Below are positions 1 through 64,000 of a DNA stretch of 64,000 nucleotides, in pieces. The position numbers and the translations under genes were made by a program. The notes below the pieces were generated by a model. That model saw nothing but the letters and a program-made list of their open reading frames with translations. It had not been told where the DNA came from and ran no database searches. This stretch comes from an uncultured Gammaproteobacteria bacterium. GTDB taxonomy: Bacteria; Patescibacteriota; Microgenomatia; Levybacterales; GWA1-39-11. Positions within the stretch are counted from its first letter, which is position 1. Each line of letters begins with the position of its first letter. Where the stretch lies: the NCBI GenBank assembly GCA_964427615.1, contig CAYRUR010000001.1, positions 119,303 to 183,302 on the forward strand, given 5' to 3'.

Positions 1-7
1 AAAAACC

Positions 8-289
8 GTGATTATTATCTATCTTATTTTTGTTATTGCAAATACTATGTTTTCGAGTAAAAAAGACATGGAAGGAATGGTAGGACTTTTGATTATGATA
101 GTAATTCTTCTGGGAGGAGTTCTTTTTGCCGGTGGAGGACCATTTCTTATGGAGCAGGTTTTGGATGTTTTGCATAATAAAGACGTAGATTTTGTTCTTG
201 AACGTTTGATGTATTTTCTTTTATTTCCGTTAGGAATGAATGGATTTTTCCTCTTACTGCCTTTTATATTCTCTCAAAAGAAGATTTAA
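8..289 (+). CDS. Small hydrophobic protein; the ORF may continue upstream of the window, and the first in-frame start in view is a GTG
   Basis: Open frame from the window edge encoding 2-3 hydrophobic helices. No recognisable motif. Confidence 0.25.
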   Translation: MIIIYLIFVIANTMFSSKKDMEGMVGLLIMIVILLGGVLFAGGGPFLMEQVLDVLHNKDVDFVLERLMYFLLFPLGMNGFFLLLPFIFSQKKI

Positions 290-322
290 GAATTTCCTAG
301 TAGGATAAGCGCCTATTCTGTA

Positions 323-658
323 CTATGTGTTGCTGGGAGGCGTGATGTTTTCTGGGCTAACTCCTGTAAGTACCGTAATGAAGTTGAAGATGGTGAAAGA
401 AAGAAGAATAAAGACAAGTCCAATGATAGCATAAGTAAGTGTTTTTTTTGCATTAGCTATTTGTTCTTCATCTCCTCGAGATGTAATATATTTGATGCCT
501 GAGAAAATGATGAAAAAAAGAGCTACGACTGCAGATGCGCCAAGTGCGAAGTTAATGACGTTGCTCAAAACGACCCAAATACACGAAAGCGTAGGTACTC
601 CTTCTATTGTGCAGCTGTCCCAACTCAAAGAAGTAAATGAAGCAAAAAAGCTGTCCAT
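323..658 (-). CDS. Small membrane protein with conjugative-pilin (VirB2/TrbC-like) topology, paralog 1
   Basis: It shares a C-terminal block with the next three ORFs: a hydrophobic helix, a charged loop (ITSRGDEEQIANAKKTLTYAIIG), then a second hydrophobic helix. This two-helix hairpin around a charged loop is the VirB2/TrbC pilin architecture. Confidence 0.5.
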   Translation of the reverse strand: MDSFFASFTSLSWDSCTIEGVPTLSCIWVVLSNVINFALGASAVVALFFIIFSGIKYITSRGDEEQIANAKKTLTYAIIGLVFILLSFTIFNFITVLTGVSPENITPPSNT

Positions 659-715
659 ACAATACTATTTATTCTAGTGCAAAGAGAGAAAAAACACAAT
701 ATATGCTAAAAGTCA

Positions 716-1135
716 TTAAGGTCTAGGCTTAATAACGTTGGGAGGATCAGGCTCTGTAAGCGAAGGGATTGTAAGACCAGTGATTCCGTTGCCAGTTATA
801 AGTACAAGAACAAAATTTAATATGACATAGGAAAGTGCAACGAGGACTAAGCCAATAATAGCAGCGATAATAGTTCCTCGTGCTGTTTTCACTTTATCGT
901 CATCTCCTCCTGAAAGAATCCATCTAATTCCTCCATATATTAAGAAGACAAGAGCAATGAGGATAGCGAGCACAAAAGCAGCGTTAACGACAAAACTAAC
1001 CAGTTGTTGCGGGGTTACATTAGTAGGTATGCGAAAGAAAAAATTTAGATCTCTGTCTTCTTGAGCAAAAGCTTGAGGCACGAAAAGTAAAGCAAGAGCA
1101 AGGCTAGCAAAAGTGCTTGATACTATTTTTCTCAT
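716..1135 (-). CDS. Pilin-like (VirB2/TrbC-like) small membrane protein, paralog 2, with signal peptide
   Basis: N-terminal signal peptide (ALALALLFVPQAFA|QE). Conserved block GGIRWILSGGDDDKVKTARGTIIAAIIGLVLVALS flanked by two transmembrane helices. Confidence 0.55.
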   Translation of the reverse strand: MRKIVSSTFASLALALLFVPQAFAQEDRDLNFFFRIPTNVTPQQLVSFVVNAAFVLAILIALVFLIYGGIRWILSGGDDDKVKTARGTIIAAIIGLVLVALSYVILNFVLVLITGNGITGLTIPSLTEPDPPNVIKPRP

Positions 1136-1243
1136 ATCTGTATTTATTAGATCATGTTTTCACGCACTTGTCAAGGAGGAATTGCTTAATGTTATTAGTT
1201 TATAACTGAAAGAGATATAAATATTGTCTAGTATTTTGATTCA

Positions 1244-1585
1244 TCAATTGGATTGAGCACCAAGGTTTGCAACGAAATCAATTCCTAACAGTGTACCTAC
1301 AAATTGTATGATAACAGCACTCAGGAGTATTACTACAATTCCAATAATTGCATATGTCAGTGTTTTACGTGCTTTTTTGACTTTTTCCTCATCTCCTTGA
1401 GAAGTAATCCAAAGAATTCCTCCCCAGATAAGAAATATTAAAGTAAGGATAATGCCAATTACGAAAAGAATGTTTACTCCGAAAGAAACCAGATTTTCTA
1501 AGGTAACTTCAGGCACTCCAGCAGGAGCTTCTACTTCTACCTGCTTTCCTTCCAATCCAGGTACTTTTAGTGCTAGATACTTCAT
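1244..1585 (-). CDS. Pilin-like (VirB2/TrbC-like) small membrane protein, paralog 3
   Basis: Conserved block GGILWITSQGDEEKVKKARKTLTYAIIGIVVILLS between two hydrophobic helices. Confidence 0.55.
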   Translation of the reverse strand: MKYLALKVPGLEGKQVEVEAPAGVPEVTLENLVSFGVNILFVIGIILTLIFLIWGGILWITSQGDEEKVKKARKTLTYAIIGIVVILLSAVIIQFVGTLLGIDFVANLGAQSN

Positions 1586-1595
1586 ATTTTATTTA

Positions 1596-2534
1596 TTATC
1601 GTGAAAATCCAGGGAGTTGTAAAATATCAACTCCAATAATTTCTAGTATAGCAAAAGAAAGAAGAATAAAGATAAACCCAATAATAGCTGAGGTAATTGT
1701 TTCTCTTGCGCCTGCAATTTTTTCTTGATCTCCCCGAGAAGTGAGGATCTTATATCCTGCGTATATAAGGAGTACGATAAGAGAGAATGCGGCTATACCT
1801 ATAATCCAGCGGAAAAGAGAAGATATGATACTGGTAGCAGAGGAAGCATCAACTTCCCCAATAGCGGTTTTACACTTGTGGTCTTCAGTACAAGGGATAA
1901 CATTTTCTGGAACTTTTATAGTAGGGTATAGAAAGGCCGTTGATTCAGGAGGAGGGACATGAATATTCTCCTTTAGATAGGTATTGCATGTCTCTTCTGA
2001 AGTGAAAATACCTTGATTGGAACCGCTGCAAATATTCGTGCATTGGCTATTGATAATCACATAACAGGCATCTCCAGAGGGTGGTTGATTACCAGATGAA
2101 TCAACAAGACTCATAGAGCTTTTCGTAGTGCATTGTCCAATAATATGCTTGTCGTCTCCTTTATTGTAAATATAAGCAGTGAATTTATAGGCTGAAGGAG
2201 GGAGTTCCGTAGAAAACTGAAAAGTAACTGGTTTGGCATCAGTATTACTATACTCCTTTGAGGCGAGCTCTGAGTAGGCAATATTGTTGTAAGTTGCAGT
2301 GCTTCCTCCAGCTATTTTTACAATCCCTTCTTCTTTAGTAGGAAACACTCTTACCTCATATGGCTTTCCGTATTGGGCATTAAAAGATGACTCAATGGTA
2401 CACACTTCCTCTGCAAAAGTTGTTCTTGGTAGAAGGGAAAAAAAAGAAATTACAGATAGAAAAGAAAAGACAAAAAGGTAGGAGAAGACTCTCATCATAC
2501 TATCATCGTATAGCAATAAGGATGTGAAAATCAA
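1596..2534 (-). CDS. Pilin-like protein with a large Cys-rich N-terminal extracellular extension, paralog 4
   Basis: The C-terminal ~90 aa carry the same block (YKILTSRGDQEKIAGARETITSAIIGFIFILLS). It is preceded by a ~200-aa domain with at least 9 Cys and a signal-peptide-like start (MMRVFSYLFVFSFLSVISFFSLLP). The true start is probably the internal Met near 2498. Confidence 0.5.
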   Translation of the reverse strand: MIFTSLLLYDDSMMRVFSYLFVFSFLSVISFFSLLPRTTFAEEVCTIESSFNAQYGKPYEVRVFPTKEEGIVKIAGGSTATYNNIAYSELASKEYSNTDAKPVTFQFSTELPPSAYKFTAYIYNKGDDKHIIGQCTTKSSMSLVDSSGNQPPSGDACYVIINSQCTNICSGSNQGIFTSEETCNTYLKENIHVPPPESTAFLYPTIKVPENVIPCTEDHKCKTAIGEVDASSATSIISSLFRWIIGIAAFSLIVLLIYAGYKILTSRGDQEKIAGARETITSAIIGFIFILLSFAILEIIGVDILQLPGFSR

Positions 2535-2540
2535 CAGCTA

Positions 2541-3965
2541 TCATCGTGAAAGCTTAATGCCTTTCCCCTTTATGGTGTGCAGATACTGAGGATTATTGGG
2601 GTCTGGTTCTATTTTTTTTCTCAGACGGTAGATGATTTGGTCCAGTGCTTGGTCCGTAACTCCTTCGCGACTGACGGTATCACTCCACACAGCTTCAATA
2701 ATCTCATTTTTCTCACATACTTTTTCTTTGTTGATGACAAGAAAACGCAGAAGTCTGAATTCAAGGGGAGTAAGTTGTTGAGTTAGATCCGCATCTCCTT
2801 TAAAAAGAATATTCTTCTCCTCATCATAATAAATTTCTTGTTTCTCCTTTTGTTTAACTGTTTGTATGTAGGATGCGAAAAAAGGAATGGTAAGTGTGTT
2901 ATTTTGCACAAGTTGTAACAGTTGTAATAACTGGATATCCTCATCTTTAACTCCTTTTTTTAGATGTAAAATATGATTTTTTTCATGGGGAGTCAAGAAA
3001 TCCCATAATTCCTCTAGCGCGCGTTGCATTTGTCTTCTTTGTAACAGAAAAGAGGTGAGATCTTCTGCTGGATTTTTTTTAGGAAGCACTGCTTCTACAG
3101 CAATACGGGTGAGTTTGTTATGTCCTCCTGTAAGAGACAGTATCTCTTTTTCTGTTGCATTATCAAGTTTTTTTTCCAGTATTTCTTCTAGATATTCAAT
3201 ACGGTAGGTAATGCCAACAGTGTTATTAATAGGTATAAAAACAGTATTGCCTGCAAGGTACTGATGAAATTCAGCAAACGTCATAGTATCAAGTAGCAAA
3301 TCTAAAGGTCTGGGAAGAGAAAAAATGCATGAAAAACGGTCATGCATAAGTTCTTTTAAAATGGTAAGGTTGATAAAAAACTGCTCTGTAACATCCGGCA
3401 AATATAACTCGAACCTATCAATTAAAAAGACAAGGGTTAACTCTTCCTCAAGCGCAAGGTATTCTACTGCGTCTTTTAGAGCGCGGAATAACACCAGTTC
3501 ATCATCAGCAAGCTGTAGCGCTTTTTTGAATAAGTCATCTACGAAAGCTGCTTCTTTTATTTTTCTGCGTTCTGTTAAAGAATGGGAAAGAGAGATGAGG
3601 AAAAATTTAGTAATGTCTTTCAGGGGCCTTTTATGTACTTCTGAAAAGTCCAAATACACAAAGTGAAATGAAGCAGAGCGTTCTTTCAAGTGGTAATCTC
3701 GTACTGTTCTATTGTAGGCAAGTAATTTTAGGAGGGTACTTTTTCCAGATCCAGGTACTCCGACAATTTGGCATGAAACACCTGTTTTGATAAAGCTCAG
3801 TGCTTTCTCAATTTCTCTGGCCATAGTATCTTCTGGAAATTGTGCTTCAAAGTATCTGTCTTGCATATCCTTATTATAACTGAATTGTGAGGTTGTTGTG
3901 AGGAAAGTATCAAGTACAAAGAATGTTATTTTTTTACAATGTGCGCATGAGAGAAAGATTGACAC
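2541..3965 (-). CDS. AAA+/P-loop NTPase fused to an OmpR/PhoB-type winged-helix DNA-binding domain (putative transcriptional regulator)
   Basis: Walker A GVPGSGKSTLLKLL near the N-terminus. The C-terminal ~100 aa match the OmpR-type trans_reg_C pattern (LTPLEFRLLRFLVINKEKVCEKNEIIEAVW...LDQIIYRLRKKIE...IKGKGIKL). The start may be the internal Met (MQDRYF, ~3866). Confidence 0.6.
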   Translation of the reverse strand: MSIFLSCAHCKKITFFVLDTFLTTTSQFSYNKDMQDRYFEAQFPEDTMAREIEKALSFIKTGVSCQIVGVPGSGKSTLLKLLAYNRTVRDYHLKERSASFHFVYLDFSEVHKRPLKDITKFFLISLSHSLTERRKIKEAAFVDDLFKKALQLADDELVLFRALKDAVEYLALEEELTLVFLIDRFELYLPDVTEQFFINLTILKELMHDRFSCIFSLPRPLDLLLDTMTFAEFHQYLAGNTVFIPINNTVGITYRIEYLEEILEKKLDNATEKEILSLTGGHNKLTRIAVEAVLPKKNPAEDLTSFLLQRRQMQRALEELWDFLTPHEKNHILHLKKGVKDEDIQLLQLLQLVQNNTLTIPFFASYIQTVKQKEKQEIYYDEEKNILFKGDADLTQQLTPLEFRLLRFLVINKEKVCEKNEIIEAVWSDTVSREGVTDQALDQIIYRLRKKIEPDPNNPQYLHTIKGKGIKLSR

Positions 3966-6900
3966 TAGCTAAAACAATATCATATGCTGAATACAGTATG
4001 GAGCCAGCTGAAGTCTATAATGAGTCTCATGTGTCAGAAAGTGGAAAACTTTCCTCTAGTGGTACTTCTCATGAACATCAAAAGGGAAAAAGACCCTTTC
4101 TTCAAGTAGTTGCTCGAGATGGAGAGGCTGTAAGTGCTACAGGACAAGATAGCTTAGATGATGTAGCCGGTCCTGAACCTATTCTTTTTCCAAGCTACCT
4201 TCAAGAAGAACCCTCACCACTTTCTATAAATTCTCAAGAAAAAGGAAAGGTAAAACACGACCTCACACCTCATGAATTATTTGAAGAAGAAAGGTGGGAA
4301 GAATCTTCTTTAGAAGAGAAAATAAGAGAACGTGTGAGTCAAGTAAAAAGTAAAAGAGAAATGGAAAGCTACCTCAGTAAAAATGGTCCTTTAGTAAATG
4401 AAATGCGAAAAGCTATTCAAGAATATGCTAGTTTGCGACTTAATAATATAAGAGAGATAGATCGTATGACCGCAGAACTAACTGGAAAATTTTACCAACA
4501 GCTGGAAGAGGCAATTCATTCTATTGATGGTACTTTACTGGAAGAAGAATGGTTGCAAGAAGCTGAATCAAAACTAAATCCCTTTATTTACGGACTGCTG
4601 CATGCAAAAAATGAAGTAGAGGCATTGAGAATGGAGACAAATGTCTCCAATCCTTCCCCTGAGCCTAGTGGTAGTTTAAGTGCTACTACATCTATGCAGC
4701 CAGAGGAAGAAGGACCTGCGGGTGGTGGGGGAGCTGGTGGAGGAGAAGGAGGCGGCGGAGGAGCTGGTGGAGGATTTGAAGGAGGCTTTGATTATTGGTA
4801 TATCAGCCCTGAAAGAAAAAGGAGAAATCCTGAAGATATAGAGGATTTAGCGGTGGGAATTATGTTTTCAGACCCTCAAAAATGGGGAAGTCTTATGTAT
4901 GTGCGCGAGCGCTATGAAAGTGCTCCAGGAGAACGTGATGGAGCTATTGAAATAGTAGAAAATGGTACAACAAGAATATTAACGCAAGGAGAACATCCGA
5001 TGTTTGATACTGTTTATATACCAAATGAGGGAGAAAGAATTACCTTGAAAGATGGAGATCAAGTTATAGATGAAGAAGTTGGAGCGTCAACTGAACAAGG
5101 TAGAGTAAGAGGAAAGACTACAGAGATAGAAGTTTTAGAAATGAATAGATATATTATGCATGATGGACAAAAATATGAGGTTGGAACTTATGAAATAAGA
5201 AGAATTAAGGGAACTAACGATGTTGTGGATATTGATCCTCGAGATATAAAAGGAAAAATTACAGAGGTATTTAACAAGGATAACTTTTTAAGGTGGGATA
5301 GAGAGCGGGTAGTAACCATTGATATGCAAGATCCTTTTGCTCCGCAAAAATTTTATTCTGAAGTAGATGTGAGTGATCCTAACTGGCTGCGGGGGCATTT
5401 TCCAATGGGACAACTTATGAAAGAAGACAGATGGTGGTTGCTTAAAAATGGAGAAAAAGTTACCGATTTACAGGATGCAACTGTCGACGTGCTTTCTGGA
5501 GCTGGAAATATTCTTAATGGAGGAAAAGAATATAACTTTGTAATGCCTAAAGAATCAGAACTGGTAAAGTATCTCGATGGGGTATATTCTCAGAATACAT
5601 GGACACGAGAATCGGGTGGTATTAGTTATCTTCGTAGGATTTTTGAAATGCCACAAAATTTAAGTGATCACGGAGAATATGATGAGGTTGGGGGAGATAT
5701 TAAAGTTGGGAGTGCTATTAGAAGCATGACTTTGCATTGGTACTACTCGACAGATTTTGAAAAACTAGTGGAGTTATATGGTGAAGATTATACTTTTTTT
5801 AAACGTTCTTATTGGGAAAATGCGCTAAGCAAAGTTGCAAAACAAACAAGTTTTAAAAGTGACTTATCAGAAGAAGAGCTAAGAGCATCAGGTGATTGGG
5901 GTGGGCTTGTTCAATACGATATAAATACCTTTTTCAAAGGGGATGAGGATACTATGGATATCTTTAAAAGAAACAATGATGGGTCATTTGTATTAGAGAA
6001 TGGGAAAAAAGTTGTAGATCCTCAGAAGGCTATGGAAATAGTTAAAAAAATTAACATCTTTGTTCCTCAAAGACCTGACGCAGATAAGTTGGTTGTGAGA
6101 GATGTTTTAAAAAATGGTATTGGAGAATTTTATGGCCTTCAAGATGATAAAGACAACCTCAATTTCGCTGAACTAATCGCTTTTCGGATTTGTTATCCAA
6201 CAGGAATTAATGCCAGGAATGATATTGTACATGCAGGCATGGACGCTTGGGTAAAGTGGCAACGTACTTTTTGGTACCGTAATAAGCAATTGGATGGAGA
6301 TAGAGGAGGATCTGCCGGAAATTACTATAATATGCAAATTTTTAGACAACTAGGAGCAGATTTTTTTACAGGGATTGATACATTAACGGGTAATTCAATT
6401 CTCCAACTTATGGAGGAGGCAGAAAAAGAAGTTAGAAGAGATAGTGAAAATAATAGAGGTGTGAGGACACAAAAAATTTTGGATACCCAAAAAAAGTTGC
6501 GGTTCTCAGCTGATTCTCAGAGACAATTTCTTTCAAATCAAATTAAAAATGCTGCGGGAATGTACGAGAGTCTCACTGACCTAAAAGAAATAAGCTTCCA
6601 AAAATATTCAAAACTCGTTGAGGGTAGACTGGAAATAGATGAAGCAGCGTTTAGTGAAGACCTTAAAGGAGGAGTAATAAAACCTTTGCGTTATATGATT
6701 AGTACTTGGAAACAGCTTGATTTTGGAGAAGAAGAGAGAACAATGATTCCAATAATCAACGAGAAAGGAGAAGCAAAGGAGGGAGAATATAAGACAGTAA
6801 CAAGGCTTGAAGCATATTTTGGAGAAGCAACAGCAGCAGTTTTTAGGAATGATAAGGCCTGGGATTTTGGAGATGCATTAAAAGGGAGAATAGACAGTCT

Positions 6901-7522
6901 TTCCGAGGCGGATTCACGTAAGGCAATAGAAGATTATCTGTCATTTCTTGTTAACCCTAATCCCGAAAAAGATGAAGATAAAGGAAAAGCAGATAAAACG
7001 GCTAAAAAATTAGCATCAGCATACTCTCAAGAATTTATAGGAAAAGATTTTTCAGAACTCACTAGCATTGAGAGAAAGCAACTTTTAACTAAATTAACTG
7101 AAACAAAAGGAATGCTTTCCATTGGAGAAGCAAAAGTAGTAAATGATGTACATAGAACTCATCTTTTTAAATATGCAGTGGCATTTTACGCAGGTACTCA
7201 ATTGCTTGCTCATAGAAAAAATGTTAGCCGCAATTATTTTGAAAAATACGACATTATAGAAAGTCGTACCTTTTTACGTCTTCTTGATTCTATTCCTGGT
7301 AAAGCAATTTTTGATGAAGATGATCTGAGAAATACGCGAGTTGATGGAAATTTCTTTGGAAAAGATATGTATGGAAGGGACTATATGGAGTTTATTAAAG
7401 CACTGTCTAATACTACGACAGGTAAATTATGGACTGGTCACTTAATACTTTTGCTTTTAGGTGCAATGAGAGAAGCTTTTGGAGAGTCTACAGAAGAACT
7501 TACAAAAGGAATTGCTGCTTAA
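3923..7522 (+). CDS. Very large (about 1170-1200 aa) soluble protein of unknown function with an internal poly-Gly tract
   Basis: Uninterrupted 3.6-kb ORF with no transmembrane segments and acidic, coiled-coil-like N-terminal regions. Low-complexity GPAGGGGAGGGEGGGGGAGGGFEGGF tract near nt 4715-4790. A start at 3923 would overlap the upstream gene by 43 nt, so the ATG at 3998 (MEPAEV) is the more likely start. Confidence 0.6.
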   Translation: MLFFYNVRMRERLTLAKTISYAEYSMEPAEVYNESHVSESGKLSSSGTSHEHQKGKRPFLQVVARDGEAVSATGQDSLDDVAGPEPILFPSYLQEEPSPLSINSQEKGKVKHDLTPHELFEEERWEESSLEEKIRERVSQVKSKREMESYLSKNGPLVNEMRKAIQEYASLRLNNIREIDRMTAELTGKFYQQLEEAIHSIDGTLLEEEWLQEAESKLNPFIYGLLHAKNEVEALRMETNVSNPSPEPSGSLSATTSMQPEEEGPAGGGGAGGGEGGGGGAGGGFEGGFDYWYISPERKRRNPEDIEDLAVGIMFSDPQKWGSLMYVRERYESAPGERDGAIEIVENGTTRILTQGEHPMFDTVYIPNEGERITLKDGDQVIDEEVGASTEQGRVRGKTTEIEVLEMNRYIMHDGQKYEVGTYEIRRIKGTNDVVDIDPRDIKGKITEVFNKDNFLRWDRERVVTIDMQDPFAPQKFYSEVDVSDPNWLRGHFPMGQLMKEDRWWLLKNGEKVTDLQDATVDVLSGAGNILNGGKEYNFVMPKESELVKYLDGVYSQNTWTRESGGISYLRRIFEMPQNLSDHGEYDEVGGDIKVGSAIRSMTLHWYYSTDFEKLVELYGEDYTFFKRSYWENALSKVAKQTSFKSDLSEEELRASGDWGGLVQYDINTFFKGDEDTMDIFKRNNDGSFVLENGKKVVDPQKAMEIVKKINIFVPQRPDADKLVVRDVLKNGIGEFYGLQDDKDNLNFAELIAFRICYPTGINARNDIVHAGMDAWVKWQRTFWYRNKQLDGDRGGSAGNYYNMQIFRQLGADFFTGIDTLTGNSILQLMEEAEKEVRRDSENNRGVRTQKILDTQKKLRFSADSQRQFLSNQIKNAAGMYESLTDLKEISFQKYSKLVEGRLEIDEAAFSEDLKGGVIKPLRYMISTWKQLDFGEEERTMIPIINEKGEAKEGEYKTVTRLEAYFGEATAAVFRNDKAWDFGDALKGRIDSLSEADSRKAIEDYLSFLVNPNPEKDEDKGKADKTAKKLASAYSQEFIGKDFSELTSIERKQLLTKLTETKGMLSIGEAKVVNDVHRTHLFKYAVAFYAGTQLLAHRKNVSRNYFEKYDIIESRTFLRLLDSIPGKAIFDEDDLRNTRVDGNFFGKDMYGRDYMEFIKALSNTTTGKLWTGHLILLLLGAMREAFGESTEELTKGIAA
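4714..4791 (+). repeat. GGn/GGA low-complexity tract encoding a poly-Gly linker inside the 1199-aa ORF
   Basis: ggtgggggagctggtggaggagaaggaggcggcggaggagctggtggagga: short direct GGN/GCT repeats that are slippage-prone. Confidence 0.6.
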
Positions 7523-7570
7523 AAGAGAGATAGAGAGTCTATTCTTAGATTATCTTTCTTCTTCTCTTGT

Positions 7571-9397
7571 CTAGATCGGGCTCCGTTCTCTTCTACTAGA
7601 TCTACGATTTAGTAGTCTTCTTTTTTCATCATCTGTAAGATTTGGCAACCTTCTTATTTCCTCCTCAGTATATGGCTGCAAATCATCTCGCAGACCTAAC
7701 CCCCAATTTCTTAATGAACTGCTATTGCTGCGTGAAAGACGTTGAGCTAACGGTCGCTTTATTCTTTCATCATATGCAGTACTGAGAGGGCCTGTAGCTA
7801 CACCCTCTTTATTTCTTGCAAAGAGCACATTCTTAGGGATTCCTGCAAATGGTTTTACTACTTGTGCTCCAATCCCTAAGCTGTTTGGAATAGCTTGTGC
7901 ATATTTAAGTGAAGGAGTATTAAGCTTGTCTTTGATCATGTTAATAACTTCTGGGGTGATAAGAATAGTTGCCATACCAAAAAGAGCTGATAATGCTTCT
8001 GGAGCACCGGGATTACCAATAAGTGGAGGAGTGAAGTACTCTTCTCCTGGAGCAAAGGCGCTCATAAGCACCTTTGCAATCAAAAACATAAATATAGTTG
8101 CTGGAAATACAAGTAAGTACGTGATGATATATTTTAGCCATGCTCCGAAACCTAGACCTGAGTTAGGAATAATTCCCATGGCAATCCAAAAAGGAGAGAG
8201 TATAACTGCTAGAAGTACTCTGATGTAAGACGTAAGGAGTCGGAACCAAATTCGTACAAGTGTTATAAATATAGCTATAGATACAATGAAAAACATAATC
8301 ATTCCTCCTAATATCCCGGCCACACTACCAATAACATTGACGTCCTCGGTACAATCCCACATCGCATCAAGACTAATACCAGTAACCCGGGAGATAATAC
8401 CTCCATCTGATTCAATATGTTGAATTACACAATCTTGGTATACTGGACTGACTGACTGAGGTATGAGAAATATAATACGAGTAACAGTTTGGGTAATGGT
8501 ATTATGAAAAATTCCTAAATTATTTATTACATTGGAGATTACTTCTCCTGTACCCAAAGCTATCTTAAAAGGTATTATGAAAAATCCTATTCCGAGTTCG
8601 CTATCGGTGAAAGGAAGGGGAAGATTGTATAGGTGATTGGCAAAGCCAAAAGGAGTGTTAAAAGCATATTTAAGCATATTTCCTAATGCTCCTGATTCAT
8701 CAAGGGGTGAGAAAGTAGCAAATAAGAGCAGTAATAACACCCACATCATGTCTATCAGAAATCCTGCAATGGGAAAGGAAAAGGTGACAAGCACAAGCGT
8801 AATAATAATTTTAGGAATTTGATTTTGAACAGCCATTACTGCTCTATCATTGAGTTTAAATCTGAACATAATGCCAAGGCCAATGATAACTACAATAAGG
8901 CTAAAAAGAAGATACACAATATTTCTAAACTGTATCCAAATCTTCTGAATAGGTTTTAAGCCTTCAAACCCTATTCCTCCCTCTTCTGCAGCTTGTGCTT
9001 TTTTAGAAAACCCAAAGTTGTGAGAAAGGTAGGTGGCGTAATCATTGCTAGATATAGGGAAGTTGTACGTCATTCCTATAAGTTGTCCCATTTGATTGAC
9101 AGCACCACCATTATTATCTACATAGGTAATCTTCTTTGTTTGAGGATCAACTCCAAGGCATTTTCCGTTAGGTGAAATAGGATCTGCACCTATTACAAAA
9201 CAAGTATAAGTAGAAAAGAACTCAATGAATAAGCTCTGGGTGAATGTGTGGAGGTTTTTTGGTACCGATGCGTCTACATTGGGCTCCAGGTAGCTTGATG
9301 ACTCTATGTTTTGTGCGCTCACTGGAAAAACAAAAAACTTAGTAAAAAGAAGCGTAAAGACAAAAAAGGTCAAAATGGGCAATAACAACTTTTTCAT
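7571..9397 (-). CDS. Polytopic membrane protein with an N-terminal extracytoplasmic domain and a basic C-terminal tail; possible VirB6/TrbL-like channel component
   Basis: Signal peptide, then a ~130-aa Cys-containing soluble region, then at least six predicted transmembrane helices, then an Arg-rich disordered C-terminus (RRLLNRRSSRRERSPI). This architecture matches VirB6-family proteins. No diagnostic motif was seen, so the assignment is topological only. Confidence 0.4.
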   Translation of the reverse strand: MKKLLLPILTFFVFTLLFTKFFVFPVSAQNIESSSYLEPNVDASVPKNLHTFTQSLFIEFFSTYTCFVIGADPISPNGKCLGVDPQTKKITYVDNNGGAVNQMGQLIGMTYNFPISSNDYATYLSHNFGFSKKAQAAEEGGIGFEGLKPIQKIWIQFRNIVYLLFSLIVVIIGLGIMFRFKLNDRAVMAVQNQIPKIIITLVLVTFSFPIAGFLIDMMWVLLLLLFATFSPLDESGALGNMLKYAFNTPFGFANHLYNLPLPFTDSELGIGFFIIPFKIALGTGEVISNVINNLGIFHNTITQTVTRIIFLIPQSVSPVYQDCVIQHIESDGGIISRVTGISLDAMWDCTEDVNVIGSVAGILGGMIMFFIVSIAIFITLVRIWFRLLTSYIRVLLAVILSPFWIAMGIIPNSGLGFGAWLKYIITYLLVFPATIFMFLIAKVLMSAFAPGEEYFTPPLIGNPGAPEALSALFGMATILITPEVINMIKDKLNTPSLKYAQAIPNSLGIGAQVVKPFAGIPKNVLFARNKEGVATGPLSTAYDERIKRPLAQRLSRSNSSSLRNWGLGLRDDLQPYTEEEIRRLPNLTDDEKRRLLNRRSSRRERSPI

Positions 9398-9477
9398 AAG
9401 GTAGGAGAATTTTTAGTATTCATAGATAAGTATGGAGAAAAAAGAGGAGTAAAGTCAAGAATGGGAAAAGACTTTCG

Positions 9478-10083
9478 TTGACACTTTTTCCTATAATAGA
9501 GTATAGTATCAAAAATATGGTAAAAGGGGCTTTATTTTTAAGTATTGTAACCTTCTTCTTTTTGGTACAGCCTATTTTTGCCCAAAATACGCTAGATGCC
9601 ACAGAAAGTGCTGCGCCTTATGCCTCTGGTTCTGCAGTTAAAGAAGTTTCTGTTCAGTACGAATTGCCTTATCCAGGACTTTTACCAGATCATCCTCTTT
9701 ATTTCTTGAAAATGACACGGGATAAAATTGTGGGTTTATTGATCAATGATCCTTTAAAAAAAGCGGAATTTAATCTTTTAAACGCTGATAAGCGGATGCA
9801 TGCAGGAGTACTGCTAGTAAAAAAGAAAGAATATGATCTGGCAGTTACTACTATTTCTAAAAGTATCAATTATGTTGAAGAAGCACGGGTAGCGGAAATG
9901 AAGGCAAAGCAAGCCGGAAAATACACGCCTCCTTTTGAATCAAAGCTTGAAACAGCACTGGCAAAACATACAGAACTAACACAGATGCTTGTACAAAACA
10001 TGGACAAAAAATATGTGCAACAATTTAAAAATGAGTTGAAAAGAATGCGAGAATTGCAAAAAAGAATGGGAAAAAAGCATTAA
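9478..10083 (+). CDS. Secreted or membrane-anchored hypothetical protein
   Basis: Signal-peptide-like stretch (MVKGALFLSIVTFFFLVQPIFAQN, probable start near 9517) followed by a helical, Lys-rich region. Unknown family. Confidence 0.45.
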   Translation: MTLFPIIEYSIKNMVKGALFLSIVTFFFLVQPIFAQNTLDATESAAPYASGSAVKEVSVQYELPYPGLLPDHPLYFLKMTRDKIVGLLINDPLKKAEFNLLNADKRMHAGVLLVKKKEYDLAVTTISKSINYVEEARVAEMKAKQAGKYTPPFESKLETALAKHTELTQMLVQNMDKKYVQQFKNELKRMRELQKRMGKKH

Positions 10084-10336
10084 CTCTTCTATTTTGAGCC
10101 TGCCTTTTTGAATTGTCCTTTGGTTATTTATTTTCTTTGTTGAAAAGTGCATATGAGTTTCTCCATAGAAATAAGAGGAAAAATGATTCAAAAGAATAAT
10201 AAAAATGTACGTTTTTAGTTGCCAGAAATTGCTTTTTCTTTGTCAGAGCTCTTACATAATCAAATTGAAGCTAAAGCAAAAAATGATATAGTTTGTTATA
10301 TTGACTTAACAGATTTAGTGTTCTACTATTGTCTCT

Positions 10337-10352
10337 GACACTAGATGTAAAA
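10337..10352 (+). promoter_or_regulatory. Possible NrdR-box-like site upstream of nrdR-nrdJ
   Basis: acactagatgtaaaaag resembles the first half of the NrdR box consensus (acaCwAtATaTwGtgt). The match is weak and partial. Confidence 0.2.
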
Positions 10353-10417
10353 AGAAAATTTACATTTGGTAAAAGCTCTTTAATTAAGAAAGAAGCACCT
10401 TTAAAAATCGTAATACT

Positions 10418-10867
10418 ATGCTTTGCCCTTATTGCAGAAAAAATGGAACTGAAGTCGTTGAGACACGAATTGCCGAAGACGGAACAAATATTAGAAGAAG
10501 AAGATCATGTTCTTCCTGTGGCAAACGGTTTACTACTTATGAAAGAATTGAGAATGTAACATTAGTAGTAAAGAAAAAAGACGGAAGACGTGAGCAATTT
10601 GATAGAGATAAGTTACGAGCAGGAGTGATCCGGGCATGTGAGAAAACAAGTGTTTCAATTGATAAAATTCATGATATAGTAGATGTTATTGAAAGAGAAC
10701 TACGTAACGGTGAATCAGTAGAGGTTGAAAGTAGAAAGATAGGACAGCTTACGGCTGTTAAACTGAAAAAAGTAGATAAGGTAGCATATATTCGATTTGC
10801 AAGTGTTTTTAAGCGTTTTGTTGATTTAGACGATTTTGAGAAAGAATTAAAAAGATTATTAAAATAA
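10418..10867 (+). CDS. nrdR: Transcriptional repressor NrdR (Zn-ribbon plus ATP-cone)
   Basis: N-terminus MLCPYCRKNGTEVVETRIAEDGTNIRRRRSCSSCGKRFTTYERIE is a canonical NrdR zinc ribbon. It sits immediately upstream of an RNR gene. Confidence 0.9.
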   Translation: MLCPYCRKNGTEVVETRIAEDGTNIRRRRSCSSCGKRFTTYERIENVTLVVKKKDGRREQFDRDKLRAGVIRACEKTSVSIDKIHDIVDVIERELRNGESVEVESRKIGQLTAVKLKKVDKVAYIRFASVFKRFVDLDDFEKELKRLLK

Positions 10868-10868
10868 T

Positions 10869-13283
10869 ATGAAACTTGAAGGATTATCAGAAAAAGTATT
10901 TTTAGACAGATATGCTCTCAAAGATAAAAAGGGCAACCCTATCGAAAAAGACCCTCGCCAGATGTGGAGGAGAATTGCTAAGGCAGTAGCAGAGCAAGAA
11001 GAAGGAGAAAGTAAAAAGATTTGGGAAAAAGAATTTTATGAGGCTCTAAAGGGTTTTAAGTATGTTCCTGGCGGAAGAATCCATGCAGGCGCGGGAACTG
11101 GGTATCAAGTTACTTATTATAATTGTTTTGTAATTCCTTCTCCAAAAGATTCACGAGGTGGTATTATTGATACCCTCAAGCAAATGGTTGAAATTATGGC
11201 ACACGGTGGTGGTGTTGGTATCAACCTCTCCTCTCTTCGTCCTCGCGGTTTTCGAGTTAAGAAAGTAAATGGATTCTCCTCTGGTCCTTGTAACTGGGCA
11301 GAGCTGTTCTCTATTGCTACCAAAGATATTATTCAACAGGGTGGTACTCGTCGAGGTGCACTTATGTTAATGCTTTGGGACTGGCATCCTGATGTAGAAG
11401 AATTTATTACCGTAAAACAAGACTTACTCCGTATCAATGGAGCTAATCTTTCCGTATGTGTGTCTGATAAATTCATGGATGCAGTTGAAAAAGATGGAGA
11501 CTGGGATCTGGTTTTCCCTGATAAAGATGATCCAGATTATGATGAAAAATGGGATGGAGACCTAGAGGCTTGGAAAAAGCTTGGTAAAAAAGTAATAGTA
11601 CACAAAACAGTAAAGGCACGCAAGATATGGGATCTGATTGCTGAAGCTGCTTGGAAATCAGCAGAGCCAGGAGTAGTCTTCATGGAGCGCTACAACAAGC
11701 TATACAACAACTGGTACTGGAACAGCATCAATTGTGTAAATCCATGTGGAGAAGAAGGACTTCCACCATGGGGAGTATGTAACTTGGGTTCTATCAACCT
11801 TTCTGCTTTTGTCAAAGGGTATGAAGTAGATAAAAAAGGAGAGTTTGATTTTGAGACATTAAAGAAAGTAGTGAGAGTAGGAGTGAGATTCCAAGACAAT
11901 GTAGTGAGTATGGATCCATATATTTTTGAAGGAATTCGCAAGACACAGCTTGAGGGAGAAAGAAGAATTGGTCTTGGTACCATGGGTTTGGGAGATGCAC
12001 TAATTAAATTACACTTACGTTATGGTTCACCTGAAGCATTGGAGTTTATAGATGAAGTGTATAAGCTTATTAGAGACGAAGCATACAGAGCGTCATCTGA
12101 GATTGCCAAAGAAAAAGGAGCATTTCCAAAGTTTGATAAAGAACTTTTCCCACAAGGAGCATTTATCAAGCAACTTCCAAAAGACATCCAGAAGATGATT
12201 AAAGAGCAAGGGATTCGCAACTCGCTTCTTTTGATGCAAGCACCAACAGGGTCAATCTCTTTGATGGCTAACACCACTTCTGGTATAGAGCCGGTATATG
12301 AATTTGAATTTATCAGGAGAAGTAGAATTGGGGAGCATGTAATCAGACACCATTTGTATGATGAATGGTACAAAGTACATGATAAAGAACTGGAAGAAGG
12401 AAAAATACAAAGACCGGATTACTTTGTCTCTGCAAATGATCTTACTCCAGAAGAGCATGTGGAAACACAGGGTATCATCCAAAAATATGTGGATGCTTCT
12501 ATCTCAAAGACAGTAAATGCACCTAAGACGCATACTGTAGAGGATGTAAAAAGACTATATACCTTAGCTTACAAATTAGGTTGTAAAGGGATAACCTATA
12601 TGAGAGAAGGATCACGAGTCGGCGTATTAGAAAGAAAAGAGGACAAAAAAGAAGAAGTAAAGGAAGAAATAAAGCAATTACCACCTATTATGCGCAGGCC
12701 AATGGTCATGCAAGGAGTAACATATAAAACGCAAACACCACTGGGGAGTACCTTTATTACCATCAATGTAGACAAGGATGGTAATCCTTTTGAAGTCTTT
12801 ATTAATGCTGGGAAATCAGGTTCTGATGTCATGGCTATGGCAGAGGCATTAGGGCGCATGATTTCATTTGCTTTAAGAATGCAGGGTCCTATTGATTCAC
12901 GGGAAAAAATAGAAAGAATTATTGCCCAAATGACGGGTATCGGAGGTGCAAGAACAGTTGGCTTTGGTCCTAATAGAGTGAGATCTTTGCCTGATGCTGT
13001 AGCCAAGATCCTCGCTGATCACTTTGAATTTAAGGTAAATGGAAAAGTTACTGACGTAAAAAAGAATATAAAAGCTGATGCTATGGAGCCAGCTAGTCTT
13101 ACAAATGGACACGCAGCAGCAAATGAACATGCAGTGATGGCCTTACAACCATCTTTATTGCACGCTGAATCTGCTTCTTCTACAAATGATAGTTTTGATA
13201 TCTGTCCTGATTGTGGAACATCAGGTTTAGCACACGAAGAAGGTTGTATAAAATGTTACTCATGTGGATATTCCGCATGTTAA
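10869..13283 (+). CDS. nrdJ: Class II (adenosylcobalamin-dependent) ribonucleotide reductase with a C-terminal Zn-ribbon
   Basis: NrdJ-type N-terminus (VFLDRYALKDKKGNPIEKDPRQMWRRIAKAVA). Active-site region NPCGEEGLPPWGVCNLGSINL. C-terminal CPDCG...CIKCYSCG zinc ribbon. Length 804 aa. A start codon 2 nt after the nrdR stop indicates an operon. Confidence 0.85.
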   Translation: MKLEGLSEKVFLDRYALKDKKGNPIEKDPRQMWRRIAKAVAEQEEGESKKIWEKEFYEALKGFKYVPGGRIHAGAGTGYQVTYYNCFVIPSPKDSRGGIIDTLKQMVEIMAHGGGVGINLSSLRPRGFRVKKVNGFSSGPCNWAELFSIATKDIIQQGGTRRGALMLMLWDWHPDVEEFITVKQDLLRINGANLSVCVSDKFMDAVEKDGDWDLVFPDKDDPDYDEKWDGDLEAWKKLGKKVIVHKTVKARKIWDLIAEAAWKSAEPGVVFMERYNKLYNNWYWNSINCVNPCGEEGLPPWGVCNLGSINLSAFVKGYEVDKKGEFDFETLKKVVRVGVRFQDNVVSMDPYIFEGIRKTQLEGERRIGLGTMGLGDALIKLHLRYGSPEALEFIDEVYKLIRDEAYRASSEIAKEKGAFPKFDKELFPQGAFIKQLPKDIQKMIKEQGIRNSLLLMQAPTGSISLMANTTSGIEPVYEFEFIRRSRIGEHVIRHHLYDEWYKVHDKELEEGKIQRPDYFVSANDLTPEEHVETQGIIQKYVDASISKTVNAPKTHTVEDVKRLYTLAYKLGCKGITYMREGSRVGVLERKEDKKEEVKEEIKQLPPIMRRPMVMQGVTYKTQTPLGSTFITINVDKDGNPFEVFINAGKSGSDVMAMAEALGRMISFALRMQGPIDSREKIERIIAQMTGIGGARTVGFGPNRVRSLPDAVAKILADHFEFKVNGKVTDVKKNIKADAMEPASLTNGHAAANEHAVMALQPSLLHAESASSTNDSFDICPDCGTSGLAHEEGCIKCYSCGYSAC

Positions 13284-13289
13284 AAACAG

Positions 13290-13478
13290 TTAGTTTGTTG
13301 GTGTATGAAAAGTTAATAGTGAGTATTAGGTAAGAAGGGTGAAAATCCCTCACAGAGCCGCTACTGTTATAGTCAGAAAACGATACTCATGAGAAAGCCC
13401 GAGCTTGGCATTAAATATGGAGTCCTCTCGGGTGATCTTCTTTACTGAACAGGTAAAGAGAGAAACGAAGAGGATTTT
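13290..13478 (+). promoter_or_regulatory. Cobalamin (B12) riboswitch-like leader, copy 1
   Basis: Contains AAGGGUGAAAAUCCCUCACAGAGCCGCUACUGUUAUAG, which matches the conserved GGUGAAAAUCC...GC.G..CCGC.ACUGU core of Firmicutes B12 riboswitches. A B12-box-like AAAGCCCGAGCUUGGC follows, then a hairpin plus U-run before the ATG at 13482. Confidence 0.6.
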
Positions 13479-13481
13479 TTT

Positions 13482-13883
13482 ATGGCTACACTACTTAAAA
13501 ATAAAAAAGCTTTTTTAATACTCATCGGAATTACATTCGTTATTGTTGCTCTTGTTTTTGTTTTTCCAAGTATTCCTGCACAAAAGAGTGAAACAGAAAC
13601 TGTTATTACGCCAACAGTGGCTATTTCCAATCAAACTCAAAACATAGATTCTTTTACGTATCAAGGTGAAGAAGGTAAAAGTGCATTCGAGATCTTAGAA
13701 GTAAAAACAAAAGTAGAGATAGATAAAGTAGGTCTTGTTTCTGCTATCAATGGAAGAAAAGCAGATAACAGCAAAAGAGAGTTTTGGGCATTTTATGTCA
13801 ATGGCAAGTTAGCAGAAGTTGGTCCCAAAGATTACATTACGAAATCAACGGACAAAATAGAATGGAAAATAGAGACTTACTAA
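13482..13883 (+). CDS. Membrane-anchored DUF4430-like protein (putative transcobalamin-like cobalamin-binding protein)
   Basis: N-terminal transmembrane anchor. C-terminal region with the FWAFYVNGKLAEVGPKDY...IEWKIE pattern typical of DUF4430. First gene after the B12 riboswitch. Confidence 0.45.
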   Translation: MATLLKNKKAFLILIGITFVIVALVFVFPSIPAQKSETETVITPTVAISNQTQNIDSFTYQGEEGKSAFEILEVKTKVEIDKVGLVSAINGRKADNSKREFWAFYVNGKLAEVGPKDYITKSTDKIEWKIETY

Positions 13884-13884
13884 T

Positions 13885-14421
13885 ATGAAAAAATCCCACT
13901 TAGTAACTGCAACGCTGATTATTTTCTGTGGAGCACTTTTCCGATTTCTCCCTCATCCACCAAATTTTGCGCCTATTGCAGCTATGGCTCTTTTTGCAGG
14001 AGCGTATATGGACAAAAAATATGCTTTCTTTATTCCTTTTATAGCAATGTTTGTCTCAGATATTTTTCTGGGTTTTCATAATACGATGCCTTTTGTCTAT
14101 GTCAGCTTTTTTCTCGTAGGAGTTTTGGGAATGATGCTTAAAAAGCACTCTAAACCTCAAATGGTTATAGCAGCGGCTTTTGTGTCTTCCCTGTTATTTT
14201 TTGTGATTACCAATATTGGAGTATGGCTGAGTTCAGGGCTCTATGAGCAAAATACAAAAGGATTAGCGGAAGCATTTGTCCTTGCCATTCCTTTTTTCAA
14301 AAACACGCTGATGGGAGACTTGTTGTTTACTAGTGCTTTTTTTGCTCTGTTTGAATTTTTCAAAGCAACTTTGTTGAAAGAAAGGTTGTTGCATGAAAAA
14401 GCTTCTCAACCCAAAAGCTAA
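13885..14421 (+). CDS. Small polytopic membrane protein, ECF-transporter S-component-like (putative cobalamin or precursor uptake)
   Basis: 178 aa with about 5 predicted transmembrane helices. Start codon 2 nt after the previous stop. The context is a B12 riboswitch followed by PduO. Confidence 0.4.
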   Translation: MKKSHLVTATLIIFCGALFRFLPHPPNFAPIAAMALFAGAYMDKKYAFFIPFIAMFVSDIFLGFHNTMPFVYVSFFLVGVLGMMLKKHSKPQMVIAAAFVSSLLFFVITNIGVWLSSGLYEQNTKGLAEAFVLAIPFFKNTLMGDLLFTSAFFALFEFFKATLLKERLLHEKASQPKS

Positions 14422-14444
14422 ACAGTATTTTTACTATTTGCTAT

Positions 14445-15017
14445 TTGGTTTTTAATATTTCTATTATGCCTATTTATACAAAAACTGGAGACAAAGGAAA
14501 AACAGCATTACGGACTAATGAGCGGGTATGGAAAGATTCAGTACGCGTTGAAAGTTATGGAACAGTTGATGAGCTTAATGCGTATTTAGGGGTAGTGCTT
14601 TCTTATATTGATACAGATGCAAAAAAAGAATTGCGTTATGTAGCAGATCTAGTGGTTACAGTACAAAATGATTTGTTTTTTATTGGTTCTTATATTGCCA
14701 ACCCTGGTGAGAAGCGGGACCTGACAGTGCTTAACAAGCATATTACGTATTTTGAGGATGAGATAGATGGTATGACAGAGCAAATGCCAGAACTTAAAAA
14801 TTTTATTCTTCCAGGAGGAGGAAAGGTAGGAGCATCCTTGCAGTACGCACGTACTATTTCCAGAAGAGCGGAGAGAAAATTAGTTTCTTTGCACAAGGCA
14901 GAAGGGGTTGAAAAAGAAATTTTGCAGTATATAAATAGACTTTCTGACTTATTATTTACGTTGTCTCGCTTTGCCAATTACGTAGAAAAAAAGAAAGAGA
15001 TAATTTGGTCTTTGTAA
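14445..15017 (+). CDS. pduO: ATP:cob(I)alamin adenosyltransferase, PduO type
   Basis: N-terminus MPIYTKTGDKGKTALRTNERVWKDSVRVESYGTVDELNAYLG is the PduO-type ATR signature. Length about 190 aa. Confidence 0.85.
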   Translation: MVFNISIMPIYTKTGDKGKTALRTNERVWKDSVRVESYGTVDELNAYLGVVLSYIDTDAKKELRYVADLVVTVQNDLFFIGSYIANPGEKRDLTVLNKHITYFEDEIDGMTEQMPELKNFILPGGGKVGASLQYARTISRRAERKLVSLHKAEGVEKEILQYINRLSDLLFTLSRFANYVEKKKEIIWSL

Positions 15018-15256
15018 CGGGTGAATGAGGTGTAAATCCTCAGCTATGCCGTAGCTGTGATCTTAGGTAAATACTAAGAAAGTCAGATCCCCGTCTGTTT
15101 CAATATTTAATTTGAGAACAGGAAAAGTCTTTCGAGTCCATGTACCATGCGGTACAGGACCATGCGCTGAATAGTGCATGGCAAGAGCAATTTTGTATCC
15201 TTATCCTGCCTTCTCGAAATTCTGTTACAGAACAAAATGAGAAGGTTTTTTTATTG
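15018..15256 (+). promoter_or_regulatory. Cobalamin riboswitch-like leader, copy 2, with a rho-independent terminator as expression platform
   Basis: GAGGUGUAAAUCCUCAGCUAUGCCGUAGCUGUGAUCUUAGG parallels the copy-1 core (GGUG.AAAUCC...GC...CCG.AGCUGU). A B12-box-like AAGUCAGAUCCCCGUCUG follows. The terminator ccttctc...gagaagg plus TTTTTTT lies at 15209-15252, just before the ATG at 15265. Confidence 0.5.
15209..15252 (+). terminator. Intrinsic terminator (riboswitch expression platform)
   Basis: Stem CCTTCTC/GAGAAGG enclosing the sub-hairpin ttctgttacagaa, followed by a 7-T run. Confidence 0.55.
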
Positions 15257-15264
15257 TTATTGTT

Positions 15265-16665
15265 ATGGATCTTGAATCAAGAACAGTTACTTATCAAATA
15301 CAAAGAAATGAAGCTTTTTATGCTGATAATTCTTCTTTAGAAGGAGAATTTCATGATTTACAAAGAGAGTGGATTCGTGAAGAGGAAGATGAATGGTACT
15401 TGTTGCCTGGAACAGGATTTAATGTGAAGCTTCAAGTTGAGTTATTACGCAAGGATCTTGAAGAAGGATTAGAAAAAGGAGAATCGTATGAGGACATTAT
15501 TGAGAAGTGGCTCCAAAAAACAGAACAGGACATTCATGGGTTTAAAATTGAGTATTTGTGTGAGGGCTTGTTATTTCCTATTATGTTGGACAAAGAAGTA
15601 GTAAACGCAGAAGAAAGAATTGTTGCGCCTTTATATGGAGGAAAACTGTTTGTAGACACAGTGAGTGAGCAAGAGCGTTTGGGAAGTGTAAAAAAAGCTA
15701 TCGTGGGTGATCCAGAAACAGGCAAAGAAGGAATAGAACACTTTTTACTCACCGCTCATCCTGGATCTGTTTCAGTTATGACCAGTCCTCCTGGTTGGAG
15801 TGGTTTTGAAGGAATTACGTACCCTGACTCTCAGACTTATATTTGGCAGATACAGGAAGACAGGTCTATTAGAGGGTTTACGGTGCGTACTGATATGGAG
15901 GTAAAAGAAAACATAAAGTTATTAGAAACACTAGGTGAAGATATGAGTGCTATGAAAGGCAAAAATGAACAAGAAAGGTTGGCAGGAATTGTCGGAACAC
16001 CGGTGTTTTTAAGGGGAAATGATGAAAAGCAGTGGAGTATCGAAGATATTGTGAATGCTATTAGATCAGTAAAACACACAAAATCAGCGTATAAAGAAAG
16101 AGGTTTTGATGAAATTTATGATCAGCTTGAAAATCCTGAGTCTTTATGGACGCTTGATGAAACAACACGTAAGCTCGTTGCAGAGTTTAGAAGATATGTG
16201 TGGGATCAAGTATATAATGGTGAAGGAGATAGAGAGAAAAACATTCAAAGAGCATTGGGAATGACTGTTCTGGAACTGGCTAAGAGAATACGTAGACCTA
16301 AGAGAGAAGAGATAGCATACGACGATGAGTGGGTAGGTGAGGAATATAGTTTAGGAGGTGGATTAGTGTCAGGAGATCGGTATCGTGATGTTTTATCTGA
16401 TGTGCAACAATTAGGAGGATGTAATGGCGGAGGAGGTGAGGGTGAAAGTATGCCTGATAGCTATATTGTTAACTCTATTACTCCTCGAATTGGTGTGAGA
16501 AATGAAGTTGATTACTCGAAAGATCCAAATTTATGTAGATGTAGTAATAGCCTTCCTCATTTTCACTGTCCTGGTAAAAAAGAAGGAAAGCCTTGTAAAG
16601 AAAAAATTATCTATGGAAAAGGAATTAAAAAGTGTCCTAGTTGTGGAGAAGGAAAAAAATGTTAA
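15265..16665 (+). CDS. Hypothetical acidic cytoplasmic protein with a Cys-rich C-terminus; putatively B12-riboswitch-controlled
   Basis: 466-aa ORF with no transmembrane segments and no recognisable enzyme motif. C-terminal CRCSNSLPHFHCPGKKEGKPCKEKIIYGKGIKKCPSCGEGKKC suggests metal binding. Confidence 0.55.
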   Translation: MDLESRTVTYQIQRNEAFYADNSSLEGEFHDLQREWIREEEDEWYLLPGTGFNVKLQVELLRKDLEEGLEKGESYEDIIEKWLQKTEQDIHGFKIEYLCEGLLFPIMLDKEVVNAEERIVAPLYGGKLFVDTVSEQERLGSVKKAIVGDPETGKEGIEHFLLTAHPGSVSVMTSPPGWSGFEGITYPDSQTYIWQIQEDRSIRGFTVRTDMEVKENIKLLETLGEDMSAMKGKNEQERLAGIVGTPVFLRGNDEKQWSIEDIVNAIRSVKHTKSAYKERGFDEIYDQLENPESLWTLDETTRKLVAEFRRYVWDQVYNGEGDREKNIQRALGMTVLELAKRIRRPKREEIAYDDEWVGEEYSLGGGLVSGDRYRDVLSDVQQLGGCNGGGGEGESMPDSYIVNSITPRIGVRNEVDYSKDPNLCRCSNSLPHFHCPGKKEGKPCKEKIIYGKGIKKCPSCGEGKKC

Positions 16666-16814
16666 ACAAAAATTCGCAAGAGAATTGTGATGTCTGTTTT
16701 AAAATCAAATGTCGCGGATGTGGGTGGGAGCCAACAGAGGAAGAGGTAGCAAAAATCCAAGCAGGAGAACTGAGAACTTGTCCTTTGTGTGGTTGGCAGC
16801 CAGGAGAAAAATAA
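16659..16814 (+). CDS. Small (51 aa) zinc-ribbon protein, start overlapping the previous stop (ATGTTAA)
   Basis: MLNKNSQENCDVCFKIKCRGCGWEPTEEEVAKIQAGELRTCPLCGWQPGEK has a CxxC...CxxC...CPLCG arrangement. It is absent from the ORF track because it is under 60 aa. Confidence 0.4.
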   Translation: MLNKNSQENCDVCFKIKCRGCGWEPTEEEVAKIQAGELRTCPLCGWQPGEK

Positions 16815-16828
16815 GCTAGTATAAAAGA

Positions 16829-17533
16829 GTGAAGTCTTTTTTACTTAATCTCCTTTTTCCAAAACGCTGTATTCAGTGTAAAAGGCTTGGTTCTTTTGTC
16901 TGTTCTGATTGTTTTGCACACATTCAGTATGCTTCTTTGTCTCTTTGTCCCATGTGTCTTAGACCTTCAGTTGATGGTCTCACGCATCCTGCCTGTTCCA
17001 AACCTCTCGGACTTGATGGGCTGATTACGGTGGTAGAGTATAAAGGAATTATTAAGAAACTGCTCTACCAACTCAAATATGCACCTTATCTTACGAGCCT
17101 AACTACAGTTATTAAAAATCTTTCATATGAGGCATTAATTCAAGATGAAAGTTTTATGTATATTAAAGCCCAAAATCCTTTTCTTATTCCTGTGCCTTTG
17201 CATGTAAAAAAAGAAAGAAAAAGAGGGTATAACCAAGCAACACTTATTGCAAGGCAGATAGCAGATTCATTTGATCTTTCTCTTGAAAATAAAGTGCTTA
17301 TAAGAAGTAAACATACAAAGCCTCAATTTAAGCTCTCAAAAGAAGAAAGAAAAGAAAATATAAAAGATGCTTTTGAGGTGACTGCAAAAGGAAAGGAAGT
17401 TATAAATGGTGCTACCATTTTTGTAGTAGATGATATTGCTACTACCTGTTTTACCCTGCGTTCATGCGCTAAAATCCTCAAAAGAAATGGAGCAAAAAAA
17501 GTCTACGGTTTAGTATTTGCCAAGGAGTATTGA
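16829..17533 (+). CDS. comFC: ComF/ComFC-family phosphoribosyltransferase-domain protein (competence-related)
   Basis: N-terminal Cys cluster (CIQCKRLGSFVCSDCF...CPMC) and a C-terminal PRTase motif (TIFVVDDIATTCFTL). Confidence 0.7.
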   Translation: MKSFLLNLLFPKRCIQCKRLGSFVCSDCFAHIQYASLSLCPMCLRPSVDGLTHPACSKPLGLDGLITVVEYKGIIKKLLYQLKYAPYLTSLTTVIKNLSYEALIQDESFMYIKAQNPFLIPVPLHVKKERKRGYNQATLIARQIADSFDLSLENKVLIRSKHTKPQFKLSKEERKENIKDAFEVTAKGKEVINGATIFVVDDIATTCFTLRSCAKILKRNGAKKVYGLVFAKEY

Positions 17534-17555
17534 GTAAAAAATATTAGATTGTAAA

Positions 17556-17614
17556 AGGCAAAAGGGCACCTCAGATTTTGGAAAGTCGTAAGACTCCCTC
17601 GTCGTTGGTGCCCT
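17556..17614. terminator. Bidirectional intrinsic terminator between convergent genes
   Basis: aaaagggcacc...ggtgccctttt forms an 11-bp GC-rich stem with T-runs on both strands. It lies between the comFC-like stop (17533) and the stop of the GC-rich ORF (17714). Confidence 0.5.
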
Positions 17615-17713
17615 TTTACACTTATCAAAGTTTCGGAAAGTTGACTGATAACGGGTTCATCCGTCCTGCTTGTGCAAGCCCTCTGTACGAGGTTTAGTGT
17701 ATTAAGCTGTAAG

Positions 17714-18460
17714 TTACTCGTCGTTGAGTTGGATGCTGAGTAGGGCGGGATTGAGAACACCGCCGTTCTCGTTAGCTAGCTCGCCCTCGTTCCCGATTTG
17801 GGTGTCGAGGTTGTGCCAACGACGGAGCTGTTCCCCGTGTTTCCAGCAACGAGCGAGCATTGTGACAGCAGCGCCGAACATGAAGCCTGTGATGCCTTCA
17901 AGGTCCGCTTCGTGCGATGTAGCGGAAGCTACCTCTTCGAGGGTCTTCCCGTTAGATATCTCGACCTGCATGAGTCGCGCCCATCGTTGAGCGTATGTGA
18001 TAACGGCACCGCCGTAAGGATCTCGGTTGGCCAGCATGGCTTCTTCCCAAGCATCTGGGTTAGACTCCTCCATAGGAGGAGCACCTTTGAGCTTCGCCTC
18101 CAGAGCATTGCGCTTGGCTTTAGCTTGCGCCTCGTACTCAGCTTGCAGTTCCTGGCGTCTGCGCTCGTTCTTGGCTTCGACCTGGTTGTCATTCTCCTTC
18201 TCCTCGTCGGTAAGGACAAGGTTTGGGTAAGGACCGACGTTGGGGTCGATATAATGATGGAGCGCCCGATGCCAATCCCGAAAGATAAGATCAGGACTAG
18301 AGTCCTTGCGAACACTAACCCTTACCTCATTGAAGTCGAACGTAATGAGGCACCCATCTTCCTCGGCTGATAGAGCGATAGCTTCAACGATGGTATTGCG
18401 GATATGTGCTCCTGCACCAACCTCAAAGACAATTTCCTTCTTTCGCCAAAAGTTACTCAT
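17714..18460 (-). CDS. Hypothetical protein encoded on a compositionally foreign (GC-rich) segment
   Basis: 248-aa ORF in a stretch visibly far more G+C-rich than the rest of the window. GGAGG RBS 8 nt upstream of the ATG. Acidic, Ala/Glu-rich helical protein of unknown family. Spurious antisense ORFs in this stretch fit high GC. Confidence 0.55.
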   Translation of the reverse strand: MSNFWRKKEIVFEVGAGAHIRNTIVEAIALSAEEDGCLITFDFNEVRVSVRKDSSPDLIFRDWHRALHHYIDPNVGPYPNLVLTDEEKENDNQVEAKNERRRQELQAEYEAQAKAKRNALEAKLKGAPPMEESNPDAWEEAMLANRDPYGGAVITYAQRWARLMQVEISNGKTLEEVASATSHEADLEGITGFMFGAAVTMLARCWKHGEQLRRWHNLDTQIGNEGELANENGGVLNPALLSIQLNDE

Positions 18461-18836
18461 GATCTTTTCCTCCAGTCAATTCGGACATACTTACATTGGC
18501 TACCTCCAAATGGATAGCACTCTAAACACAATAATAATTTGTGCTCAAGGTGCTACCCATTTAAGGTTTAATACTTTCCGTAAACTATCAAAGTGCAAGT
18601 AATTATAGATACAAATGAAGTAAGAAACAGACAGCAGTATGAGTCTATTCACACTTCAAATGTAAGTACGAAGTATAGCACAGAAGGCACAAAATATCAA
18701 TATTATAGGATTATGTTTTGGTATTTTTACATTGAAGGAGGTTTTTAGACACTTTCAGAAAGAGTGTGTTTTAAAGCTTGTTTCATTTGTCTTCTTCCGA
18801 ATCCATTTTTTAAAATACTTCACAAAAGTGAGGTTG

Positions 18837-19073
18837 TTATATCAGCCGTTTGTTACGAAATGCAAAGCCAGAACCTGTTTTTAAGTAGTTTTCAAATGAA
18901 AGTGCTTTCTTTTTAGTAGAAAATGCAGCGTAAAAAATGAGAGTAATAGGACGAAGGTTTTTAGTTGATTCTACTTTACCATTTTCGTGAGCCAAAATTC
19001 GTTGTTTCAGGTTATCTGAAAAGCCATGATAGTAAAAATTATCACTTAGTTTGAGAATGTACACATAGTACAT
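18837..19073 (-). CDS. GIY-YIG nuclease-family small protein (UPF0213/YhbQ-like)
   Basis: MYYVYILKLSDNFYYHGFSDNLKQRILAHENG matches the GIY-YIG signature (YxVYIL...G.YYxG.T.NL.RR...H). Length 78 aa. Confidence 0.75.
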   Translation of the reverse strand: MYYVYILKLSDNFYYHGFSDNLKQRILAHENGKVESTKNLRPITLIFYAAFSTKKKALSFENYLKTGSGFAFRNKRLI

Positions 19074-19238
19074 ATGTTTATTGTATAGTAAGTCCCACTA
19101 CACTTCCACTTCCGCTAAAGCTCCAGTGGACAAGAAAGTTTCGTGGGACACACTTCGCAGAGGCCAATTGAGGGAGTAGTGGAATATTGAGTGGCTGTGC
19201 CACACGAAGCTCTGTACTGTAAAGTACGGAGCGAAGTG

Positions 19239-19646
19239 TGGAGATGGGGAGGAGTGACCTCCCGTCCAAAAAATACAAATCACAACGTCTACAAGCATAG
19301 TCAGTTTTTAAGTGTCGTCATATCCTTATCCAACTGACAGGAAAAAATATGACCAAGGCTTTTTAAGAGCACAAAAGACAAGCCAAATCTTTTGCTCTTT
19401 CCTCACCTGGGTTATTGCCTATAAGGAAGCGATGAGGGACTCATCTTATAGACAGCTCGCATTAAGCTGCGAATGCAAAAGCGGGAGTTACCCCAACTTT
19501 TGGCATGGCATCAGCAAAAACTTGCCTGATACCGCGGCTGATGGATTTACCTTCAGCATGTATTATTTGATCCTGTTTTATGACGCATGAATCAACGTCA
19601 GCTTGCTGTTGTAAAAGTGCATTTCCTGTCGAATCAATTCATCCCC
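19239..19646 (-). ncRNA. ssrA: tmRNA (SsrA)
   Basis: Read on the minus strand, the 5' end GGGGAUGAAUUGAUUCGACAGGAAAUGC matches the tmRNA consensus GGGG.UGA.U.GGAUUCGAC.GG. The 3' end GGACGGGAGGUCACUCCUCCCCAUCUCCACA forms a T-arm and an acceptor stem. The acceptor 5'-GGGGAUG pairs with 3'-CAUCUCC, giving the G3:U70 Ala identity pair. An internal tag-like frame ends ...PAFAFAA-TAA and is followed by a hairpin. The gene abuts smpB. Confidence 0.7.
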
Positions 19647-20106
19647 GTCGTGAAAATCGCTTCAGCTCTTCTTGTGCTTCTCTGTCCAAATCTCTTTGTC
19701 TTAACTCTTTTTTGCGTTCAAATTTCTTTTTTCCTTTGACTAAGGCAATTTCAAGCTTGATTAAGACTCCCGTAGTATAAAGGGCGGTAGGGATGATTGT
19801 CAAGTTACCCTGATCCATTTTTGATTTTAGGGCAAGAATTTGTTTTTTATGCAGTAACAGTTTGCGAGTTCTGCCTTCATCATATCCATCGGTGCGAGCG
19901 AATTGGTATGGATAAATTTTAGCATTCACCAAATGTGCTTCTGAATTCATAATTCGCACATACGATGCAGAGAGATCAGCATGGCCTAGTTTTACTGCTT
20001 TTACTTCTTGTCCGGTCAGCGCAATACCTGCTTCTAATTTTTCTAAAATAGTAAATTCTGCTGGTGCTTTTTTATTTACAATTCTCATATGCCCCTTTGC
20101 TTTCAA
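19639..20106 (-). CDS. smpB: SsrA-binding protein SmpB
   Basis: 155 aa; EAGIALTGQEVKAVKLGHADLSASYVRI...LLLHKKQILALKSK is a typical SmpB core. Its last codons overlap the tmRNA 5' end. Confidence 0.9.
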   Translation of the reverse strand: MKAKGHMRIVNKKAPAEFTILEKLEAGIALTGQEVKAVKLGHADLSASYVRIMNSEAHLVNAKIYPYQFARTDGYDEGRTRKLLLHKKQILALKSKMDQGNLTIIPTALYTTGVLIKLEIALVKGKKKFERKKELRQRDLDREAQEELKRFSRRG

Positions 20107-20332
20107 AGTTTAAATACATAATACCAAACGGAGCTTTGTATGGGTAGTATTGTGAGCTTGTAATGTCAGTGCTGCTTTCGTTTTGAAAGCTACGGTAGGC
20201 ATATACAAATTTGTAATACAAAGCAGAGTGATATAAGTAGGTGTATTGTAGCGCAAATAGGGTAAAATGTGAAAGAGTACAAGTTACGACAAAAAAGAAT
20301 TGTTTGTAAGCCTTACATTACTTACACCATTT

Positions 20333-20368
20333 CCTCTCCCTTTCTAAGGGAGAGGATGAAGGTGAGGG
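20333..20368 (+). repeat. Left imperfect terminal inverted repeat flanking the DUF559 gene
   Basis: cctctccctttctaagggagaggatgaaggtgaggg matches the reverse complement of 20735-20771 (ccttctccctttttaagggagaaggtagggatgaggg) at about 31 of 36 positions. Each copy also contains its own hairpin. Confidence 0.6.
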
Positions 20369-20380
20369 TTGATACATACG

Positions 20381-20776
20381 ATGCCAAACCGTAGAAATGA
20401 GGAAAACATACCTGTTGCCAAGAAGCTGAGAAGGAACCAAACTAACTCTGAAAAATTATTATGGTCTTATTTAAGAAATAGGAATATTGATGGGGTAAAA
20501 TTTAGACGACAGTATCCAATAGGAGTGTATGTTCTTGATTTTGTAAGCATTGAAAAGAAACTTGTGGTAGAAATTGATGGAGGACAACACAATGAACAAG
20601 ATCATAAGGAGTATGATGATATACGTTCATCTTGGTTACAACAAGAAGGGTTTCGAGTATTGAGGTTTTGGAATAATGAAATTTTAGAAAATAGTGAAGG
20701 AGTGGTTTTCAAAATAAGAGAAGAATTAGGTAAACCCTCATCCCTACCTTCTCCCTTAAAAAGGGAGAAGGAGTAA
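20381..20776 (+). CDS. DUF559 (Vsr/restriction-endonuclease-like fold) domain protein
   Basis: LRRNQTNSEKLLWSYLRNRNIDGVKFRRQYPIGVYVLDFVSIEKKLVVEIDGGQHN...FRVLRFWNNEI is the characteristic DUF559 pattern. An alternative TTG start lies at 20369. Confidence 0.8.
   Translation: MPNRRNEENIPVAKKLRRNQTNSEKLLWSYLRNRNIDGVKFRRQYPIGVYVLDFVSIEKKLVVEIDGGQHNEQDHKEYDDIRSSWLQQEGFRVLRFWNNEILENSEGVVFKIREELGKPSSLPSPLKREKE
20735..20771 (+). repeat. Right imperfect terminal inverted repeat (lies inside the last 13 codons of the DUF559 ORF)
   Basis: See left repeat. The sequence ccctcatccctaccttctcccttaaaaagggagaagg encodes PSSLPSPLKREKE. Confidence 0.6.
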
Positions 20777-20858
20777 ATTAAGACAGCTTTTCTTAAAAGG
20801 GAAAGAGACGCTACTTGGGAGAAAATATTTTAGGCAGAGTTCTGGTAGGAGTTTTCGT

Positions 20859-22712
20859 TTAGAGTGAAAAAGTATAAATTTTGGAGTTGCTTACAACATA
20901 TAACGTGTGATTTGGTTCATCTACTGCAAATGAGGTGGCATTTTTAAAAATATCTGAAGTATATTGTTTGGCAAACGAACCACTTTTTTGGATAGATACC
21001 ATTCGTTTTCCAGAGGGGTCAAGTACATAAAGATTTGCATAATCAACATCGGTGTAAATACTGCTTCCTTTGCCAATAGAGGTGGGAAGCCCTTGTATAG
21101 AGAAAGCATCTTTGCTGCCTCGTGTATATTTTTGAATACTTCCATCATCTAAAAGAACCCAGACAGAGGCATCAATACTAAATGATACGGGATTTTTAGA
21201 AAAATCAGGTTCTTGGCTAAAATAATCAGTGTCATTATATGCTTCAGGAATAAATTTTTTAATAGTATTTTGGCGCGTATCCAGCACGTAAATGTTATTT
21301 CCAAAGGTACTAATACTTTTTGGAGCTTGTAGGTCTTCTATAATTGTTTCGTTTTCTTTTTCATTCTTTTCTTGTTTGATAACAGAGTCATTAGTAAGCA
21401 TGTAAAAATAGTCTTCATCTGCACTAATATCTACCACCCGTGTTGATTCACCTTCAAAAAATTGTTCTATTTCTCCGCTTTTAGAAAGTAAAACAGCAGA
21501 AGTATTATTTGTTCCTGTGGCAATAATACTGCCCCCTTTAATAGTAATATGCCCAACTTGTTTTATTTTTTCCTGAGATGGATCAAAAAAGAGTTTTTCT
21601 CCTCCCAGTTGTTCTCCTCCTCCTAGTTTTTGAATCTCAGCATTTACTTTTTCAAGGAGGGTATCTAATTGTTCTCGTTCAGGAGTGCCTTGAGGGAATT
21701 TGTCCTGTTCTGCAAGGAGTATTTTTTTGGCTTCATACAGTGTTTCAAGAGCAAGTGGTTTATTTAAAGATGCAAGCGCTATTGCTTCATCCAACTGTTG
21801 CTGGGTAGGTGCAAGAATATGGGCAAACTCTTCTTGTAACTGTTTTTTTTCTTTATTCATGTTTTCATGTATAATTCCGCCTATTAATATACTTAAAAGA
21901 ACAGCGATACCAATACCAATAAGCACATTTTTTTTCAAAAGCACCTCTTTTTTTGGTATATGAAGGTTTTTGATAAAAGAAGAAAGAGTAGCAGGATGAG
22001 GTATGCGCTCTTTAAGGGTGGTGATAAAAGATGGTTTTAGGGCTTCTGGTTTTTCTTGTTTTTGCTCTTCGTCTTTTTCTACTTCTTCGAAAGTTTCCTC
22101 ATCTGCTAAATAGCTTGCATCGTGGCTTTGAATTTGCAGGACTATAGCTGCTTCTGTGCCTTGTGGTTCTGTACTGATAAGCGGAGCAAGTGTTTCTGCA
22201 ATATCCAGGATGTTGATAGTTTTGGTAAAGGTTTGATAGAGGGAGGGATCTATCTTCTGGGCAAAGCCTGGCGTTTGCAGAAAAAGCATATCGTTGTGAC
22301 GTAGCTCTCCTGAAAAGCCAGTAATGCTTTGTGGTTCTGCTTCTGCAATAATTCCAATAGTCTCATCTCTTTTTAAGAGTACTTTTCCGGCTGATGAGAT
22401 AATAATATAAGCAACTCCTTCAATGATCGTTACCAAAACAAGTGAGTGCTCTATTTCAGCAGGGATAATAGATACAGTATTTTCTACTGCTTGTTTTATG
22501 GTAGATAGATTTTTTTCGTCAATTGCAAAGTATTCTCGTTGTAGTTTTTCAAGGACTTCTTTTCCTAAAGTAGTGGGTTGGATATCTGATTCACCCTGTT
22601 TTTTAAGGCTGACTACAACAAACACATGTAACGTGGAAAAAGCCTGCGCCCAGGTTTTTTCTGTTGTATTTGAAACGAGTTTTTCGTGAACAATAGTATA
22701 GTTTTGGTTCAT
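20859..22712 (-). CDS. Hypothetical bitopic membrane protein with a C-terminal beta-propeller-like repeat region
   Basis: One central transmembrane helix (VLIGIGIAVLLSILIGGII), a coiled-coil segment, and repeated YVLD / YMLTND / YVVSN beta-strand motifs. Unknown family. Confidence 0.5.
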   Translation of the reverse strand: MNQNYTIVHEKLVSNTTEKTWAQAFSTLHVFVVVSLKKQGESDIQPTTLGKEVLEKLQREYFAIDEKNLSTIKQAVENTVSIIPAEIEHSLVLVTIIEGVAYIIISSAGKVLLKRDETIGIIAEAEPQSITGFSGELRHNDMLFLQTPGFAQKIDPSLYQTFTKTINILDIAETLAPLISTEPQGTEAAIVLQIQSHDASYLADEETFEEVEKDEEQKQEKPEALKPSFITTLKERIPHPATLSSFIKNLHIPKKEVLLKKNVLIGIGIAVLLSILIGGIIHENMNKEKKQLQEEFAHILAPTQQQLDEAIALASLNKPLALETLYEAKKILLAEQDKFPQGTPEREQLDTLLEKVNAEIQKLGGGEQLGGEKLFFDPSQEKIKQVGHITIKGGSIIATGTNNTSAVLLSKSGEIEQFFEGESTRVVDISADEDYFYMLTNDSVIKQEKNEKENETIIEDLQAPKSISTFGNNIYVLDTRQNTIKKFIPEAYNDTDYFSQEPDFSKNPVSFSIDASVWVLLDDGSIQKYTRGSKDAFSIQGLPTSIGKGSSIYTDVDYANLYVLDPSGKRMVSIQKSGSFAKQYTSDIFKNATSFAVDEPNHTLYVVSNSKIYTFSL

Positions 22713-22948
22713 AGAAATAGCACAATACCAAATAAAAGTAGTATAGAAAGTATGGCGTGGACATGGGCAAAGGTAGCAAAGATAGGAGAAAAAGAAACTT
22801 GGTCAATGATGCGCGAAAGCGTACGGATTTGATTTGCTAAAATCAGAGCAAATAGAGTGTAGAGAAGCAGTAATACAATAAGCGCAATCTTAAATAAGAA
22901 ATCTTGGTTGAGTGAAAGGGAAAGTAATTGAAAGAATTCTTCGTTCAT
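22709..22948 (-). CDS. Small two-helix membrane protein
   Basis: 79 aa, hydrophobic. Overlaps the downstream gene by 4 nt, suggesting an operon. Confidence 0.35.
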   Translation of the reverse strand: MNEEFFQLLSLSLNQDFLFKIALIVLLLLYTLFALILANQIRTLSRIIDQVSFSPIFATFAHVHAILSILLLFGIVLFL

Positions 22949-22957
22949 ATATACTAA

Positions 22958-23617
22958 TTATATTATAAGGTTTGTGATAATTCTGGCAACTCGAGCAGGT
23001 TGCGGAATTCTATCAAATTCAACATTTACATGCGGCCCAGCGGTTTGGATAGAGACTGAGCCTAGTCCAAAGATAGCATGTAAGCCACCCACTTGTTTGT
23101 AACTAACGTCTTCTATTAGATTCAGTTTTGTCTCTGCAATATCACGTACTAAAATCCCATTCAAGTCTACATCAATAGCACGTTTGTTAGTAATAAGTCC
23201 TACATGAAAGTACCAGAGGGTAAAATTAAGTAGGATAAATCCAGATACGATCAAATAATAAAAAAGTAAAAAGGCAGTAGTCGTAGTAGAGGAAGGGTTA
23301 AAGAATGGAAAGACAGAAAGAAGAGAGGGTAAAAAGAAAGGAACCAAAACCATCACAAATGCACCCAAAATCCAGGTGAGGTTAGTAATAAATCCTCTTC
23401 TGATAAGCAAGATTATCTCTTCATCTTCCTCCTGATATTGGTAATGGACTCCTTTGGGACGGGCAACTAAAGAGCTGTAAAAATGGGGAGAGTGGGGAGT
23501 TGTGATATCAAGATCTTCTACCTCAGTAGTTTTCTTTTTTCCAGAAGTTGTAGAATGAGATTTGGTATCTGATAAATGAAATTCTCCTTTCAGTGGTGAG
23601 TGCGTATCTTTTTCCAT
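22958..23617 (-). CDS. Membrane protein with a bacterial PH (bPH_2/DUF304, YdbT-like) domain
   Basis: Two adjacent transmembrane helices followed by TNKRAIDVDLNGILVRDIAETKLNLIEDVSYKQVGGLHAIFGLGSVSIQTAG, a typical bPH_2 fold pattern. Confidence 0.55.
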   Translation of the reverse strand: MEKDTHSPLKGEFHLSDTKSHSTTSGKKKTTEVEDLDITTPHSPHFYSSLVARPKGVHYQYQEEDEEIILLIRRGFITNLTWILGAFVMVLVPFFLPSLLSVFPFFNPSSTTTTAFLLFYYLIVSGFILLNFTLWYFHVGLITNKRAIDVDLNGILVRDIAETKLNLIEDVSYKQVGGLHAIFGLGSVSIQTAGPHVNVEFDRIPQPARVARIITNLII

Positions 23618-23634
23618 ACAACGTATAAATGTGA

Positions 23635-25365
23635 TTATTTGTGTTCTATATTAAAGAATGCCCAGCCACCTTCACAGGTGCTTTGTGGGATACGAATATA
23701 TCCAGGTGCTCTAAGGCAAACTGCCCTTTTGAATTCGAGACCAGTCATGCTGATATTATTGATTATAACCCGGTTTGTAGTATTATTTCCTTGTTCGATT
23801 TTCACACTTGTTGCTGAGCTTATCCCTCCATGAGTGCTTACGAGATTTCTTAACTCTTCCATGCTATACGGGTTTTTTTCTGGCCAGCAGGAAGTAGTAA
23901 CTGGAGCAATTCTTGAAGTATCAATACCTCCTACCTTGAGAGCAATTGCAGCATTAGCAATATCTGCCATTTCTTCAGGAGAAAGCCATGGATTTGTACG
24001 CCCACAGGTATCACCATACTTGCTTGTACCATTTCTCCACCAAGCTTTATATCCCCATGGAGATCCTGCTGTTTTTTCATACGTCTTATCCATGAAATTT
24101 TCTCCGCGTTGACCATCTGTAGTATCCCAGCCTGATGTATTTAGCCAACCTCCTGTTATGGCTGAATATTGTCTATTATTTATACCTCCTGTCATAATCA
24201 TTCCCTCAGTTTCTTTTACCGCTTGTTTCCATGTGTCAGTATTTTCTTCAAGTTTTACTTCTTGACAGTCTTGATTTGGGCAGACAGTAGATTTACCGTA
24301 TGCATAACTCCTTGCAGCAATTGCTTGCACCTTCAATACTTCTAATGGCCATGATCCAGGCATTTCGTAAATATGTTTTAAATAGTCTTCAAGTTGATAT
24401 GATACGTTGTTGAAATTTTGTCCGTATGTATTTGTTCCATTAACTGTAATAGTTTGATTAGTATCTACCTTGGTAATTTCTACACCAGGATAATAGTGTT
24501 TTAATATTTGCTCTGCTGATTGTCCTTGTTGGACTCTTCCGAGTGCTCCGTATTGGCTCATACCATTTCTATGTGTATATGCGCCTATAGAGAATATTGC
24601 AAAATATCCACTAGGGGCAGTATCTTGAAAACCTTTCAGAGAAGATAGGTATTCATCAGCTAATTCACCACTGCCTATACTAATAGTAAAGTTCCCACTT
24701 CTAGCAGACATGATTTGTTTTTGTTTTGCACTCAATTCTGCAATTTGACTGGAGACTGAGGCTTGATAATTTTTTGCACCAGCTACAACTTCTTCAATCT
24801 TTTGTCTTTCTGCAGCAAGTCTTGTTTTTACACTGCTGAGTCTTTTTTCCTCGCTTTCCAATGTTTTTTTTCGTTGTTCTAAGTCTGCAATTTTGATAGC
24901 TGTGTTGGTGATAATTGCTTTATTTATATCTGCTTTTTGTTTTTGAAATGTTATGGCCTGTATTAGCTCTGAGGCACTGGCACTTGAGAGAAAGATAAGA
25001 ATGGGTGGAAAACTTGCGTTTTGCATGTAGTACTCTCTGCTTGCTCTACTGAAAAGATCTCTTTGTTTTTCAAAATCTTTATATCCTTCTTCGATGTCTT
25101 TTTTCTTACGTACGATATCATTTTCTATAAATGCAATTTGGTTTTCAATGCCTGCGATTTGTTTCTTCATACTTGCGATTTGTGACTCAAGTGGAGTAGT
25201 GGCTTTTTTTGATGCCTCCAGTGCTTGTTGTAGCTCGCTTAATTTCCGATTAATATCATCCAATTCATCAGAGTAAGCAGAAGGCACAGAAGTAGTAAGA
25301 GTGAAAATGACAATAGCAAAGAGTCCACAGGAGAGCAGGAGCAGCTTTTTCATAGGTAGCAACAT
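23635..25365 (-). CDS. Secreted coiled-coil protein with a SpoIID/LytB-like domain (putative peptidoglycan-remodelling lytic factor)
   Basis: Signal peptide; a ~230-aa heptad-rich coiled coil; then GYFAIFSIGAYTHRNGMSQYGALGRVQQGQSAEQILKHYYPGVEI, which matches the SpoIID motif (G.SQ.GA...A..G..Y..IL..YY.G). Confidence 0.6.
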   Translation of the reverse strand: MLLPMKKLLLLSCGLFAIVIFTLTTSVPSAYSDELDDINRKLSELQQALEASKKATTPLESQIASMKKQIAGIENQIAFIENDIVRKKKDIEEGYKDFEKQRDLFSRASREYYMQNASFPPILIFLSSASASELIQAITFQKQKADINKAIITNTAIKIADLEQRKKTLESEEKRLSSVKTRLAAERQKIEEVVAGAKNYQASVSSQIAELSAKQKQIMSARSGNFTISIGSGELADEYLSSLKGFQDTAPSGYFAIFSIGAYTHRNGMSQYGALGRVQQGQSAEQILKHYYPGVEITKVDTNQTITVNGTNTYGQNFNNVSYQLEDYLKHIYEMPGSWPLEVLKVQAIAARSYAYGKSTVCPNQDCQEVKLEENTDTWKQAVKETEGMIMTGGINNRQYSAITGGWLNTSGWDTTDGQRGENFMDKTYEKTAGSPWGYKAWWRNGTSKYGDTCGRTNPWLSPEEMADIANAAIALKVGGIDTSRIAPVTTSCWPEKNPYSMEELRNLVSTHGGISSATSVKIEQGNNTTNRVIINNISMTGLEFKRAVCLRAPGYIRIPQSTCEGGWAFFNIEHK

Positions 25366-25397
25366 TATAGCAGAAGGAGAAAATTATGCCAAAAGAT

Positions 25398-26105
25398 TTA
25401 CTTCTGTATTTCTTTTACGTTTTTATATACCAGGTACATAAAAATAATACCCAGAGGAGTGATAATCAGACTTACGAGGGAATCCAAAATAGTGAGAACA
25501 ATCATATCTCTAATACCAAAGATAGTAGATAGAATACCAAGTACTAAATAAGTCCCTATGAAGAAGAAAACAAGAAAAACTATTTTGCCAAAGACTGCAA
25601 ACCAAAGACCGGTAACATACTGTTTGCTTTTCTTAAACGATTCAACAATACCTGTATTTTCAAATACTAAAGTGTATGTTGCCAGACTGAACCACACCAA
25701 CAAAATGATGCCCGGAATAATCAACAGTAAAAATCCTCCAAAGACAGCAAGTCCAGCAAGCAGCAGGACAGCAAAGTAAGGAAGTATTTTATTGGGAGTT
25801 TTTTTATAAGCTTCAGAAATGGTAAGTGTTTTGGATGGTATAGCATAGAGCGTAGCAATGCTAGAGGCAATGGTAGCTACCAAATACAAAAGACTCAATG
25901 GCAGAATAAGGAAATCAATAGAGTCTATGGTATTTGTCATATTATTTCTGTCCGGGGTTATCAAAGCGATAATGATATTTAAAATAACGGGGATTGCAGT
26001 AATACCAATAAAAAGTTGATATTTTTCTTTGAAAATGTTTACTGTTTTATCAAAAAGGTCAAATGAACTTGGAAGTTGTTTGGAATGAGAATTGTCAGAT
26101 GCCAC
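25398..26105 (-). CDS. Small polytopic membrane protein of unknown function
   Basis: At least 5 transmembrane helices. The track ORF extends to 26219, but its first ~38 codons merely read through the tRNA gene. The real start is probably a GTG/TTG or Met nearer 26100 or below. Confidence 0.45.
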   Translation of the reverse strand: MASDNSHSKQLPSSFDLFDKTVNIFKEKYQLFIGITAIPVILNIIIALITPDRNNMTNTIDSIDFLILPLSLLYLVATIASSIATLYAIPSKTLTISEAYKKTPNKILPYFAVLLLAGLAVFGGFLLLIIPGIILLVWFSLATYTLVFENTGIVESFKKSKQYVTGLWFAVFGKIVFLVFFFIGTYLVLGILSTIFGIRDMIVLTILDSLVSLIITPLGIIFMYLVYKNVKEIQK

Positions 26106-26142
26106 AACTTTAGTAAACCAGGAATTACCGAGAGTGTCAAGT

Positions 26143-26215
26143 GTGCGCCCGGATGGATTCGAACCATCGACATCTACTTTATAAGAGTAGCGCTCTGCCC
26201 CTGAGCTACGGGCGC
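26143..26215 (-). tRNA. tRNA with anticodon UAU (Ile, AUA-decoding), CCA not encoded
   Basis: Minus strand GCGCCCG-UA-GCUC-AGGGGCA-GAGC-G-CUACU-CUUAUAA-AGUAG-AUGUC-GAUGG-UUCGAAU-CCAUC-CGGGCGC-A. Perfect 7-bp acceptor, U8, GG in the D-loop, U33 and A37, and a TUCGAAU T-loop. Confidence 0.6.
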
Positions 26216-26258
26216 CCAACGTGGGGATATTATATCAAATAACGTAGGCAAAAAAACG

Positions 26259-28658
26259 TTATGATCTTTTCATGCCTGGTGGAAGTTCTCCTGAATCATT
26301 ATCTTCTAAGGCTTCAAACATGCGGGAGCGTCTTGCAATATCTGCTCCGACTAGCTCTTTTGGTTTGCCATATTTAAGGCGGGAGAGTTCCCTGACTAGT
26401 TCTGCAATGCGTGGATTATCAAGTTTTTTCTCTTCTTCCATGTTTCTTGTGAAATCAACAGAAAATGGTAGAGCTGGTTCACCATCAATCAATGTTCTCA
26501 TATAGGCATGGTATCGTTCTATATTGATAAGGTCTGCTTCTGAAAAAGTAGGCTGGAATTCATGCTGTAAGTAGTTGGCATCAGTTACTCCTACGCGGAA
26601 GGAAACGATTGTTCCTACATTACCAAAGATAGCATTTTTTACTTCTTCTTCCATTTGTCCGATAAATTGGTTGGCTACAATCAGATTAAGACGGTATTTT
26701 CTAGCCTCAGAAAGAATTTGGGCAAAGTCAGGGGTGGCAAAGTTTTGGAACTCATCTACATATAGATAAAAATCTTTTCTTTGGCTCATAGGTATATCTT
26801 GTCGAGACATAGCAGCAATTAAAATACGAGGTACTAAAATAAGTCCTAAGAAGCTGGAGTTTTCTTCTCCAATTTTTCCTTTGGCAAGATTGACTAACAG
26901 AATTTTTTGCTGATCCATGACTTCACGGAAATTAAATGCACTTTGGCCTTGTCCTATGATATTACGCATCATGGTATTGGTAACAAATCGTCCGAATTTG
27001 GAAGTAATGTAATCCAGTGTTTCTGATTTATGGAAGTCGTTCGTTTGGGCAATTTGATCTGTCCAGTAACGCCTGATAATTGGGTCTTGAACTTTTGGCA
27101 ACAGTTCTTGTACAAAAGAAGAGTCAGTGAGGGCACGCATTACTTCTACCAAAGTATTCCCCTTTTCTGCCATAACGGTTAACATTGCGTTGCGTACTGC
27201 GTGTTCAAATCGAGGACCCACGATACCGGTCTTATGAGGATCAAAAAGCTTGTACATCAAGCCAATAATAGAGGATACGACAAAGTGTTTTTGCTCTTCA
27301 TCTGTTGCCTCAAGCATATTCAGTCCCATAGGTCTTTGCGTATCAGAAGGGTCAAAAAGAATAACATCCTCAGCTCTTTCCGGTGGAATACGCAGGAGCA
27401 CGTCATCTATCAAGTCTCCGTGTGGGTCAATAGCAGCTATTCCTTTGCCATTTTGGATATCCTGCAGGATCATAGATTTTAACAGTTCTGATTTTCCGAC
27501 ACCTGTTTTTCCAATAATATACATATGTCTTCTCCTGTCATCATCACTCATGTAAATTTGCCTTTCCATGCCTCTATAAGTGCTTTTTCCAATATAGAGT
27601 CCTGAAGTAGGGATGTTAGCAGGTGCAGGTGCACTTCTGGCTGCCAGCCAGTGAATCTGAGAGTTTTCAACGCTTTTATTAGGCAAATGGAAGAGGGTGG
27701 CAAGCTCTTCAGTATTCAGTACGGAACCAGCTCCTACCAGTGGAAGATAGCGGTAAATAAAATCAATCATAAATAACCCTTTGAAAAAACGGATTTTATC
27801 TCTCTCAAATGAGTTATAAGAAGCAAATTGGGCAAAGGCACTTTCAATGTTGGATAAGTGCATATCAGCAGCATCTTTGGTAGAAGAGGAGACTACAATA
27901 CGAATATAGGTGTTAAATCCAGGTTTGGTGATTTTCTGCTCAATTGCTTCTAGCTCTTTTTGATCTGTTGAGTATTTGGCAGTTTCAGGGTCCGCCTCTT
28001 TTTTCTTCGTACTTGAGATGTAGGCTCTCCCTGCTTTTCTCCAGCCAGAACCAGCAGGTGTTATGACGAATTGAATAACAGCTCCTTCTCCTTCCTGCAT
28101 CTTACTTAAGGTGCTGGTAATCATAGAAAGAGGGTCTACTGCTAGATCTTTGTAAGTCTTCAAAGGTTTATAAGAGGCTTCTTCTAATTTCAAACCAGCA
28201 TAGGCTACAGCCCCATTCTCACTAAAAATATTATATTCTTCAACTTCTTTGATAAGCGCATCAGGGTAGGAACCATGAATTTGTTTTTCTACCATGTCCT
28301 TGATATGGCGTGGGACACTAACATGAAAGCGAATATCACCAGGTCGTGCTACTATCTCAAAAGCAATACTGTCAGGAATTTTGAAAAAGGCAAGCCTTCC
28401 TTTTGCGGTCTTTAAAGAGGTAAGACCCGCAAATAGCTGCTCTGCTGCATCAATTTTGATTTCATTTTCTCGGGGCAAGGCGATTTCTAAGAGAACTGAG
28501 TTGAGTGATTTTTTATGCCTTGCATTATTTTTGCGCCAAAGCCCAAATAAAAAAGCAAGACCTACCAGAGAAAACACAACTAAAGAAGAGATAAAAATCC
28601 CGAGTAAAAAGAGTAGTAAAAAGTCGATTATGCCGGTTCCAAACGCATCAATTTGCAT
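26259..28658 (-). CDS. Type IV secretion/conjugation-type ATPase (VirD4/TraG coupling-protein-like or VirB4-like) with an N-terminal transmembrane anchor
   Basis: N-terminal transmembrane helices. Walker A IIGKTGVGKS is followed ~25 aa later by AAIDPHGDL, the DP[KHN]GD motif of TrwB/VirD4/VirB4 ATPases. Walker B FYLYVDEFQNF. Length 799 aa. Confidence 0.65.
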   Translation of the reverse strand: MQIDAFGTGIIDFLLLFLLGIFISSLVVFSLVGLAFLFGLWRKNNARHKKSLNSVLLEIALPRENEIKIDAAEQLFAGLTSLKTAKGRLAFFKIPDSIAFEIVARPGDIRFHVSVPRHIKDMVEKQIHGSYPDALIKEVEEYNIFSENGAVAYAGLKLEEASYKPLKTYKDLAVDPLSMITSTLSKMQEGEGAVIQFVITPAGSGWRKAGRAYISSTKKKEADPETAKYSTDQKELEAIEQKITKPGFNTYIRIVVSSSTKDAADMHLSNIESAFAQFASYNSFERDKIRFFKGLFMIDFIYRYLPLVGAGSVLNTEELATLFHLPNKSVENSQIHWLAARSAPAPANIPTSGLYIGKSTYRGMERQIYMSDDDRRRHMYIIGKTGVGKSELLKSMILQDIQNGKGIAAIDPHGDLIDDVLLRIPPERAEDVILFDPSDTQRPMGLNMLEATDEEQKHFVVSSIIGLMYKLFDPHKTGIVGPRFEHAVRNAMLTVMAEKGNTLVEVMRALTDSSFVQELLPKVQDPIIRRYWTDQIAQTNDFHKSETLDYITSKFGRFVTNTMMRNIIGQGQSAFNFREVMDQQKILLVNLAKGKIGEENSSFLGLILVPRILIAAMSRQDIPMSQRKDFYLYVDEFQNFATPDFAQILSEARKYRLNLIVANQFIGQMEEEVKNAIFGNVGTIVSFRVGVTDANYLQHEFQPTFSEADLINIERYHAYMRTLIDGEPALPFSVDFTRNMEEEKKLDNPRIAELVRELSRLKYGKPKELVGADIARRSRMFEALEDNDSGELPPGMKRS

Positions 28659-29037
28659 GAATAATTCCTCCTCTCATTTCTTGAGCACGTTCATCAGTTA
28701 TTTTTATCCATTCTCCACTTTCGTTGGTGTTGAATATACGTAAAAGGCTAACTGCTTCCATGAAAAGTCCACCAAGAGTATGTCTGGCAGGAGCCATTGT
28801 TTGAGCTTTTCGTTTTACCTGAATTATTTGTGGGTTTTTAATAATTTCTTGAGGTAGTACTGCAGGTCCAGAATGTGTTAAAGGCGTTTTGCCACCTGTT
28901 TCTGCAAAGTGTTTGTTTATCACTTCTTGACCGGCTTCTTCATCAGGAAATATGCCTGCTTTTTTTAATTCAGGATCAACAGGTAGAACCTCCGTAACAG
29001 GAGCTATATATTGAGTATTTTCAACTTCATTATGCAT
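28648..29037 (-). CDS. Hypothetical protein, probably co-transcribed with the ATPase (11-nt overlap)
   Basis: 129-aa ORF with no motif recognised. Confidence 0.4.
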   Translation of the reverse strand: MHNEVENTQYIAPVTEVLPVDPELKKAGIFPDEEAGQEVINKHFAETGGKTPLTHSGPAVLPQEIIKNPQIIQVKRKAQTMAPARHTLGGLFMEAVSLLRIFNTNESGEWIKITDERAQEMRGGIIHAN

Positions 29038-29238
29038 AGTTTCATGATATCAAAATAGACCTTGCACTACAATCAATTCAGGTAGTTTGTGAGGCTGTTG
29101 TGAGGTACTTGAAAGGTACAAAACAAAAAGAAGGGAAAAGAGAAGAATTTTATTATATTTGGTATAATAGGGGTCGTTTACGAGATCTTTGGAGGAGTCG
29201 TCCTTACAGGACTTCTCACTTACTAAGAATCAATCAAT

Positions 29239-29328
29239 GGAGGAGTCGCATAGCTGGTCCATTGCGGGGGTTTGCTAAACCCCTGAGCCTTTTGGCTCGC
29301 GCAGGTTCGAATCCTGTCTCCTCCGCCA
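29239..29328 (+). tRNA. tRNA-Ser (anticodon GCU) with long variable arm, CCA encoded
   Basis: GGAGGAG...anticodon stem GGGGU/ACCCC with loop UUGCUAA...variable arm UGAGCCUUUUGGCUCGC...GCAGG-UUCGAAU-CCUGU-CUCCUCC-G-CCA. Confidence 0.8.
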
Positions 29329-29373
29329 AAATTGTTTTTTTGGTTTTAACATCTATAAAGCTCTTATACGAGG

Positions 29374-30147
29374 TTATTTAGATGAAGCGTTAAAAAGTTC
29401 TATAAGCTTAGTTTGTTCTTTCATTTTGAGCAAATCATTCATATTATTAATAATACTTCTTTGCTGTAGTTTTGGATTACTAAAGCCTATTTTTTTACAA
29501 AAAATATCTATATCTTTATCATTACTAATATAAAGGGAGTTTTTTAATGAAAGGGTAGGTCTGATCCCAAGGCTCAAAAGAGAATCTCTAACAAACAAAA
29601 TAAGTTCTTTATTATAATTTCTAAAATTTAACTGTTTGTAGAGAGAGGTTCCTTTCTTACTTCTGTAATCTTTGAAGGAAATTGATCCTTCAGTATCAAA
29701 AAGTCCTCTTATGCAAGCACTTCTGTATTCTTCTTTAGAATAAATCCAAGAGGGCACTGTTTTTCTTTTGGGTATTATTCCCATATTAAGTAAAAATTCT
29801 GCAACTATTTTTGAGCTTATTCTTATATCTGTCGCATTTTCTTTTTTTCTCTTTATGAGAGAAATTTTAATTTCCGGAAATAATGTACTTATTAAATTTA
29901 CAACATAAGGGATATACTGCTTGTCTGCTTCTGAATTAAGGGTTATCGCAATTTGGTAAGGAGAAACGTACCCATCTCCTAAACAAATACCAACAAGCTC
30001 AGCTAAACGAGTACTCACACTAGGAAGTAAAACATTTTTTAACCCATTTTTATTAAAGTTATTCGCACACTTTAGTGAACAAAACTTGTATTTCCTTTCT
30101 CGCTTTCTGAATTCTTTCTTGCAAAAAGTACATTGTCCTAGTATCAT
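29374..30147 (-). CDS. Free-standing double-motif LAGLIDADG homing-endonuclease-like protein with an N-terminal Cys4 zinc finger
   Basis: Two LAGLIDADG-type motifs (LVGICLGDGYVS and IRGLFDTEGSIS) about 100 aa apart. N-terminal CTFC...CSLKC. Confidence 0.7.
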   Translation of the reverse strand: MILGQCTFCKKEFRKRERKYKFCSLKCANNFNKNGLKNVLLPSVSTRLAELVGICLGDGYVSPYQIAITLNSEADKQYIPYVVNLISTLFPEIKISLIKRKKENATDIRISSKIVAEFLLNMGIIPKRKTVPSWIYSKEEYRSACIRGLFDTEGSISFKDYRSKKGTSLYKQLNFRNYNKELILFVRDSLLSLGIRPTLSLKNSLYISNDKDIDIFCKKIGFSNPKLQQRSIINNMNDLLKMKEQTKLIELFNASSK

Positions 30148-30218
30148 ACACTAAACCACCCTGCAATAAGTATACAGATTATTATTTTTGTTTACAATTT
30201 GTTACAATAATTGGACTC

Positions 30219-30305
30219 GGAGAGGTGCTGGAGTGGACGATCAGGAAGGTCTTGAAAACCTTTGTGGGTGCAAGCTCACCGTGGGTTCGAATCCCACCCT
30301 CTCCG
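30219..30305 (+). tRNA. tRNA-Ser (anticodon UGA) with long variable arm
   Basis: GGAGAGG...anticodon stem AAGGU/ACCUU with loop CUUGAAA...variable arm UGUGGGUGCAAGCUCACCG...GUGGG-UUCGAAU-CCCAC-CCUCUCC-G. Confidence 0.8.
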
Positions 30306-30332
30306 CATAGGTGATATAGGTAAACGCCTTAT

Positions 30333-30902
30333 ATGCAAAAAGTTCCTAAAAAAATCTCCTCAAAAGAAATTTATTCCAATACTTATTTGTCTGTAAAAGT
30401 AGATACACTTGAGTCTGAAGGGTATGTGTGGGAGCAGGCTTATTTTACCAAACCCAACAAAGATAGTGTAGTCATTATTGCCACAGATAGAAAAGGTGTT
30501 TATTTAATTCATCAATATCGCTATGCATCGGCAAAGTACTTTTGGCAGCTTCCTGCAGGGATGATAGAAATGGGAAAATCAGAGATTGATGCAGCTCAGG
30601 CAGAGCTAAAGGAAGAAGCAGGCATCAAAGCTCAAAAATGGAAAAAAATAGGCTCTTTTAATGCAGAGCCGGGTATGAGCAACCAAATGGCACACGTTTT
30701 TGTGGCAGAAGGGCTTACTAAAGGAAAAAAAGAGCTATCTCCAACAGAAAAGGGGATAGAGGTGGTCTATTTTCCATTTGAAAAGATTCAGGAGATGATC
30801 CAAAAAGGGGAAATAGAGTGTGGATTTACGCTTAGTAGTCTTCTTTTGTTTCAGAATAATTATTTGCAAAACCTTCATTTAGGTAAAAATAACAGGAGCT
30901 GA
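30333..30902 (+). CDS. NUDIX hydrolase (ADP-ribose pyrophosphatase-like)
   Basis: Nudix box GMIEMGKSEIDAAQAELKEEAGI (GX5EX7REUXEEXGU). Confidence 0.8.
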   Translation: MQKVPKKISSKEIYSNTYLSVKVDTLESEGYVWEQAYFTKPNKDSVVIIATDRKGVYLIHQYRYASAKYFWQLPAGMIEMGKSEIDAAQAELKEEAGIKAQKWKKIGSFNAEPGMSNQMAHVFVAEGLTKGKKELSPTEKGIEVVYFPFEKIQEMIQKGEIECGFTLSSLLLFQNNYLQNLHLGKNNRS

Positions 30903-31343
30903 GTAGGGAGGAGAGTGGTGGAAGAGGAGTATATTTTGCCTTTTAGGGTATCACTGAAACTTGTTTTGTACCTAGTTTCACTAAAAATTGGAAAAAATGA
31001 AAAAAAGTCGAAACTATATCCCCCTGCCTATGTCGCACAATATAGACTAAAAAATGGTACTCTGGCTTTTTTGCCTCAAAATACCTTTTCTTTTCACGAA
31101 TGTGGAAAACTTTAGTTGATACTTTTCACAGCATATAATATACACAGGTATAAAAAGAAAGAAAAAGATACAGATAGGAGTATGTTAGTGATAAGCATGT
31201 TATCTTTTTTGTTTTTTTAGATGTTTTAAAAGGACAATAAATAATTTGTTTTTTATAAAAATAATAGTAGTAGAAGAAAATTAAAACAAAGATCTCTACC
31301 CTCTACTCTTTCTTTTCTTGCCAAAAATTTGTCATAATGGTAA

Positions 31344-32180
31344 TTGATGCAGAGACCAATATTTGTGATTAAAAAGTCAGGTGACAGAGAACCATTTTCA
31401 GAGGAGAAGGTGATGCGCTCTATGCAACGGGCAGGGTTGCCGAGCCATTTATACGATACTGTTCTTGCCCACATTAAAAGTAAGCTCCATCCTGACATTG
31501 AAACTGCAGAGATTTTTGCACATATCCAGGAGTATCTGGAAAAAGAGGATAAGCCCTCCTCTCTTCGTTTTAATCTCAAAAGAGCTATTTTTGAATTAGG
31601 ACCTACAGGATTTCCTTTTGAGGTGTATATTAGCAAAGTATTTACTTCACAAGGATATAACTGTGAGGTGGGACTCATATTGCAAGGAGACTGTGTAAAG
31701 CATGAGGTGGACTTGTTGATAGAAAAGGATGGAAACAAAGAGATTATGGAAGCAAAATTTCATAACCAGCAAGGGACCAAAACTGATGTGCAAGTAGCAC
31801 TCTACACTCACGCTCGATTTTTAGATTTAAAAAATCAACATGATTTGTCCGGTGTATGGATTGTTACTAATACAAAGCTAACGGAGGATGCTACGCAATA
31901 TGCTCGATGTAAAGGGGTGAAAATGATTGGTTGGAATTATCCTGCAAAAGGGAATTTACAAGACTTTGTGGAAAACCCACAGATGTATCCAATAACGATT
32001 CTGGACAGTTTGACATTGGATGAAAAAAGAAAGTTATTGGAAGAAGATATTGTGTTATGTAAGGACTTGGCAGAAGCGCCTGATTATATTTTATATGAGA
32101 AACTGTTGCTGGATAAAAAAAGAATGGAATATGCCAAAGAACATGCTCGAATGATCTACGCTACTCCTCAACTCGCCTGA
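31344..32180 (+). CDS. ATP-cone domain protein fused to a restriction-endonuclease-like (Mrr-type) C-terminal domain
   Basis: The N-terminal ~90 aa (IFVIKKSGDREPFSEEKVMRSMQRAGL...) look like an ATP-cone. The C-terminal region has a PD-(D/E)xK-like core (VDLLIEKDGNKEIMEAKFH...). Domain calls were made by eye only. Confidence 0.45.
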   Translation: MMQRPIFVIKKSGDREPFSEEKVMRSMQRAGLPSHLYDTVLAHIKSKLHPDIETAEIFAHIQEYLEKEDKPSSLRFNLKRAIFELGPTGFPFEVYISKVFTSQGYNCEVGLILQGDCVKHEVDLLIEKDGNKEIMEAKFHNQQGTKTDVQVALYTHARFLDLKNQHDLSGVWIVTNTKLTEDATQYARCKGVKMIGWNYPAKGNLQDFVENPQMYPITILDSLTLDEKRKLLEEDIVLCKDLAEAPDYILYEKLLLDKKRMEYAKEHARMIYATPQLA

Positions 32181-32189
32181 TCATCAATT

Positions 32190-33578
32190 TTACTTATAAC
32201 AGGAAAATACGTTAATTCTATTGGTAACTCCTTCTGCTTGTATTGGTACAGAATCTAAAAGTTCACATTCCTTAAGAATCTTGTGCTTATCAACAATTTC
32301 ATCTAACACAAACTCTTGGACGTTATATTGAGGATAAAAGGCACCGTGTGTAATAATTACTGTCTTTTTTTGTAGCGCATCTGTGGTAAGCGTGGAGGCA
32401 TTCAAAAATCCTTTTCTAAAAATATTAGTATTGGTATCAACTATATTGTTTAACAGCGGGGTATTGGTAAGGTAAGCCAGAGCAGGCGTAATATCATTGG
32501 GTCCGTATAAAAAGGAAGGTTCTGCTTTTTGTATAGATTTTTTTAAATCTTCTATATGCTCTACTCTTTGTAATGTGTGAAAGCCTGAAAAATAGGAAAA
32601 AAGATTGATGCAGACAAAAAAGAGAATAAGTGTGGGAACGATTCCTGATTGTATCGGTATTTTTCGGTGAATTGAGGTATGCAGTGAGGCATAAGAGAGC
32701 GCCAGAAAAGGTACAGCAAAATTGAGATACAAATAATAGATGTCCTGATATGCAAAGAAAAAAGTAATGCCAAATAGTGCAGCTAATCCAAAAAAGAGTT
32801 GTTTGCGAATGAGAAAAATGCTCCAGACGAGTAAAAGAAAAAGCAAGATATCATGAAAAATAAAAAACTGTCCGATATCCCACTTAGGAATACCAGCTCC
32901 TCTCGTAAGTGAGTAAGCAAACACATCGGTTAGAAAATCATTTCTGGCAAAGAGAAGAGATGGGGTAAGTACAACGAGTATTGTAGCGAGCATGCTGATG
33001 GATAAAAAGAGAAAAGGTTTTATTTTTTTCTGCAAAAGCAGTGCAACAAAAAAAGCAAAAGCCACAGGTAGAAAATAGGCTTTTATCATGAGGGTTAACC
33101 CTAGAAAAACACCTGCAAAGATGTATCGTTTTGTATCAAACAATATAAAAGCCAAGACAGCACACAGGGAGGCAATAAAAACGCCTGTTTGGTGGTCTGT
33201 AGTTGATAGGACAAGAAAAGAAAACAAGTACACTACTCCACTTAAGGTGGCAGGTATATACTGTCTGGTTTTATAAAGGGTATAGCCAGAGATAAGCGTT
33301 CCGGTAATGATAGCTTCCAAAGCAGGGGTAAGAAAAAAGAGGTTCAAATTGCCTTGCAGTAAAAAGACATAAAAAGCAGAAATATAAGCAAATAGAGGGA
33401 AGTTAGTAAAGAAAATATCTCTGTAGAGCATATTGCCTTGCAGAAGCTCGTAGCCTGTGTACCAGTAAATGTTGGAGTCTGAAAGTCTGATGCCAAATGT
33501 TGAAAGTTTTATCAAGAAAAAGAGAAGGACAAAAAGGAAAAAGGGAATAATTTTGGGGGTGGACAGTAGTTTTAGCAT
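32190..33578 (-). CDS. Polytopic membrane protein, GT-C-like glycosyltransferase (ArnT/PMT-like) candidate
   Basis: At least 10 transmembrane helices, an early extracytoplasmic loop, and a C-terminal soluble domain. No strong motif was seen. Confidence 0.35.
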   Translation of the reverse strand: MLKLLSTPKIIPFFLFVLLFFLIKLSTFGIRLSDSNIYWYTGYELLQGNMLYRDIFFTNFPLFAYISAFYVFLLQGNLNLFFLTPALEAIITGTLISGYTLYKTRQYIPATLSGVVYLFSFLVLSTTDHQTGVFIASLCAVLAFILFDTKRYIFAGVFLGLTLMIKAYFLPVAFAFFVALLLQKKIKPFLFLSISMLATILVVLTPSLLFARNDFLTDVFAYSLTRGAGIPKWDIGQFFIFHDILLFLLLVWSIFLIRKQLFFGLAALFGITFFFAYQDIYYLYLNFAVPFLALSYASLHTSIHRKIPIQSGIVPTLILFFVCINLFSYFSGFHTLQRVEHIEDLKKSIQKAEPSFLYGPNDITPALAYLTNTPLLNNIVDTNTNIFRKGFLNASTLTTDALQKKTVIITHGAFYPQYNVQEFVLDEIVDKHKILKECELLDSVPIQAEGVTNRINVFSCYK

Positions 33579-33580
33579 AT

Positions 33581-34618
33581 TTACTTTTTAAGCCGTAGAA
33601 GTATCCACCGCAGCTTATCCGCTACTTTATATGCTTGATACAAGGCAGGGTTAATTACTAGATCAAAGCTGCCGACGAATTCAGTCAGTTCTCCGCCATA
33701 CCCTTCCTTAAACCGATGAAATCCATACCAGGGGTCCTTTTTATCAGGATCAGGACTCAGCGCACCCCACATGTCAAACTGCTGTAGCTGCATGCTTCTG
33801 CCAAAACGTATTGCTTCCCATGCTATGAGATTAGAGGCCATTAGTTCTCTGTGTTCACTGCTTGAGGCACCATAAGGATAGTACAGCATGTCTTTAAAAG
33901 CAAAAAGTACCCATGAGACAAGTGTTTTTGTCTTTCCTGATTCATCTTTAAAGCGAGCATGAAACAAATGGTAAGTAAGGCTTTTAGTGTTGATATCATT
34001 GGAAAGTGTCTTCCAGAGTGTTTTATGGTAAGTAGGCGTGTGGGCATAAAATTTTTGCCGTGTAGTGGTTTCTTGCGTAAGGCGCATATACTCGGCAAAG
34101 GCTTTTTCAGAATTATCTTCCTCTACATACACCCCTTTGCGCTGTGCAAGACGAATGTTATAACGTGTTTTTGAATGCATGTTTTTGAGTAATGTCTCTT
34201 CATCAGGACTGATATCAAGGATAAATGTAAATTGGGTGAAAAGTGGATGAAAAGAAGGTCTGAGACTGTATTTTTTGTACCAGTTCTTACTTGTGTTTTT
34301 TTTGATAACATTGGGTTCTAGCTGGATAAAAATACAACGATGTTCTTTGGCAATGTCTTTGAGTGTTTGGATTAGTTTTTTAGAAGGCAGATTTCCTTTG
34401 GGTAAATAGCCTACGGTAAAAGGAGTATGAGGAATACGGTGAATGGTAATCGTAAAAGCTTCGGTTAACGCTTCGTTTTCAACTATTCCTTTGCGTATTA
34501 CGGTAACACCTGTTTTTTTTCTAAACTCTCCCCACTCAAATGATTGCAATGGGTGATTAACCACTGCATTATATGCTTCTTTTTCAGCTGCTGTAATATC
34601 AATAACACCGTTGACCAT
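33581..34618 (-). CDS. FemAB-family (GNAT-fold) peptidyl/aminoacyl-transferase-like protein
   Basis: N-terminal QSFEWGEF, and C-terminal DMLYYPYGASSSEHRELMASNLIAWEAIRFGRSMQLQQFDMWGA matching the FemABX pattern (YYxYGAS..E.R.L.A..L..WEAI.....G...YDFxG). Confidence 0.55.
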   Translation of the reverse strand: MVNGVIDITAAEKEAYNAVVNHPLQSFEWGEFRKKTGVTVIRKGIVENEALTEAFTITIHRIPHTPFTVGYLPKGNLPSKKLIQTLKDIAKEHRCIFIQLEPNVIKKNTSKNWYKKYSLRPSFHPLFTQFTFILDISPDEETLLKNMHSKTRYNIRLAQRKGVYVEEDNSEKAFAEYMRLTQETTTRQKFYAHTPTYHKTLWKTLSNDINTKSLTYHLFHARFKDESGKTKTLVSWVLFAFKDMLYYPYGASSSEHRELMASNLIAWEAIRFGRSMQLQQFDMWGALSPDPDKKDPWYGFHRFKEGYGGELTEFVGSFDLVINPALYQAYKVADKLRWILLRLKK

Positions 34619-36480
34619 TAAAAATATTCTGGCATATCTTTGTCTTGCATTGCAAAACTTTGTTCACGTATTTCTTCAGGGAGTTCAAATAAAAAGCGGG
34701 AAACAGTATTTGAAGTTCTTTGTCCAAAAAAAAGTCGGCGTTTGGCATACGTTAAGTATAACTTGTGTTTTGCCCGGGTAATGCCTACATAGCAGAGTCT
34801 TCTTTCTTCTTCAACATCTGACTCATCAAAAAATGATTGGCTATGTGGGAAAAGACCTTCTTCCATACCTACCATAAAGACTACCGGAAATTCGAGCCCT
34901 TTGGCAGCATGAAAAGTCATAAGTGTGATTGCATTGGGTTTTTCTTCATTTTGAGATTTATCAGGCATGTATTCCTGCTCTACCAGAGAAACATTTTCCA
35001 AAAATTGCACAAGATTGGTAAAGGAAATAGCTACAGAACGCAGCTCTTTGATATTCTCAAGCCGTGCTTTGTCTTCTGGGTCATTGGCATCATACAGTCC
35101 TAGATAATCTACTTGTTTTATCACTTCATCTAAAATTTCAATGGTGGATTTTTCTTCCAGATAATTTTTTTGGTTAAATTCCTCAACGTATTCTAAGAAT
35201 AGTTTTGCTCTTCTCTTACCGATTTTCTCAATGCGAGAAAAAGCAACAGTGTCTTTTTGATTAGCTAGAAAAGAAAGAAATGAAAGTACATCTTTGATCT
35301 CTTTTCTTTCATAAAATCGGGTGCCTCCTACCAGCTTGTATGGTATACCGTGATGGAGCAAGACTTCCTCAAGAGCACGGGATTGAGCATTCATACGGTA
35401 TAACACGGCAACGTCAGAAAGGCTGAAAGAAGGATCTTGTCGAGAACGCTGGAGTATTTCTTGAATAATAAATTCTGCTTCATTTTGTTCACTTTCTGTC
35501 TCATGAATTTCTATCTCTTCTCCTGTAGGGTTTTGGGTCCAGAGAGCAAGAATAGGATGCGTGTTATTATGCTTGATAACGGTATACGCAGCATCTAAAA
35601 TGTTTTGGGTGGAGCGATAATTTTGGGATAAAGGAAACGTTTTAGCCTCAGTAAAGTCCTTTTTAAATTTTTCTAAGTTTCGGAAATCAGCACCGCGAAA
35701 ACTATAAATGCTTTGAGCAAAGTCTCCCACAATACACACATTACGATGCTTTTCTCCCAGTAGTTTAGTAAGTGTGTACTGGGCGTGGTTCGTATCCTGA
35801 TACTCATCCACCAAAATGTATTGATAGAGCTCCTGATATTTTTCCAGCACGGAAGGATTATCTTTTAATAGCCTGATTGTCTCAAGCAGTAAATCATCAA
35901 AATCAAGTGCATTATTTTCTCTTAAGAGATGCTGATAAAGTGGATAGACACGGGCCACTGTTTCTTGAAAATAACCTCTGGCGTATGAAGAGTACGTAGT
36001 TGGATCAAGCATTTGATTTTTAGCAGCAGAGATAGATTGGTGTACTGACTTAGGACGAATATTTTTAGGTGAAATATCCAATTTCTTAAATACTTCTTTG
36101 ACAATAGCCTGTTGGTCCTGGACATCATAAATAACAAAGTTACTTGGGATGCCAATGTGTTTTCCGTCACGGCGCAATAGACGAGCACATAATGAGTGAA
36201 AGGTGCCGACAGTTGGCAATGCGTACGTACCAATGTCCGTATGGTGTTGCCCTAATATCGTTTTTATTCGCTCAAGCATTTCATTGGCTGCTTTGTTGGT
36301 AAAGGTAACCATGAGAATGTGGGAAGGGTGAATATTTTTTTCAAGAATCAAATAAAGGACTTTGTACACGAGTACTCGTGTTTTACCACTGCCTGCTCCT
36401 GCCAACACAATTTGCGGACCCTGGGTAGTCTTTACTGCTTCTTGTTGTTCTTTGTTTAGCTCATTGAGAAACTGATTCAT
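34618..36480 (-). CDS. UvrD/PcrA/Rep-family ATP-dependent DNA helicase
   Basis: Motif I AGAGSGKTRVL, motif II VDEYQDTN, and later helicase motifs (VGDFAQSIYSFRGA, YRS). Confidence 0.85.
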   Translation of the reverse strand: MNQFLNELNKEQQEAVKTTQGPQIVLAGAGSGKTRVLVYKVLYLILEKNIHPSHILMVTFTNKAANEMLERIKTILGQHHTDIGTYALPTVGTFHSLCARLLRRDGKHIGIPSNFVIYDVQDQQAIVKEVFKKLDISPKNIRPKSVHQSISAAKNQMLDPTTYSSYARGYFQETVARVYPLYQHLLRENNALDFDDLLLETIRLLKDNPSVLEKYQELYQYILVDEYQDTNHAQYTLTKLLGEKHRNVCIVGDFAQSIYSFRGADFRNLEKFKKDFTEAKTFPLSQNYRSTQNILDAAYTVIKHNNTHPILALWTQNPTGEEIEIHETESEQNEAEFIIQEILQRSRQDPSFSLSDVAVLYRMNAQSRALEEVLLHHGIPYKLVGGTRFYERKEIKDVLSFLSFLANQKDTVAFSRIEKIGKRRAKLFLEYVEEFNQKNYLEEKSTIEILDEVIKQVDYLGLYDANDPEDKARLENIKELRSVAISFTNLVQFLENVSLVEQEYMPDKSQNEEKPNAITLMTFHAAKGLEFPVVFMVGMEEGLFPHSQSFFDESDVEEERRLCYVGITRAKHKLYLTYAKRRLFFGQRTSNTVSRFLFELPEEIREQSFAMQDKDMPEYF

Positions 36481-36567
36481 AACTTGCTATAATGAAGATT
36501 GCTTAAATAAGGGTGGGCACGTTATCAGTGCTTCTCCTTTGATTATACCAGATCCTCTCCACAAAGC

Positions 36568-37236
36568 ATGGAAAAAAAACTATATATCGGCAATTGGAAA
36601 TCACACAAAACGAGTGATCAGACTAGAGTTTTTTGGCAGCAATTTGCTAAAGAAATCGAAAACATTTCCCTTACCCATCAAGAAGTAGTTGTCTGTCCTT
36701 CTTTTACAGCACTTGGTGTGAGCAGAGAACTAATCAGATACCATGCTTTGCCAGTAAAACTGGGATCACAAGATATTTCCCCTTTTCCAGAAGGAGCCTA
36801 CACAGGTGAGGTAGCAGGATCTCAGCTGAAAGAATTAGCAGATTATGTTATTATTGGTCATTCAGAACGTCGGAATTTATTGAATGAAACCGATAAAGAT
36901 GTAGAAGAGAAAGTAACACAGGCAAAAGCACAGGGTCTTATTCCTGTTGTATGTGTTCAGGGATCAGAGACACCAATTCCAGCTGAAAGCAAGTATGTGG
37001 CCTACGAGCCAGTAACAGCCATTGGTACTGGTAATCCTGATAGCCCTGAAAATATTGCAGCAGTTTTTTCTGCTATTCATAGGGACCGGCCGGATGTTAC
37101 CCTGCTCTATGGTGGCAGTGTTAATGAGGAAAATGTAAAAAATTTTATGCACATTCCTCTTTTGTCTGGTTTTTTAATTGGGGGTGCAAGCCTTGATCCA
37201 GGTACGTTTGCCCGCATTATTCAATCTCATGAGTAA
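36568..37236 (+). CDS. tpiA: Triosephosphate isomerase
   Basis: IGNWKSHKT, IIGHSERR and YEPVTAIGTG active-site motifs. Confidence 0.9.
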   Translation: MEKKLYIGNWKSHKTSDQTRVFWQQFAKEIENISLTHQEVVVCPSFTALGVSRELIRYHALPVKLGSQDISPFPEGAYTGEVAGSQLKELADYVIIGHSERRNLLNETDKDVEEKVTQAKAQGLIPVVCVQGSETPIPAESKYVAYEPVTAIGTGNPDSPENIAAVFSAIHRDRPDVTLLYGGSVNEENVKNFMHIPLLSGFLIGGASLDPGTFARIIQSHE

Positions 37237-38365
37237 AAGAAGAAAAATTACGATTATTGCTGTCAGTACTCTTCTGCTTTTAGGTGGAATACTTTTTTAT
37301 TTTAGAGCATTTTTGCCTCTTTTTGTAACGGTTGCATCCCCTATCCCCTTGCAAACACCACAAGAAGAAAAAGATTTTAATGTACTGTTGCTCGGTAAAG
37401 GTGGAGCACGTCATGATGGACCAGATTTAACAGACACGATTATGGTAGCCAATGTGCAGCCTGCCAAAAATAGAGTAAATCTGATTTCTCTTCCTCGTGA
37501 TCTATGGATCCCGCATATTCCTGGAAAGATTAACACTGCTTATGCTTTTGGACAAGAAAAGGGAGATGGAAAAGGTATGCTACTAGCAAAAGCTGTAGTA
37601 CAGAGAGTAACAGGAGTAGATATTGATTACGTCTTTGTTCTGGATTTTGATGGCTTTACTACGCTAATAGACCATTTGGGTGGTATTGATGTAAATGTGA
37701 AGCGGTCATTTGATGATTATGAATACCCCGTAGAAGGAAATGAAGCAGACTTATGTGGCCATACAGAGGAAGAAGCTGCACGCCTGGCAACTGAGTCAGC
37801 AAGCATGCTTGAAGTTTTCCCATGCCGATATAAGCATCTGCATTTTGATAAAGGTGTGCAGCATATGGATGGAAATACAGCGCTTGAATTTGTTCGTTCC
37901 CGTCATGCATTGGGTCCTGAAGGAAGTGATTTTGCCCGCAGTGCCCGTCAGCAGGAAGTGATTAAAGCTACCCGTGAAAAAGCACTCTCTCTTAACATTT
38001 TGTTAAATCCGGTAAAAGTGTTAGGTATTTATGATATTGTAAAACAAAATATTGACACTGATATTCCTGTAGAACAGTATGATAAATTTGCCAAAATTGC
38101 AAAGAGAATGAGTGACGTAACTATTAAAAGTTTTGTTATCTCAGAAGATGATCTCAGTAATGATACCTATGGATTGCTTACCAACCCTCCTACGGCAAAA
38201 GAATATGGATACCAGTGGGTACTTGCTCCCAGAGCTGGTAATGGTGCCTTTGATGAGATTCGGGAGTATGTAGCCTGTGTTATCAGTGGTAATAACTGTC
38301 TTATCACCAAAACAGGTATTAGTAGTATGCCAGCAACTGGTTCAGCAGAACTATCAACGCACTAA
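37229..38365 (+). CDS. LytR-CpsA-Psr (LCP) family cell-wall glycopolymer ligase
   Basis: N-terminal transmembrane helix, then LLLGKGGARHDGPDLTDTIMVANVQPAKNRVNLISLPRDLWIP, the LCP core. The ATG at 37229 overlaps the tpiA stop (ATGAGTAA). Confidence 0.75.
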   Translation: MSKRRKITIIAVSTLLLLGGILFYFRAFLPLFVTVASPIPLQTPQEEKDFNVLLLGKGGARHDGPDLTDTIMVANVQPAKNRVNLISLPRDLWIPHIPGKINTAYAFGQEKGDGKGMLLAKAVVQRVTGVDIDYVFVLDFDGFTTLIDHLGGIDVNVKRSFDDYEYPVEGNEADLCGHTEEEAARLATESASMLEVFPCRYKHLHFDKGVQHMDGNTALEFVRSRHALGPEGSDFARSARQQEVIKATREKALSLNILLNPVKVLGIYDIVKQNIDTDIPVEQYDKFAKIAKRMSDVTIKSFVISEDDLSNDTYGLLTNPPTAKEYGYQWVLAPRAGNGAFDEIREYVACVISGNNCLITKTGISSMPATGSAELSTH

Positions 38366-40512
38366 TTACGGACTTTATAAATGGTTACCCCTGGATTTTG
38401 ATAGATCACACTCCCTAACGTTTGTAACTGTTCTTCTTTGAGGAATGGATATTTTTCTCGCTCCAGGTTGCCTACATAAATGTATGAAACATTGTACTTT
38501 TTAAGTACTGCTCTTGCTTGTGGAAGGGTACCTTCATAAATAGTTTTTACCTCGTTGATACGAGGAGAAACCATTTCATAGGTTCCTCTCCAGAGCCATT
38601 CATGTACAGTCCACCCCATGATAGTAGGAAGACCAGTATTGGCAGAAATGCGCTCGTAGTCTGTATATGATTCTCCCTGTGCTTCAACCATAATAGGTTG
38701 TCCATTAATGTTTTTGTTGATCCAGTCAATCGCTTCTTTATCGTATGGGTGAAGAATATCTAAATAAGCAAGTCCATTCAGTCCTTTATAGGCAGAAAGG
38801 TTGTTGTAATAAGAAGAAATTGCAAAGTATGGGTAAGCAAAGATGGAAACTAACAGCACAATACTTGCAAGCATCAGTATTGTATTGCGAGCTGGTTTTA
38901 TGACTGAAATGATCACGGCAGAAGATACTAAGGAAAGCATAATAAACGCTTGATAGCCAAGCTTAAACATAGTATTAGCGCGATAATGTTGGGGGTAAAT
39001 ATCTTTTACATAGATAAATTCAGGTGCCAACAAAAGCAGTAGTGAAAGAAAAAGTAAGGCAAGTACAAATAACGACTCTCCTTTTTGTACTTTTATTTTT
39101 AGGGTTAAGAAGTAATAGATAAAAACAGCCCCAAAAAAGAGGAAAAAGCCATGCAAAATGAAAAATTGCCACCAGACAGAGCGTTGACAATGGTTTTGCT
39201 CAAAAAGAAGGGGTCCTAGTTTGCCAAGATGGGTTAAAAAGTCAGGAGCACAAATTACACCAACTCCAGAGACAAAAGGTGAAAAATGCAGACTAAAAGG
39301 CAAAGAAAAAAGGAAAAAACCAATAACAAGCGTTGCCATAGAGGCAAAAAGAGGAAGCAAAGTATTAGAAATTCTCTGGATATTTTTTGGAAGTGAGATG
39401 GATATTTTTTTAAAAAGAGAGATAGTTCGTGATCCTTTGAAACGTAGACGAGGGATAAAAAGCAGGAGAAAGATCAAAAAGCTAAGAGTCAAGTAGATAG
39501 CCCCATCCCAGGCATTGGTCATGTACAGCACTGCTATAACCAGTGATAAGAGAATGAGGAGTGGAAGGTGGACATTCTTGGTTTTGTAGATGGATAAAAG
39601 AAGTGCAATAGTGAGTAATACAAATGGAATATCAAGCACATGTCCATGCAAATCTGAGACAACAAAAGAGTAAATCGGAAATTCGTGGATAGTAAAAGGA
39701 ATAAAACGAGTTGCATTTGGGTACCAATAATCATTCGGAAATGTTTGTAATGAAAAGGCAAGGTTCCAAAAAGGAAGGGGGTTATCAGCAGGGTAGGAAG
39801 TGAAAAAAGCATACAGAGTGTGCAGGTTACCTCCTAGCGAAACCAAGAATCCAGCAAGAATTCCCTGTACTACTCTATTTGTTGTAAGTTTTTTGGTAGC
39901 GGTAAGCAGATGGAGTCCAATTGAAAAACTTAAAGAAAATGTGAACGCAAAAAGAGTGGCAACCATGAGGTTAAAGGTAATAAAAGCAGGGATACTGCTT
40001 ATTTTGGTAAGGACTGCGGTAACCAGATGCCCAAAGTAGTAATAATTAATGGAAAGAGGTGCAAACCACATATCCTTAGGCGGAAAATACTCGCTTCTTA
40101 AAATCGAGTTAATAAAGCCAAAATCCATGTATTTCTCAAGTCCTTGGATACTTGGCTCGTGTCCTCTGATATATACCCAAAAAAGAAAGGTTGCTAAGAA
40201 AAGTAATTCTTCTGCAACCAACAATTTTTTATTAACGGTACTAACAGATAAAAAGTTCTTTTTTAACAAAAGGCTATTGATGCCAAAAGCAATGAATAAT
40301 ACAGTGAGTATGGTGTAAAAATGAAACGGCGCAATATGAAAAATACCCAGAAGAAAGATAGTGTAGGATAACAAAAGAACTCCTAATACTTTGGAAAACA
40401 GGTAACCTCTATCCAAAAATGACGGAAAAAGAAGTGCCGTAAGTGGAAAAAAAATAACACCGATATAAAATAAAAGCAGCCACCATTGTGTAATAAAGAG
40501 TATGTCGCTCAT
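38362..40512 (-). CDS. DUF2298 / Chlor_Arch_YYY-domain polytopic membrane protein (GT-C-like)
   Basis: 716 aa with at least 12 transmembrane helices, the hallmark INYYYFGH motif, and a C-terminal soluble domain. Confidence 0.55.
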   Translation of the reverse strand: MSDILFITQWWLLLFYIGVIFFPLTALLFPSFLDRGYLFSKVLGVLLLSYTIFLLGIFHIAPFHFYTILTVLFIAFGINSLLLKKNFLSVSTVNKKLLVAEELLFLATFLFWVYIRGHEPSIQGLEKYMDFGFINSILRSEYFPPKDMWFAPLSINYYYFGHLVTAVLTKISSIPAFITFNLMVATLFAFTFSLSFSIGLHLLTATKKLTTNRVVQGILAGFLVSLGGNLHTLYAFFTSYPADNPLPFWNLAFSLQTFPNDYWYPNATRFIPFTIHEFPIYSFVVSDLHGHVLDIPFVLLTIALLLSIYKTKNVHLPLLILLSLVIAVLYMTNAWDGAIYLTLSFLIFLLLFIPRLRFKGSRTISLFKKISISLPKNIQRISNTLLPLFASMATLVIGFFLFSLPFSLHFSPFVSGVGVICAPDFLTHLGKLGPLLFEQNHCQRSVWWQFFILHGFFLFFGAVFIYYFLTLKIKVQKGESLFVLALLFLSLLLLLAPEFIYVKDIYPQHYRANTMFKLGYQAFIMLSLVSSAVIISVIKPARNTILMLASIVLLVSIFAYPYFAISSYYNNLSAYKGLNGLAYLDILHPYDKEAIDWINKNINGQPIMVEAQGESYTDYERISANTGLPTIMGWTVHEWLWRGTYEMVSPRINEVKTIYEGTLPQARAVLKKYNVSYIYVGNLEREKYPFLKEEQLQTLGSVIYQNPGVTIYKVRN

Positions 40513-40568
40513 AGCTATATTATTTTCTGTTTCGTTTTTTTGATATTATGCAGGTAGAAAAAGCTTTT

Positions 40569-41138
40569 TTATTTTTTCTTTTTTTCAAAATACAGATTAT
40601 AAAATTCCAGTAAGTCATGAATAGGAGTAATATTTTTTGGTAATCTCTTTTGAGGTAACCTCTCTCCATTTTTTACCCAATAGAACTGTATTTTAGGGTT
40701 TTGTTTAGCAAGATACAGGAGTAAATCTAAATCATCATCAATAAAAGTATCGATTTTTGTTTTTTGGATAACTCTATTTTTTTCCAAATGGGGTTGTTTA
40801 TTTTTAAAATTAAAATGAATTTCTTTAAAAAGAGGTTGCATATTGTGTCTTATTATCCATTCCTCTGTTTTTTGTTTTAAAAAACCGAATCTTCCAGATA
40901 TTAAGTAAAGGTCATGATTATTTTGTTTGGCTATTTTTTGCAGAATCTGGACATTTTTTGTAATAGGTTTGCGCAACACTGGGTGGTGGGAAAGAATGCG
41001 TACTTTTTGTTCTATTTTTCCAGGAATACGGTATGACAGTCTTCTTGTTCTTTTTTTATACAGAAAATGAACAAGAGACGTGGGAATAAATGGCGGGAAA
41101 TTTACAAACACTTTGTCAAAATCAAATCCTATTTTCAT
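40569..41138 (-). CDS. Hypothetical protein (possible HAD-like or nucleotidase fold)
   Basis: 189-aa ORF starting MKIGFDFDKVF. Weak resemblance only. Confidence 0.3.
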   Translation of the reverse strand: MKIGFDFDKVFVNFPPFIPTSLVHFLYKKRTRRLSYRIPGKIEQKVRILSHHPVLRKPITKNVQILQKIAKQNNHDLYLISGRFGFLKQKTEEWIIRHNMQPLFKEIHFNFKNKQPHLEKNRVIQKTKIDTFIDDDLDLLLYLAKQNPKIQFYWVKNGERLPQKRLPKNITPIHDLLEFYNLYFEKKKK

Positions 41139-42184
41139 AAAAATTTGTTAATAATTTCGAGTAGCTTAAAATTCCAAATTGTTTTATGGGTTTTGCCGAC
41201 AGTATGTAAAAACTCTTTGCGATGTTCTTTATACCAATCATAACTTTCAATGAGAATTTCTTTATTTGATTTGGTAGGAGTAAACCGTAACTGCTTTTTA
41301 GCTTTTTCAATACTGACATAGGAATTAACGGGAAAGGTTTTGTAATGCCAGGCAACAATAGGAGATAAATGCAGTTTTTCCAAAATTGCCAGAGCTGTTT
41401 GGGTAGGCAGTACGGGTAAAGATAAAATTTTGGACTGTGATTTGGCGTGCTTGATAAGTGCTGAGAGATCTTTTTTCCAGGTATCATAGCGATCAGTACC
41501 TACATTGAAAATTTCACCATCTTTTTTAGTAAGGAGCGCAGATTCGATTGCACGACAGAGATCTTGTACTTCAAGGAGTTGGTAGAGGTTATTTCCTTTG
41601 CCTAAAATAAACACGGGCTTATTGTTATATATTGCTTCAAACCACAGGGTAAAAACACCTAGTCGTTCTGGCCCTAAAAATGTTTTGGGACGCAGAATGT
41701 TAAGGGATAATCCTTTTTTATGATATTGAAAGCACAATTTTTCTCCCGCAGCTTTTGATTCTCCATAATAACCGATAGGATAAATTTCGTCTGTCTCTTC
41801 TTCAGGTAATTTTTTGGGTACTCCATACATAGCGGTAGTAGAGATAAAGATAAGTCGTTTTACTTTTTGTTGTAAAGTTGCCTCAAGTACATTTCTGGTA
41901 CCCTTTACATTGACATCAAAAATATACTCTCTATTTTGATGAATAGGTAGTGCTGCTGCAGCATGGACTACGTAGTCTACTCCTTTTGTGGCTGCTAGTA
42001 TTTTTTTCTTATCTCGAATATCAGCTGTAATAACCGTAACTTTTCCTTCTAAGTCTTTGGCAGCAAGTGGAGCAATGTCATAAAGGATGACGTTATACTG
42101 TTGTTTTAAAAAATGGCGAGCCAAATGGGTCCCTAAAAAACCAGTTCCTCCAGTTATTAAAATAGTCTTTTTTCGTTTTGGCAT
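41135..42184 (-). CDS. NAD-dependent epimerase/dehydratase (extended SDR) family protein
   Basis: ILITGGTGFLGTHLARHFL Rossmann motif, and YGESKAAGE (YxxxK). Confidence 0.8.
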   Translation of the reverse strand: MPKRKKTILITGGTGFLGTHLARHFLKQQYNVILYDIAPLAAKDLEGKVTVITADIRDKKKILAATKGVDYVVHAAAALPIHQNREYIFDVNVKGTRNVLEATLQQKVKRLIFISTTAMYGVPKKLPEEETDEIYPIGYYGESKAAGEKLCFQYHKKGLSLNILRPKTFLGPERLGVFTLWFEAIYNNKPVFILGKGNNLYQLLEVQDLCRAIESALLTKKDGEIFNVGTDRYDTWKKDLSALIKHAKSQSKILSLPVLPTQTALAILEKLHLSPIVAWHYKTFPVNSYVSIEKAKKQLRFTPTKSNKEILIESYDWYKEHRKEFLHTVGKTHKTIWNFKLLEIINKFL

Positions 42185-42256
42185 ATACGTATTGTACTAT
42201 GGTACGTAAGAAAAATAAAATCCTTCATGTCTTTGTTTAACAAGTAAGACTGACTT

Positions 42257-43942
42257 TTATAGGCGTTTAAAGATAATAACATGGGGATGATCATAAACCG
42301 TAAATGATTCATCAGCGCTTTGATCATTGATTGTTATATTCGTAAAGGGAATAGTAGGAAAACTAGTAAATTCTGCCACTTTTTGAAAACCTAATGCTCC
42401 TGTTAATAACTGGTGATAATAGGCTGCTGTAAGGGGATAGCAGAAGTTAGGAGATAATTTTTGGCAGTTAGTCAACTTTTGTAGAGGCTCAGCAAGTCTT
42501 TGAGAAGAAAGAATAATATAATCTGTCTCTAACAACTGTTCTCGAATCAAGTGCCATTTTTGAGTGGTATCAGGTTGATAAAGATCTAACGTGATAAAGG
42601 TATATTTATTGCTATCATACAGTGGCAAGGCATCATCCCAGTACTCTACTGCTAGGCTGCTGTCTGCAGGAATGGAGCGATGGATCCAGTCAGAGGCTTG
42701 CATACGCGTATGGTCTTTTGTGTAAATCTGCATAAAGCTTAAAGGCCAGATAAGAAGAAGTAAAGATAAAACAATACCTAGCGCAAGACTTTTTTTAAAT
42801 GAAAAAAAAGCAAGTATTTTTTCAAAAAGGATGGCAGCAAAGAGAACAATCAATGGATAGACAGGCAACATATATCGCATCCACCCTACAGCAAAACTAC
42901 CCACTATTGCTAAGTGGAGCAAGAAAAATATCAGCACAATAACCAGTGGTAATTTCTCTTTTTTCTTTTTCCAAATACTAACCAGAAGATAGAAAAAACC
43001 TGTTGCAGCAAAAAGAGATAACAAGGGTCCTAGTCCCCACAGAAAGATTTGTTTTAGCTGATACCAGTAGGGAGTAATGCCTACATACTGCAAGGTGTAA
43101 GGAAATGTGAAAGCACTCTTGGTCATGACTGCTTGTTCTGTTGTTTGCTGCCAGAATGAGTCAAAATCAATAAAGGCATAGGGTTCAAAAAGAAAAAGAA
43201 AAAGTACCCCTACACCAGTAAAAAAAAGTGCCTGCGTTAAAAATAAAGAAATACTTTTTTTTAAGTTTTTTTGTTTTTTGGCAAGATGGGGATAGATGGT
43301 TTTTGCCATCAGTGCTATGCCAAGCGGTGCAATAAGAAGAATAGCACTTATTTTGGTAGCTATGGCTGCAGCTGTAAAAATAGCCAGTAAAAGTATGTTT
43401 TGCAAAGAAGGAGTTTGTAAGTAGCGGATGATTTGCCATAAGGTAAGGATAGTAAAAAAAGTGAGAAGAATATCAACTGCATAAAAGTGGGATGTTTGGA
43501 TAGGAAAAACAGCAGTGGTATACAAGGCAGCTACAAGAAGCCCTGTTTTTTCTGAAAATAATTTTTTTCCTATAAAAAACAATACTAACACAGTTCCAGT
43601 ATCTGCCAAAGCTGATAAGAGTCGGCCTAAAATATTAATCTTAGTGTAATTGCCAAAATCAGGATCAAGAAAAGAGAAAGGATAGGCAAAAAGTTTTAAT
43701 AGGTAAAAAGGCAGACTGCCGTAAGCAAAAAAATGAGGATTCAAAGGACTTTGCTCAGAAAAAAAAGCAGACAACGAAGAGGGTAAGGAGAGTTTTTCTA
43801 CAGTCATCACAATAGCTCTTTCATCAGGATGTAAATGCGTTCCTTTATCCCAATTGATGTTGTATGTTCTGAGCAGAAAAGCCAAGAAGAGAATGGCAAG
43901 TAATATTCCTTTGGTGATGGGAGTAAGATGTTTTTTATTCAT
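42257..43942 (-). CDS. GT-C-fold polytopic membrane glycosyltransferase candidate (paralog A)
   Basis: 561 aa, at least 11 transmembrane helices, an acidic first-loop motif HLHPDERAIVMT, and a soluble C-terminal domain. Paralogous to 43935..45638. Confidence 0.5.
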   Translation of the reverse strand: MNKKHLTPITKGILLAILFLAFLLRTYNINWDKGTHLHPDERAIVMTVEKLSLPSSLSAFFSEQSPLNPHFFAYGSLPFYLLKLFAYPFSFLDPDFGNYTKINILGRLLSALADTGTVLVLFFIGKKLFSEKTGLLVAALYTTAVFPIQTSHFYAVDILLTFFTILTLWQIIRYLQTPSLQNILLLAIFTAAAIATKISAILLIAPLGIALMAKTIYPHLAKKQKNLKKSISLFLTQALFFTGVGVLFLFLFEPYAFIDFDSFWQQTTEQAVMTKSAFTFPYTLQYVGITPYWYQLKQIFLWGLGPLLSLFAATGFFYLLVSIWKKKKEKLPLVIVLIFFLLHLAIVGSFAVGWMRYMLPVYPLIVLFAAILFEKILAFFSFKKSLALGIVLSLLLLIWPLSFMQIYTKDHTRMQASDWIHRSIPADSSLAVEYWDDALPLYDSNKYTFITLDLYQPDTTQKWHLIREQLLETDYIILSSQRLAEPLQKLTNCQKLSPNFCYPLTAAYYHQLLTGALGFQKVAEFTSFPTIPFTNITINDQSADESFTVYDHPHVIIFKRL

Positions 43943-45638
43943 GTTTTACTTCAAAAAGATACACAGTAGGTCTGTCAAAAACATATGCTGTCTCTTCAAG
44001 ATATGTTTCAAAACCACCCAGATAAGCAATTCTACAAAATAGGTTGCAGTTTGTTTTATAGACCAATTCATACTTTTTTTCATCAAAAAGCCCAGTGTAA
44101 AAAGAATGTCCTGCAGGAAATTGCTCAGGCTGGGAAAGACGAGATTTTAACACTCTTTGGCTCGGAAGTAGCACGTAATTTGTCATCTGTAACTGCTGTT
44201 GTAAAAGTTCTTTTTTTGCAGAGTCTTGGTCAAGTGAGTAAAAATCAAAAATAGTAATAGTTTGGGGCAGTTCTTGAAAGGCGGTAAGTCCTACATCATA
44301 CGGTTCACTTAAGAGGTGTTGTTGAGGAGGAAGGTTTTGTTTCATCCAAGATGAGGCATCTACTCTCGTATCTGGATATAAATATACAGTAACGAAAAAG
44401 GATATGCCAAATAAGGCACTGATGACACTTATCGTTACAAATGCAAGGTACTTATCTACAGCAAGTGAAAAAGGTTGAATAAGTTTCGGCACTCTCTCAT
44501 ATGGAAATCGAGCTACCAGAAGAGCAATAAAAAGGTATATAAATGGCAGTAATGGCACCATGTAACGGGTCCATTTCACAAATAAAAATGCTTGCGAAGC
44601 AAAAAGAATAAAAAAAGCTAGCAAATATATGCCAAAAGAATTTTTATATTGTATGCTTTTCACAAAAAAGAACACTAAAGCAGGAAGCATAAGAAGGGTT
44701 AGAAGTGGATTAAGTAAAAAAGGAAAGACTTTAAAGAGCTGAAAGACAACAGGTGTAGTATCAATAAATCCTTGAGTATAAAAAACAGGAAGACTGCCTG
44801 TAGCAACAGAAGACTCATATTGCATGCTGGCTAAAAACGAAGTGGTATCTAACAAAACATATGGATTGCTTACGACAAAAATACTTACTGGAATAACAAA
44901 AAGAAAAACAGTGTAGGCAATAGATGTGTATATTTTTTGGGATAAAGGTGTTGCTTGATGGATAAGATCATACAGCAACACAATAAAAGGTAATGCCAGT
45001 AGTGGTAAAGACGAGACTTTTAGGGCAATACTTATTCCTAGACAGATAGTAGAGATTAGGAAAAAGAGCAATCTTTTGTTTTTTATATAGAGTACTAAAG
45101 TATATACAAAGGCAAAGTAAAAAAAGGTAAGCCACATTTCATAGGTCCCAAAATGAGTATATTGGATAAGTCCTGTGCTTACTGTTGCCAAGAAAAGGGC
45201 AAAAATGCCTGTGCTCTGCTGATCTAGTTGTTTTGCAGCTTTATAAATGAGGATAAGTAGTAAGGTTGAGAAAAGAACGGAAAGAAAACGAAGTATTAAA
45301 ATAGCTTGCTCAAAAGTAGCTTGAAAAGGAGAAATGCTCTGTCCAGTAAGCCTATTCCACACAACGGCTGTTGCATACGTGAGATAAATAGGCAAACTAC
45401 CATAAGCAAAAAAATGAGGATTAAGGTTATCAGGATAGGATAGATTTACAACAGCTGAGGCAATGTTGCGTTCATCAGGATGAAAATAGTAAGGAGCACC
45501 CCAATTAAGGTTATAGAAACGTAGCAAAAATCCAAGGGCAACAATGAGAAAGAGAAAAAAAGAAACGGAACGTGGATAACTTTTCATGTTTCTATGCTTT
45601 TTGATCCTCCACCATGATCTGAGCTGCTTTTTCACCAA
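43935..45638 (-). CDS. GT-C-fold polytopic membrane glycosyltransferase candidate (paralog B)
   Basis: 567 aa, first-loop FHPDERNIASAV motif, and the same architecture as paralog A. The two genes are in tandem and overlap by 8 nt. Confidence 0.5.
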   Translation of the reverse strand: MVKKQLRSWWRIKKHRNMKSYPRSVSFFLFLIVALGFLLRFYNLNWGAPYYFHPDERNIASAVVNLSYPDNLNPHFFAYGSLPIYLTYATAVVWNRLTGQSISPFQATFEQAILILRFLSVLFSTLLLILIYKAAKQLDQQSTGIFALFLATVSTGLIQYTHFGTYEMWLTFFYFAFVYTLVLYIKNKRLLFFLISTICLGISIALKVSSLPLLALPFIVLLYDLIHQATPLSQKIYTSIAYTVFLFVIPVSIFVVSNPYVLLDTTSFLASMQYESSVATGSLPVFYTQGFIDTTPVVFQLFKVFPFLLNPLLTLLMLPALVFFFVKSIQYKNSFGIYLLAFFILFASQAFLFVKWTRYMVPLLPFIYLFIALLVARFPYERVPKLIQPFSLAVDKYLAFVTISVISALFGISFFVTVYLYPDTRVDASSWMKQNLPPQQHLLSEPYDVGLTAFQELPQTITIFDFYSLDQDSAKKELLQQQLQMTNYVLLPSQRVLKSRLSQPEQFPAGHSFYTGLFDEKKYELVYKTNCNLFCRIAYLGGFETYLEETAYVFDRPTVYLFEVKHE

Positions 45639-46884
45639 TTTCTACTGCATAATTGGTTCCTCTATCCCATGGATAGACTTGTTGCATATTGGCAAGGTAC
45701 ACATTTTGAAGAGGAGTTTTAATAGAAGGAATCATCTTGGAATAATTAACCGGTACAATAGGTTGTGCAAACGGTGCTTTGAAGATATGTGCTTGGATAA
45801 GCGTTTTACGGTAGTCCGTGTTGATCTGTTTTAAGAATGGATCAAAGCGTTTTAATAATTCTTCTGCACTGAGCGAAAAATGAGGATGATTGGCAGGAAG
45901 ATAATTGCCTAAATATACTAAGTGGTCATTGTTGTAATGCTTTTTGTTCATAAAATGCGTGTGTTCTACAATAGCCATCACAGGTGCATTTTTCTGACAA
46001 ATACTGAGCCAATAGGTATTGCTAGGCAAGAATTCTTTTTTAAGTCGCAATACCAGATTGATGGCTCCTAATCCATTAAGTTTTGCCAGTTTTTTACTGT
46101 AGGCAGTAGGAAGGTCAGGAGTTATCTGATCAAAAAGAGCTGAAGGAAGGGTTACTAACACTTTATCAAATTCCTGCACTGTTTTTTTTGTCTTTTTTTG
46201 GGTGTGTACCGTGATTTTATTGCGTTTGGGTTCTATACGAGTTACCTGTGTCTCAAAGTAAAAGGTAGCATTTTTGTTAGATAAAAAAGAGACAAGATGT
46301 TCTGCAAACCGCAGAAAACCACCCTCAGGATAGGCAAGAGAACTGGTTCTTTTTTTGATACGCGCCCAAAACCAGGCAAGTGAAACATCTGTGTGGTAAT
46401 CTCCAAATTTATTGACGAGCTGCGGTTCCCAAATAGTTTTATATGCTTTTTTTCCCATGAGTTTTGGTAGCATAGTTGCTGCATTAACCTGCTCGAGCGG
46501 TTGCCAAAATGGATCAAAGCGTAGTGCTGCCAGAACTCCGGCCATACGTAGGCGCTCAACCAGTGACAACTGAGGAAATGTCAGGATGTGTAAAGGAGAG
46601 TCAAGTTGGAAAATTTGATTATCAAGATAGACTGATGTTTTTGGGCGCTTAATAAGAACAGGATACTGTATGTCTGAGGCTAGTTTGAGAATTGCTTTAT
46701 CATTAGTAAACCAGTGATGATAGTGCTGCTCTAAAGTCCAGTTCCATTTATCAGTTTGAAATCCAAGGGCCAGTCCACCTGCAGTCTTATCTCTTTCAAA
46801 CAGAGTTACGGTGTGCCCTTTTTGAATTAATGTATAAGCAGCTGATAAACCCGTAAAACCGGCTCCAATAATTGCAATATTCAT
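45592..46884 (-). CDS. FAD-dependent oxidoreductase (amine-oxidase/CrtI-like fold; UDP-galactopyranose-mutase-like is possible)
   Basis: N-terminal dinucleotide-binding motif MNIAIIGAGFTGLSAAYTL...LFERDKTAGG. Length 430 aa. Confidence 0.6.
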   Translation of the reverse strand: MNIAIIGAGFTGLSAAYTLIQKGHTVTLFERDKTAGGLALGFQTDKWNWTLEQHYHHWFTNDKAILKLASDIQYPVLIKRPKTSVYLDNQIFQLDSPLHILTFPQLSLVERLRMAGVLAALRFDPFWQPLEQVNAATMLPKLMGKKAYKTIWEPQLVNKFGDYHTDVSLAWFWARIKKRTSSLAYPEGGFLRFAEHLVSFLSNKNATFYFETQVTRIEPKRNKITVHTQKKTKKTVQEFDKVLVTLPSALFDQITPDLPTAYSKKLAKLNGLGAINLVLRLKKEFLPSNTYWLSICQKNAPVMAIVEHTHFMNKKHYNNDHLVYLGNYLPANHPHFSLSAEELLKRFDPFLKQINTDYRKTLIQAHIFKAPFAQPIVPVNYSKMIPSIKTPLQNVYLANMQQVYPWDRGTNYAVEIGEKAAQIMVEDQKA

Positions 46885-46887
46885 GTG

Positions 46888-48303
46888 TTACAGAAGAAAT
46901 AGTATGGTTGCTCCCGTAACTATAAAAACGAGGGAAGCAAAAGTCAAGACAAGTGTTTGAGTCTCTCCTCCTGGCTCATCAATAGGTTGACGAGTAGGAG
47001 CAGTAGTGATGATAGGTGCTGTAGTAGGGGCGGTGGTGATAATAGGCGTAGGCTCCAGGGTAGGTGCCGGAGCTTCAGTTGGCGTAATCTCAATAGTAGG
47101 AACCGCTGTTGGCAGTGGAGTTGGTGTGGCTATAACAGTAGTCGGTGTAGGGGTAGGTACTTCAGTTGGTTGAGCAGAAGGAGTGGCACTGTCCGCAATT
47201 TGAGAGCCTGAGGAAAAAATAGTGACCGTGTGAGTTACTTGTCTGGCAATGCCTATGTTATCCTGTGTTTTGATGGTAATGTCGTGTTCTCCGATTGATA
47301 ATGGAATTTGAGGACGGTAAGACCAGAAGCCTGAGCCGTTGGCAGTAAGAGTAGTCTCTATGGTGCTGTTGGAAATAGAAAGATCTACCTCTTTATAAGG
47401 AACAGCAGTTCCTTGGATACGGGGACGCTCATCAGTCAGTGAGCTTCCATTTGTAGGTGAGGATATTTGAATAGGAGAAAGACGCGTCTTTTTCTCTTCT
47501 GGTACGTCAAAAGAAGCAGAAGGCGTGGCAGTTGTATCATCTTGCTCTGCAATAAAAGCAGTAAAATCATAGTCATTGGTCAAGGTGATAAGGGGAACAG
47601 CAGAAGCATCTTGTACAAAAATAGAAACATTTGACTCAGAGTCTTGTTGCAAAAATTGCAAGTGAACTTTTTCATCTGGATCTATGCTGAAGTACTCTTG
47701 CAAAGATTCATTTCTTATTTCTTGTAGAGAAAAAGTATAGTTTCCCTTTTCATCAGTCAGGGTTGCGATAGGCTGTGAGGAACCAACAGTTGCAATGACG
47801 ACTGTGTCAGTCCCCTCTGCTCCATCAGGTAGTATAAGAGTTCCTGTTATTGTTTGCTCTTTTTGGGTAGAAGGTTGTGCTAATTTTGGAGCAGTACGTG
47901 CCTGATATGGATTTTCCCCATCTAAGAAAACTTTCCCATCAGAGATAATAGAGAAGGAATAGTCAGTATCAGGATCTAGGTTATCAACCGAAATCAGATG
48001 TGAATAATAGGTGGCTTGTGCTCCATTTTTTTCTTTATTTCTCGTATCAAAATAAACTTTGTTCTCTCCATTTTGAGTAAGTTGAATAGCAGCATTTGTT
48101 TTACTAGTGGTGGTAAAAACCACAGTAAAGGATTTTTCCGTAACATTTACCACCCGTACGTATTTTGGTTCTGGTTGGGGAGTCGCTTTGGTAACCACAA
48201 AAACACCTGTCTGTACTACATAAGAAGTTATGGCAATACTACCTACTACCAAAAGGAGTGCAGCAAAGGTTGGAATTCTAATATGCCATATTTTTTTCTT
48301 CAT
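46888..48303 (-). CDS. Cell-surface protein with Ig-like beta domains, a Pro/Thr-rich stalk and a C-terminal transmembrane anchor
   Basis: N-terminal signal/anchor; a long PT-rich linker (TPTPTTVIATPTPLPTAVPTIEITPTEAPAPTLEPTP...); and a C-terminal hydrophobic helix. Confidence 0.45.
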   Translation of the reverse strand: MKKKIWHIRIPTFAALLLVVGSIAITSYVVQTGVFVVTKATPQPEPKYVRVVNVTEKSFTVVFTTTSKTNAAIQLTQNGENKVYFDTRNKEKNGAQATYYSHLISVDNLDPDTDYSFSIISDGKVFLDGENPYQARTAPKLAQPSTQKEQTITGTLILPDGAEGTDTVVIATVGSSQPIATLTDEKGNYTFSLQEIRNESLQEYFSIDPDEKVHLQFLQQDSESNVSIFVQDASAVPLITLTNDYDFTAFIAEQDDTTATPSASFDVPEEKKTRLSPIQISSPTNGSSLTDERPRIQGTAVPYKEVDLSISNSTIETTLTANGSGFWSYRPQIPLSIGEHDITIKTQDNIGIARQVTHTVTIFSSGSQIADSATPSAQPTEVPTPTPTTVIATPTPLPTAVPTIEITPTEAPAPTLEPTPIITTAPTTAPIITTAPTRQPIDEPGGETQTLVLTFASLVFIVTGATILFLL

Positions 48304-48318
48304 ATCTGTTTTTTATTC

Positions 48319-48621
48319 TTATAGTTCTGCAGCTGGTGTGGCTGTTGGTATTTCAGATGTATCGGGAATAGTTTCCTCAGGTGTAGTTGAGGCTGCTTTA
48401 CTAGCTACAGGGCTTTTTTCTTCTAGGTTAGCAGGGATAATTTTTCTACCCGAAAGCGAATTGACAGTTGCAGTATCAAATGAAGGAGCAATGGGTTTGA
48501 TACGGGATGTTGTTTCGGGCAAAATGGTTGATTCAGTAGCACTAAGATAGATAGTAACTACGGTAAAAATTAGTACCATTGCTGCAATAGATGCTGATAA
48601 GTAAAGGATGTTGCGTATCAT
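48319..48621 (-). CDS. Small secreted or membrane-anchored protein
   Basis: 100 aa, N-terminal hydrophobic helix, Thr/Pro-rich. Confidence 0.3.
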   Translation of the reverse strand: MIRNILYLSASIAAMVLIFTVVTIYLSATESTILPETTSRIKPIAPSFDTATVNSLSGRKIIPANLEEKSPVASKAASTTPEETIPDTSEIPTATPAAEL

Positions 48622-49244
48622 GGATTTGGTTTATAAAAATAGGTTCTTCCTGTAATGAGTGCTTCCTGATTTTCTCCAGTTGTGCCGGTAGTAACTCTTT
48701 CTAAGGTAATGATACGGTTAAAATTGATCAGGTCTTGCATAAAAGCATTGATTTGTGTTGTCCCACCTTGTAAAGACATGGTAAAGGTGAATGAAAAAAT
48801 GGATGCATTTTTTTTCACTCCTGGGTATAGTTCTATCGTACCAAAATCAAGCCGTTGTATCGAGAGATTATGGGTTGAGGCCAACATTTCCAATTGACGA
48901 GTCAGGGTAGGAATCTCAGGTGAGGATGGAATAGCATCCTGGATAAGAGTAGCTGTTTGACCCAAACTGGCATATGCACCATCTAATTTTTGCAAAGCTG
49001 CCAGTTTGGTCTCAAGAGCTTCTAGTACTAATTGGCTATCTTCTTTTTGTTTGTTTAGATTTGAGATAGTAGCCAATGTGGGTCTGATAGCAAAAAGAGT
49101 AAAAAATGACACAGTCAAAAGGGATAAAATAATATAAAAGGTTCCCTCAACTCTTTTTTGCTGCTGTTGCTTGAAAATTATTCTGTATTTTTTCCTATAC
49201 AGATTATAATATTTTTTTAATTCTGGTCTTAGTGTACTGATCAT
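48618..49244 (-). CDS. Bitopic membrane protein with coiled coil (PilO/PilN-like architecture)
   Basis: Cytoplasmic basic N-terminus, one transmembrane helix, then coiled coil plus a beta-rich periplasmic domain. Overlaps neighbours by 4 nt. There is no PilM-like gene upstream, so the function is uncertain. Confidence 0.35.
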   Translation of the reverse strand: MISTLRPELKKYYNLYRKKYRIIFKQQQQKRVEGTFYIILSLLTVSFFTLFAIRPTLATISNLNKQKEDSQLVLEALETKLAALQKLDGAYASLGQTATLIQDAIPSSPEIPTLTRQLEMLASTHNLSIQRLDFGTIELYPGVKKNASIFSFTFTMSLQGGTTQINAFMQDLINFNRIITLERVTTGTTGENQEALITGRTYFYKPNP

Positions 49245-49810
49245 AAGAGATTTTCTAGTTCTTTTTTCAATTCTACTGTTAGTTTAAATTTAATGCCCAG
49301 AGGTGTGCTGTTGATTTCGTTTACTCCAAGAGACTGAATTTCATCTTTATGTTTTTTTACTAACTCATCAATGGCACTATTGAGCTGAAAAATGGTAAAA
49401 GTGCCTCCGTCAATGGTGATGGTGTTTTGAAAAATAATAAGATTGGTAGCAGTAAAGGTGCCGTTATTAATTTTTGCAAGCAAATCTTCCATAACTGCCA
49501 ATTTGCTTGCTGTTTCTTGATTGGTACGTTTTATAAGGGTTAATCGTTCTTGGATGCTGCGGTACCGCTCTTCTTTGTCTTTTTGTGCTTTCACAAATAC
49601 TTCTTGTTTTCTAATTTGATCATGTAAATCAGTGATTTGTCTATCAATAGCAAAACGGTACATCAATGCTCCCAGTGCAATAAGTTCTGTTACTACAATA
49701 ATAATTCTACCTGCATGAACAGCCCACTGAAAAAAAATGTTTTCAAAATTTTTCTTAGGTCTTCCACTGAGATCAATTTGGATGCGTTGAGGGTTATTTG
49801 AGCTTCCCAT
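49241..49810 (-). CDS. Bitopic membrane protein with coiled coil (PilN-like architecture)
   Basis: Same architecture as the previous gene and co-directional with it in a 4-gene operon. Confidence 0.35.
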   Translation of the reverse strand: MGSSNNPQRIQIDLSGRPKKNFENIFFQWAVHAGRIIIVVTELIALGALMYRFAIDRQITDLHDQIRKQEVFVKAQKDKEERYRSIQERLTLIKRTNQETASKLAVMEDLLAKINNGTFTATNLIIFQNTITIDGGTFTIFQLNSAIDELVKKHKDEIQSLGVNEINSTPLGIKFKLTVELKKELENLL

Positions 49811-49868
49811 ACATCTTAAAGTTTAGAAGCTTTTTGCTGTTTTGTAAAGGAAGAGATAAGGGAAAGTA

Positions 49869-50186
49869 TTAGGCTTTTTTCTTAGAAGAAGTTGCTGTTT
49901 TTTTCTTCGTTACTGTTTTTGTAGTTTTTTTAACAGTAGAGGTAGCAGCAACAGTTGTCCCTTCTGCTTGTTTTGATAAGGATGATTTAAGTCTTGCAGC
50001 TTTATTTAGATGGATAAGTCTTTTTTTAGCTGCTTTATCAATTACGGAAAATGCCTCACTAAGGGTCTTTTCTCCCTTTTTGGCATTTTTTACAATATCT
50101 TTTACTTTTCTTCTCAAAGAGTCATTAAGTATTTCTCTTTTTACATCTTGTCGAAGCTTTTTAATAGCTGATTTTGTTACTGGCAT
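49869..50186 (-). CDS. rpsT: 30S ribosomal protein S20
   Basis: MPVTKSAIKKLRQDVKREILNDSLRRKVKDIVKNAKK... is an S20-like basic helical protein, with a Lys-rich C-terminal extension. Confidence 0.75.
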   Translation of the reverse strand: MPVTKSAIKKLRQDVKREILNDSLRRKVKDIVKNAKKGEKTLSEAFSVIDKAAKKRLIHLNKAARLKSSLSKQAEGTTVAATSTVKKTTKTVTKKKTATSSKKKA

Positions 50187-50231
50187 GGGAGTATTTTACC
50201 ATGGTATACTTAAAAAAACAATAAACATACC

Positions 50232-51878
50232 ATGGTAAGAGATCTTTTCAGGAAAAGCCTGAGTGCCTTAACAGCAAAGCAGACCAATATATTTTCCGCA
50301 GCATTCTATATTTTTGCCACCACCATTCTGGCGCAGCTTCTAGGTATTTTTAAGTACAGACTTTTGGTCTCTGTATTTGGAGCTTCAGATAATCTTGGTG
50401 TTTTTTTTGCTGCTTTTAGGATTCCTGATGTTATTATGCAAGTTTTAATTACTGCTGCTGTTTCTTCAGCATTTATCCCTCTTTTTTCTGATTTTTTAGT
50501 TAAAGATAAGAAGGAAGAAGCCTATTCATTTACCTCCACTCTTATCACATTAGGTCTTGTAGCCTACATTGTTATTGCGCTGTTTGTGTCTATTTTTGCT
50601 CAACAGCTTTCAATGCTTATTGCGCCTGGTTTTTCTCCTGCACAGCTAGAGTTGATGACTCAACTTACGCGTATTATTTTGCTTTCTCAGGTATTCATGA
50701 TTTTAGGAACAGTAGTAACTGCAGTTCTGCAGTCTTTTCAGCATTTCTTAATTCCGGGAATTGCTGCTGCACTGTATAACTTAGGTATTATTGTAGGGTT
50801 GCTTCTTTTTACGCCTCTTTTTGGTATTTATGGAGCTGCAATAGGTGTGGTTTTAGGATCTGTTCTTTTTTTCCTTTTCCAGCTTCCGTTAATGAAGGGC
50901 TCTTGGTCTATTTTTAAGCCACGGTTTGCATTTACCACGGAAATTAAAAAACTATATGCACTTTCTATTCCCAGAGGTCTTACTCTTTTAGTAGTGGGAC
51001 TTGGTTCTATGGTGAGTGTTTTTTTTGCTTCCTTTATTTCTCCTAAAAGCTATGTGTATTTTGATCTTGCCCAAACCTTGATGCTTGCACCAGTACTTCT
51101 TTTTGGGCAATCAATTGCACAAGCTAGTTTTCCAGCACTTGCTCAAAAAGTGCATGATAAAAAAGAGTTTGTATCTATTTTCTTAAGTTCTTTTGGTCAA
51201 ATTGTGTATTTAACGTTGCCGGTTAGTGTGCTTTTTATTGTGTTGCGTATTCCTTTAGTCCGTTTGTTTTATGGTGCATCTCGCTTTGACTGGGAAGCAA
51301 CTGTTGCTACTGGTATGACTCTTTCTTTTTTTGCTTTGTCTATTTTTGCCCAAGCTCTCATTTATTTATTCTCACGGGTATTTTATGCGTATAAAGATAC
51401 CAAAACACCACTCATTGTTACAGTCGGCTCCATTGGTATTTATATTTTCTTAGCATACATATTTATTTTGGTAGGTGGTCAATCAATTCACTATTTAGCC
51501 TTTTCTTATTCGGTGGCTAATATTTTTAGTGTTATCGTCCTGTTGTGGTATGTAAATAAGAGAATTGAGTTGCCGAAATGGTTGATGGTAAAAGATTTTA
51601 TAAAAATTGCAGTTGCAACTATTATTATGGGAATTTGTTTGTATATTCCTATCAAGTTGTTGGATCAGCTTGTTTTTGATACGACTCGTACTATCAATCT
51701 TATGATGCTTACCGGTATTGCCTCAGCTGCTGGATTTGCTGCATTCATTTTTTTCACCTGGTTACTTAATATTAAAGAAGCATATGTGATTATTGCTGTT
51801 TTAAAGAAATTTGGGAAATGGGATAAGATGCTTAAGCAACTCCGTGAGCCAATTGAGGGTTCACGCCTCAATCCCTAA
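50232..51878 (+). CDS. murJ: Lipid II flippase MurJ (MviN)
   Basis: 548 aa with 14 predicted transmembrane helices. The N-terminal region SAAFYIFATTILAQLLGIFKYRLLVSVFGASDNLGVFFAAFRIPD...AFIPLFS is typical MurJ. Confidence 0.85.
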   Translation: MVRDLFRKSLSALTAKQTNIFSAAFYIFATTILAQLLGIFKYRLLVSVFGASDNLGVFFAAFRIPDVIMQVLITAAVSSAFIPLFSDFLVKDKKEEAYSFTSTLITLGLVAYIVIALFVSIFAQQLSMLIAPGFSPAQLELMTQLTRIILLSQVFMILGTVVTAVLQSFQHFLIPGIAAALYNLGIIVGLLLFTPLFGIYGAAIGVVLGSVLFFLFQLPLMKGSWSIFKPRFAFTTEIKKLYALSIPRGLTLLVVGLGSMVSVFFASFISPKSYVYFDLAQTLMLAPVLLFGQSIAQASFPALAQKVHDKKEFVSIFLSSFGQIVYLTLPVSVLFIVLRIPLVRLFYGASRFDWEATVATGMTLSFFALSIFAQALIYLFSRVFYAYKDTKTPLIVTVGSIGIYIFLAYIFILVGGQSIHYLAFSYSVANIFSVIVLLWYVNKRIELPKWLMVKDFIKIAVATIIMGICLYIPIKLLDQLVFDTTRTINLMMLTGIASAAGFAAFIFFTWLLNIKEAYVIIAVLKKFGKWDKMLKQLREPIEGSRLNP

Positions 51879-51910
51879 TTGCATTCCTCTTTTTTCTTCT
51901 CCAGGCAGTC

Positions 51911-53704
51911 TTGTCTGAGGTCTGGTATAATCGTGAAGCTATGCAAACAGAAAAAATAAGAAATTTTGCCATTATTGCCCATGTAGATCATGGAAAATCT
52001 ACTTTAGCCGATAGACTTTTGGAATTAACCGGTACGATAACCAAGGAAAAAATTGGTGAACAGTTCTTGGATTCCAATCCTATTGCGCGAGAACATGGTA
52101 TTACCATCAAACTTGCCCCTGTCAGAATGGACTACCAGCTAGAGGGAAAGCCGTACGTACTTAATTTAATTGATACTCCGGGACACGTGGACTTTTCTTA
52201 TGAGGTAATTCGTACGCTGTATGCGTGTGAAGGTGCAGTATTGGTGGTTGATGCTACCAAAGGAATTCAGGCGCAAACTATTGCAAATTTTACTCATGCT
52301 TTTAACTTAGGACTAACCATTATTCCGGTTATTAATAAAGTTGATTTACCTACTGCAAATGTAGAAAAAGTAGAAAAGGAACTGGGGGAAGCATTTGGGT
52401 TTGATAAATCCGAGATACTGCATATTTCAGCAAAAACTGGGCTAGGTGTAGAAGCTGTAATTAAAGCAATTATCGATCGTATCCCTGCACCTAAAGCAGA
52501 TGCTAGTAAGTCGACTCAAGCTTTTATTTTTGACTCAGTCTATGATACACATCGGGGAATTGTGATTTATGCCAAAGTAGCCAATGGAGTGGTGAGAAAA
52601 GGAGAAGAAATTGTGTTTTTGTCTGATGGCTCAAAAGCCTTGGTTATGGATGTGGGATACATGAAACCTTCTTTTACCTCTGCTGAGGAATTGACTGCAG
52701 GAAACGTAGGTTATATTTTGACCAATATTAAAGATATTAGCCAAGCAAAAGTAGGAGACACGTTGACGCATGAGCTGGCAAAAGGAGAAGCGCTTCCTGG
52801 GTACAAACCATTAAAGCCATTTGTATTTTTAAGTATTTATCCTTCTGAAAGTACGAATGTAGAGTTGTTGAGAAAAGCGCTATTTTCACTCAAACTCAAT
52901 GATGCATCACTTGAATTTACACCTGATTACTCAACTATTTTGGGCACTGGTTTTCGCTGTGGATTTTTAGGACTACTGCATGCACAAATTATTGTCGAAC
53001 GAATAGAAAAAGAGTATGGCATTGATGTCTACACTGCTCCTCCCAATATTGCCTATATGGTAAACGGTGAAATGATTACTTCTGCGAAAGAATTTGATAT
53101 CAGCCAAAAAGATATTAAAGAACCCTATGTAAGAGCAGAAATTTATACCCCGGAAGAATACTTGGGTGGATTTATGGATCTTATTTATCAACGGCGTGGA
53201 GAGAATACAGATGTGGAGTACTACGCTTCTCAGATAAAAATTACGTTTGAGATTCCGCTTGCCAGTATTGTATATGACTTTTTTGATCGTTTGAAAAGCA
53301 TCTCATCAGGGTATGCTTCTTTTGATTATGAGTTTCTGGATTATCGCAGTTCTGATTTAGTACGGGTAGATATTGCAGTCAATGATGTTTTAGTTCCTGA
53401 ATTTTCATTTGTAGTGCATAAAGGAGAAGCAGACAGTTTTGCCCGTAAAATTACCAAAACCTTATCAGAATCTATTCCGAAACACATGTTTATCATCACA
53501 GTACAGGCCAGAATTGGAGGGCGCATTTTAGCAAGCGAAAAAATTGCGTCATTATCTAAAAACGTAACAGCAAAGTTATATGGTGGCGATATTACGCGAA
53601 AAATGAAGCTGATAGAAAAACAGAGAGAAGGAAAGAAAAAAATGAAAACAATTGGTAAAGTCAGTATCCCCAAAGAAGCTTTTCTTTCAGTATTAAAAAT
53701 TTAA
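51911..53704 (+). CDS. lepA: Elongation factor 4 (LepA)
   Basis: IRNFAIIAHVDHGKSTLADRLLELTG G1 motif, DTPGHVDF, NKVD, and the LepA-specific C-terminal domain. The start may be the Met at about 51941. Confidence 0.9.
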   Translation: MSEVWYNREAMQTEKIRNFAIIAHVDHGKSTLADRLLELTGTITKEKIGEQFLDSNPIAREHGITIKLAPVRMDYQLEGKPYVLNLIDTPGHVDFSYEVIRTLYACEGAVLVVDATKGIQAQTIANFTHAFNLGLTIIPVINKVDLPTANVEKVEKELGEAFGFDKSEILHISAKTGLGVEAVIKAIIDRIPAPKADASKSTQAFIFDSVYDTHRGIVIYAKVANGVVRKGEEIVFLSDGSKALVMDVGYMKPSFTSAEELTAGNVGYILTNIKDISQAKVGDTLTHELAKGEALPGYKPLKPFVFLSIYPSESTNVELLRKALFSLKLNDASLEFTPDYSTILGTGFRCGFLGLLHAQIIVERIEKEYGIDVYTAPPNIAYMVNGEMITSAKEFDISQKDIKEPYVRAEIYTPEEYLGGFMDLIYQRRGENTDVEYYASQIKITFEIPLASIVYDFFDRLKSISSGYASFDYEFLDYRSSDLVRVDIAVNDVLVPEFSFVVHKGEADSFARKITKTLSESIPKHMFIITVQARIGGRILASEKIASLSKNVTAKLYGGDITRKMKLIEKQREGKKKMKTIGKVSIPKEAFLSVLKI

Positions 53705-53711
53705 GGTGTGT

Positions 53712-54791
53712 TTATAAAGTAAACAGGAAGATGCCTCCTAGAACAGTAAGTAGGATTCCTCCAATAACACCAATGGTTGTAGCAACACTACCAGTAGCCG
53801 GAAGGGTTGGTTTTGCAGTATCCGTAGGCGCAGTAGGAGCTTGGGTAGGCTCTTCAGTTGGAGCCCCAGCTGCTACACTAATTGTTTGAGTACAGGACTG
53901 GCTAATGGCTCCTTTGTCATCTGTGAAGACAACAGATGCGTTAAATGTTCCCATATTCTGATAGGTATGTGTAACTTGTGAGCTGACAGTAGCAATATTC
54001 ATGCCGTCAGTTACATCTTGTGCTTGTCCATCACCAAAATCAAACGTTGCTTTACTAATAAGTCCATCTGAGTCAGATCCATTGGCTGAAAGTGTAACAG
54101 AAAGTGGTGCAGAACCTGATGCTTGAGGGGCAACCAGCAAATTGGTACAAACTGGTGCATTATTTAAGTCACTTACTTGTGTGGTAGGAGATGGGATGAT
54201 ACTAGGAGAGGGTGCAGGTGTGGTAGAGGGAGTAGCACCTTGTAAAACAGTAACATTGGCAGGTGAGGCATTGGCTAGCACATTTTCTCCTGCTTGATCA
54301 TCTGAGGAAAGAGATAAGACTTGGGTCGCACCAGGATCAAAGGTCACCTGTATGGCCTGTCCTCCTGTCTCTTGCAGGGCTTTAAAAGTTACTACCGCAA
54401 CATCAGTAGGAGCTTGAATGGCTTTGGTGACATCAGAACCAATACCCAGAGAAATAACAGTACTTCCTGAGGTAATAGTGGGTCCTTCAAGGGTAAGTGG
54501 AAATGAGGTGGAAGGAGTTATTGTAACCACTTCCAATTTTTGTGGGTCATAGAGTAAATTGAATTTTACATAGGACACAATATTTTTCCCAGGATCAAGA
54601 CGCACGGTAATAGGAAACTCTTCTCCTGCTGATATAGTAGAGTCAGGAGGAGTAAGCGTAAGGGTGCTGGTAGGAGCAGCTTGGGTACGTACATCTTGCT
54701 GCTGTTTTACAAAGTACATCGTTAGTGGGATGCTAATAAGGAGAAGGGCAATAACACCCAGAAAAAAATATTTATTGGCTACATTTTTCAT
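53712..54791 (-). CDS. Surface protein with cohesin/PKD-like domains and a C-terminal LPATG motif followed by a hydrophobic segment (sortase-type sorting signal)
   Basis: N-terminal signal/anchor. FDFGDGQ PKD-like motif. C-terminal ...AKPTLPATGSVATTIGVIGGILLTVLGGIFLFTL. Confidence 0.5.
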   Translation of the reverse strand: MKNVANKYFFLGVIALLLISIPLTMYFVKQQQDVRTQAAPTSTLTLTPPDSTISAGEEFPITVRLDPGKNIVSYVKFNLLYDPQKLEVVTITPSTSFPLTLEGPTITSGSTVISLGIGSDVTKAIQAPTDVAVVTFKALQETGGQAIQVTFDPGATQVLSLSSDDQAGENVLANASPANVTVLQGATPSTTPAPSPSIIPSPTTQVSDLNNAPVCTNLLVAPQASGSAPLSVTLSANGSDSDGLISKATFDFGDGQAQDVTDGMNIATVSSQVTHTYQNMGTFNASVVFTDDKGAISQSCTQTISVAAGAPTEEPTQAPTAPTDTAKPTLPATGSVATTIGVIGGILLTVLGGIFLFTL

Positions 54792-55000
54792 GTTTTAAGG
54801 CAAGGATACTATAAAATAGCGTAGATGATTTTACGTGGTAAGTCAATAAGCTTGCCCTGTCAGAATAAGCTAATAGATTTAGATTATGAACATAAGGTAA
54901 AGATAACAGGAAAAATATTATAGGTTATTGACAAGAATTTTAAATTCTTGTAATATTTTAGCACTTAGACATTTTAATTGATAGAATTCTTTTAGAGATT

Positions 55001-55303
55001 ATGGCAACAACAGCAAACAACCTAAAGCCGCTTTTTACCAATGTACTGATAAAACCAGTAGAAGCTGAAGCAACCACTGCAAGTGGTATTGTCCTTCCTG
55101 ATACTGCACAAGAAAAACCACAAATGGGTATTATTATGGCAGTTGGTGAGGGAGATACTACTGCTGAAGGAAAAAAAATTGAAATGAAAGTAAAGGTTGG
55201 ACAAAAAGTAGTATACAAAAAGTGGGGAGGCAATGAAGTCAAAGTAGGAACAGAAGAATGGACAATTATTGATCAACGTGATATCTTAGCAATTGTAGAA
55301 TAA
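55001..55303 (+). CDS. groES: Co-chaperonin GroES
   Basis: LKPLFTNVLIKPVEAEATTASGIVLPDTAQEKPQMGIIMAVGEG is the typical Cpn10 pattern. Lies 15 nt upstream of groEL. Confidence 0.9.
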   Translation: MATTANNLKPLFTNVLIKPVEAEATTASGIVLPDTAQEKPQMGIIMAVGEGDTTAEGKKIEMKVKVGQKVVYKKWGGNEVKVGTEEWTIIDQRDILAIVE

Positions 55304-56992
<1,689 letters not shown>

Positions 56993-57062
56993 TAAGTAGT
57001 GCTGTACTTTTCCTCAGAAAACTCTTCCTTATTTTTCCTTAATTTTTTACAATATATCTTGT

Positions 57063-57869
57063 ATGACTGATTCTCATTGTCATTTAAATTTTGAAGCCTT
57101 TTCAACCGATGTTGAGGAAGTAATTAAGCGAGCTCAAGACGCAGGAGTAAAAAGAATTGTCAATGTCGGCACAAAATTAGACTCAAGCAAATGGGCGGTA
57201 GATTTAGCTCATCAGTATCAAGGACTTCTGGCTATTGTCGGTATTCACCCACACCACGCTGATAAAGTAGAAAAAGGTTGGGAAAAAGAACTTAAAAATC
57301 TGGCACAAGATACAAAAGTCATTGCTATTGGAGAAATTGGACTTGATTATTTTAGTTATAAATCAAATGGTGTGGTAGATCCTAAAGTGCAAAGAGAGGT
57401 TTTTGAAACACAAATTGCTCTAGCTCACTCATTGCATCTTCCACTTCAAATTCATACCCGTCTGGCTTGGGATGATGTGTACGAAGTATTATCTTCTCAT
57501 CGTAATATATTGCAAAGCGTTCCCGGTATGTTTCATTGTTTTTCAGGAGACATTGCTTTTTTAAAGAAGGTCTTGGACTTAGGGTTTTATGTAGGGTTTG
57601 ATGGAAATGTTACTTACCCTGGGGTGCCAAAAGGAGAAACAACTGCTATAAAAGAGCTTGCATTATATGCTCCTGCTGATAGAATACTAATAGAAACAGA
57701 TAGCCCTTATTTGACGCCTGTGCCTATGCGTGGATTAAGAAATGAGCCAAAGCATGCTATAATTGTGGCAGAGTATCTTGCTAAGCTAAAACAAATCCCA
57801 TATCAAGATTTCTGTTATCAGCTGGAGAACAATTTTGAAACATGTTTTGCGTTAAAAGGAGAACAGTAG
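57063..57869 (+). CDS. tatD: TatD-family metal-dependent DNase/hydrolase
   Basis: DSHCHLNF start, and the HxH / E / H / H / D metal-ligand pattern (IGEIGLDY, HCFSG, IETDSPYL). Confidence 0.85.
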   Translation: MTDSHCHLNFEAFSTDVEEVIKRAQDAGVKRIVNVGTKLDSSKWAVDLAHQYQGLLAIVGIHPHHADKVEKGWEKELKNLAQDTKVIAIGEIGLDYFSYKSNGVVDPKVQREVFETQIALAHSLHLPLQIHTRLAWDDVYEVLSSHRNILQSVPGMFHCFSGDIAFLKKVLDLGFYVGFDGNVTYPGVPKGETTAIKELALYAPADRILIETDSPYLTPVPMRGLRNEPKHAIIVAEYLAKLKQIPYQDFCYQLENNFETCFALKGEQ

Positions 57870-57872
57870 TGT

Positions 57873-59369
57873 ATGATGTACGATTTTTTTGATAATTTTT
57901 TTCAGAGGCATCCGGTAAAATCAATTCGATTGTTGGAGATTATTCCTCCGGTTGCTTCTCTTTTTTTAATTAGCCTTCCGTTTTGGGGCTCTTTAGTATT
58001 TCCTATTTTTGTTGCCTACTTTATTATTTTCTTTGATATCTACTGGCTGTATAAATCATTTACGTTGGCAGTATACTCTTACTTTGGAACGCGTAAAGTA
58101 AACGAGGCAGAAAAAGCTGACTGGTTGGCCAAAGCTAAAGGTTGTAACAACTTTGAAAAAATACATCATATTATTGTTATTCCCAATTACAAAGAAAAAA
58201 TAGAAAAGTTGCGGGAAACACTTGAGACTCTAAAGTTACAAACCTTTCCTCATAAAAGAATTCATATTTTTCTTGCTATGGAAAATCGGGAGAAAGAAGC
58301 TTCTCAAAAAGCAAGAACCTTACAAAAAGAATTTCAAAATGACTTTGGAGGAGTATATTACACCATGCATCCTATCAAAAAAGGTGAAGTAGCAGGTAAA
58401 TCATCAAATCAAGCATATGCTGCTCGAAGAGCTTATGAGACTCTTGTTGCAGAGAAAAAATTAGACATCAATTACCTTACGATTTCCTCAACTGATGCTG
58501 ATGCCAAATTTGATCCTCAATACTTTGCCTATCTTTCTTATGGTTTTCTGACAAGTGAAGAACCTCATTTGCGTATTTGGCAGTCTGCCATTGTTTTTTA
58601 TAATAACTTTTGGCAAGTACCTTCCTTTACTCGGATTATCTCATTTTTTGGTAGCCTATGGAGAACAGCACTCTTGCTGCAGCAAGTAAAACTCTTGCCT
58701 CATGCTACTTACTCACTATCATTTAAACTCTTAAAAGATATTGGTTATTGGGATACTGATGTGATCCCAGAAGATTACCGAACCTTTTTTAAAGCCTTTT
58801 TTAAAACACAAGGAAAGGTGGAGGTTGAGCCCATTTTTCTCAAAACGTCTGTTGATGCTGCTCAGTCTTCCACTTATAAAAGCAGTCTTATGAATCGATA
58901 TCATCAAGAAAGAAGATGGTCATGGGGAGTCTCAGACGTAGCAGTGTATTTTAAATGGGGGTTGACGGTAAAGGGAGTTTCTTTTTGGCGCAAGGCTTTT
59001 CTACTGGGAAATGTGTTAAGTGACCATGTCTTGTGGCCTGCGTACTGGTATATTATTACGATTTCTGCAAACTTAGTCGTTATCTTTAACCCAGTATTTA
59101 GTAGAACAAGTTTGGGATACATGTTGCCTCGTGTTTCTGGTCTTATTTTAACGGTCTGTTTGCTTTCTTTACTTATTATGATTTATGTTGATTATATCTT
59201 GCAGGCGCGTCATACAAAGCCATCCAAAGTGCGCAGGCTTATTTTTCCTTTTGAATTTTTACTCATGCCAGTTGCAGGATTTTTTCTTTCCTCTCTCCCT
59301 GCACTTATTTCCCATGTACAGCTTATTATGGGAAAACGGCTTGAATATAAAGTTACTGAAAAAGTATGA
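57873..59369 (+). CDS. Membrane-embedded GT2-family (GT-A fold) glycosyltransferase
   Basis: N-terminal transmembrane helices; IVIPNYKEKIEKL...; TISSTDADAKFD (DxD); QxxRW-like RRWSWG; and C-terminal transmembrane helices. The architecture resembles processive or integral GT2 synthases. Confidence 0.55.
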   Translation: MMYDFFDNFFQRHPVKSIRLLEIIPPVASLFLISLPFWGSLVFPIFVAYFIIFFDIYWLYKSFTLAVYSYFGTRKVNEAEKADWLAKAKGCNNFEKIHHIIVIPNYKEKIEKLRETLETLKLQTFPHKRIHIFLAMENREKEASQKARTLQKEFQNDFGGVYYTMHPIKKGEVAGKSSNQAYAARRAYETLVAEKKLDINYLTISSTDADAKFDPQYFAYLSYGFLTSEEPHLRIWQSAIVFYNNFWQVPSFTRIISFFGSLWRTALLLQQVKLLPHATYSLSFKLLKDIGYWDTDVIPEDYRTFFKAFFKTQGKVEVEPIFLKTSVDAAQSSTYKSSLMNRYHQERRWSWGVSDVAVYFKWGLTVKGVSFWRKAFLLGNVLSDHVLWPAYWYIITISANLVVIFNPVFSRTSLGYMLPRVSGLILTVCLLSLLIMIYVDYILQARHTKPSKVRRLIFPFEFLLMPVAGFFLSSLPALISHVQLIMGKRLEYKVTEKV

Positions 59370-60883
59370 ATAGAGCAAAATCTTTCTTAGGGAAAAAAGC
59401 ACAATTTTTACAAAAGGAAGTTGTGTTTTTACCTCTTTGCCTTATTACCTTTATTTTTCTGCGAATGCCTTCTTTATGGGAACCTGCTTGGTATGGGGAT
59501 GAGGCAATTTATCAAGTGATTGGGATGGCACTTAATGAGGGAAGAGTGTTATATCTTGATATTTGGGACAACAAACCCCCTCTTTTGTACTGGATATACG
59601 CCTTTGCCCATGCTGATCTTTTTTCAGTGAAGTTATTATCTCTTTTAGCTGGATTACTTTCTGTTATTGTTTTTTTCTTGTTGGCAAAGGTGGTGCTCAA
59701 GAAAACACCGGCAGTTTATCTAGCAACAGCAGTGTACAGCGTATTATTTGGCCTACCCTTATTAGAAGGCAATATTGCTAATGCAGAAAATTTTATGCAT
59801 CTTCCTATTTTTCTTGCTTTTTTTATATTACTTTTTTCCTTGCAAAAAATATCAGGTCGATCTTATACCAAAAAGTTGTTTTTTCCTTTTGCGTTTGCCG
59901 GGTTATTATTATCAATTGCGTTTAGTATTAAAATAGTGGCTCTTTTTGATTTTTTGGCACTTTTTATCATGGCTTTTACCATGATGCTTCCTGAAAAAAT
60001 ATCCCTGCAAAGTATTACAAAAATGGTGTGGGAAAAAGGTCACCTTTTTCTTATTTTTCTTTTATCTTTTACTGTTACGCCACTTCTTTTTATACTTTAT
60101 TTTGCTTATCATCATGCTTTGGCTGAGTATTTGGCAGGGGTATATTTTTCCAATGTTGGTTATGTAAATGTAGAAAATCATTTTATTATCCCGCTGGGAC
60201 TGGTGAGTATTAAAGCAATAGTAGCTTTTATTGCCATAGTGTTAGTAGTCTTGTCTCGTAAAAGACTGTCCATGAGTGGTCTGGTGATTTACATTTGGTG
60301 TATCTTTTCTCTTTTTAGTACCTTTTTTTCTGATAGACCTTACACCCATTACATGTTGATGTTTCTCCCTGCATTTTCTTTGCTTTTAGGTTATGTAATA
60401 CAAGTAAAGAAAAAAGCACAAATAGTTGCTATGAGTATCGTAGTAGGGAGTACAGTGCTTCTTTGGTGGCAGTTTCCTTTGTATACTAAAGTGGGTGCTT
60501 ACTATCAAAATGCGGTTGATTTTGTTCTTCGTACCAAGTCAGTTGAAGCATACCAAGCCTTTTTTGATGCCAGTACTCCTCAAGATTATGCACTTGCTCA
60601 ATTTATTCAAAGTTACACTACAAAAAACGATACTATATTTGTGTGGAGCGATCATGCTCAAATCTATTCGTTATCAGATAAGCTGCCTCCTGGAAAATAT
60701 GCAGTTGCATATCACATTACGTTTTATGAGAATGCTCTCAAACAAACACAAGATGTTTTATCTTTCACTCGTCCTAAGTTAATTATTCAAACTAAAAACA
60801 CGCCTGAAATAAAATACTTTTTGCCAGGATATCGTTTACAGTATAAAATGGGAGAAGCTTTAATTTATGAAAGAGAAATTTAA
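59366..60883 (+). CDS. ArnT/PMT-like GT-C glycosyltransferase (polyprenyl-phosphate-sugar dependent)
   Basis: First-loop acidic motif PAWYGDEAIYQVIGMAL...DIWDNKPPLLYW, typical of ArnT/GT39/GT83 enzymes. About 12 transmembrane helices. Confidence 0.55.
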   Translation: MNRAKSFLGKKAQFLQKEVVFLPLCLITFIFLRMPSLWEPAWYGDEAIYQVIGMALNEGRVLYLDIWDNKPPLLYWIYAFAHADLFSVKLLSLLAGLLSVIVFFLLAKVVLKKTPAVYLATAVYSVLFGLPLLEGNIANAENFMHLPIFLAFFILLFSLQKISGRSYTKKLFFPFAFAGLLLSIAFSIKIVALFDFLALFIMAFTMMLPEKISLQSITKMVWEKGHLFLIFLLSFTVTPLLFILYFAYHHALAEYLAGVYFSNVGYVNVENHFIIPLGLVSIKAIVAFIAIVLVVLSRKRLSMSGLVIYIWCIFSLFSTFFSDRPYTHYMLMFLPAFSLLLGYVIQVKKKAQIVAMSIVVGSTVLLWWQFPLYTKVGAYYQNAVDFVLRTKSVEAYQAFFDASTPQDYALAQFIQSYTTKNDTIFVWSDHAQIYSLSDKLPPGKYAVAYHITFYENALKQTQDVLSFTRPKLIIQTKNTPEIKYFLPGYRLQYKMGEALIYEREI

Positions 60884-61220
60884 AATACTAACCAGTGACA
60901 AAACTATCAAATATTCACTTATCGTGTCAATAATTGTGTGGTTATTAGCAACAGTAATGATTGCTGTTTTACAAACCATGTTGCCACCACTTATTCCTTT
61001 TTTTAACAGCATGCCATGGGGAGAAGAACGGCTTGCTAGTTCCTGGTGGGTTTTGTCTTTACCTGTTATTTTTTTATGTATTCTGGTTGCCAATTATATT
61101 CTCAGCGGATTTTTTTATAAAAATCATCCTTTAATGGCGCGTTTACTCGTTTTTAATGCTTTGCTTTTTTTGCTACTGGGATTGCTCGCTTACTTGCAAA
61201 TTGTATTCCTGGTATTATAA
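60867..61220 (+). CDS. Small three-helix membrane protein
   Basis: 117 aa, hydrophobic. Overlaps the upstream gene by 17 nt. Confidence 0.35.
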   Translation: MKEKFKILTSDKTIKYSLIVSIIVWLLATVMIAVLQTMLPPLIPFFNSMPWGEERLASSWWVLSLPVIFLCILVANYILSGFFYKNHPLMARLLVFNALLFLLLGLLAYLQIVFLVL

Positions 61221-61225
61221 ATACT

Positions 61226-62281
61226 ATGCAACCTATTTTTATTCTGTCGCTTTTTGCCTCCTTTTTTATAACTGCTTGTCTTATTCCATTAACCATACGC
61301 TTCGCTAAAAAGTACCAGCTAATTGATGACCCAAAGAAGCGTGTTCATCCTGCTGCTGTGCATACCAAACCTATTCCCCGAGCAGGTGGGTTGGCTATTT
61401 ACCTCGGCATATTGGGTGCTAGTCTTATTTTTCTTCCTTTTGATAGAATATTTGGCTCTATTCTTTTTGCTGGAGCTTTAGTTGTTATAGTTGGATTGTT
61501 GGATGATAAATATGATTTATCTCCTTACTTACGGTTTTTAACGAATATTTTTGCTGCTTCTTTTGTGGTATTTCAAGGGATTACGGTCCCTTACATTACC
61601 AATCCTTTTGGCGGATTTTTGGAGTTTGCTAATATGCAGATTTCACTGTTTGGTATGTCTGTATTTTCACTTCCAGCAATTCTTGCGATAGTGTGGATTG
61701 TTTGGGTGATGAATATGCTTAATTGGAGTAAAGGGGTAGACGGACAGATGCCAGGTATTGCAGCAGTTGCTGCTATCGTAATTGGCATAGCCTCACTTCG
61801 TTTTGATACGCTCGCTATGTTGAACATACACACAGCAGTCTTAGCCTTTATTGTGGCGGGAGCTTCCTTAGGCTTTTTACTTTTCAATGTGTATCCTGCG
61901 CGGATTTTTCCTGGGTATAGTGCCACAATTCTGGGCTTTGTTATTGGTATTCTTGCTATTCTTTCGAGTGTAAAATTAGCCACGGCGCTGCTTGTTATGG
62001 GAGTGCCAGCTGCAGATGCTTTATTTACGGTAGTAAGAAGAGTTTTATCCAAGAAATCACCTTTTTGGCACGATAGGGGACATTTACATCATCATCTGCT
62101 CAATTTAGGTTGGGGACATCGGCAGATTGCCTTTTTTTACTGGTCAGTTTCTGTTCTTTTAGGCGTTATAGCACTAAATCTTAGCAGTAAAGGGAAGTTA
62201 TTTGTTATAATCTTAGTGTTGGTTATGGTAACAGGTGGTATCATAGGTTTGAAGATTTTTTTGAAGCAAAAACACACATAA
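61226..62281 (+). CDS. Polyprenyl-phosphate N-acetylhexosamine-1-phosphate transferase (MraY/WecA family)
   Basis: GLLDDKYDL (DDxxD), NMLNWSKGVDGQ, and VYPARIFPG motifs. 351 aa with about 10 transmembrane helices. Confidence 0.75.
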   Translation: MQPIFILSLFASFFITACLIPLTIRFAKKYQLIDDPKKRVHPAAVHTKPIPRAGGLAIYLGILGASLIFLPFDRIFGSILFAGALVVIVGLLDDKYDLSPYLRFLTNIFAASFVVFQGITVPYITNPFGGFLEFANMQISLFGMSVFSLPAILAIVWIVWVMNMLNWSKGVDGQMPGIAAVAAIVIGIASLRFDTLAMLNIHTAVLAFIVAGASLGFLLFNVYPARIFPGYSATILGFVIGILAILSSVKLATALLVMGVPAADALFTVVRRVLSKKSPFWHDRGHLHHHLLNLGWGHRQIAFFYWSVSVLLGVIALNLSSKGKLFVIILVLVMVTGGIIGLKIFLKQKHT

Positions 62282-63226
62282 ATGGAGAAATCGTATTGGT
62301 TTTATGTTTTTAAGCTCTTGCGCCCACGTCAATGGATTAAGAACTTGGCGCTTTTTGCAGCGATTGTTTTTGGTGAATTGCTTTTTGATGTTCCCACTCT
62401 TTTTCAGGTATCTTTAGGGTTTTTTGCCTTTTGTTTTCTTTCCTCAATTACCTATATTATCAATGATATTTTTGATGTAAAAAAGGATCGATTGCATCCC
62501 TTCAAAAAGAATCGACCGATTGCCAGTGGTAAAGTTGCGATTAAAGAGGCTGTTTTTATTCTCCTCATTTTAGTGTTAGGAGTTGTGGTAACTGCAGCTT
62601 CTCTTCCACCTGCTTTTTGGCTAATTGCTCTGTTATATCTGGCTATTCAATTTCTGTACTCTTTCTTTTTTAAGGCAGTAGTTATTTTTGATATTTTTAC
62701 CATTGCGACAGGATATATTTTACGTGTTTTGGCAGGGGAGATAATTACTGGGTACCATATTTCTGTCTGGCTGTTGCTTACCACCATTGCATTGTCACTC
62801 TTTTTGGCAGTAGCAAAAAGAAGGTCTGAACTCACTTTGCTAAAAAGTGTTAAAAGTACTGATATTGCAGAGATTAGAAAAAGTCTTTCTCATTACTCAG
62901 AAGGATTGTTGGATGCTTTCTCTGCAATGTTTGCTACTGCTACTTTTATTTTTTACTCAATGTTTACTTTTTTGGAGAACCCAACAGGCGTAAAAATTAA
63001 CTTAACAGTATTGTTGCCTGATTTTCTGCCATACTATTTACAAAGAAAATGGTTGATGATTACTATCTTTCCCGTAATTTATGGGCTGATGAAGTATTTG
63101 CAAGATGTTTATGAAAAAAATGAAGGAGAAAGTCCTGATAGAGTCATCCTTGCAGATAAATCATTACTTGCTTCAGTAGTACTGTGGGCGTTTCTCGTAA
63201 TTGTTATTATTTACTTTATTGGCTAG
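62282..63226 (+). CDS. UbiA-family decaprenyl-phosphate phosphoribosyltransferase (DPPR synthase)-like enzyme
   Basis: LRPRQWIKNLALFAA...YIINDIFDVKKDRLHPFKKNRPIASG...IRKSLSHYS closely parallels the mycobacterial Rv3806c pattern (IRPRQWVKN...YLVNDVRDVEADREHPTKRFRPIAAG...IRKSLESYT). Confidence 0.7.
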   Translation: MEKSYWFYVFKLLRPRQWIKNLALFAAIVFGELLFDVPTLFQVSLGFFAFCFLSSITYIINDIFDVKKDRLHPFKKNRPIASGKVAIKEAVFILLILVLGVVVTAASLPPAFWLIALLYLAIQFLYSFFFKAVVIFDIFTIATGYILRVLAGEIITGYHISVWLLLTTIALSLFLAVAKRRSELTLLKSVKSTDIAEIRKSLSHYSEGLLDAFSAMFATATFIFYSMFTFLENPTGVKINLTVLLPDFLPYYLQRKWLMITIFPVIYGLMKYLQDVYEKNEGESPDRVILADKSLLASVVLWAFLVIVIIYFIG

Positions 63227-64000
63227 TTTTTGTTGCATAGCGACTACTGATCCATCCAGTAGTATTTTCATCTACTTGTATTTGGTACCAGCCGGTTTGT
63301 TCTTCTAAAAGGGTATATGTTTCTCCTGGTTTTACTTGAGTAATCTCAGAGGAGGAAAGTGAAGCACCACTTCTGACCCGCAGAAAACCAGTAGGAGTGT
63401 CAGAGATGGTCACCTTTTCTTGGTCGTCTTCAATCGACGTTGGAGTGGGTGTGGGCTCTTGAGTGGGGCCAGCAGATTTAAGAATTTCTTCAGTATTACC
63501 TTCTGTTCCTAAGGTTACATTCACAACCACTTTGTAGCCTTCTATGGTTTTGACGCGTAACGTTTTTTTGCTAAACCCCTGTTTTTGGATTTCTATTTCA
63601 TGTTCGGAAGGGGGGATTTTTTTCTGCAAGTAAGGTGTTGCTCCTGAAGGAATGCCATCAATTAATACCATAGCTCCTTCTGGAATAGAGCTAACTAAAA
63701 TCTGTGCATCTTTTGAACCCGCTTTTTCCAAGGTGATAGTAGAAGTACTGGCCAAGGATCCAGGCAAAAAGATTCTTTCTACTGCAGTAAGCAGATCTGG
63801 TTTTACCTCCACTTTGGTAATGAAAGGAGTCATGCTGTTATCTTGGGGAACGAGTTTTATTTCGTATTCTCCTGCTTTAATGGTGTTGTTTTGCTCACAC
63901 TTACAAAAAGGCGTTTCACCTATTTCTTTACCATTAAGAAATACAGTGCTTTTGATGTTAGCAGTAACTTGTAGTCCTCCTTTTTGAGCAGGCCGTAACA
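63216..64000 (-). CDS. PEGA-domain / SH3b-domain secreted protein (3' part; ORF runs off the window end)
   Basis: PEGAMVLIDGIPSGATPY PEGA motif, and a C-terminal GWYQI...GWIS SH3b-like region. The frame stays open upstream to nt 64000, with a second PEGA-like segment. Confidence 0.55.
   Translation of the reverse strand, partial: LRPAQKGGLQVTANIKSTVFLNGKEIGETPFCKCEQNNTIKAGEYEIKLVPQDNSMTPFITKVEVKPDLLTAVERIFLPGSLASTSTITLEKAGSKDAQILVSSIPEGAMVLIDGIPSGATPYLQKKIPPSEHEIEIQKQGFSKKTLRVKTIEGYKVVVNVTLGTEGNTEEILKSAGPTQEPTPTPTSIEDDQEKVTISDTPTGFLRVRSGASLSSSEITQVKPGETYTLLEEQTGWYQIQVDENTTGWISSRYATKTSQ

Follow-up and report, generated by a model that had tools for sequence, protein, structure and literature searches.

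A probable VirB2-like pilin cassette with a cysteine-rich subunit in a Patescibacteria genome of the Microgenomates group

A large fraction of bacterial diversity belongs to the Patescibacteria, which live attached to host cells. A T4SS with its pilin series is essential for this host-attached lifestyle in the sole species tested genetically; the pilin series in question is part of the T4SS cluster in Southlakia epibionticum (Wang et al, 2023; PMC10633639). Arrays of VirB2-like genes have been described in Patescibacteria, with 441 arrays of 2–11 genes in 383 assemblies; an array is defined as two or more pilin genes in tandem or one gene apart, and identities average 25% with a maximum of 54% (Quinonero-Coronel et al, 2025; PMC12102498). 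In Microgenomatia, the T4SS genes lie near dnaA/dnaN (PMC12102498). Here we analyse such an array in a stretch of 64,000 nucleotides (the window). We consider it probable (roughly 0.7) that its four genes make up the VirB2-like pilin cassette of a chromosomal, origin-proximal T4SS in a Patescibacteria bacterium (Microgenomates group, probably Levybacteria-like), and that their products form a multi-subunit surface structure.

Four pilin-family genes and their surroundings

As the original prediction had it, four adjacent ORFs occupy the minus strand at 323–658, 716–1135, 1244–1585 and 1596–2534, with intergenic gaps of 10–108 nt (Table 1). Public gene calls start the longest at an ATG at 2498 (300 aa), the frame being open up to a TTG at 2534 (312 aa), and an exact copy of the 300-aa protein is present in public collections. 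All that the four paralogs have in common is a C-terminal helix-loop-helix module, which had also been anticipated; in an alignment of the four they are 38–45% identical to the first sequence, with 17 invariant columns, and the module DNA is 69–79% identical over 89 nt among three copies. By gene number, spacing and identity, the locus is an array as defined in PMC12102498. The motif originally proposed for the module, [IW]ITS[RQG]GD[ED][ED]K[VI].KA[RK].T[LI].YAIIG, is exact in the 113-aa paralog and approximate in the other three.

Table 1. Features of the window discussed in the text, with coordinates and strand.
Feature	Coordinates	Strand	Description
232-aa polytopic membrane protein, C-terminal part	1..289	+	convergent with the array; start before the window
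Slot-4 pilin	323..658	-	111 aa; PF18895 51.9 bits
Slot-3 pilin	716..1135	-	139 aa; PF18895 44.0 bits
Slot-2 pilin	1244..1585	-	113 aa; PF18895 46.8 bits
Slot-1 pilin	1596..2498	-	300 aa; PF18895 38.9 bits
Putative regulator	2541..3866	-	441 aa by public call; ORF up to GTG 3965
~1190-aa protein	3947..7522	+	acidic, Gly-rich stretch; conserved position between the regulator and the 608-aa polytopic protein
608-aa secreted/polytopic membrane protein	7571..9397	-	signal peptide and at least 5 TM (prediction)
SpoIID-domain protein, bacterial-PH membrane protein and 617-aa protein	20859..25365	-	Pfam matches
VirD4/TraD-type coupling-protein homologue	26259..28658	-	799 aa; 2 N-terminal TM helices

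The likeness of the four proteins is not due to chance, because all of them exceed the gathering cut-off of Pfam PF18895 (T4SS_pilin; 26.6 bits), the sole family over a curated cut-off for any of them (38.9–51.9 bits). The other pilin family named in advance, TrbC/VirB2 (PF04956; gathering cut-off 27.9 bits), stayed below threshold: the slot-4 and slot-2 pilins scored 18.7 and 13.0 bits, and those of slots 1 and 3 had no match at an E-value of 1 or below. The closest named family was NF045849 of NCBIfam (Mbov_0395 pilin-like conjugal transfer protein; cut-off 40 bits), with 38.8, 20.5, 30.5 and 39.8 bits, all under the cut-off. Among plasmids, a single weak match was found, to a Pontibacillus megaplasmid protein whose annotation reads pilin-like conjugal transfer protein. 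Searching PDB sequences with a profile of the module returned noise and no solved pilin.

Hydrophobicity analysis gave two hydrophobic helices in each array protein with a K/R-rich loop between them, in line with the helix hairpin expected of such pilins. Over 120 cassette proteins, the loop holds 2.5–3.9 K/R per 16 residues, compared with 0.6–1.5 in the 25 residues preceding helix 1, so hydrophobicity and charge are compatible with a predicted N-out/C-out hairpin. The N- and C-terminal features differ from slot to slot. The slot-1 pilin begins with a predicted signal peptide (residues 1–29; window 2412–2498), continues with an ectodomain (residues 30–218; window 1845–2411) that holds all 8 cysteines of the protein, one fewer than first counted, and closes with the PF18895 helix-loop-helix module and the tail GVDILQLPGFSR. 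A single-sequence AF2 model places its helices at 218–253 and 258–293 with pLDDT of about 80, the ectodomain staying below 50. The slot-2 pilin lacks a signal peptide and has an acidic N-tail of 30 aa and the K/R-rich loop ITSQGDEEKVKKARKT. In slot 3, a cleavable-looking signal peptide, MRKIVSSTFASLALALLFVPQAFA, is followed across the putative cleavage site by QE, and the C-tail is Pro-rich. The slot-4 pilin, again without a signal peptide, carries a Cys pair (C16, C26) immediately ahead of helix 1; AF2 with a 14-sequence alignment gave helices at 24–59 and 64–98 (mean pLDDT 78.5). Signal peptide-like N-termini are thus found in two paralogs (139 and 300 aa), where one had been expected, and in neither of the other two.

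The neighbouring T4SS genes lie on a longer contig, L081, which is 100% identical to window positions 1–10658 and extends past window coordinate 1. There the array is followed by a PrgI/VirB3-like gene (weak match), a TraC-like gene (PF26593), a VirB4 gene (DUF87, AAA_10, P-loop_TraG), four more genes and dnaN, and the PrgI/TraC/VirB4 cluster starts about 0.5–0.9 kb from the last pilin gene. PrgI-like, TraC-like and VirB4 genes correspond to the published context of VirB4 nearby with PrgI/VirB3 and a TrsD-like gene (PMC12102498). Sister genomes have a PrgI-family match of 26.5 bits (cut-off 27) and a P-loop_TraG ATPase 2–5 kb past the cassette, so that an array beside T4SS ATPases recurs in relatives. 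Family scores above the PF18895 cut-off in all four proteins, hairpin-like hydrophobicity and charge, and the adjoining T4SS cluster together support the predicted VirB2/TrbC-type pilin identity.

The linkage first put forward was to a T4SS-type ATPase at 26.3–28.7 kb of the window. This gene exists and is of T4SS type; its product, with Pfam matches to TrwB_AAD_bind, DUF87, TraG-D_C and T4SS-DNA_transf, further matches to TraD and CD1115 VirD4-like families, and DotL as its sole PDB match, is a coupling protein of the VirD4/TraD type and not a VirB4, and we rejected it as the partner of the array. The decisive linkage lies outside the window, whose 14 ORFs of at least 500 aa gave no match to a VirB4 family. 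Nearly all Patescibacteria have such coupling proteins, usually without linkage to virB4 (PMC12102498).

On the other side of the array, encoded upstream on the same strand and separated from the slot-1 pilin by 42 nt, the putative regulator combines a Walker-A P-loop NTPase region (GVPGSGKST) with a C-terminal OmpR/PhoB-type winged helix (Trans_reg_C, 69.2 bits; AAA_16, nSTAND and NACHT all sub-threshold). At 29 related loci the first pilin is likewise preceded, on its own strand, by a homologue, and in 21 of these the distance is at most 153 nt. The ~1190-aa protein has no Pfam, NCBIfam or PDB sequence match and has homologues in 8 loci; eight further loci that were inspected have a gene for ~800–1000 aa without a Walker A beside the 608-aa protein, four of these between that protein and the regulator. 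The 608-aa protein itself is encoded close to pilin arrays in 39 of 79 loci, in two different gene orders, and has no Pfam, NCBIfam or PDB sequence match; as a hypothesis only, it could be a channel component in a VirB6-like role. The 232-aa protein, whose full gene is at L081 10370–11068, has an HExxH motif that is kept in all 8 homologues from related loci, 5 of them directly after the pilin cassette, 1 lying 2.4 kb beyond and 2 at loci with a partial array; no Pfam, NCBIfam or PDB sequence match was found for it. The SpoIID/bacterial-PH/617-aa cluster adjoins the pilin array in 13–15 loci, in Woesebacteria- and Shapirobacteria-type genomes. Promoter and terminator scans performed no better than shuffles (17 versus 12.2 ± 4.6).

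The slot-1 ectodomain and the proposed surface structure

An ectodomain-bearing pilin is present in 52 of 79 related loci, in a sample with ascertainment bias. The Cys-rich surface extension on one paralog, which had been described as an unusual adhesin-pilin fusion, is therefore real as an extension but not unusual in the lineage. Across related loci, the median slot-1 N-extension is 337 aa long with 10 Cys, and 90% apparently bear a signal peptide; 17 of them form a single family, the others being seven small groups and 26 singletons. Within the family of 17, identity is 31% in the ectodomain, 53% in the pilin module and 50% in the regulator. The slot-1 ectodomain diverges faster than the pilin module, and it is there, rather than among the set of paralogs, that variation between species is concentrated. 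With the window's ectodomain as query, an exhaustive phmmer search of 1.84 billion representatives returned only the query itself and three weak, partial matches to Ig/TIG-like repeat proteins, and a profile of the 17 related ectodomains gave matches limited to the signal peptide; judged by its sequence, the window's ectodomain is an orphan.

For the VirB2-like cassette that we favour, we propose the following working order. The pilins would insert into the membrane N-out/C-out; those of slots 1 and 3 would have their signal peptides cleaved, whereas in slots 2 and 4 the short acidic N-tails would be translocated directly. A VirB4-driven machine would then extract them into a surface structure of several non-interchangeable subunits, from which the slot-1 subunit would expose a disulfide-bonded, fast-evolving ectodomain, most plausibly contacting the host cell. 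Transcription of the cassette would be controlled by the P-loop/winged-helix protein encoded upstream. A fuller version, in which four (or more) ancient, non-interchangeable VirB2-like subunits build a heteropolymeric surface organelle, its expression gated by the NTP-binding winged-helix regulator, and slot 1 is an adhesin whose fast-evolving, disulfide-rich ectodomain sets host specificity, is possible but tentative. No PrgB-like adhesins are reported for Patescibacteria (PMC12102498); if this version is true, the pilin-fused slot-1 protein would be the adhesin that surveys missed. The fixed four-slot cassette, the Cys-rich ectodomain of slot 1 and the upstream regulator were not found in the published accounts of arrays (PMC12102498; PMC10633639). 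Specialised slots, a diverging Cys-rich ectodomain and a dedicated regulator provide testable candidates for host contact and specificity in the Microgenomates group.

The same proteins could instead reside in the cytoplasmic membrane of a monoderm as accessory subunits of a T4SS translocon that builds no pilus, with the slot-1 ectodomain spanning the wall or anchoring to it. The model for such a role is diderm VirB2, which substrate transfer requires whether or not a pilus is formed. MPF-FATA systems, the kin of the Patescibacteria VirB4, are generally without pili (PMC12102498; PMC10633639), no observed filament is reported in the publications consulted, and the nearest named relatives of the array proteins are the "pilin-like conjugal transfer proteins" of mycoplasma ICEs. 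Four conserved, non-interchangeable subunits would also suit a complex of fixed stoichiometry as well as they suit a filament. We nevertheless consider this arrangement unlikely, since the resemblance to TrbC/VirB2 is weak but repeated, and a fast-evolving, Cys-rich ectodomain with a signal peptide looks more like an exposed surface ligand than a structural spacer.

Slot orthology

The cassette order, a long pilin followed by proteins of ~110, ~135 and ~100 aa, is found in 30 of 79 related loci. When the pilins of these cassettes were compared across genomes, the best match lay in the same slot in 113 of 120 cases, with identities of 0.37–0.50 within a slot, 0.25–0.33 between slots and 0.31 within a locus. 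The genes of the window follow this pattern: the best cross-genome matches of the slot-2 gene are slot-2 genes, those of the slot-3 gene are likewise slot-3 genes, and slot-4 orthologues reach up to 60% identity. Each slot is an ancient orthologous group, and many genomes preserve the order of all four.

This slot-specific orthology argues for four specialised subunits, the option of distinct subunits in the original prediction, and against its other option, antigenic or host-range variation, and a recent duplication serving it, because each paralog is nearer to same-slot genes elsewhere than to its own neighbours. That scheme, with interchangeable major pilins that are alternately expressed or recombined, draws on the divergence of the neighbours (38–45% identity) and on the analogy with Bartonella and Anaplasma VirB2 made in PMC12102498. 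However, the paralogs predate the genomes compared, and copies within a locus are not each other's closest relatives, as a recent lineage-specific duplication would have left them. A search for long near-identical DNA repeats or invertible segments that could serve gene conversion or switching found none, the conserved module being the sole diverged direct repeat; each slot also keeps its own terminal features, and it is in the slot-1 ectodomain that species differ. We therefore regard such variation as very improbable. It is hardly credible that these are unrelated small two-TM membrane proteins, holin-like or generic, matching pilins through hydrophobic composition only: the fold is generic and short two-TM proteins draw many weak matches (here MatE, Yip1 and, as the sole holin match and for one paralog, Phage_holin_3_3 at 15.3 bits where the cut-off is 28.4), but PF18895 is passed by every array protein, the motif conserved in the loop (S-x-G-D/N ... 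A-R/K-x-T) is polar and not compositional, and there is physical linkage between the array and VirB4 and PrgI both here and in sister genomes.

Comparison with described systems

T- and F-type pili are built from one major pilin, T-type pili having a VirB5-type protein at the tip, and to our knowledge each characterised conjugative pilus has a single major pilin. With the TrbC/VirB2/TraA pilins of diderms, the array proteins share small size, two hydrophobic helices, a basic loop, a predicted N-out/C-out topology, a place beside VirB3- and VirB4-type genes and a weak, sub-threshold similarity to PF04956. They differ in that the host is monoderm and that four distinct subunits are conserved, one of which carries an ectodomain of 190–550 aa. 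General annotation showed no VirB5 family member among the annotated neighbours of the array.

The mycoplasma ICE proteins Mbov_0395 and MMCAP2_0565 (NF045849) resemble the array proteins in being the best NCBIfam match for all four, and in a monoderm and putatively MPF-FATA-type context. They are encoded on mobile elements with relaxases, whereas the locus described here is chromosomal and origin-adjacent, and general family annotation gave no relaxase match among the genes of the 9.7 kb examined. The VirB2 paralogs of Bartonella and Anaplasma are likewise several divergent tandem genes in a host-dependent bacterium; however, theirs are interpreted as products of tandem amplification for antigenic variation or host-surface interaction (PMC12102498), whereas the pilin genes of the window are ancient slot orthologues.

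The closest counterparts are the Patescibacteria arrays, which are especially common in Microgenomatia and which likewise consist of 2–11 divergent PF18895 genes in tandem, adjoin a Patescibacteria-type VirB4, PrgI and a TraC/TrsD-like protein, and lie near dnaN/dnaA. There is no essential difference between them and the array of the window (PMC12102498; PMC10633639); tandem pilin arrays are already published, and the locus, which adds no new kind of system, belongs with them.

A pilin array and its T4SS core

As originally predicted, apart from small corrections, four consecutive minus-strand ORFs (slots 1-4, in gene order) encode proteins with nothing in common beyond a C-terminal module, two helices joined by a polar loop. 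Aligned together, they show 38-45% identity to the first sequence and 17 invariant columns. The long paralog has eight cysteines rather than nine, all between signal peptide and module, and the signal peptide noted for one paralog is accompanied by a second: the 139-aa and 300-aa pilins have a signal-peptide-like N-terminus, the 111-aa and 113-aa pilins do not. Reading these genes as VirB2/TrbC-type pilins was essentially right, given their membership of Pfam family T4SS_pilin (PF18895), the predicted hairpin topology and the linkage to VirB4 and PrgI.

The T4SS-type ATPase first cited in support is present, but it is a VirD4/TraD-type coupling-protein homologue; about two of these occur per Patescibacteria genome, rarely linked to virB4 (Quinonero-Coronel et al, 2025; PMC12102498). 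No VirB4 was found within the 64-kb window. Look-up with the 111-aa pilin retrieved a 35-kb contig, L081, whose first 10,658 bases match window positions 1-10658 at 100% identity in reverse orientation, and which reaches 9.7 kb past window coordinate 1. This extension encodes, in order, the 232-aa protein, PrgI(VirB3)-like, TraC-like, VirB4, four further genes and dnaN, so the array adjoins a T4SS core beside the replication-origin region, an arrangement already described for Microgenomatia (PMC12102498). Sister genomes have a PrgI-family match (26.5 bits, just below the cut-off of 27), together with an ATPase of P-loop_TraG/AAA_10 type, at 2-5 kb beyond the four-pilin cassette. The window itself has a low G+C content (~0.37) and carries housekeeping genes (NrdR, ribonucleotide reductase, GroEL, LepA, MurJ, PcrA, tmRNA and tRNAs).

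Features of the window and of the overlapping contig L081
Feature	Position	Strand	Remarks
Slot-4 pilin	323-658	-	111 aa; window left end
Slot-3 pilin	716-1135	-	139 aa
Slot-2 pilin	1244-1585	-	113 aa
Slot-1 pilin	1596-2534	-	312 aa; 300 aa from ATG at 2498 in public gene calls
Slot-1 C-terminal tail	1599-1634	-	conserved in slot-1 pilins
Regulator		as slot 1	Walker-A P-loop region, C-terminal OmpR/PhoB winged helix (Trans_reg_C, 69.2 bits)
Acidic Gly-rich protein	3947-7522	+	~1190 aa; no family match
Polytopic protein	7571-9397	-	608 aa; signal peptide, at least 5 TM segments
Cobalamin riboswitch	14975-15112	+	Rfam RF00174, 36 bits
Tad4-domain ORF	17714-18460	-	type I Thoeris inhibitor, PF25186, 97 bits
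SpoIID-domain, bacterial-PH membrane and 617-aa proteins	20859-25365	-	beside coupling protein
YciC-like membrane protein ORF	25398-26219		
tRNA-Ile (anticodon TAT)	26143-26215	-	
VirD4/TraD-type coupling-protein homologue	26259-28658	-	
tRNA-Ser	29239-29328		
LAGLIDADG_3 homing-endonuclease-like ORF	29374-30147	-	
tRNA-Ser	30219-30306		
Polytopic membrane protein	1-289; full gene L081 10370-11068	+ (window); - (L081)	232 aa; convergent with cassette
PrgI(VirB3)-like protein	L081 extension, second		490 aa
TraC-like protein	L081 extension, third		209 aa; PF26593
VirB4	L081 extension, fourth		756 aa; DUF87, AAA_10, P-loop_TraG; Walker A at residue 285
Four genes	L081 extension, between VirB4 and dnaN		N-terminal hydrophobic segment in each product

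Slot orthology across related loci

Scanning a single genome for each species gave 79 related loci, labelled mostly Levybacteria/Levyibacteriota, Microgenomates, Woesebacteria, Shapirobacteria and Saccharibacteria, in which pilins were identified by matching a module profile to six-frame ORFs. Many of these loci come from metagenome-assembled genomes labelled "uncultured Gammaproteobacteria bacterium"; judged by gene content and synteny, which are those of Patescibacteria, these labels look wrong. Array size ranged from 1 to 9, some arrays being cut by contig ends. A set of exactly four same-strand pilin ORFs was present in 30 loci, most of which share the layout of the window, in which the first gene is long (median 446 aa) and those after it are of ~111, ~136 and ~104 aa. 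Of the 120 proteins that these cassettes comprise, 113 had their top match outside their own genome in the same slot, and mean identity was 0.37-0.50 within slots versus 0.25-0.33 between them. Slot-1-type modules served as the anchor for collecting loci, so the orthology of slots 2-4 is no selection artefact. From these comparisons the paralogs are judged to be old and specialised. A repeat search of the array found neither long DNA repeats nor invertible segments, which, together with the age and specialisation of the paralogs, argues against the proposed antigenic variation through interchangeable copies.

The slot-1 ectodomain and other array neighbours

The Cys-rich pilin fusion exists but is not unusual: a pilin with an ectodomain was found in 52 of the 79 loci, as first gene in 44 (counts biased upward), and is thus recurrent in the lineage. 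Slot-1 proteins have a signal-peptide-like start in 90% of cases and an N-terminal extension with medians of 337 aa and 10 cysteines; their pilin module has none. After helix 2 they share a near-invariant tail, GVDIL.[LI]PGF[SG][RK], which might signal processing or assembly; the slot 2-4 pilins of the window lack GVDIL.[LI]PGF. The 58 extensions are heterogeneous: 17 form a single family, 26 are singletons and the rest fall into seven small groups. Within the family of 17, median identity was 31% for the ectodomain versus 53% for the attached module, and 50% and 45% for the regulator and the 608-aa neighbour of the same loci, so by sequence divergence it is the ectodomain that evolves fast in this system. 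The window's own copy, of 189 aa with 8 Cys, is one of the singletons; searched exhaustively against 1.84 billion representatives, it matched only itself and, weakly and in part, proteins made of TIG/Ig-like repeats, and AF2 modelled it as mostly beta-strand with low confidence. The ectodomain is predicted to be extracellular and probably disulfide-bonded, which would fit a host-contact role.

The putative regulator lies 42 nt upstream of the slot-1 pilin, and 29 loci have a homologue in this position (gap at most 153 nt in 21). The 608-aa protein, which had no Pfam match and no PDB sequence match, occurs near pilin arrays in 39 of the 79 loci, in two different gene orders. Detecting VirB6 in Microgenomatia is difficult (PMC12102498), and a VirB6-like role is therefore a reasonable guess for the 608-aa protein, a candidate for the "missing" component. 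In the window the acidic Gly-rich protein lies next to it; in related genomes, every locus inspected for one has a gene of 800-1200 aa beside it that evolves fast and lacks Walker A. The 232-aa protein, also without a Pfam match, has homologues in eight related loci, directly after the cassette in five; all eight keep an HExxH motif (around residue 54, or 86 in one longer ORF call). It could be an intramembrane metalloprotease, possibly one that processes pilins. In Woesebacteria- and Shapirobacteria-type genomes the SpoIID cluster, here beside the coupling protein, directly adjoins the pilin array, which hints that the two islands serve one system.

Elsewhere in the window, the cobalamin riboswitch is preceded by a gene for a PduO-type cobalamin adenosyltransferase and by a DUF4430/ECF-S-like pair; the ORF that follows it encodes 466 aa, is Cys-rich at its C-terminus and matches no family. 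The Tad4-domain ORF lies in a bacterial chromosome context, and the homing-endonuclease-like ORF is flanked by the two tRNA-Ser genes. As tRNA-Ile overlaps the start of its ORF, the YciC-like protein must start further downstream.

Proposed assembly and relation to known systems

In the mechanism favoured here, the pilins would be inserted in the membrane with both termini outside; the VirB4 machine would then extract them and assemble a multi-subunit surface structure displaying the slot-1 ectodomain for host contact, with transcription presumably controlled by the regulator upstream. In the main rival view, the pilins stay in the membrane as parts of a monoderm translocon without ever forming filaments. 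The literature examined reports no pilus for this family; a 2025 review calls one an "intriguing possibility". More tentatively, at a probability of about 0.3, we propose that the T4SS organelle is heteropolymeric and carries an adhesin, fused to a pilin, that specifies the host. A published survey states that it detected no adhesin in the Patescibacteria phylum (PMC12102498).

An essential series of predicted pilins is known from the Southlakia T4SS cluster (Wang et al, 2023; PMC10633639). Quinonero-Coronel et al (2025) described 441 VirB2-like arrays of 2-11 genes in 383 Patescibacteria assemblies, found them to be commonest in Microgenomatia and Saccharimonadia and to have ~25% identity between copies, and speculated, like the original prediction, on antigenic variation or host range. 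Full-text literature searches found no description of the fixed four-slot cassette, of the Cys-rich fast-evolving slot-1 ectodomain (signal peptide, cysteine and adhesin were sought in PMC12102498) or of the upstream regulator (sought within the same paper). These three are incremental refinements of a kind of array that is already known; the window locus is a typical member of the published Patescibacteria VirB2-like arrays and not a new kind of system.

What the first reader, a model, noticed from the sequence alone, without database searches (positions are those of the whole stretch)
2541..9397. Candidate appendage/secretion module: AAA+-winged-helix regulator, 1199-aa Gly-tract giant protein and VirB6-like membrane protein next to the pilin array
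Three genes follow the pilin array directly. The first is an STAND/AAA-like NTPase fused to an OmpR-type DNA-binding domain, a signal-integrating regulator architecture. The second is divergently transcribed: a ~1200-aa soluble protein with no recognisable catalytic motif and a 26-residue Gly/Ala/Glu tract (giant substrates and adhesins often have this style). The third is a 608-aa protein with periplasmic-domain, 6+ transmembrane helix, basic-tail topology like VirB6/TrbL channel subunits. Taken with the pilins, this looks like a compact, possibly uncharacterised T4SS-like or surface-filament system and its cargo or tip protein.
Basis: inference. Interest (0 to 1): 0.75.

Follow-up and report, generated by a model that had tools for sequence, protein, structure and literature searches.

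The report
Levybacterial T4SS arm with orphan giant
These three genes are a conserved part of the already-described type IV secretion locus of Patescibacteria (Levybacteria version): a very divergent VirB6-type channel protein, a dedicated ATPase-plus-DNA-binding regulator at the head of the pilin genes, and a fast-evolving ~1,200-residue protein of unknown function whose predicted fold matched no solved or viral structure.

Summary

The 441-aa protein is a P-loop NTPase fused to an OmpR/PhoB-type winged helix. It lies directly upstream of four VirB2-like pilin genes.

Synteny is strict in the 80 related loci examined, mostly Levybacteria. All 63 loci with enough flank carry a convergent 742-1732-aa ORF after the VirB6-like gene. 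Of 53 loci, 52 carry pilins and 42 carry the regulator.

The source contig continues past the window with PrgI/VirB3-like, TrsD/TraC-like and VirB4 genes, then dnaN. This matches the Patescibacteria T4SS published in 2023-2025.

Three points appear to be new: a strong candidate for the VirB6 reported as scarce in Microgenomatia, the regulator, and the giant family. The giant's role (substrate versus machine part) is unresolved.

The parts
7571..9397 (-). VirB6/TrbL-like polytopic membrane protein (608 aa). It has a signal peptide (1-28), an ecto-domain of ~125 aa with invariant C66 and C80, hydrophobic helices at about 153-183, 193-233, 352-390, 387-413 and 420-451, and an Arg-rich C-terminal tail.
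3947..7522 (+). Giant orphan protein (1191 aa from M9; the mechanical ORF starts at 3923). It is convergent with the VirB6-like gene and divergent from the regulator.
3947..4000 (+). Conserved N-terminal leader of the giant (MRERLTLAKTISYAEYSM in the window; family pattern M-K/R-E...E-L-T-x5-7-[ST]-[YTK]-[LA]...G-x-I-F-M-P-E-P-G). The Leu-Thr pair is encoded by TTGACA at 3959-3964, which is the same hexamer in 60/73 loci.
   Evidence: The frame that reads TTG-ACA as codons is open in 57/60 loci; the other two frames are open in 0 and 5. Upstream ATGs preceded by TAnnnT are in frame in 38/40 cases.
4712..4789 (+). Gly/Ala/Glu tract of the giant (residues 264-289). It is lineage-specific low complexity inside the non-conserved N-terminal ~430 residues.
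   Evidence: BLAST coverage of the query by homologues starts at about residue 400.
5240..6862 (+). Conserved core of the giant (residues ~440-980). Near-invariant residues include N454, W458, R460, G596, D611, N711, G761, D767, K778, R794, G799, N800, K920, R923 and R939.
   Evidence: Model confidence is >90 over this stretch.
7424..7468 (+). C-terminal hydrophobic helix of the giant (KLWTGHLILLLLGAM, residues 1168-1182), followed by a short Lys-containing tail. It is a candidate membrane tether or C-terminal recognition element.
   Evidence: C-terminal 32-residue segments of 72 giants are far more hydrophobic than body segments (median 0.55 against 0.13; Mann-Whitney p 1e-36). 24% are TM-like, against 0 of 2193 body segments.
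3867..3946 (.). 80-bp divergent control region. Regulator promoter on the minus strand: TTGATA 3913-3908, 18-nt spacer, CACAAT 3889-3884. A TACAAT (3935-3940) lies 6 nt before the giant's ATG.
   Evidence: Promoter scan. The CTTGATA motif is present in 28/47 regulator upstream regions against 2/76 controls, with TTACAAT a fixed 25 nt downstream of motif A's first base (a TTGATA-N17-TACAAT promoter arrangement).
2541..3866 (-). P-loop NTPase plus OmpR/PhoB-type winged-helix regulator (441 aa; the mechanical ORF extends to 3965). It is the first gene upstream of the pilin array on the same strand.
   Evidence: Trans_reg_C E 3e-19; weak AAA_16/STAND matches. PDB sequence matches cover only the wHTH of response regulators. 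The family is ~440 aa and 43-54% identical; the Walker A residues P38, G39 and G41 and the Walker B residue D150 are invariant, and S43 is nearly invariant. Present in 42/53 loci.
1596..2534 (-). VirB2-like T4SS pilin-domain protein with a long N-terminal extension (312-aa ORF; the public gene call is 300 aa).
   Evidence: PF18895 E 9e-10; NF045849 E 3e-10.
1244..1585 (-). VirB2-like T4SS pilin (113 aa).
   Evidence: PF18895 E 3e-12.
716..1135 (-). VirB2-like T4SS pilin (139 aa).
   Evidence: PF18895 E 2e-11.
323..658 (-). VirB2-like T4SS pilin (111 aa).
   Evidence: PF18895 E 8e-14; TrbC E 2e-3.
1..289 (+). 3' part of a 232-aa two-TM ORF on the opposite strand. It separates the pilins from the PrgI-like, TraC-like and VirB4 genes that lie outside the window.
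   Evidence: A homologue is found in 17 related loci.
26259..28658 (-). VirD4-type coupling-protein-like ATPase (799 aa), encoded ~17 kb from the VirB6-like gene. It is a possible partner of the system.
   Evidence: TrwB_AAD_bind 7e-8, DUF87 2e-7, TraG-D_C 2e-6. Patescibacterial T4CP genes are usually far from virB4 (PMC12102498).

Best explanation
Window 1-9397 is one arm of the chromosomal type IV secretion locus typical of Levybacteria (class Microgenomatia, Patescibacteria/CPR).

Gene order, read on the window's minus strand: VirB6-like membrane protein; giant protein on the opposite strand; P-loop-wHTH regulator; four VirB2-like pilins; a 232-aa membrane ORF. Outside the window the order continues with PrgI/VirB3-like, TrsD/TraC-like and VirB4 genes, four unknown genes, then dnaN.

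Shown:
- The 608-aa protein is a highly diverged VirB6/TrbL-type inner-membrane channel subunit.
- The regulator has an OmpR/PhoB-type DNA-binding domain behind a conserved Walker A/B NTPase.
- The module is conserved in gene order across 80 related loci.

Inferred:
- The regulator couples nucleotide binding or hydrolysis to transcription from the 80-bp divergent region. That region drives the regulator-pilin transcription unit in one direction and the giant gene in the other.
- The giant is a dedicated T4SS-associated factor made in the cytoplasm (no Sec signal). Its hydrophobic C-terminal helix would hold it at the membrane.
- The giant is most likely a substrate or host-interaction protein handed to the VirB4/VirB6 channel, possibly through the distantly encoded VirD4-like ATPase. 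It evolves roughly ten times faster than every machine component in the same genomes, which fits a protein exposed to host-specific selection.
For: VirB6 identity:
- 2 of 41 family members hit Pfam TrbL (best E 1.4e-7; P0035 scores 32.0 bits against a threshold of 25.9).

Locus identity:
- The source contig continues with PrgI, TraC-like and VirB4 (DUF87/AAA_10/P-loop_TraG) genes and dnaN.
- The same order is seen in three distant genomes.

Synteny:
- 63/63 loci with at least 4.5 kb downstream carry a convergent ORF of at least 700 aa.
- Of 53 loci with at least 8.5 kb downstream, 52 carry a pilin, 47 carry three or more pilins, and 42 carry the regulator.
- By contrast, upstream DUF5667 and NrdR are kept in only 19/57 loci.
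- Locus tags M1615_04720/04725 and C4577_01150/01160 confirm adjacency independently.

Giant family:
- 73 of the 74 sequences compared (the window giant and 73 positional counterparts) form one BLAST component; one is a singleton.
- Conservation relative to the window is 0.06 bits per residue, against 0.46-0.82 for the VirB6-like protein, regulator, pilins, PrgI-like and TraC-like proteins.
- 72/74 lack an N-terminal hydrophobic segment and 0/74 have an internal TM segment; the C-terminal helix is hydrophobic.

Regulator and control region:
- Conserved Walker A and Walker B.
- Conserved promoter motifs in the divergent region.

Literature: the Patescibacteria T4SS, with pilin arrays, TrsD, PrgI and location near dnaN/dnaA, is described in PMC12102498. 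It is essential in Southlakia epibionticum (PMC10633639).
Against: - A profile of the 608-aa family aligned to R388 TrwI is not significant (hhalign probability 0.1, E 0.53), and a PDB sequence-profile search finds no VirB6. The query itself has no Pfam hit, and its model is only moderately confident (pLDDT 66.6).
- Nothing shows that the giant is exported. Its universal single-copy presence and a conserved ~530-residue core with invariant charged residues fit a machine component or enzyme equally well.
- Only about half of the C-terminal helices reach the TM-like or amphipathic cut-offs used.
- The regulator is not detected in 11/53 loci.
- No binding site or inducer is known. The window-wide promoter scan is not above chance (29 found against 30.7 expected).
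- Gene order in this lineage is partly conserved anyway, so adjacency alone is not proof of function.
Confidence: 0.62

Rival explanations
1. The giant is a cytoplasmic, membrane-tethered structural or enzymatic component of the Levybacteria T4SS, not a substrate. Examples would be a docking platform or an energising or processing factor at the VirB4/VirB6 base.
For: It is present once, in the same position, in 63/63 loci. It has a conserved ~530-aa, confidently folded core with near-invariant D, R, K, N and H residues. It has no Sec signal and a hydrophobic C-terminal helix like a tail anchor. Saccharibacterial T4SS loci also carry ~1000-aa lineage-specific proteins.
Against: It is far less conserved than every recognised machine part in the same genomes (0.06 against 0.46-0.82 bits per residue). 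Its N-terminal ~430 residues and several insertions cannot be aligned. It is transcribed separately, on the opposite strand. The large Saccharibacteria proteins are membrane proteins or hydrolases, not soluble proteins.
Confidence: 0.25
2. The giant is functionally unrelated to the T4SS. It sits there only because gene order near the replication origin is conserved in Levybacteria.
For: Flanking housekeeping genes (DUF5667, NrdR, ribonucleotide reductase, SmpB) recur in several loci (19/57). No homology links the giant to any secretion component.
Against: The giant's adjacency (63/63) is far stricter than that of the housekeeping flanks (19/57). It is wedged between two T4SS-linked genes and shares an 80-bp divergent control region with the regulator of the pilin operon. 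Mobile insertions (AbiEii toxin-antitoxin pair, GIY-YIG, bAvd-like genes) occur in the locus without displacing it.
Confidence: 0.08
3. The 608-aa protein is not a VirB6 homologue. It would be an unrelated polytopic membrane protein (transporter or permease) whose helical bundle resembles VirB6 by chance.
Against: The two best of 48,164 chains are both T4SS channel proteins (TrwI/VirB6 and DotA), with a gap to the rest. Two family members independently pass or approach the Pfam TrbL threshold. Synteny with pilins and VirB4 is strict. No transporter family matches in Pfam or NCBIfam.
Confidence: 0.05

Closest known systems
Patescibacteria (CPR) chromosomal T4SS: Southlakia epibionticum SEML1_0006-0019 (Wang et al. 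2023, PMC10633639) and the survey by Quinonero-Coronel et al. 2025 (PMC12102498)
   Same: Both have a VirB4 of the Patescibacteria/MPF-FATA-like type, with TrsD/TraC-like and PrgI/VirB3-like genes. Both have an array of divergent VirB2-like (PF18895) pilins and a VirB6-like membrane protein. Both lie next to dnaN/dnaA, have no relaxase in the locus, and encode the coupling protein elsewhere (PMC12102498).
   Different: The Saccharibacteria locus has a 1088-aa 'extended' VirB6, a 998-aa membrane protein, a VirB8-like NTF2 protein and large lysozyme and peptidase proteins. It has no P-loop-wHTH regulator and no soluble giant. The Levybacteria locus has a 608-aa VirB6-like protein, the regulator at the head of the pilins, and the orphan giant on the opposite strand. 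The 2025 survey reports VirB6 as scarce in Microgenomatia and attributes this to extreme divergence. Its main text does not mention the regulator or the giant.
VirB6/TrbL family (Pfam PF04610): R388 TrwI (PDB 7o3v chain F), A. tumefaciens VirB6; also Legionella DotA
   Different: Sequence identity to TrwI is 12%, and no significant profile-to-sequence alignment is obtained. This protein has an added cleavable-type signal peptide, a Cys-containing ecto-domain of ~125 aa, a variable central loop (~235-350) and a ~150-aa cytoplasmic tail ending in an Arg-rich segment.
Gram-positive (MPF-FATA) conjugative T4SS, e.g. pCF10 Prg/Pcf and pGO1 Trs
   Same: Both have PrgI-like VirB3, TrsD-like protein and VirB4, and lack outer-membrane core components, consistent with a monoderm envelope (PMC12102498).
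   Different: Gram-positive systems lack VirB2 pilins and use Sec/LPXTG adhesins such as PrgB. Here there are four pilins, no relaxase and no recognisable adhesin, and the locus is chromosomal and apparently not mobile.
NTPase-coupled OmpR-type regulators: SARP/AfsR-type STAND regulators (own knowledge), and OmpR/PhoB response regulators such as VirG
   Same: The OmpR/PhoB-type winged helix (Trans_reg_C) matches PhoB, KdpE, MtrA, VirG and ToxR DNA-binding domains. As in AfsR, it is combined with a STAND-like P-loop module.
   Different: There is no receiver domain, so this is not a two-component response regulator. The domain order is reversed relative to SARP/AfsR (NTPase N-terminal, wHTH C-terminal), and there is no BTAD or TPR region. 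The family is about 440 aa, and the named hits are from Levybacteria or unclassified Patescibacteria.
T4SS substrates with C-terminal recognition modules: Xanthomonas XVIPCD effectors, Bartonella BID plus tail, Dot/Icm C-terminal signals (own knowledge; analogy only)
   Same: The giant has no Sec signal, is large, evolves fast and is encoded next to the machine. It has a conserved C-terminal ~110 residues, ending in a hydrophobic helix and a short Lys-containing tail.
   Different: There is no sequence or fold similarity to any known effector domain or signal. Unlike typical effectors, it is single-copy and universally present, and it also carries a conserved N-terminal leader. Translocation is untested.

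Membership tests
VirB6/TrbL (PF04610) | Significant match to the TrbL/VirB6 sequence profile | tested here: inconclusive
   The query itself has no Pfam hit. Two of 41 close family members hit TrbL; P0035 (39% identical to the query) scores 32.0 bits against a threshold of 25.9. hhalign of the family profile against TrwI is not significant.
VirB6/TrbL (PF04610) | Polytopic inner-membrane topology with five or more TM helices | tested here: met
   The hydropathy scan finds a signal peptide plus about 5-6 hydrophobic helices. The AF2 secondary structure agrees.
VirB6/TrbL (PF04610) | Fold similarity to a solved VirB6 | tested here: met
VirB6/TrbL (PF04610) | Encoded with other T4SS genes (VirB4, VirB3, pilin) | tested here: met
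Patescibacteria-type T4SS locus (PMC12102498) | VirB4 with TrsD-like and PrgI/VirB3-like neighbours | tested here: met
   On the source contig just outside the window: a 490-aa PrgI-like protein (28.1 bits against a threshold of 27), a 209-aa TraC-like protein, and a 756-aa protein with DUF87/AAA_10/P-loop_TraG.
Patescibacteria-type T4SS locus (PMC12102498) | Array of sequence-divergent VirB2-like pilins (PF18895) | tested here: met
   Four ORFs, all above the PF18895 threshold. Three or more pilins in 47/53 related loci.
Patescibacteria-type T4SS locus (PMC12102498) | Chromosomal location near dnaN/dnaA, with no relaxase in the locus | tested here: met
   dnaN follows the cluster. No relaxase domain is found among the genes of the locus or among the window ORFs scanned.
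Patescibacteria-type T4SS locus (PMC12102498) | VirB4 belongs phylogenetically to the Patescibacteria clade | not tested
   No VirB4 phylogeny was made. The gene lies outside the window.
OmpR/PhoB-family winged-helix DNA-binding domain (PF00486) | Trans_reg_C profile match above threshold | tested here: met
   69.2 bits against 26.2, E 3e-19, residues 397-471 of the 474-aa ORF. The PDB matches are PhoB, KdpE, RegX3 and similar proteins.
Two-component response regulator | N-terminal receiver (REC) domain with a phospho-acceptor Asp | tested here: not met
   There is no Response_reg match. The N-terminus is a P-loop NTPase.
STAND / AAA_16-type NTPase | Walker A and Walker B motifs, with a profile match above threshold | tested here: inconclusive
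   The Walker A residues P38, G39 and G41 and the Walker B residue D150 are invariant in 28 family members, and S43 is nearly invariant. All Pfam NTPase matches are below threshold (AAA_16 21.4 bits against 32.6). A few homologues carry precomputed PF13191, PF14516 or PF24883 hits.
T4SS effector / substrate | T4SS- or T4CP-dependent export, or a recognised translocation signal | not testable with these tools
   Only indirect features are available: no Sec signal, a conserved C-terminal region with a hydrophobic helix, fast evolution, and linkage to the machine.
Diversity-generating retroelement target (considered because bAvd-like genes sit next to the giant in other genomes) | Template/variable repeat pair and a reverse transcriptase nearby | tested here: not met
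   No direct repeats of 40 nt or more involve the giant gene in the window, L005, L006 or L007. There is no RT domain among the neighbours.

The most novel reading that the evidence does not exclude
The giant would be the founding member of a new-fold protein family that is the dedicated, host-specific cargo or contact protein of the Levybacteria T4SS. It would be made without a Sec signal, held at the membrane by its C-terminal helix, and recognised through its conserved leader or C-terminal module. It would then be passed through the VirB4/VirB6 channel to the host cell. This would give the first concrete candidate substrate for the Patescibacteria T4SS, whose function is described as completely unknown (PMC11665869). 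Together with a dedicated NTP-sensing wHTH switch, it would also explain how expression of the pilus and the cargo is coordinated.
Probability: 0.25. Interest if true: 0.85.

Novelty: new variant of a known kind. Interest (0 to 1): 0.55.

Why it matters
The Patescibacteria T4SS is essential for epibiotic growth in the one species where this could be tested. However, what it transports and how it is controlled are unknown (PMC10633639, PMC11665869, PMC12857230). This locus adds three testable pieces for a large uncultured class:

1. A family found in 513 related loci that is a strong candidate for the VirB6 subunit reported as scarce in Microgenomatia (PMC12102498).
2. A conserved P-loop-wHTH regulator placed directly at the head of the pilin genes. 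This gives a handle on regulation.
3. A universally linked, very fast-evolving ~1,000-1,700-aa protein. Its model is confident, but no relative was found among solved or viral structures. It is an obvious candidate for the system's substrate, or for a lineage-specific machine part.

If the giant proves unrelated to secretion, the result reduces to a better annotation of a known system.

Tried and rejected
- Word-index homology search with the whole giant returned only the protein itself. The exhaustive HMMER search was needed to find the family.
- Pfam, NCBIfam, PHROGs and PADLOC scans of the giant and of 42 homologues gave no recurrent family.
- PDB sequence-profile searches with the full-length alignment and with the alignment starting at residue 290 hit only low-complexity or coiled-coil proteins, in the N-terminal profile positions.
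- The first alignment for structure prediction was too large and had to be cut down.
- A PDB sequence-profile search with the VirB6-like family found nothing. hhalign against R388 TrwI was not significant. The R388 accession BR000038 was not held; NC_028464 worked.
- The DGR hypothesis for the giant's variability was rejected: no template/variable repeats and no RT.
- An anti-phage STAND/defence reading of the regulator was rejected: only P-loop-level PADLOC matches, and strict T4SS synteny.
- I first read the conserved TTGACA-N17-TAnnnT inside the giant's 5' end as the giant's promoter, with a downstream start at M26. I rejected this as the sole explanation because that frame is open in 57/60 loci and the upstream ATGs are in frame in 38/40. 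The codon-level invariance remains unexplained.
- The generic promoter/terminator scan of 1-10500 is not above chance.

Full report
**1. What is in the sequence**

The three ORFs are present at the stated coordinates: 2541-3965(-), 3923-7522(+) and 7571-9397(-). The window is 36-40% G+C. Its genes are typical of a reduced Patescibacteria genome: NrdR and a ribonucleotide reductase, GroEL, LepA, MurJ, FemAB and UvrD.

The nearest homologues of all three proteins come from MAGs named Levybacteria, Levyibacteriota or 'Patescibacteria group'. The same DNA is on public record as a 35-kb Logan contig and a 330-kb NCBI contig.

Public gene calls, family lengths and N-terminal conservation indicate two start-codon corrections. 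The regulator starts at ATG 3866 (441 aa). The giant starts at ATG 3947 (1191 aa). The two genes are therefore divergent across an 80-bp spacer rather than overlapping.

**2. The pilins and what lies beyond the window**

The four ORFs at 323-2534(-) all match PF18895 (T4SS pilin). They also match the mycoplasma ICE pilin-like family NF045849, weakly for the 139-aa ORF (E 2.8e-4).

Looking up the encoded proteins on their source contig shows that the cluster continues past the window's left edge. The order is: a 232-aa membrane ORF on the other strand; a 490-aa PrgI-like (VirB3) protein; a 209-aa TraC-like (TrsD-type) protein; a 756-aa VirB4 (DUF87/AAA_10/P-loop_TraG); four unknown proteins; then dnaN.

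This composition and location match the Patescibacteria T4SS described by Quinonero-Coronel et al. 2025 (PMC12102498). That system was shown to be essential in Southlakia epibionticum (PMC10633639). A VirD4-like coupling-protein homologue lies 17 kb away in the window (26259-28658). That paper reports such distant placement as usual.

**3. The 608-aa protein is a divergent VirB6**

It has 348+ homologues at 31-41% identity, all in Patescibacteria and all unnamed. It has a signal peptide, an external domain of ~125 residues with two invariant cysteines, about 5-6 hydrophobic helices and an Arg-rich tail. The query itself matches no Pfam or NCBIfam model.

Two of 41 family members hit Pfam TrbL/VirB6. 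One of them, 39% identical to the query, scores 32.0 bits against a threshold of 25.9 over the C-terminal TM block.

Direct sequence-profile links to solved VirB6 fail, so the divergence is extreme. This fits the published remark that VirB6 is 'scarce' in Microgenomatia, 'suggesting extreme sequence divergence'. I accept VirB6-like function with high confidence and family membership with reasonable confidence.

**4. The regulator**

The C-terminal 75 residues are a clear OmpR/PhoB-type winged helix (E 3e-19). The only PDB sequence matches are DNA-binding domains of PhoB, KdpE, RegX3, ToxR and similar proteins. The N-terminus is not a receiver domain. It is a P-loop NTPase with sub-threshold AAA_16/STAND matches.

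The Walker A residues P38, G39 and G41 and the Walker B residue D150 are invariant in 28 homologues, and S43 is nearly invariant. The family is ~440 aa and 43-54% identical. It is annotated only as 'wHTH domain-containing'.

The gene ends 6-42 nt before the first pilin gene on the same strand, so co-transcription is likely; this is an inference. Upstream of the regulator gene, related loci share a TTGATA-N17-TACAAT promoter that ends 7-15 nt before the ATG. The motif occurs in 28/47 loci against 2/76 controls. The window has the variant TTGATA-N18-CACAAT.

**5. The giant**

*Homologues.* A word-index search found only the protein itself. The exhaustive HMMER search found 170 cluster representatives (117 at E<=1e-10). 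All are 24-34% identical. Nearly all are 600-1900 aa, apart from a few short fragments. All match query residues ~440-980.

*Linkage to the VirB6-like gene.* Positional counterparts were extracted from 80 related genomes. Together with the window's giant, 73 of these 74 sequences form one BLAST-connected family; one is a singleton. The pair M1615_04720/04725 confirms adjacency to the VirB6-like gene independently.

*Rate of evolution.* Relative to the window's copy, the giant retains 0.06 bits per residue. It is detectable by BLASTP in only 29/80 loci. The VirB6-like protein, regulator, pilins, PrgI-like and TraC-like proteins of the same genomes retain 0.46-0.82 bits per residue.

*Sequence features.* It has no Sec signal (72/74) and no internal TM segment (0/74). 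The Gly tract is lineage-specific. No Pfam, NCBIfam, PHROG, PADLOC or PDB-sequence family matches it or its homologues.

*Two terminal features are conserved in an otherwise hypervariable protein.*
- C-terminus: a hydrophobic helix followed by a short Lys-containing tail. The median hydrophobicity is 0.55 against 0.13 for body segments (p 1e-36). 24% are TM-like, against none of 2193 body segments.
- N-terminus: a leader of the pattern M-K/R-E...E-L-T...G-x-I-F-M-P-E-P-G. Its Leu-Thr pair is encoded by TTGACA in 60/73 loci. The frame is open in 57/60 loci, against 0 and 5 for the other frames, so the region is coding. The codon-level invariance is unexplained.

**6. Synteny**

Among 80 related loci (513 found in all), the figures are as follows:
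- All 63 loci with at least 4.5 kb downstream have a convergent ORF of 742-1732 aa directly after the VirB6-like gene.
- Of 53 loci with at least 8.5 kb downstream, 52 have a pilin, 47 have three or more pilins, and 42 have the regulator.
- PrgI-like, TraC-like and VirB4 genes follow wherever the flank is long enough.
- The housekeeping genes on the other side (DUF5667, NrdR) are kept in only 19/57 loci. The giant's linkage is therefore much tighter than background gene order.

Annotated examples from three distant genomes show the same order. They sometimes carry an extra bAvd-like gene or a toxin-antitoxin insertion.

**7. Interpretation**

Shown: this is the Levybacteria version of a known secretion system. 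It contains a VirB6-like subunit, a dedicated NTPase-wHTH transcription factor and a strictly linked giant protein with no detectable relatives.

Inferred: the regulator controls the divergent pilin and giant promoters. The giant is made in the cytoplasm, associates with the membrane through its C-terminal helix, and acts with the T4SS. I favour a substrate or host-contact role because it is by far the fastest-evolving gene of the locus. A coupling-protein homologue also exists in the genome.

The main rival is a lineage-specific machine component. This is supported by the giant's universal single-copy presence and conserved core, and it cannot be excluded. An accidental neighbour and a non-VirB6 membrane protein are unlikely.

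**8. Comparison and novelty**

The Saccharibacteria T4SS locus (SEML1_0006-0019) has an extended 1088-aa VirB6, a 998-aa membrane protein, a VirB8-like protein and cell-wall hydrolases. It has no P-loop-wHTH regulator and no soluble giant. The main text of the 2025 survey mentions neither of the latter two.

The system as a kind is known. The Levybacteria arrangement, the regulator family, the VirB6 assignment in Microgenomatia and the giant family are new details. I classify this as a new variant of a known kind, of moderate interest. Interest would rise sharply if the giant proved to be the system's cargo.

Noticed in passing
window 3959-3964, and the equivalent position in 60 of 73 related loci (L005-L087): The Leu-Thr pair in the giant's conserved N-terminal leader is encoded by the same hexamer, TTGACA, followed 17 nt later by TAnnn[TA]. 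This is a perfect sigma-70-like -35/-10 arrangement inside a reading frame that is demonstrably open. On the regulator's strand it reads TGTCAAT, which resembles a PhoB/OmpR half-site. It could be an embedded promoter or the regulator's operator; this remains unexplained.
   Followed up: partly
window 26259-28658 (-): A 799-aa VirD4/TraG-type coupling-protein homologue (TrwB_AAD_bind, DUF87, TraG-D_C) with a ~370-residue N-terminal extension. It lies 17 kb from the T4SS arm, next to a SpoIID-domain protein (23635-25365) and a 617-aa orphan (20859-22712).
   Followed up: partly
L005 17015-17371 and 9571-9936; L006 14502-14882; L007 15695-16060: In other genomes a ~120-aa 23S_rRNA_IVP/bAvd-type four-helix-bundle gene sits between the giant and the regulator. 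It is absent from the window. No reverse transcriptase or template/variable repeats were found nearby.
   Followed up: partly
L006 16253-17139: A DUF6922/AbiEii toxin-antitoxin pair is inserted between the regulator and the pilin array in one genome. GIY-YIG genes are scattered in other loci. The locus tolerates insertions without losing its order.
   Followed up: no
record titles of L011, L018, L022, L026, L027 and many others; L071; L079: Dozens of contigs that carry this Levybacteria-type locus are titled 'uncultured Gammaproteobacteria bacterium'. One is titled Eisenbacteria and one Lysobacterales. The record-title taxonomy of these TPA co-assembly MAGs looks wrong.
   Followed up: no
window 396-484, 1317-1405, 1654-1742: The only long direct repeat in the first 10.5 kb is the 89-nt stretch that encodes the conserved C-terminal TM/GD motif of three of the four pilin paralogues (69-79% identity). 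This is consistent with old tandem duplication.
   Followed up: no
window 26143-26215 (-): A tRNA-Ile with anticodon TAT lies inside the mechanical ORF 25398-26219. The upstream part of that ORF is therefore probably not a gene.
   Followed up: no
window 9478-10083 (+), 10418-13283 (+): A DUF5667 secreted protein, NrdR and a ribonucleotide reductase with a C-terminal TSCPD/zinc-ribbon region flank the VirB6-like gene. The same flank recurs in about a third of related loci (19/57).
   Followed up: partly

Follow-up and report, generated by a model that had tools for sequence, protein, structure and literature searches.

In classical B12-riboswitch operons (e.g., btuB, btuFCD, and cbl/cob) and in tandem riboswitches, a cobalamin-clan aptamer is followed by a terminator or a hairpin which sequesters the ribosome-binding site, forming an OFF switch ahead of B12 acquisition genes. 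BtuM of Thiobacillus denitrificans (PDB 6FFV/8OVV), a solitary transporter resembling an ECF S-component, is the precedent for cobalamin import by such a protein in organisms without an ECF module, and Cys80 in its loop L3 is essential as the cobalt ligand (PMC6072759). ECF-CbrT of Lactobacillus delbrueckii (PDB 6FNP) is a cobalamin-specific ECF transporter which needs EcfAA'T. The transcobalamin-type binders (transcobalamin, haptocorrin, and intrinsic factor) have the Pfam domain DUF4430 as their C-terminal (beta) domain (PMC4350170). PduO-type adenosyltransferases, finally, can have dedicated partners (PduS reductase; for human MMAB, MMACHC/MMADHC).

We analysed a 64-kb stretch of DNA (hereafter the window) from a tiny-genome CPR/Patescibacteria bacterium. 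It carries a cassette of a type conserved in CPR (Microgenomates/Curtissbacteria-type), with the order nrdR, nrdJ, riboswitch 1, DUF4430, DUF6580, pduO, riboswitch 2, and X466, all on the + strand. As in the PduO systems above, the adenosyltransferase gene adjoins a conserved partner gene. Compared with the classical operons, riboswitch 1 lies directly 3' of the gene of a B12-consuming enzyme, a second copy sits inside the operon at the pduO stop codon so that the last gene would be gated serially, and the expression platform has a lineage-specific element, YCCCGAGCAGGA.

Gene content and recurrence of the cassette

The protein-coding features are as follows.

10418-10867, + strand: nrdR, ATP-cone/Zn-ribbon repressor of RNR genes (TIGR00244; Pfam Zn_ribbon_NrdR and ATP-cone)
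10869-13283, + strand: nrdJ, class II (adenosylcobalamin-dependent) RNR with a TSCPD domain and a Cys-rich C-terminal Zn-finger tail
13482-13883, + strand: DUF4430 protein, 133 aa, with an N-terminal membrane anchor or signal (PF14478)
13885-14421, + strand: DUF6580 membrane protein, 178 aa, with an ECF S-component fold
14466-15017, + strand: pduO, PduO-type ATP:cob(I)alamin adenosyltransferase (TIGR00636)
15265-16665, + strand: X466, 466 aa, cytoplasmic, of an unannotated CPR family
16659-16814, + strand: 51-aa zinc-ribbon ORF, overlapping the X466 stop by 7 nt and present in the public assembly call

The first five proteins all score above curated HMM cut-offs. NrdR reached 184.9 bits (cut-off 124.65), and NrdJ reached 574.6 bits against the equivalog model TIGR02504 (trusted cut-off 399.95), which places it among the class II RNRs; its Pfam matches are Ribonuc_red_lgC, Ribonuc_red_lgN, and TSCPD, and its C-terminal end reads CPDC...CIKCYSCGYSAC. 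The DUF4430 protein scored 53.7 bits against PF14478 (cut-off 23.8), the DUF6580 protein 166.6 bits against PF20221 (cut-off 27), and PduO 186.7 bits against the equivalog-domain model TIGR00636 (cut-off 108.45) and 189.3 bits against PF01923. The longest pduO ORF begins at TTG 14445; the likely start is ATG 14466, as supported by the 183 aa of the public assembly call and by homologues which begin MPIYTKTGDKG. All five lie on the + strand at the coordinates stated by an earlier sequence-only reading of this DNA (10418-15017), and its families hold, including the class II RNR directly upstream of a riboswitch leader, the membrane-anchored DUF4430-like protein, and the PduO-type adenosyltransferase. 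That reading closed the unit at 15017, which is too short: riboswitch 2 and X466, a sixth conserved gene, belong to it.

The order nrdR-nrdJ-DUF4430-DUF6580-pduO recurs in loci L021, L022, L024, L025, and L026 and is widespread in CPR genomes, while nrdR-nrdJ-riboswitch-pduO-X466 is found in L003, L004, L018, L019, L020, and L023. Because many CPR genomes share this gene order, we argue that the cassette is a functional unit. The analysis directly shows the identities of the genes, the RNA family matches, and the fold similarity, together with the conserved synteny, the linkage to riboswitches, and an antiterminator pairing which covaries.

Two predicted cobalamin riboswitches with terminator platforms

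The RNA elements, all on the + strand, are as follows.

13320-13389: riboswitch 1 aptamer, a minimal cobalamin aptamer without P6 extension (RF01689)
13397-13433: riboswitch 1 antiterminator, GCCCGAG (13397-13403) pairing with CUCGGGU (13427-13433), containing AAGCCCGAG
13419-13478: riboswitch 1 terminator hairpin, with U7 at 13475-13481 running right up to the AUG
15017-15094: riboswitch 2 aptamer core (RF00174)
15130-15219: riboswitch 2 antiterminator, UUUCGAG (15130-15136) pairing with CUCGAAA (15213-15219)
15208-15246: riboswitch 2 intrinsic terminator stem, with U7 at 15246-15252

The leader upstream of DUF4430 matched RF01689 (AdoCbl-II) with 35.1 bits (E 5.6e-6 in a 2.3-kb search), 1.4 bits short of the Rfam gathering score of 36.5, which is why it is missing from the window-wide gathering scan. 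In the alignment, most of the inner P2 helix is missing; P1 is formed by UGAGUA (13320-13325) with UACUCA (13384-13389). No convincing L5-L13 kissing complementarity was found to explain how ligand binding would sequester the antiterminator strand. The core motif GTGWAAATCC-N8-GCCGYWRCTGT occurs at exactly two sites in the 64 kb, namely both leaders, and in none of 100 shuffles, and the corresponding leaders of related loci reach 39.8-53 bits, with orthologues above gathering in L003 (53.0), L002 (49.7), L015 (42.9), and L018 (39.8); for these reasons a chance match can be set aside. A cobalamin riboswitch core was defined by the GGUGxAAxUCC loop, GCCGCxACUGU, and a B12 box AGYCMG, placed before B12-related genes and with an expression platform. 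Riboswitch 1 has the core, a terminator with a covarying antiterminator, and then DUF4430, DUF6580, and pduO, and by sequence it is a predicted cobalamin riboswitch (Rfam clan CL00101).

The sequence-only reading had proposed such a leader from three strings, which lie at 13338-13348 (GGUGAAAAUCC), 13357-13367 (GCCGCUACUGU), and 13395-13403 (AAGCCCGAG). The leader itself stands, given the core motif, the platform, and the sub-gathering RF01689 match returned by an Rfam search of the kind which that reading had suggested, but its B12 box does not: AAGCCCGAG, located 3' of the aptamer, is a conserved strand of the antiterminator, and the B12-box equivalent is AGUCAGAAAAC (13371-13381, cmscan alignment). 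The antiterminator element is kept 3' of the aptamer in all related leaders, and compensating changes link its flanks to the 5' arm of the terminator (CCC:GGG, UUU:AAA, and UUCC:GGAA), a pairing with covariation over at least 10 leaders. The terminator folds at -23.2 kcal/mol (z -3.18; 0 of 200 shuffles equally stable), its 3' arm contains the Shine-Dalgarno-like GAAGAGGA, and the layout of hairpin plus U7 is also present in related leaders.

A second element overlooked in the earlier reading precedes X466 and, as predicted from its match to RF00174, is likewise a cobalamin riboswitch (36.0 bits, gathering 31.5; E 1.8e-5 for the whole window). The Rfam match spans 14975-15112, and the 5' end of the element therefore overlaps the pduO stop codon. 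ACGGG (15017-15021) pairs with CCCGU (15090-15094), a short P6 hairpin lies at 15062-15078, and the B12 box is AAGUCAGAUCCCCG. The antiterminator arms, with seven complementary bases covarying with other leaders, enclose a structured spacer of three hairpins, and the region 15110-15258 folds with z -5.06. Orthologous second riboswitches occupy the gap between pduO and the X466 homologue in L021, L022 (46.0 bits), and L023 (35.0 bits).

The DUF4430 and DUF6580 proteins

The profile of the cassette DUF4430 proteins touched the C-terminal beta domain of transcobalamin-1 (4kki_A, residues 380-430) with E 0.008 and TC2 (residues 364-411) with E 0.2. The homologues have a TM anchor, in some accompanied by long Pro/Thr linkers; a bacterial DUF4430 structure is 3U7Z. 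The cassette protein is a beta domain alone on a membrane anchor, whereas the eukaryotic carriers add an alpha domain which completes the B12 pocket. On these sequence relationships, it is a candidate extracytoplasmic corrinoid binder.

The DUF6580 protein is a candidate corrinoid transporter. As a structural class it has the six-helix S-component fold, and its best structural match is the solitary BtuM. The earlier description of a 5-TM ECF-S-like protein was right about the fold, but the family is DUF6580 instead of ECF_trnsprt and the helices number 6-7 instead of 5; of the HMM searches which it had suggested for the two small proteins, the one for DUF4430 came out above cut-off and the one for ECF_trnsprt (PF12822) below, with 24.9 bits against a gathering score of 30.7. 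No sequence match between BtuM and DUF6580 was obtained by phmmer and profile search of PDB chains (E up to 10). Where loop L3 of BtuM has Cys80, DUF6580 has an invariant His in a GFH motif: among 25 DUF6580 sequences, H24 and H65 (GFH, L3) and the PH..N motif in L1 are invariant, and no Cys is conserved. Moreover, BtuM is proteobacterial and works behind BtuB, whereas the partner of DUF6580 is the DUF4430 protein in a CPR cell.

Conceivably, though we hold it to be on the unlikely side, DUF6580 is an ordinary CbrT-like S-component served by a shared EcfAA'T encoded elsewhere, in which case uptake would be ATP-driven and not BtuM-like. CbrT (6fnp_A) is the sole PDB sequence touched by the DUF6580 profile (E 0.047, below significance), the two share the motifs PN..P and S[DN]IFLGF in helices 1-3 and presumably the substrate, and the DUF6580 protein has sub-threshold Pfam matches to ECF_trnsprt and ECF-ribofla_trS. 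Genes of group II S-components usually lie apart from those of their ECF module, which favours a shared module. The association of S-components with ECF modules is, furthermore, dynamic (PMC6072759). Against this, the Pfam families of CbrT and DUF6580 differ, the best structural match is a solitary transporter, and the EcfAA'T module which CbrT needs is not seen beside DUF6580: searches of the ~50 ORFs of the window turned up no ABC ATPase, EcfT, BtuCDF, or cob/cbi gene, in agreement with the earlier claim that no energising module is adjacent, and neither an ABC ATPase nor EcfT came up in the flanks (+/-5-8 kb) of nine related cassettes. Known ECF systems are not, to our knowledge, constantly paired with a DUF4430 binder as DUF6580 is. 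The inspected stretch being 64 kb, genes for an ECF module or for BtuCDF could lie in another part of the genome.

X466 and a model for the cassette

The core of X466 is alpha/beta, its invariant loop PGCNGGG contains C386, and a C4 zinc ribbon lies at the C-terminus. X466 matched no described family in Pfam, NCBIfam, or PDB sequences and no fold significantly. The family comprises ~385 clusters at 50% identity. A cobalamin riboswitch precedes its homologues in all ~17 distinct loci with readable upstream DNA, including some leaders which escaped Rfam because of insertions, and X466 is a member of the cobalamin regulon. Its usual position is immediately 3' of pduO, and the two genes share one riboswitch-controlled operon in at least six loci. 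A distant homologue (P0065) sits among T4SS-like genes. The 51-aa ORF resembles the C-terminal tail of the X466 homologue P0024 (residues 387-455; BLASTP E 2e-9), and small ORFs also follow X466 in L021 (46 aa) and L022 (67 aa, DUF5522). X466 is not essential for salvage, because cassettes L024-L026 do without it.

As no homologue of X466 has a known function and no fold matches significantly, its role is read from regulation and gene order only, and most probably it acts in the cytoplasm as a partner in the PduO step. The invariant Cys in a flexible loop recalls the Co-S chemistry of MMADHC and of BtuM (for the latter, PMC6072759); neither in sequence nor in fold is X466 similar to PduS, MMACHC, or MMADHC, and the analogy is functional speculation only. 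Repression by a B12 riboswitch would suit a salvage gene and a gene for a backup enzyme equally well. In other bacteria, metE and nrdDG/nrdEF are B12-repressed, and X466 could similarly be a B12-independent substitute for a B12-dependent function (e.g., another deoxyribonucleotide route), in line with the additional riboswitch which it has to itself in the window, L021, L022, and L023, its position alone behind a riboswitch in L002, L015, and L016, and a Cys-rich Zn-ribbon tail resembling that of NrdJ. We find this improbable, as X466 resembles no RNR, glycyl-radical enzyme, or MetE in sequence or fold, and as its coupling to pduO, at a distance of 4 nt in L019 and L020, is a pattern typical of genes which act in the same pathway. 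It is more doubtful still that X466 is a ligand-sensing regulator which, with a PAS-like small-molecule core and a nucleic-acid-binding zinc ribbon, tunes nrdJ or salvage expression.

In the model with X466 as a partner of PduO, nrdR-nrdJ would be transcribed first, and read-through from nrdJ is probable because the gap to riboswitch 1 is too short for a strong promoter or terminator. When cobalamin is scarce, GCCCGAG would pair with the 5' arm of the terminator and RNA polymerase would read into DUF4430, DUF6580, and pduO. The DUF4430 protein, tethered to the cell surface, would then bind corrinoids as a beta domain of the transcobalamin type, and DUF6580, with its BtuM/ECF S-component fold, would carry the corrinoid over the membrane, perhaps with no ATPase module. 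Of this model, we infer that the ligands bind, that the corrinoid is transported, that no ECF module is needed, that transcription reads through from nrdJ, and everything on X466 function. That the pair imports cobinamide, another cobamide, or cobalt and not complete cobalamin is very doubtful, given that neither the window nor the related cassettes yielded genes for assembling or remodelling cobamides, that the sole consumers in the cassette, PduO and NrdJ, require a complete corrinoid, and that DUF4430 is related to binders of complete cobalamin. For imported cobalamin, PduO would adenosylate cob(I)alamin to supply AdoCbl for NrdJ, and X466 could process, reduce, or escort the incoming cobalamin, perhaps via its invariant Cys and Zn-ribbon tail. 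When cobalamin is plentiful, the aptamer would fold and the terminator form, and the operon would be off because the terminator also buries the ribosome-binding site. Riboswitch 2, with the same architecture, would gate X466 and the small Zn-ribbon ORF a second time, and with two switches in series X466 would therefore need both open.

The earlier proposal of a unit to scavenge, adenosylate, and use cobalamin is supported by the cobalamin-clan match of the leader, the DUF4430 family and S-component fold of the two small proteins, and the lack of an adjacent energising module. In essence, we consider it likely that the cassette couples an AdoCbl-dependent RNR to the acquisition and activation of its own cofactor, with X466 as a partner in the PduO step.

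Gene content and order of the cassette

From our ORF map of the 8.5-18 kb region, the run of + strand genes described in a sequence-only reading was recovered at exactly the same coordinates, and curated models agree with it. The interpretation offered there, that nrdR-nrdJ and riboswitch-controlled DUF4430, S-component-like, and PduO genes serve to scavenge, adenosylate, and use B12, is supported but incomplete, as a second riboswitch and a 466-aa ORF of an unannotated family (X466) had been missed. NrdJ requires adenosylcobalamin (AdoCbl).

Features of the cassette
10418-10867, +: nrdR; NrdR (TIGR00244, 184.9 bits)
10869-13283, +: nrdJ; class II ribonucleotide reductase (RNR; TIGR02504, 574.6 bits) with a TSCPD domain and a Cys-rich C-terminal tail
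13320-13389, +: leader 1, predicted riboswitch
13482-13883, +: DUF4430 gene (DUF4430, 53.7 bits) with an N-terminal hydrophobic anchor
13885-14421, +: DUF6580 gene (DUF6580, 166.6 bits; ECF_trnsprt, 24.9, under its cut-off)
14445/14466-15017, +: pduO; PduO-type adenosyltransferase (TIGR00636, 186.7 bits)
14975-15112, +: leader 2, predicted riboswitch
15265-16665, +: X466

The GC content of the window is 37.5%, and the MAGs nearest to it are from Curtissbacteria and other Patescibacteria. Two related loci, L021 (57% identity) and L022 (28% identity), carry the entire arrangement, second riboswitch included. The order nrdR-nrdJ-riboswitch-pduO-X466 is found in L003, L004, L018, L019, and L020 (with a pduO-to-X466 gap of 4 nt in the last two), and in L023, where pduO and X466 are separated by a second riboswitch; a riboswitch lies directly 5' of X466 in L002, L014, L015, L016, and L017. 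Wherever the DNA upstream of X466 could be read (∼17 distinct loci, gathered with a 12-sequence alignment narrower than the divergent 23-sequence alignment A1), the locus is under predicted cobalamin control, because a riboswitch was found upstream in each, Rfam-silent leaders included. Cassettes lacking X466 also exist (L024-L026), and the translated genes after pduO in L025 and L026 bear no evident likeness to X466. Upstream of nrdR, no convincing match to the known NrdR-box palindrome was seen by eye, and a promoter scan did no better than chance (17 found vs 21 expected). The nrdJ of L019 (1389-5015) encodes 1208 aa with an intein bearing a LAGLIDADG endonuclease domain, and in L015 a group I intron (RF00028, 110 bits; 2554-2785) lies ∼0.9 kb 3' of the X466 homologue.

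The record of L003 (CAZXND010000001.1) is labelled ‘uncultured Gammaproteobacteria bacterium’; its order nrdR-nrdJ-riboswitch-pduO-X466-comF-tmRNA is that of Curtissbacteria/Patescibacteria loci, and the label is therefore probably wrong. In the window, the interval between the comF-like and tmRNA genes holds a 248-aa ORF (17714-18460, -) with a Tad4 domain (‘type I Thoeris inhibitor’, 97 bits), where GC rises to 57% from a background of ∼37%, and an adjoining 78-aa GIY-YIG ORF (18837-19073, -). Since the comF-like and tmRNA genes are directly adjacent in L003, the stretch is probably a foreign (phage-derived) insertion beside the tmRNA gene. Genes resembling those of type IV secretion systems (T4SS) flank the cassette in the window (716-2534, -; 26259-28658, -) and in L021, L022, L025, and L026, with two T4SS_pilin proteins and a DUF8128-bearing coupling protein of the TrwB/TraG type among them; one distant X466 homologue also sits among such genes. 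Further observations were a 257-aa LAGLIDADG-domain ORF (29374-30147, -) between two 87-nt tRNA genes (29239-29325 and 30219-30305, +) and a 278-aa protein (31344-32180, +) in which an ATP-cone, the allosteric domain of RNRs and NrdR, is joined to an Mrr-type restriction endonuclease domain.

Riboswitch aptamers and their expression platforms

At gathering thresholds, the window-wide Rfam scan gave a single cobalamin match, RF00174 at 14975-15112 (36.0 bits), downstream of pduO. The leader proposed earlier between nrdJ and DUF4430 gave no match at those thresholds; it emerged as RF01689 (AdoCbl-II) at 13320-13389, with 35.1 bits against a gathering threshold of 36.5 (E 5.6e-6) in a permissive scan of 13100-15400. 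Both leaders share the core GTGWAAATCC-N8-GCCGYWRCTGT, of which the 64 kb holds these two copies only, with 0 in 100 shuffles. By the cmscan alignment, AGUCAGAAAAC (13371-13381) takes the place of the B12 box in leader 1, and the box named in the sequence-only reading, AAGCCCGAG (13395-13403), falls outside the aptamer. No conserved L5-L13 kissing complementarity was found between the aptamer loop (xGCCG) and the CGAGCAGGA element. Riboswitch calls rest on Rfam and motif inspection; MAFFT and RNAalifold recovered two hairpins and no more from six aptamers, because bulges misalign P1.

Rfam is silent on the leaders of L001, L009, L010, and L020 and on leader 1 of L022, all of which keep the core, the CGAGCAGGA element, and the terminator and are interrupted by insertions. 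Large hairpin insertions were seen at L020 5260-5370, L017 3700-3900, and L001 5575-5770 / L009 35-230, either inside the GGUG...UCC loop or between this loop and GCCGCAACGGU; aptamers bearing them fall below Rfam detection with core and platform intact. Rfam-based surveys would under-count riboswitches in CPR genomes.

When the leaders of the window were compared with those of related loci (14 in all), one architecture emerged: aptamer, conserved YCCCGAGCAGGA-like element, GC-rich hairpin with CUCGG in its 5' arm, and a U7 tract, which in several of them runs straight into the AUG. The 5' arm of the hairpin has the complement of the CGAG element, and the bases flanking the two covary.

Antiterminator pairings
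Window leader 1 and L021 leader 1: GCCCGAG:CUCGGGU
Window leader 2: UUUCGAG:CUCGAAA
L021 leader 2: UUCCGAG:CUCGGAA
L023 leader 2: GUCUUCCGAG:CUCGGAAGGC
L004: UUUUCCCGAG:CUCGGGAGGA

The hairpin of leader 1 has a folding energy of -23.2 kcal/mol (z -3.18), and that of leader 2 forms a stem at 15208-15246 followed by U7. We read the shared platform as a predicted terminator/antiterminator OFF switch, and the leader 1 hairpin as one predicted also to bury the Shine-Dalgarno (SD) sequence. In leader 2, a spacer of ∼90 nt (15110-15200) between aptamer and terminator contains three well-formed hairpins (z -5.06) and has no counterpart in leader 1 or most related leaders. The AUG of X466 (15265) has no SD at normal spacing (15246-15267), and an in-frame AUU (15253) directly 3' of U7 occupies the AUG position of homologous leaders (e.g., GAGGAGUUUUUUUAUG in L021); X466 may start at this AUU, or at AUG 15265 translated without an SD.

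The membrane pair and the X466 family

DUF4430 and DUF6580 are always neighbours in the related cassettes examined, with a gap of 1-15 nt. For the former, HMM search bore out the DUF4430 assignment of the sequence-only reading. A profile built from the DUF4430 proteins of six cassettes matches transcobalamin-1 (E 0.008) and TC2 in their C-terminal beta domain, in line with published work that gives DUF4430 as the C-terminal domain of TCN proteins (PMC4350170). The N-terminal anchor is kept in the homologues and long Pro/Thr linkers are inserted in some, as expected for a surface-tethered putative binder. The protein described as ECF-S-like belongs to DUF6580, and its ECF_trnsprt score is below the cut-off. 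Its homologues (>1,250) are all unnamed, and AlphaFold, given 25 sequences, modelled the protein confidently (pLDDT 92.9). The ligand that defines BtuM, Cys80 (PMC6072759), is absent from DUF6580, which has instead an invariant His24 (PHxxN, loop 1) and His65 (GFH, loop 3); therefore DUF6580 is at most BtuM- or CbrT-like in its working, and a member of neither family. DUF6580 may depend on an ECF module encoded elsewhere, although this is less likely than not. The earlier remark that no energising module is adjacent holds for the whole 64-kb window, and the flanks of nine cassettes yielded none either.

X466 has no match in Pfam, NCBIfam, or PDB sequences. A word-indexed search returned 83 homologues and an exhaustive HMM search about 385 clusters at 50% identity; all are 360-620 aa, the longest carry no fused known domains, and cluster look-ups gave no names. 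Thirteen residues are invariant among the 23 sequences of A1 (G51, F52, E96, E137, R138, G140, P175, G177, G180, Q190, G385, C386, and G390), the last three in a PGCNGGG loop that is followed by a C4 zinc ribbon. Fold comparison against PDB libraries gave no significant match, and de-novo TIM-barrel matches to the profile were rejected as repeat-summing artefacts. A 51-aa zinc-ribbon ORF (16659-16814, +) overlaps the X466 stop by 7 nt and matches P0024, an X466 homologue, in its C-terminal tail (BLASTP E 2e-9), and is therefore a free-standing second copy of this tail; in L021 and L022, too, X466 is succeeded by a small ORF (46 aa and 67 aa, respectively, the latter with DUF5522).

A model for corrinoid acquisition

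Riboswitch 1 lies 3' of the nrdJ stop, within a few tens of bases, in the window, L003, L004, and L018, so that read-through from nrdJ into the salvage genes at low B12 would be the simplest model. DUF4430 would capture corrinoid outside the cell, DUF6580 would translocate it, and PduO would adenosylate it, while X466 in the window would be gated by both riboswitches. Within this model X466 is most likely, if tentatively, a PduO-coupled factor for cobalamin processing, reduction, or escort. A B12-independent backup enzyme is improbable and a regulator very much so; X466 could also be something other than these three. Extending the processing-factor reading, X466 could represent a new cobalamin-handling class with an unseen fold, a cytoplasmic PduO partner acting on incoming corrinoid by capture, reduction, or dealkylation, perhaps with the invariant Cys of PGCNGGG forming a Co-S bond, its inward pull driving ATPase-less uptake by DUF4430/DUF6580, and all would together form a complete, undescribed B12 acquisition pathway specific to ultra-small CPR bacteria; as a joint proposal this is possible and decidedly speculative.

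Riboswitch-controlled B12 salvage beside an enzyme that depends on B12 belongs to a known type of system. The novelty lies in the component set, which has DUF4430 and DUF6580 instead of BtuFCD or ECF-CbrT, in a riboswitch set in series at the stop codon of pduO, and in the X466 family. Our literature search found no paper on DUF6580, nor on Patescibacteria/CPR with cobalamin, riboswitch, adenosyltransferase, or RNR. These bacteria are thought to live off metabolites of other cells, and little is known of how they acquire cofactors. No RNR gene other than nrdJ was seen in the cassettes examined; should none be encoded elsewhere, scavenged B12 would be needed for DNA synthesis. DUF4430 and DUF6580 are a candidate new two-part corrinoid importer that may work without ATP, which, if true, would assign roles to two ‘domains of unknown function’, and the serial double-riboswitch design within one operon is a testable candidate. 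Because its predicted B12-riboswitch control is invariable and because it is coupled to PduO, the sizeable dark-matter family X466 is a strong lead towards a step still missing from bacterial B12 trafficking.
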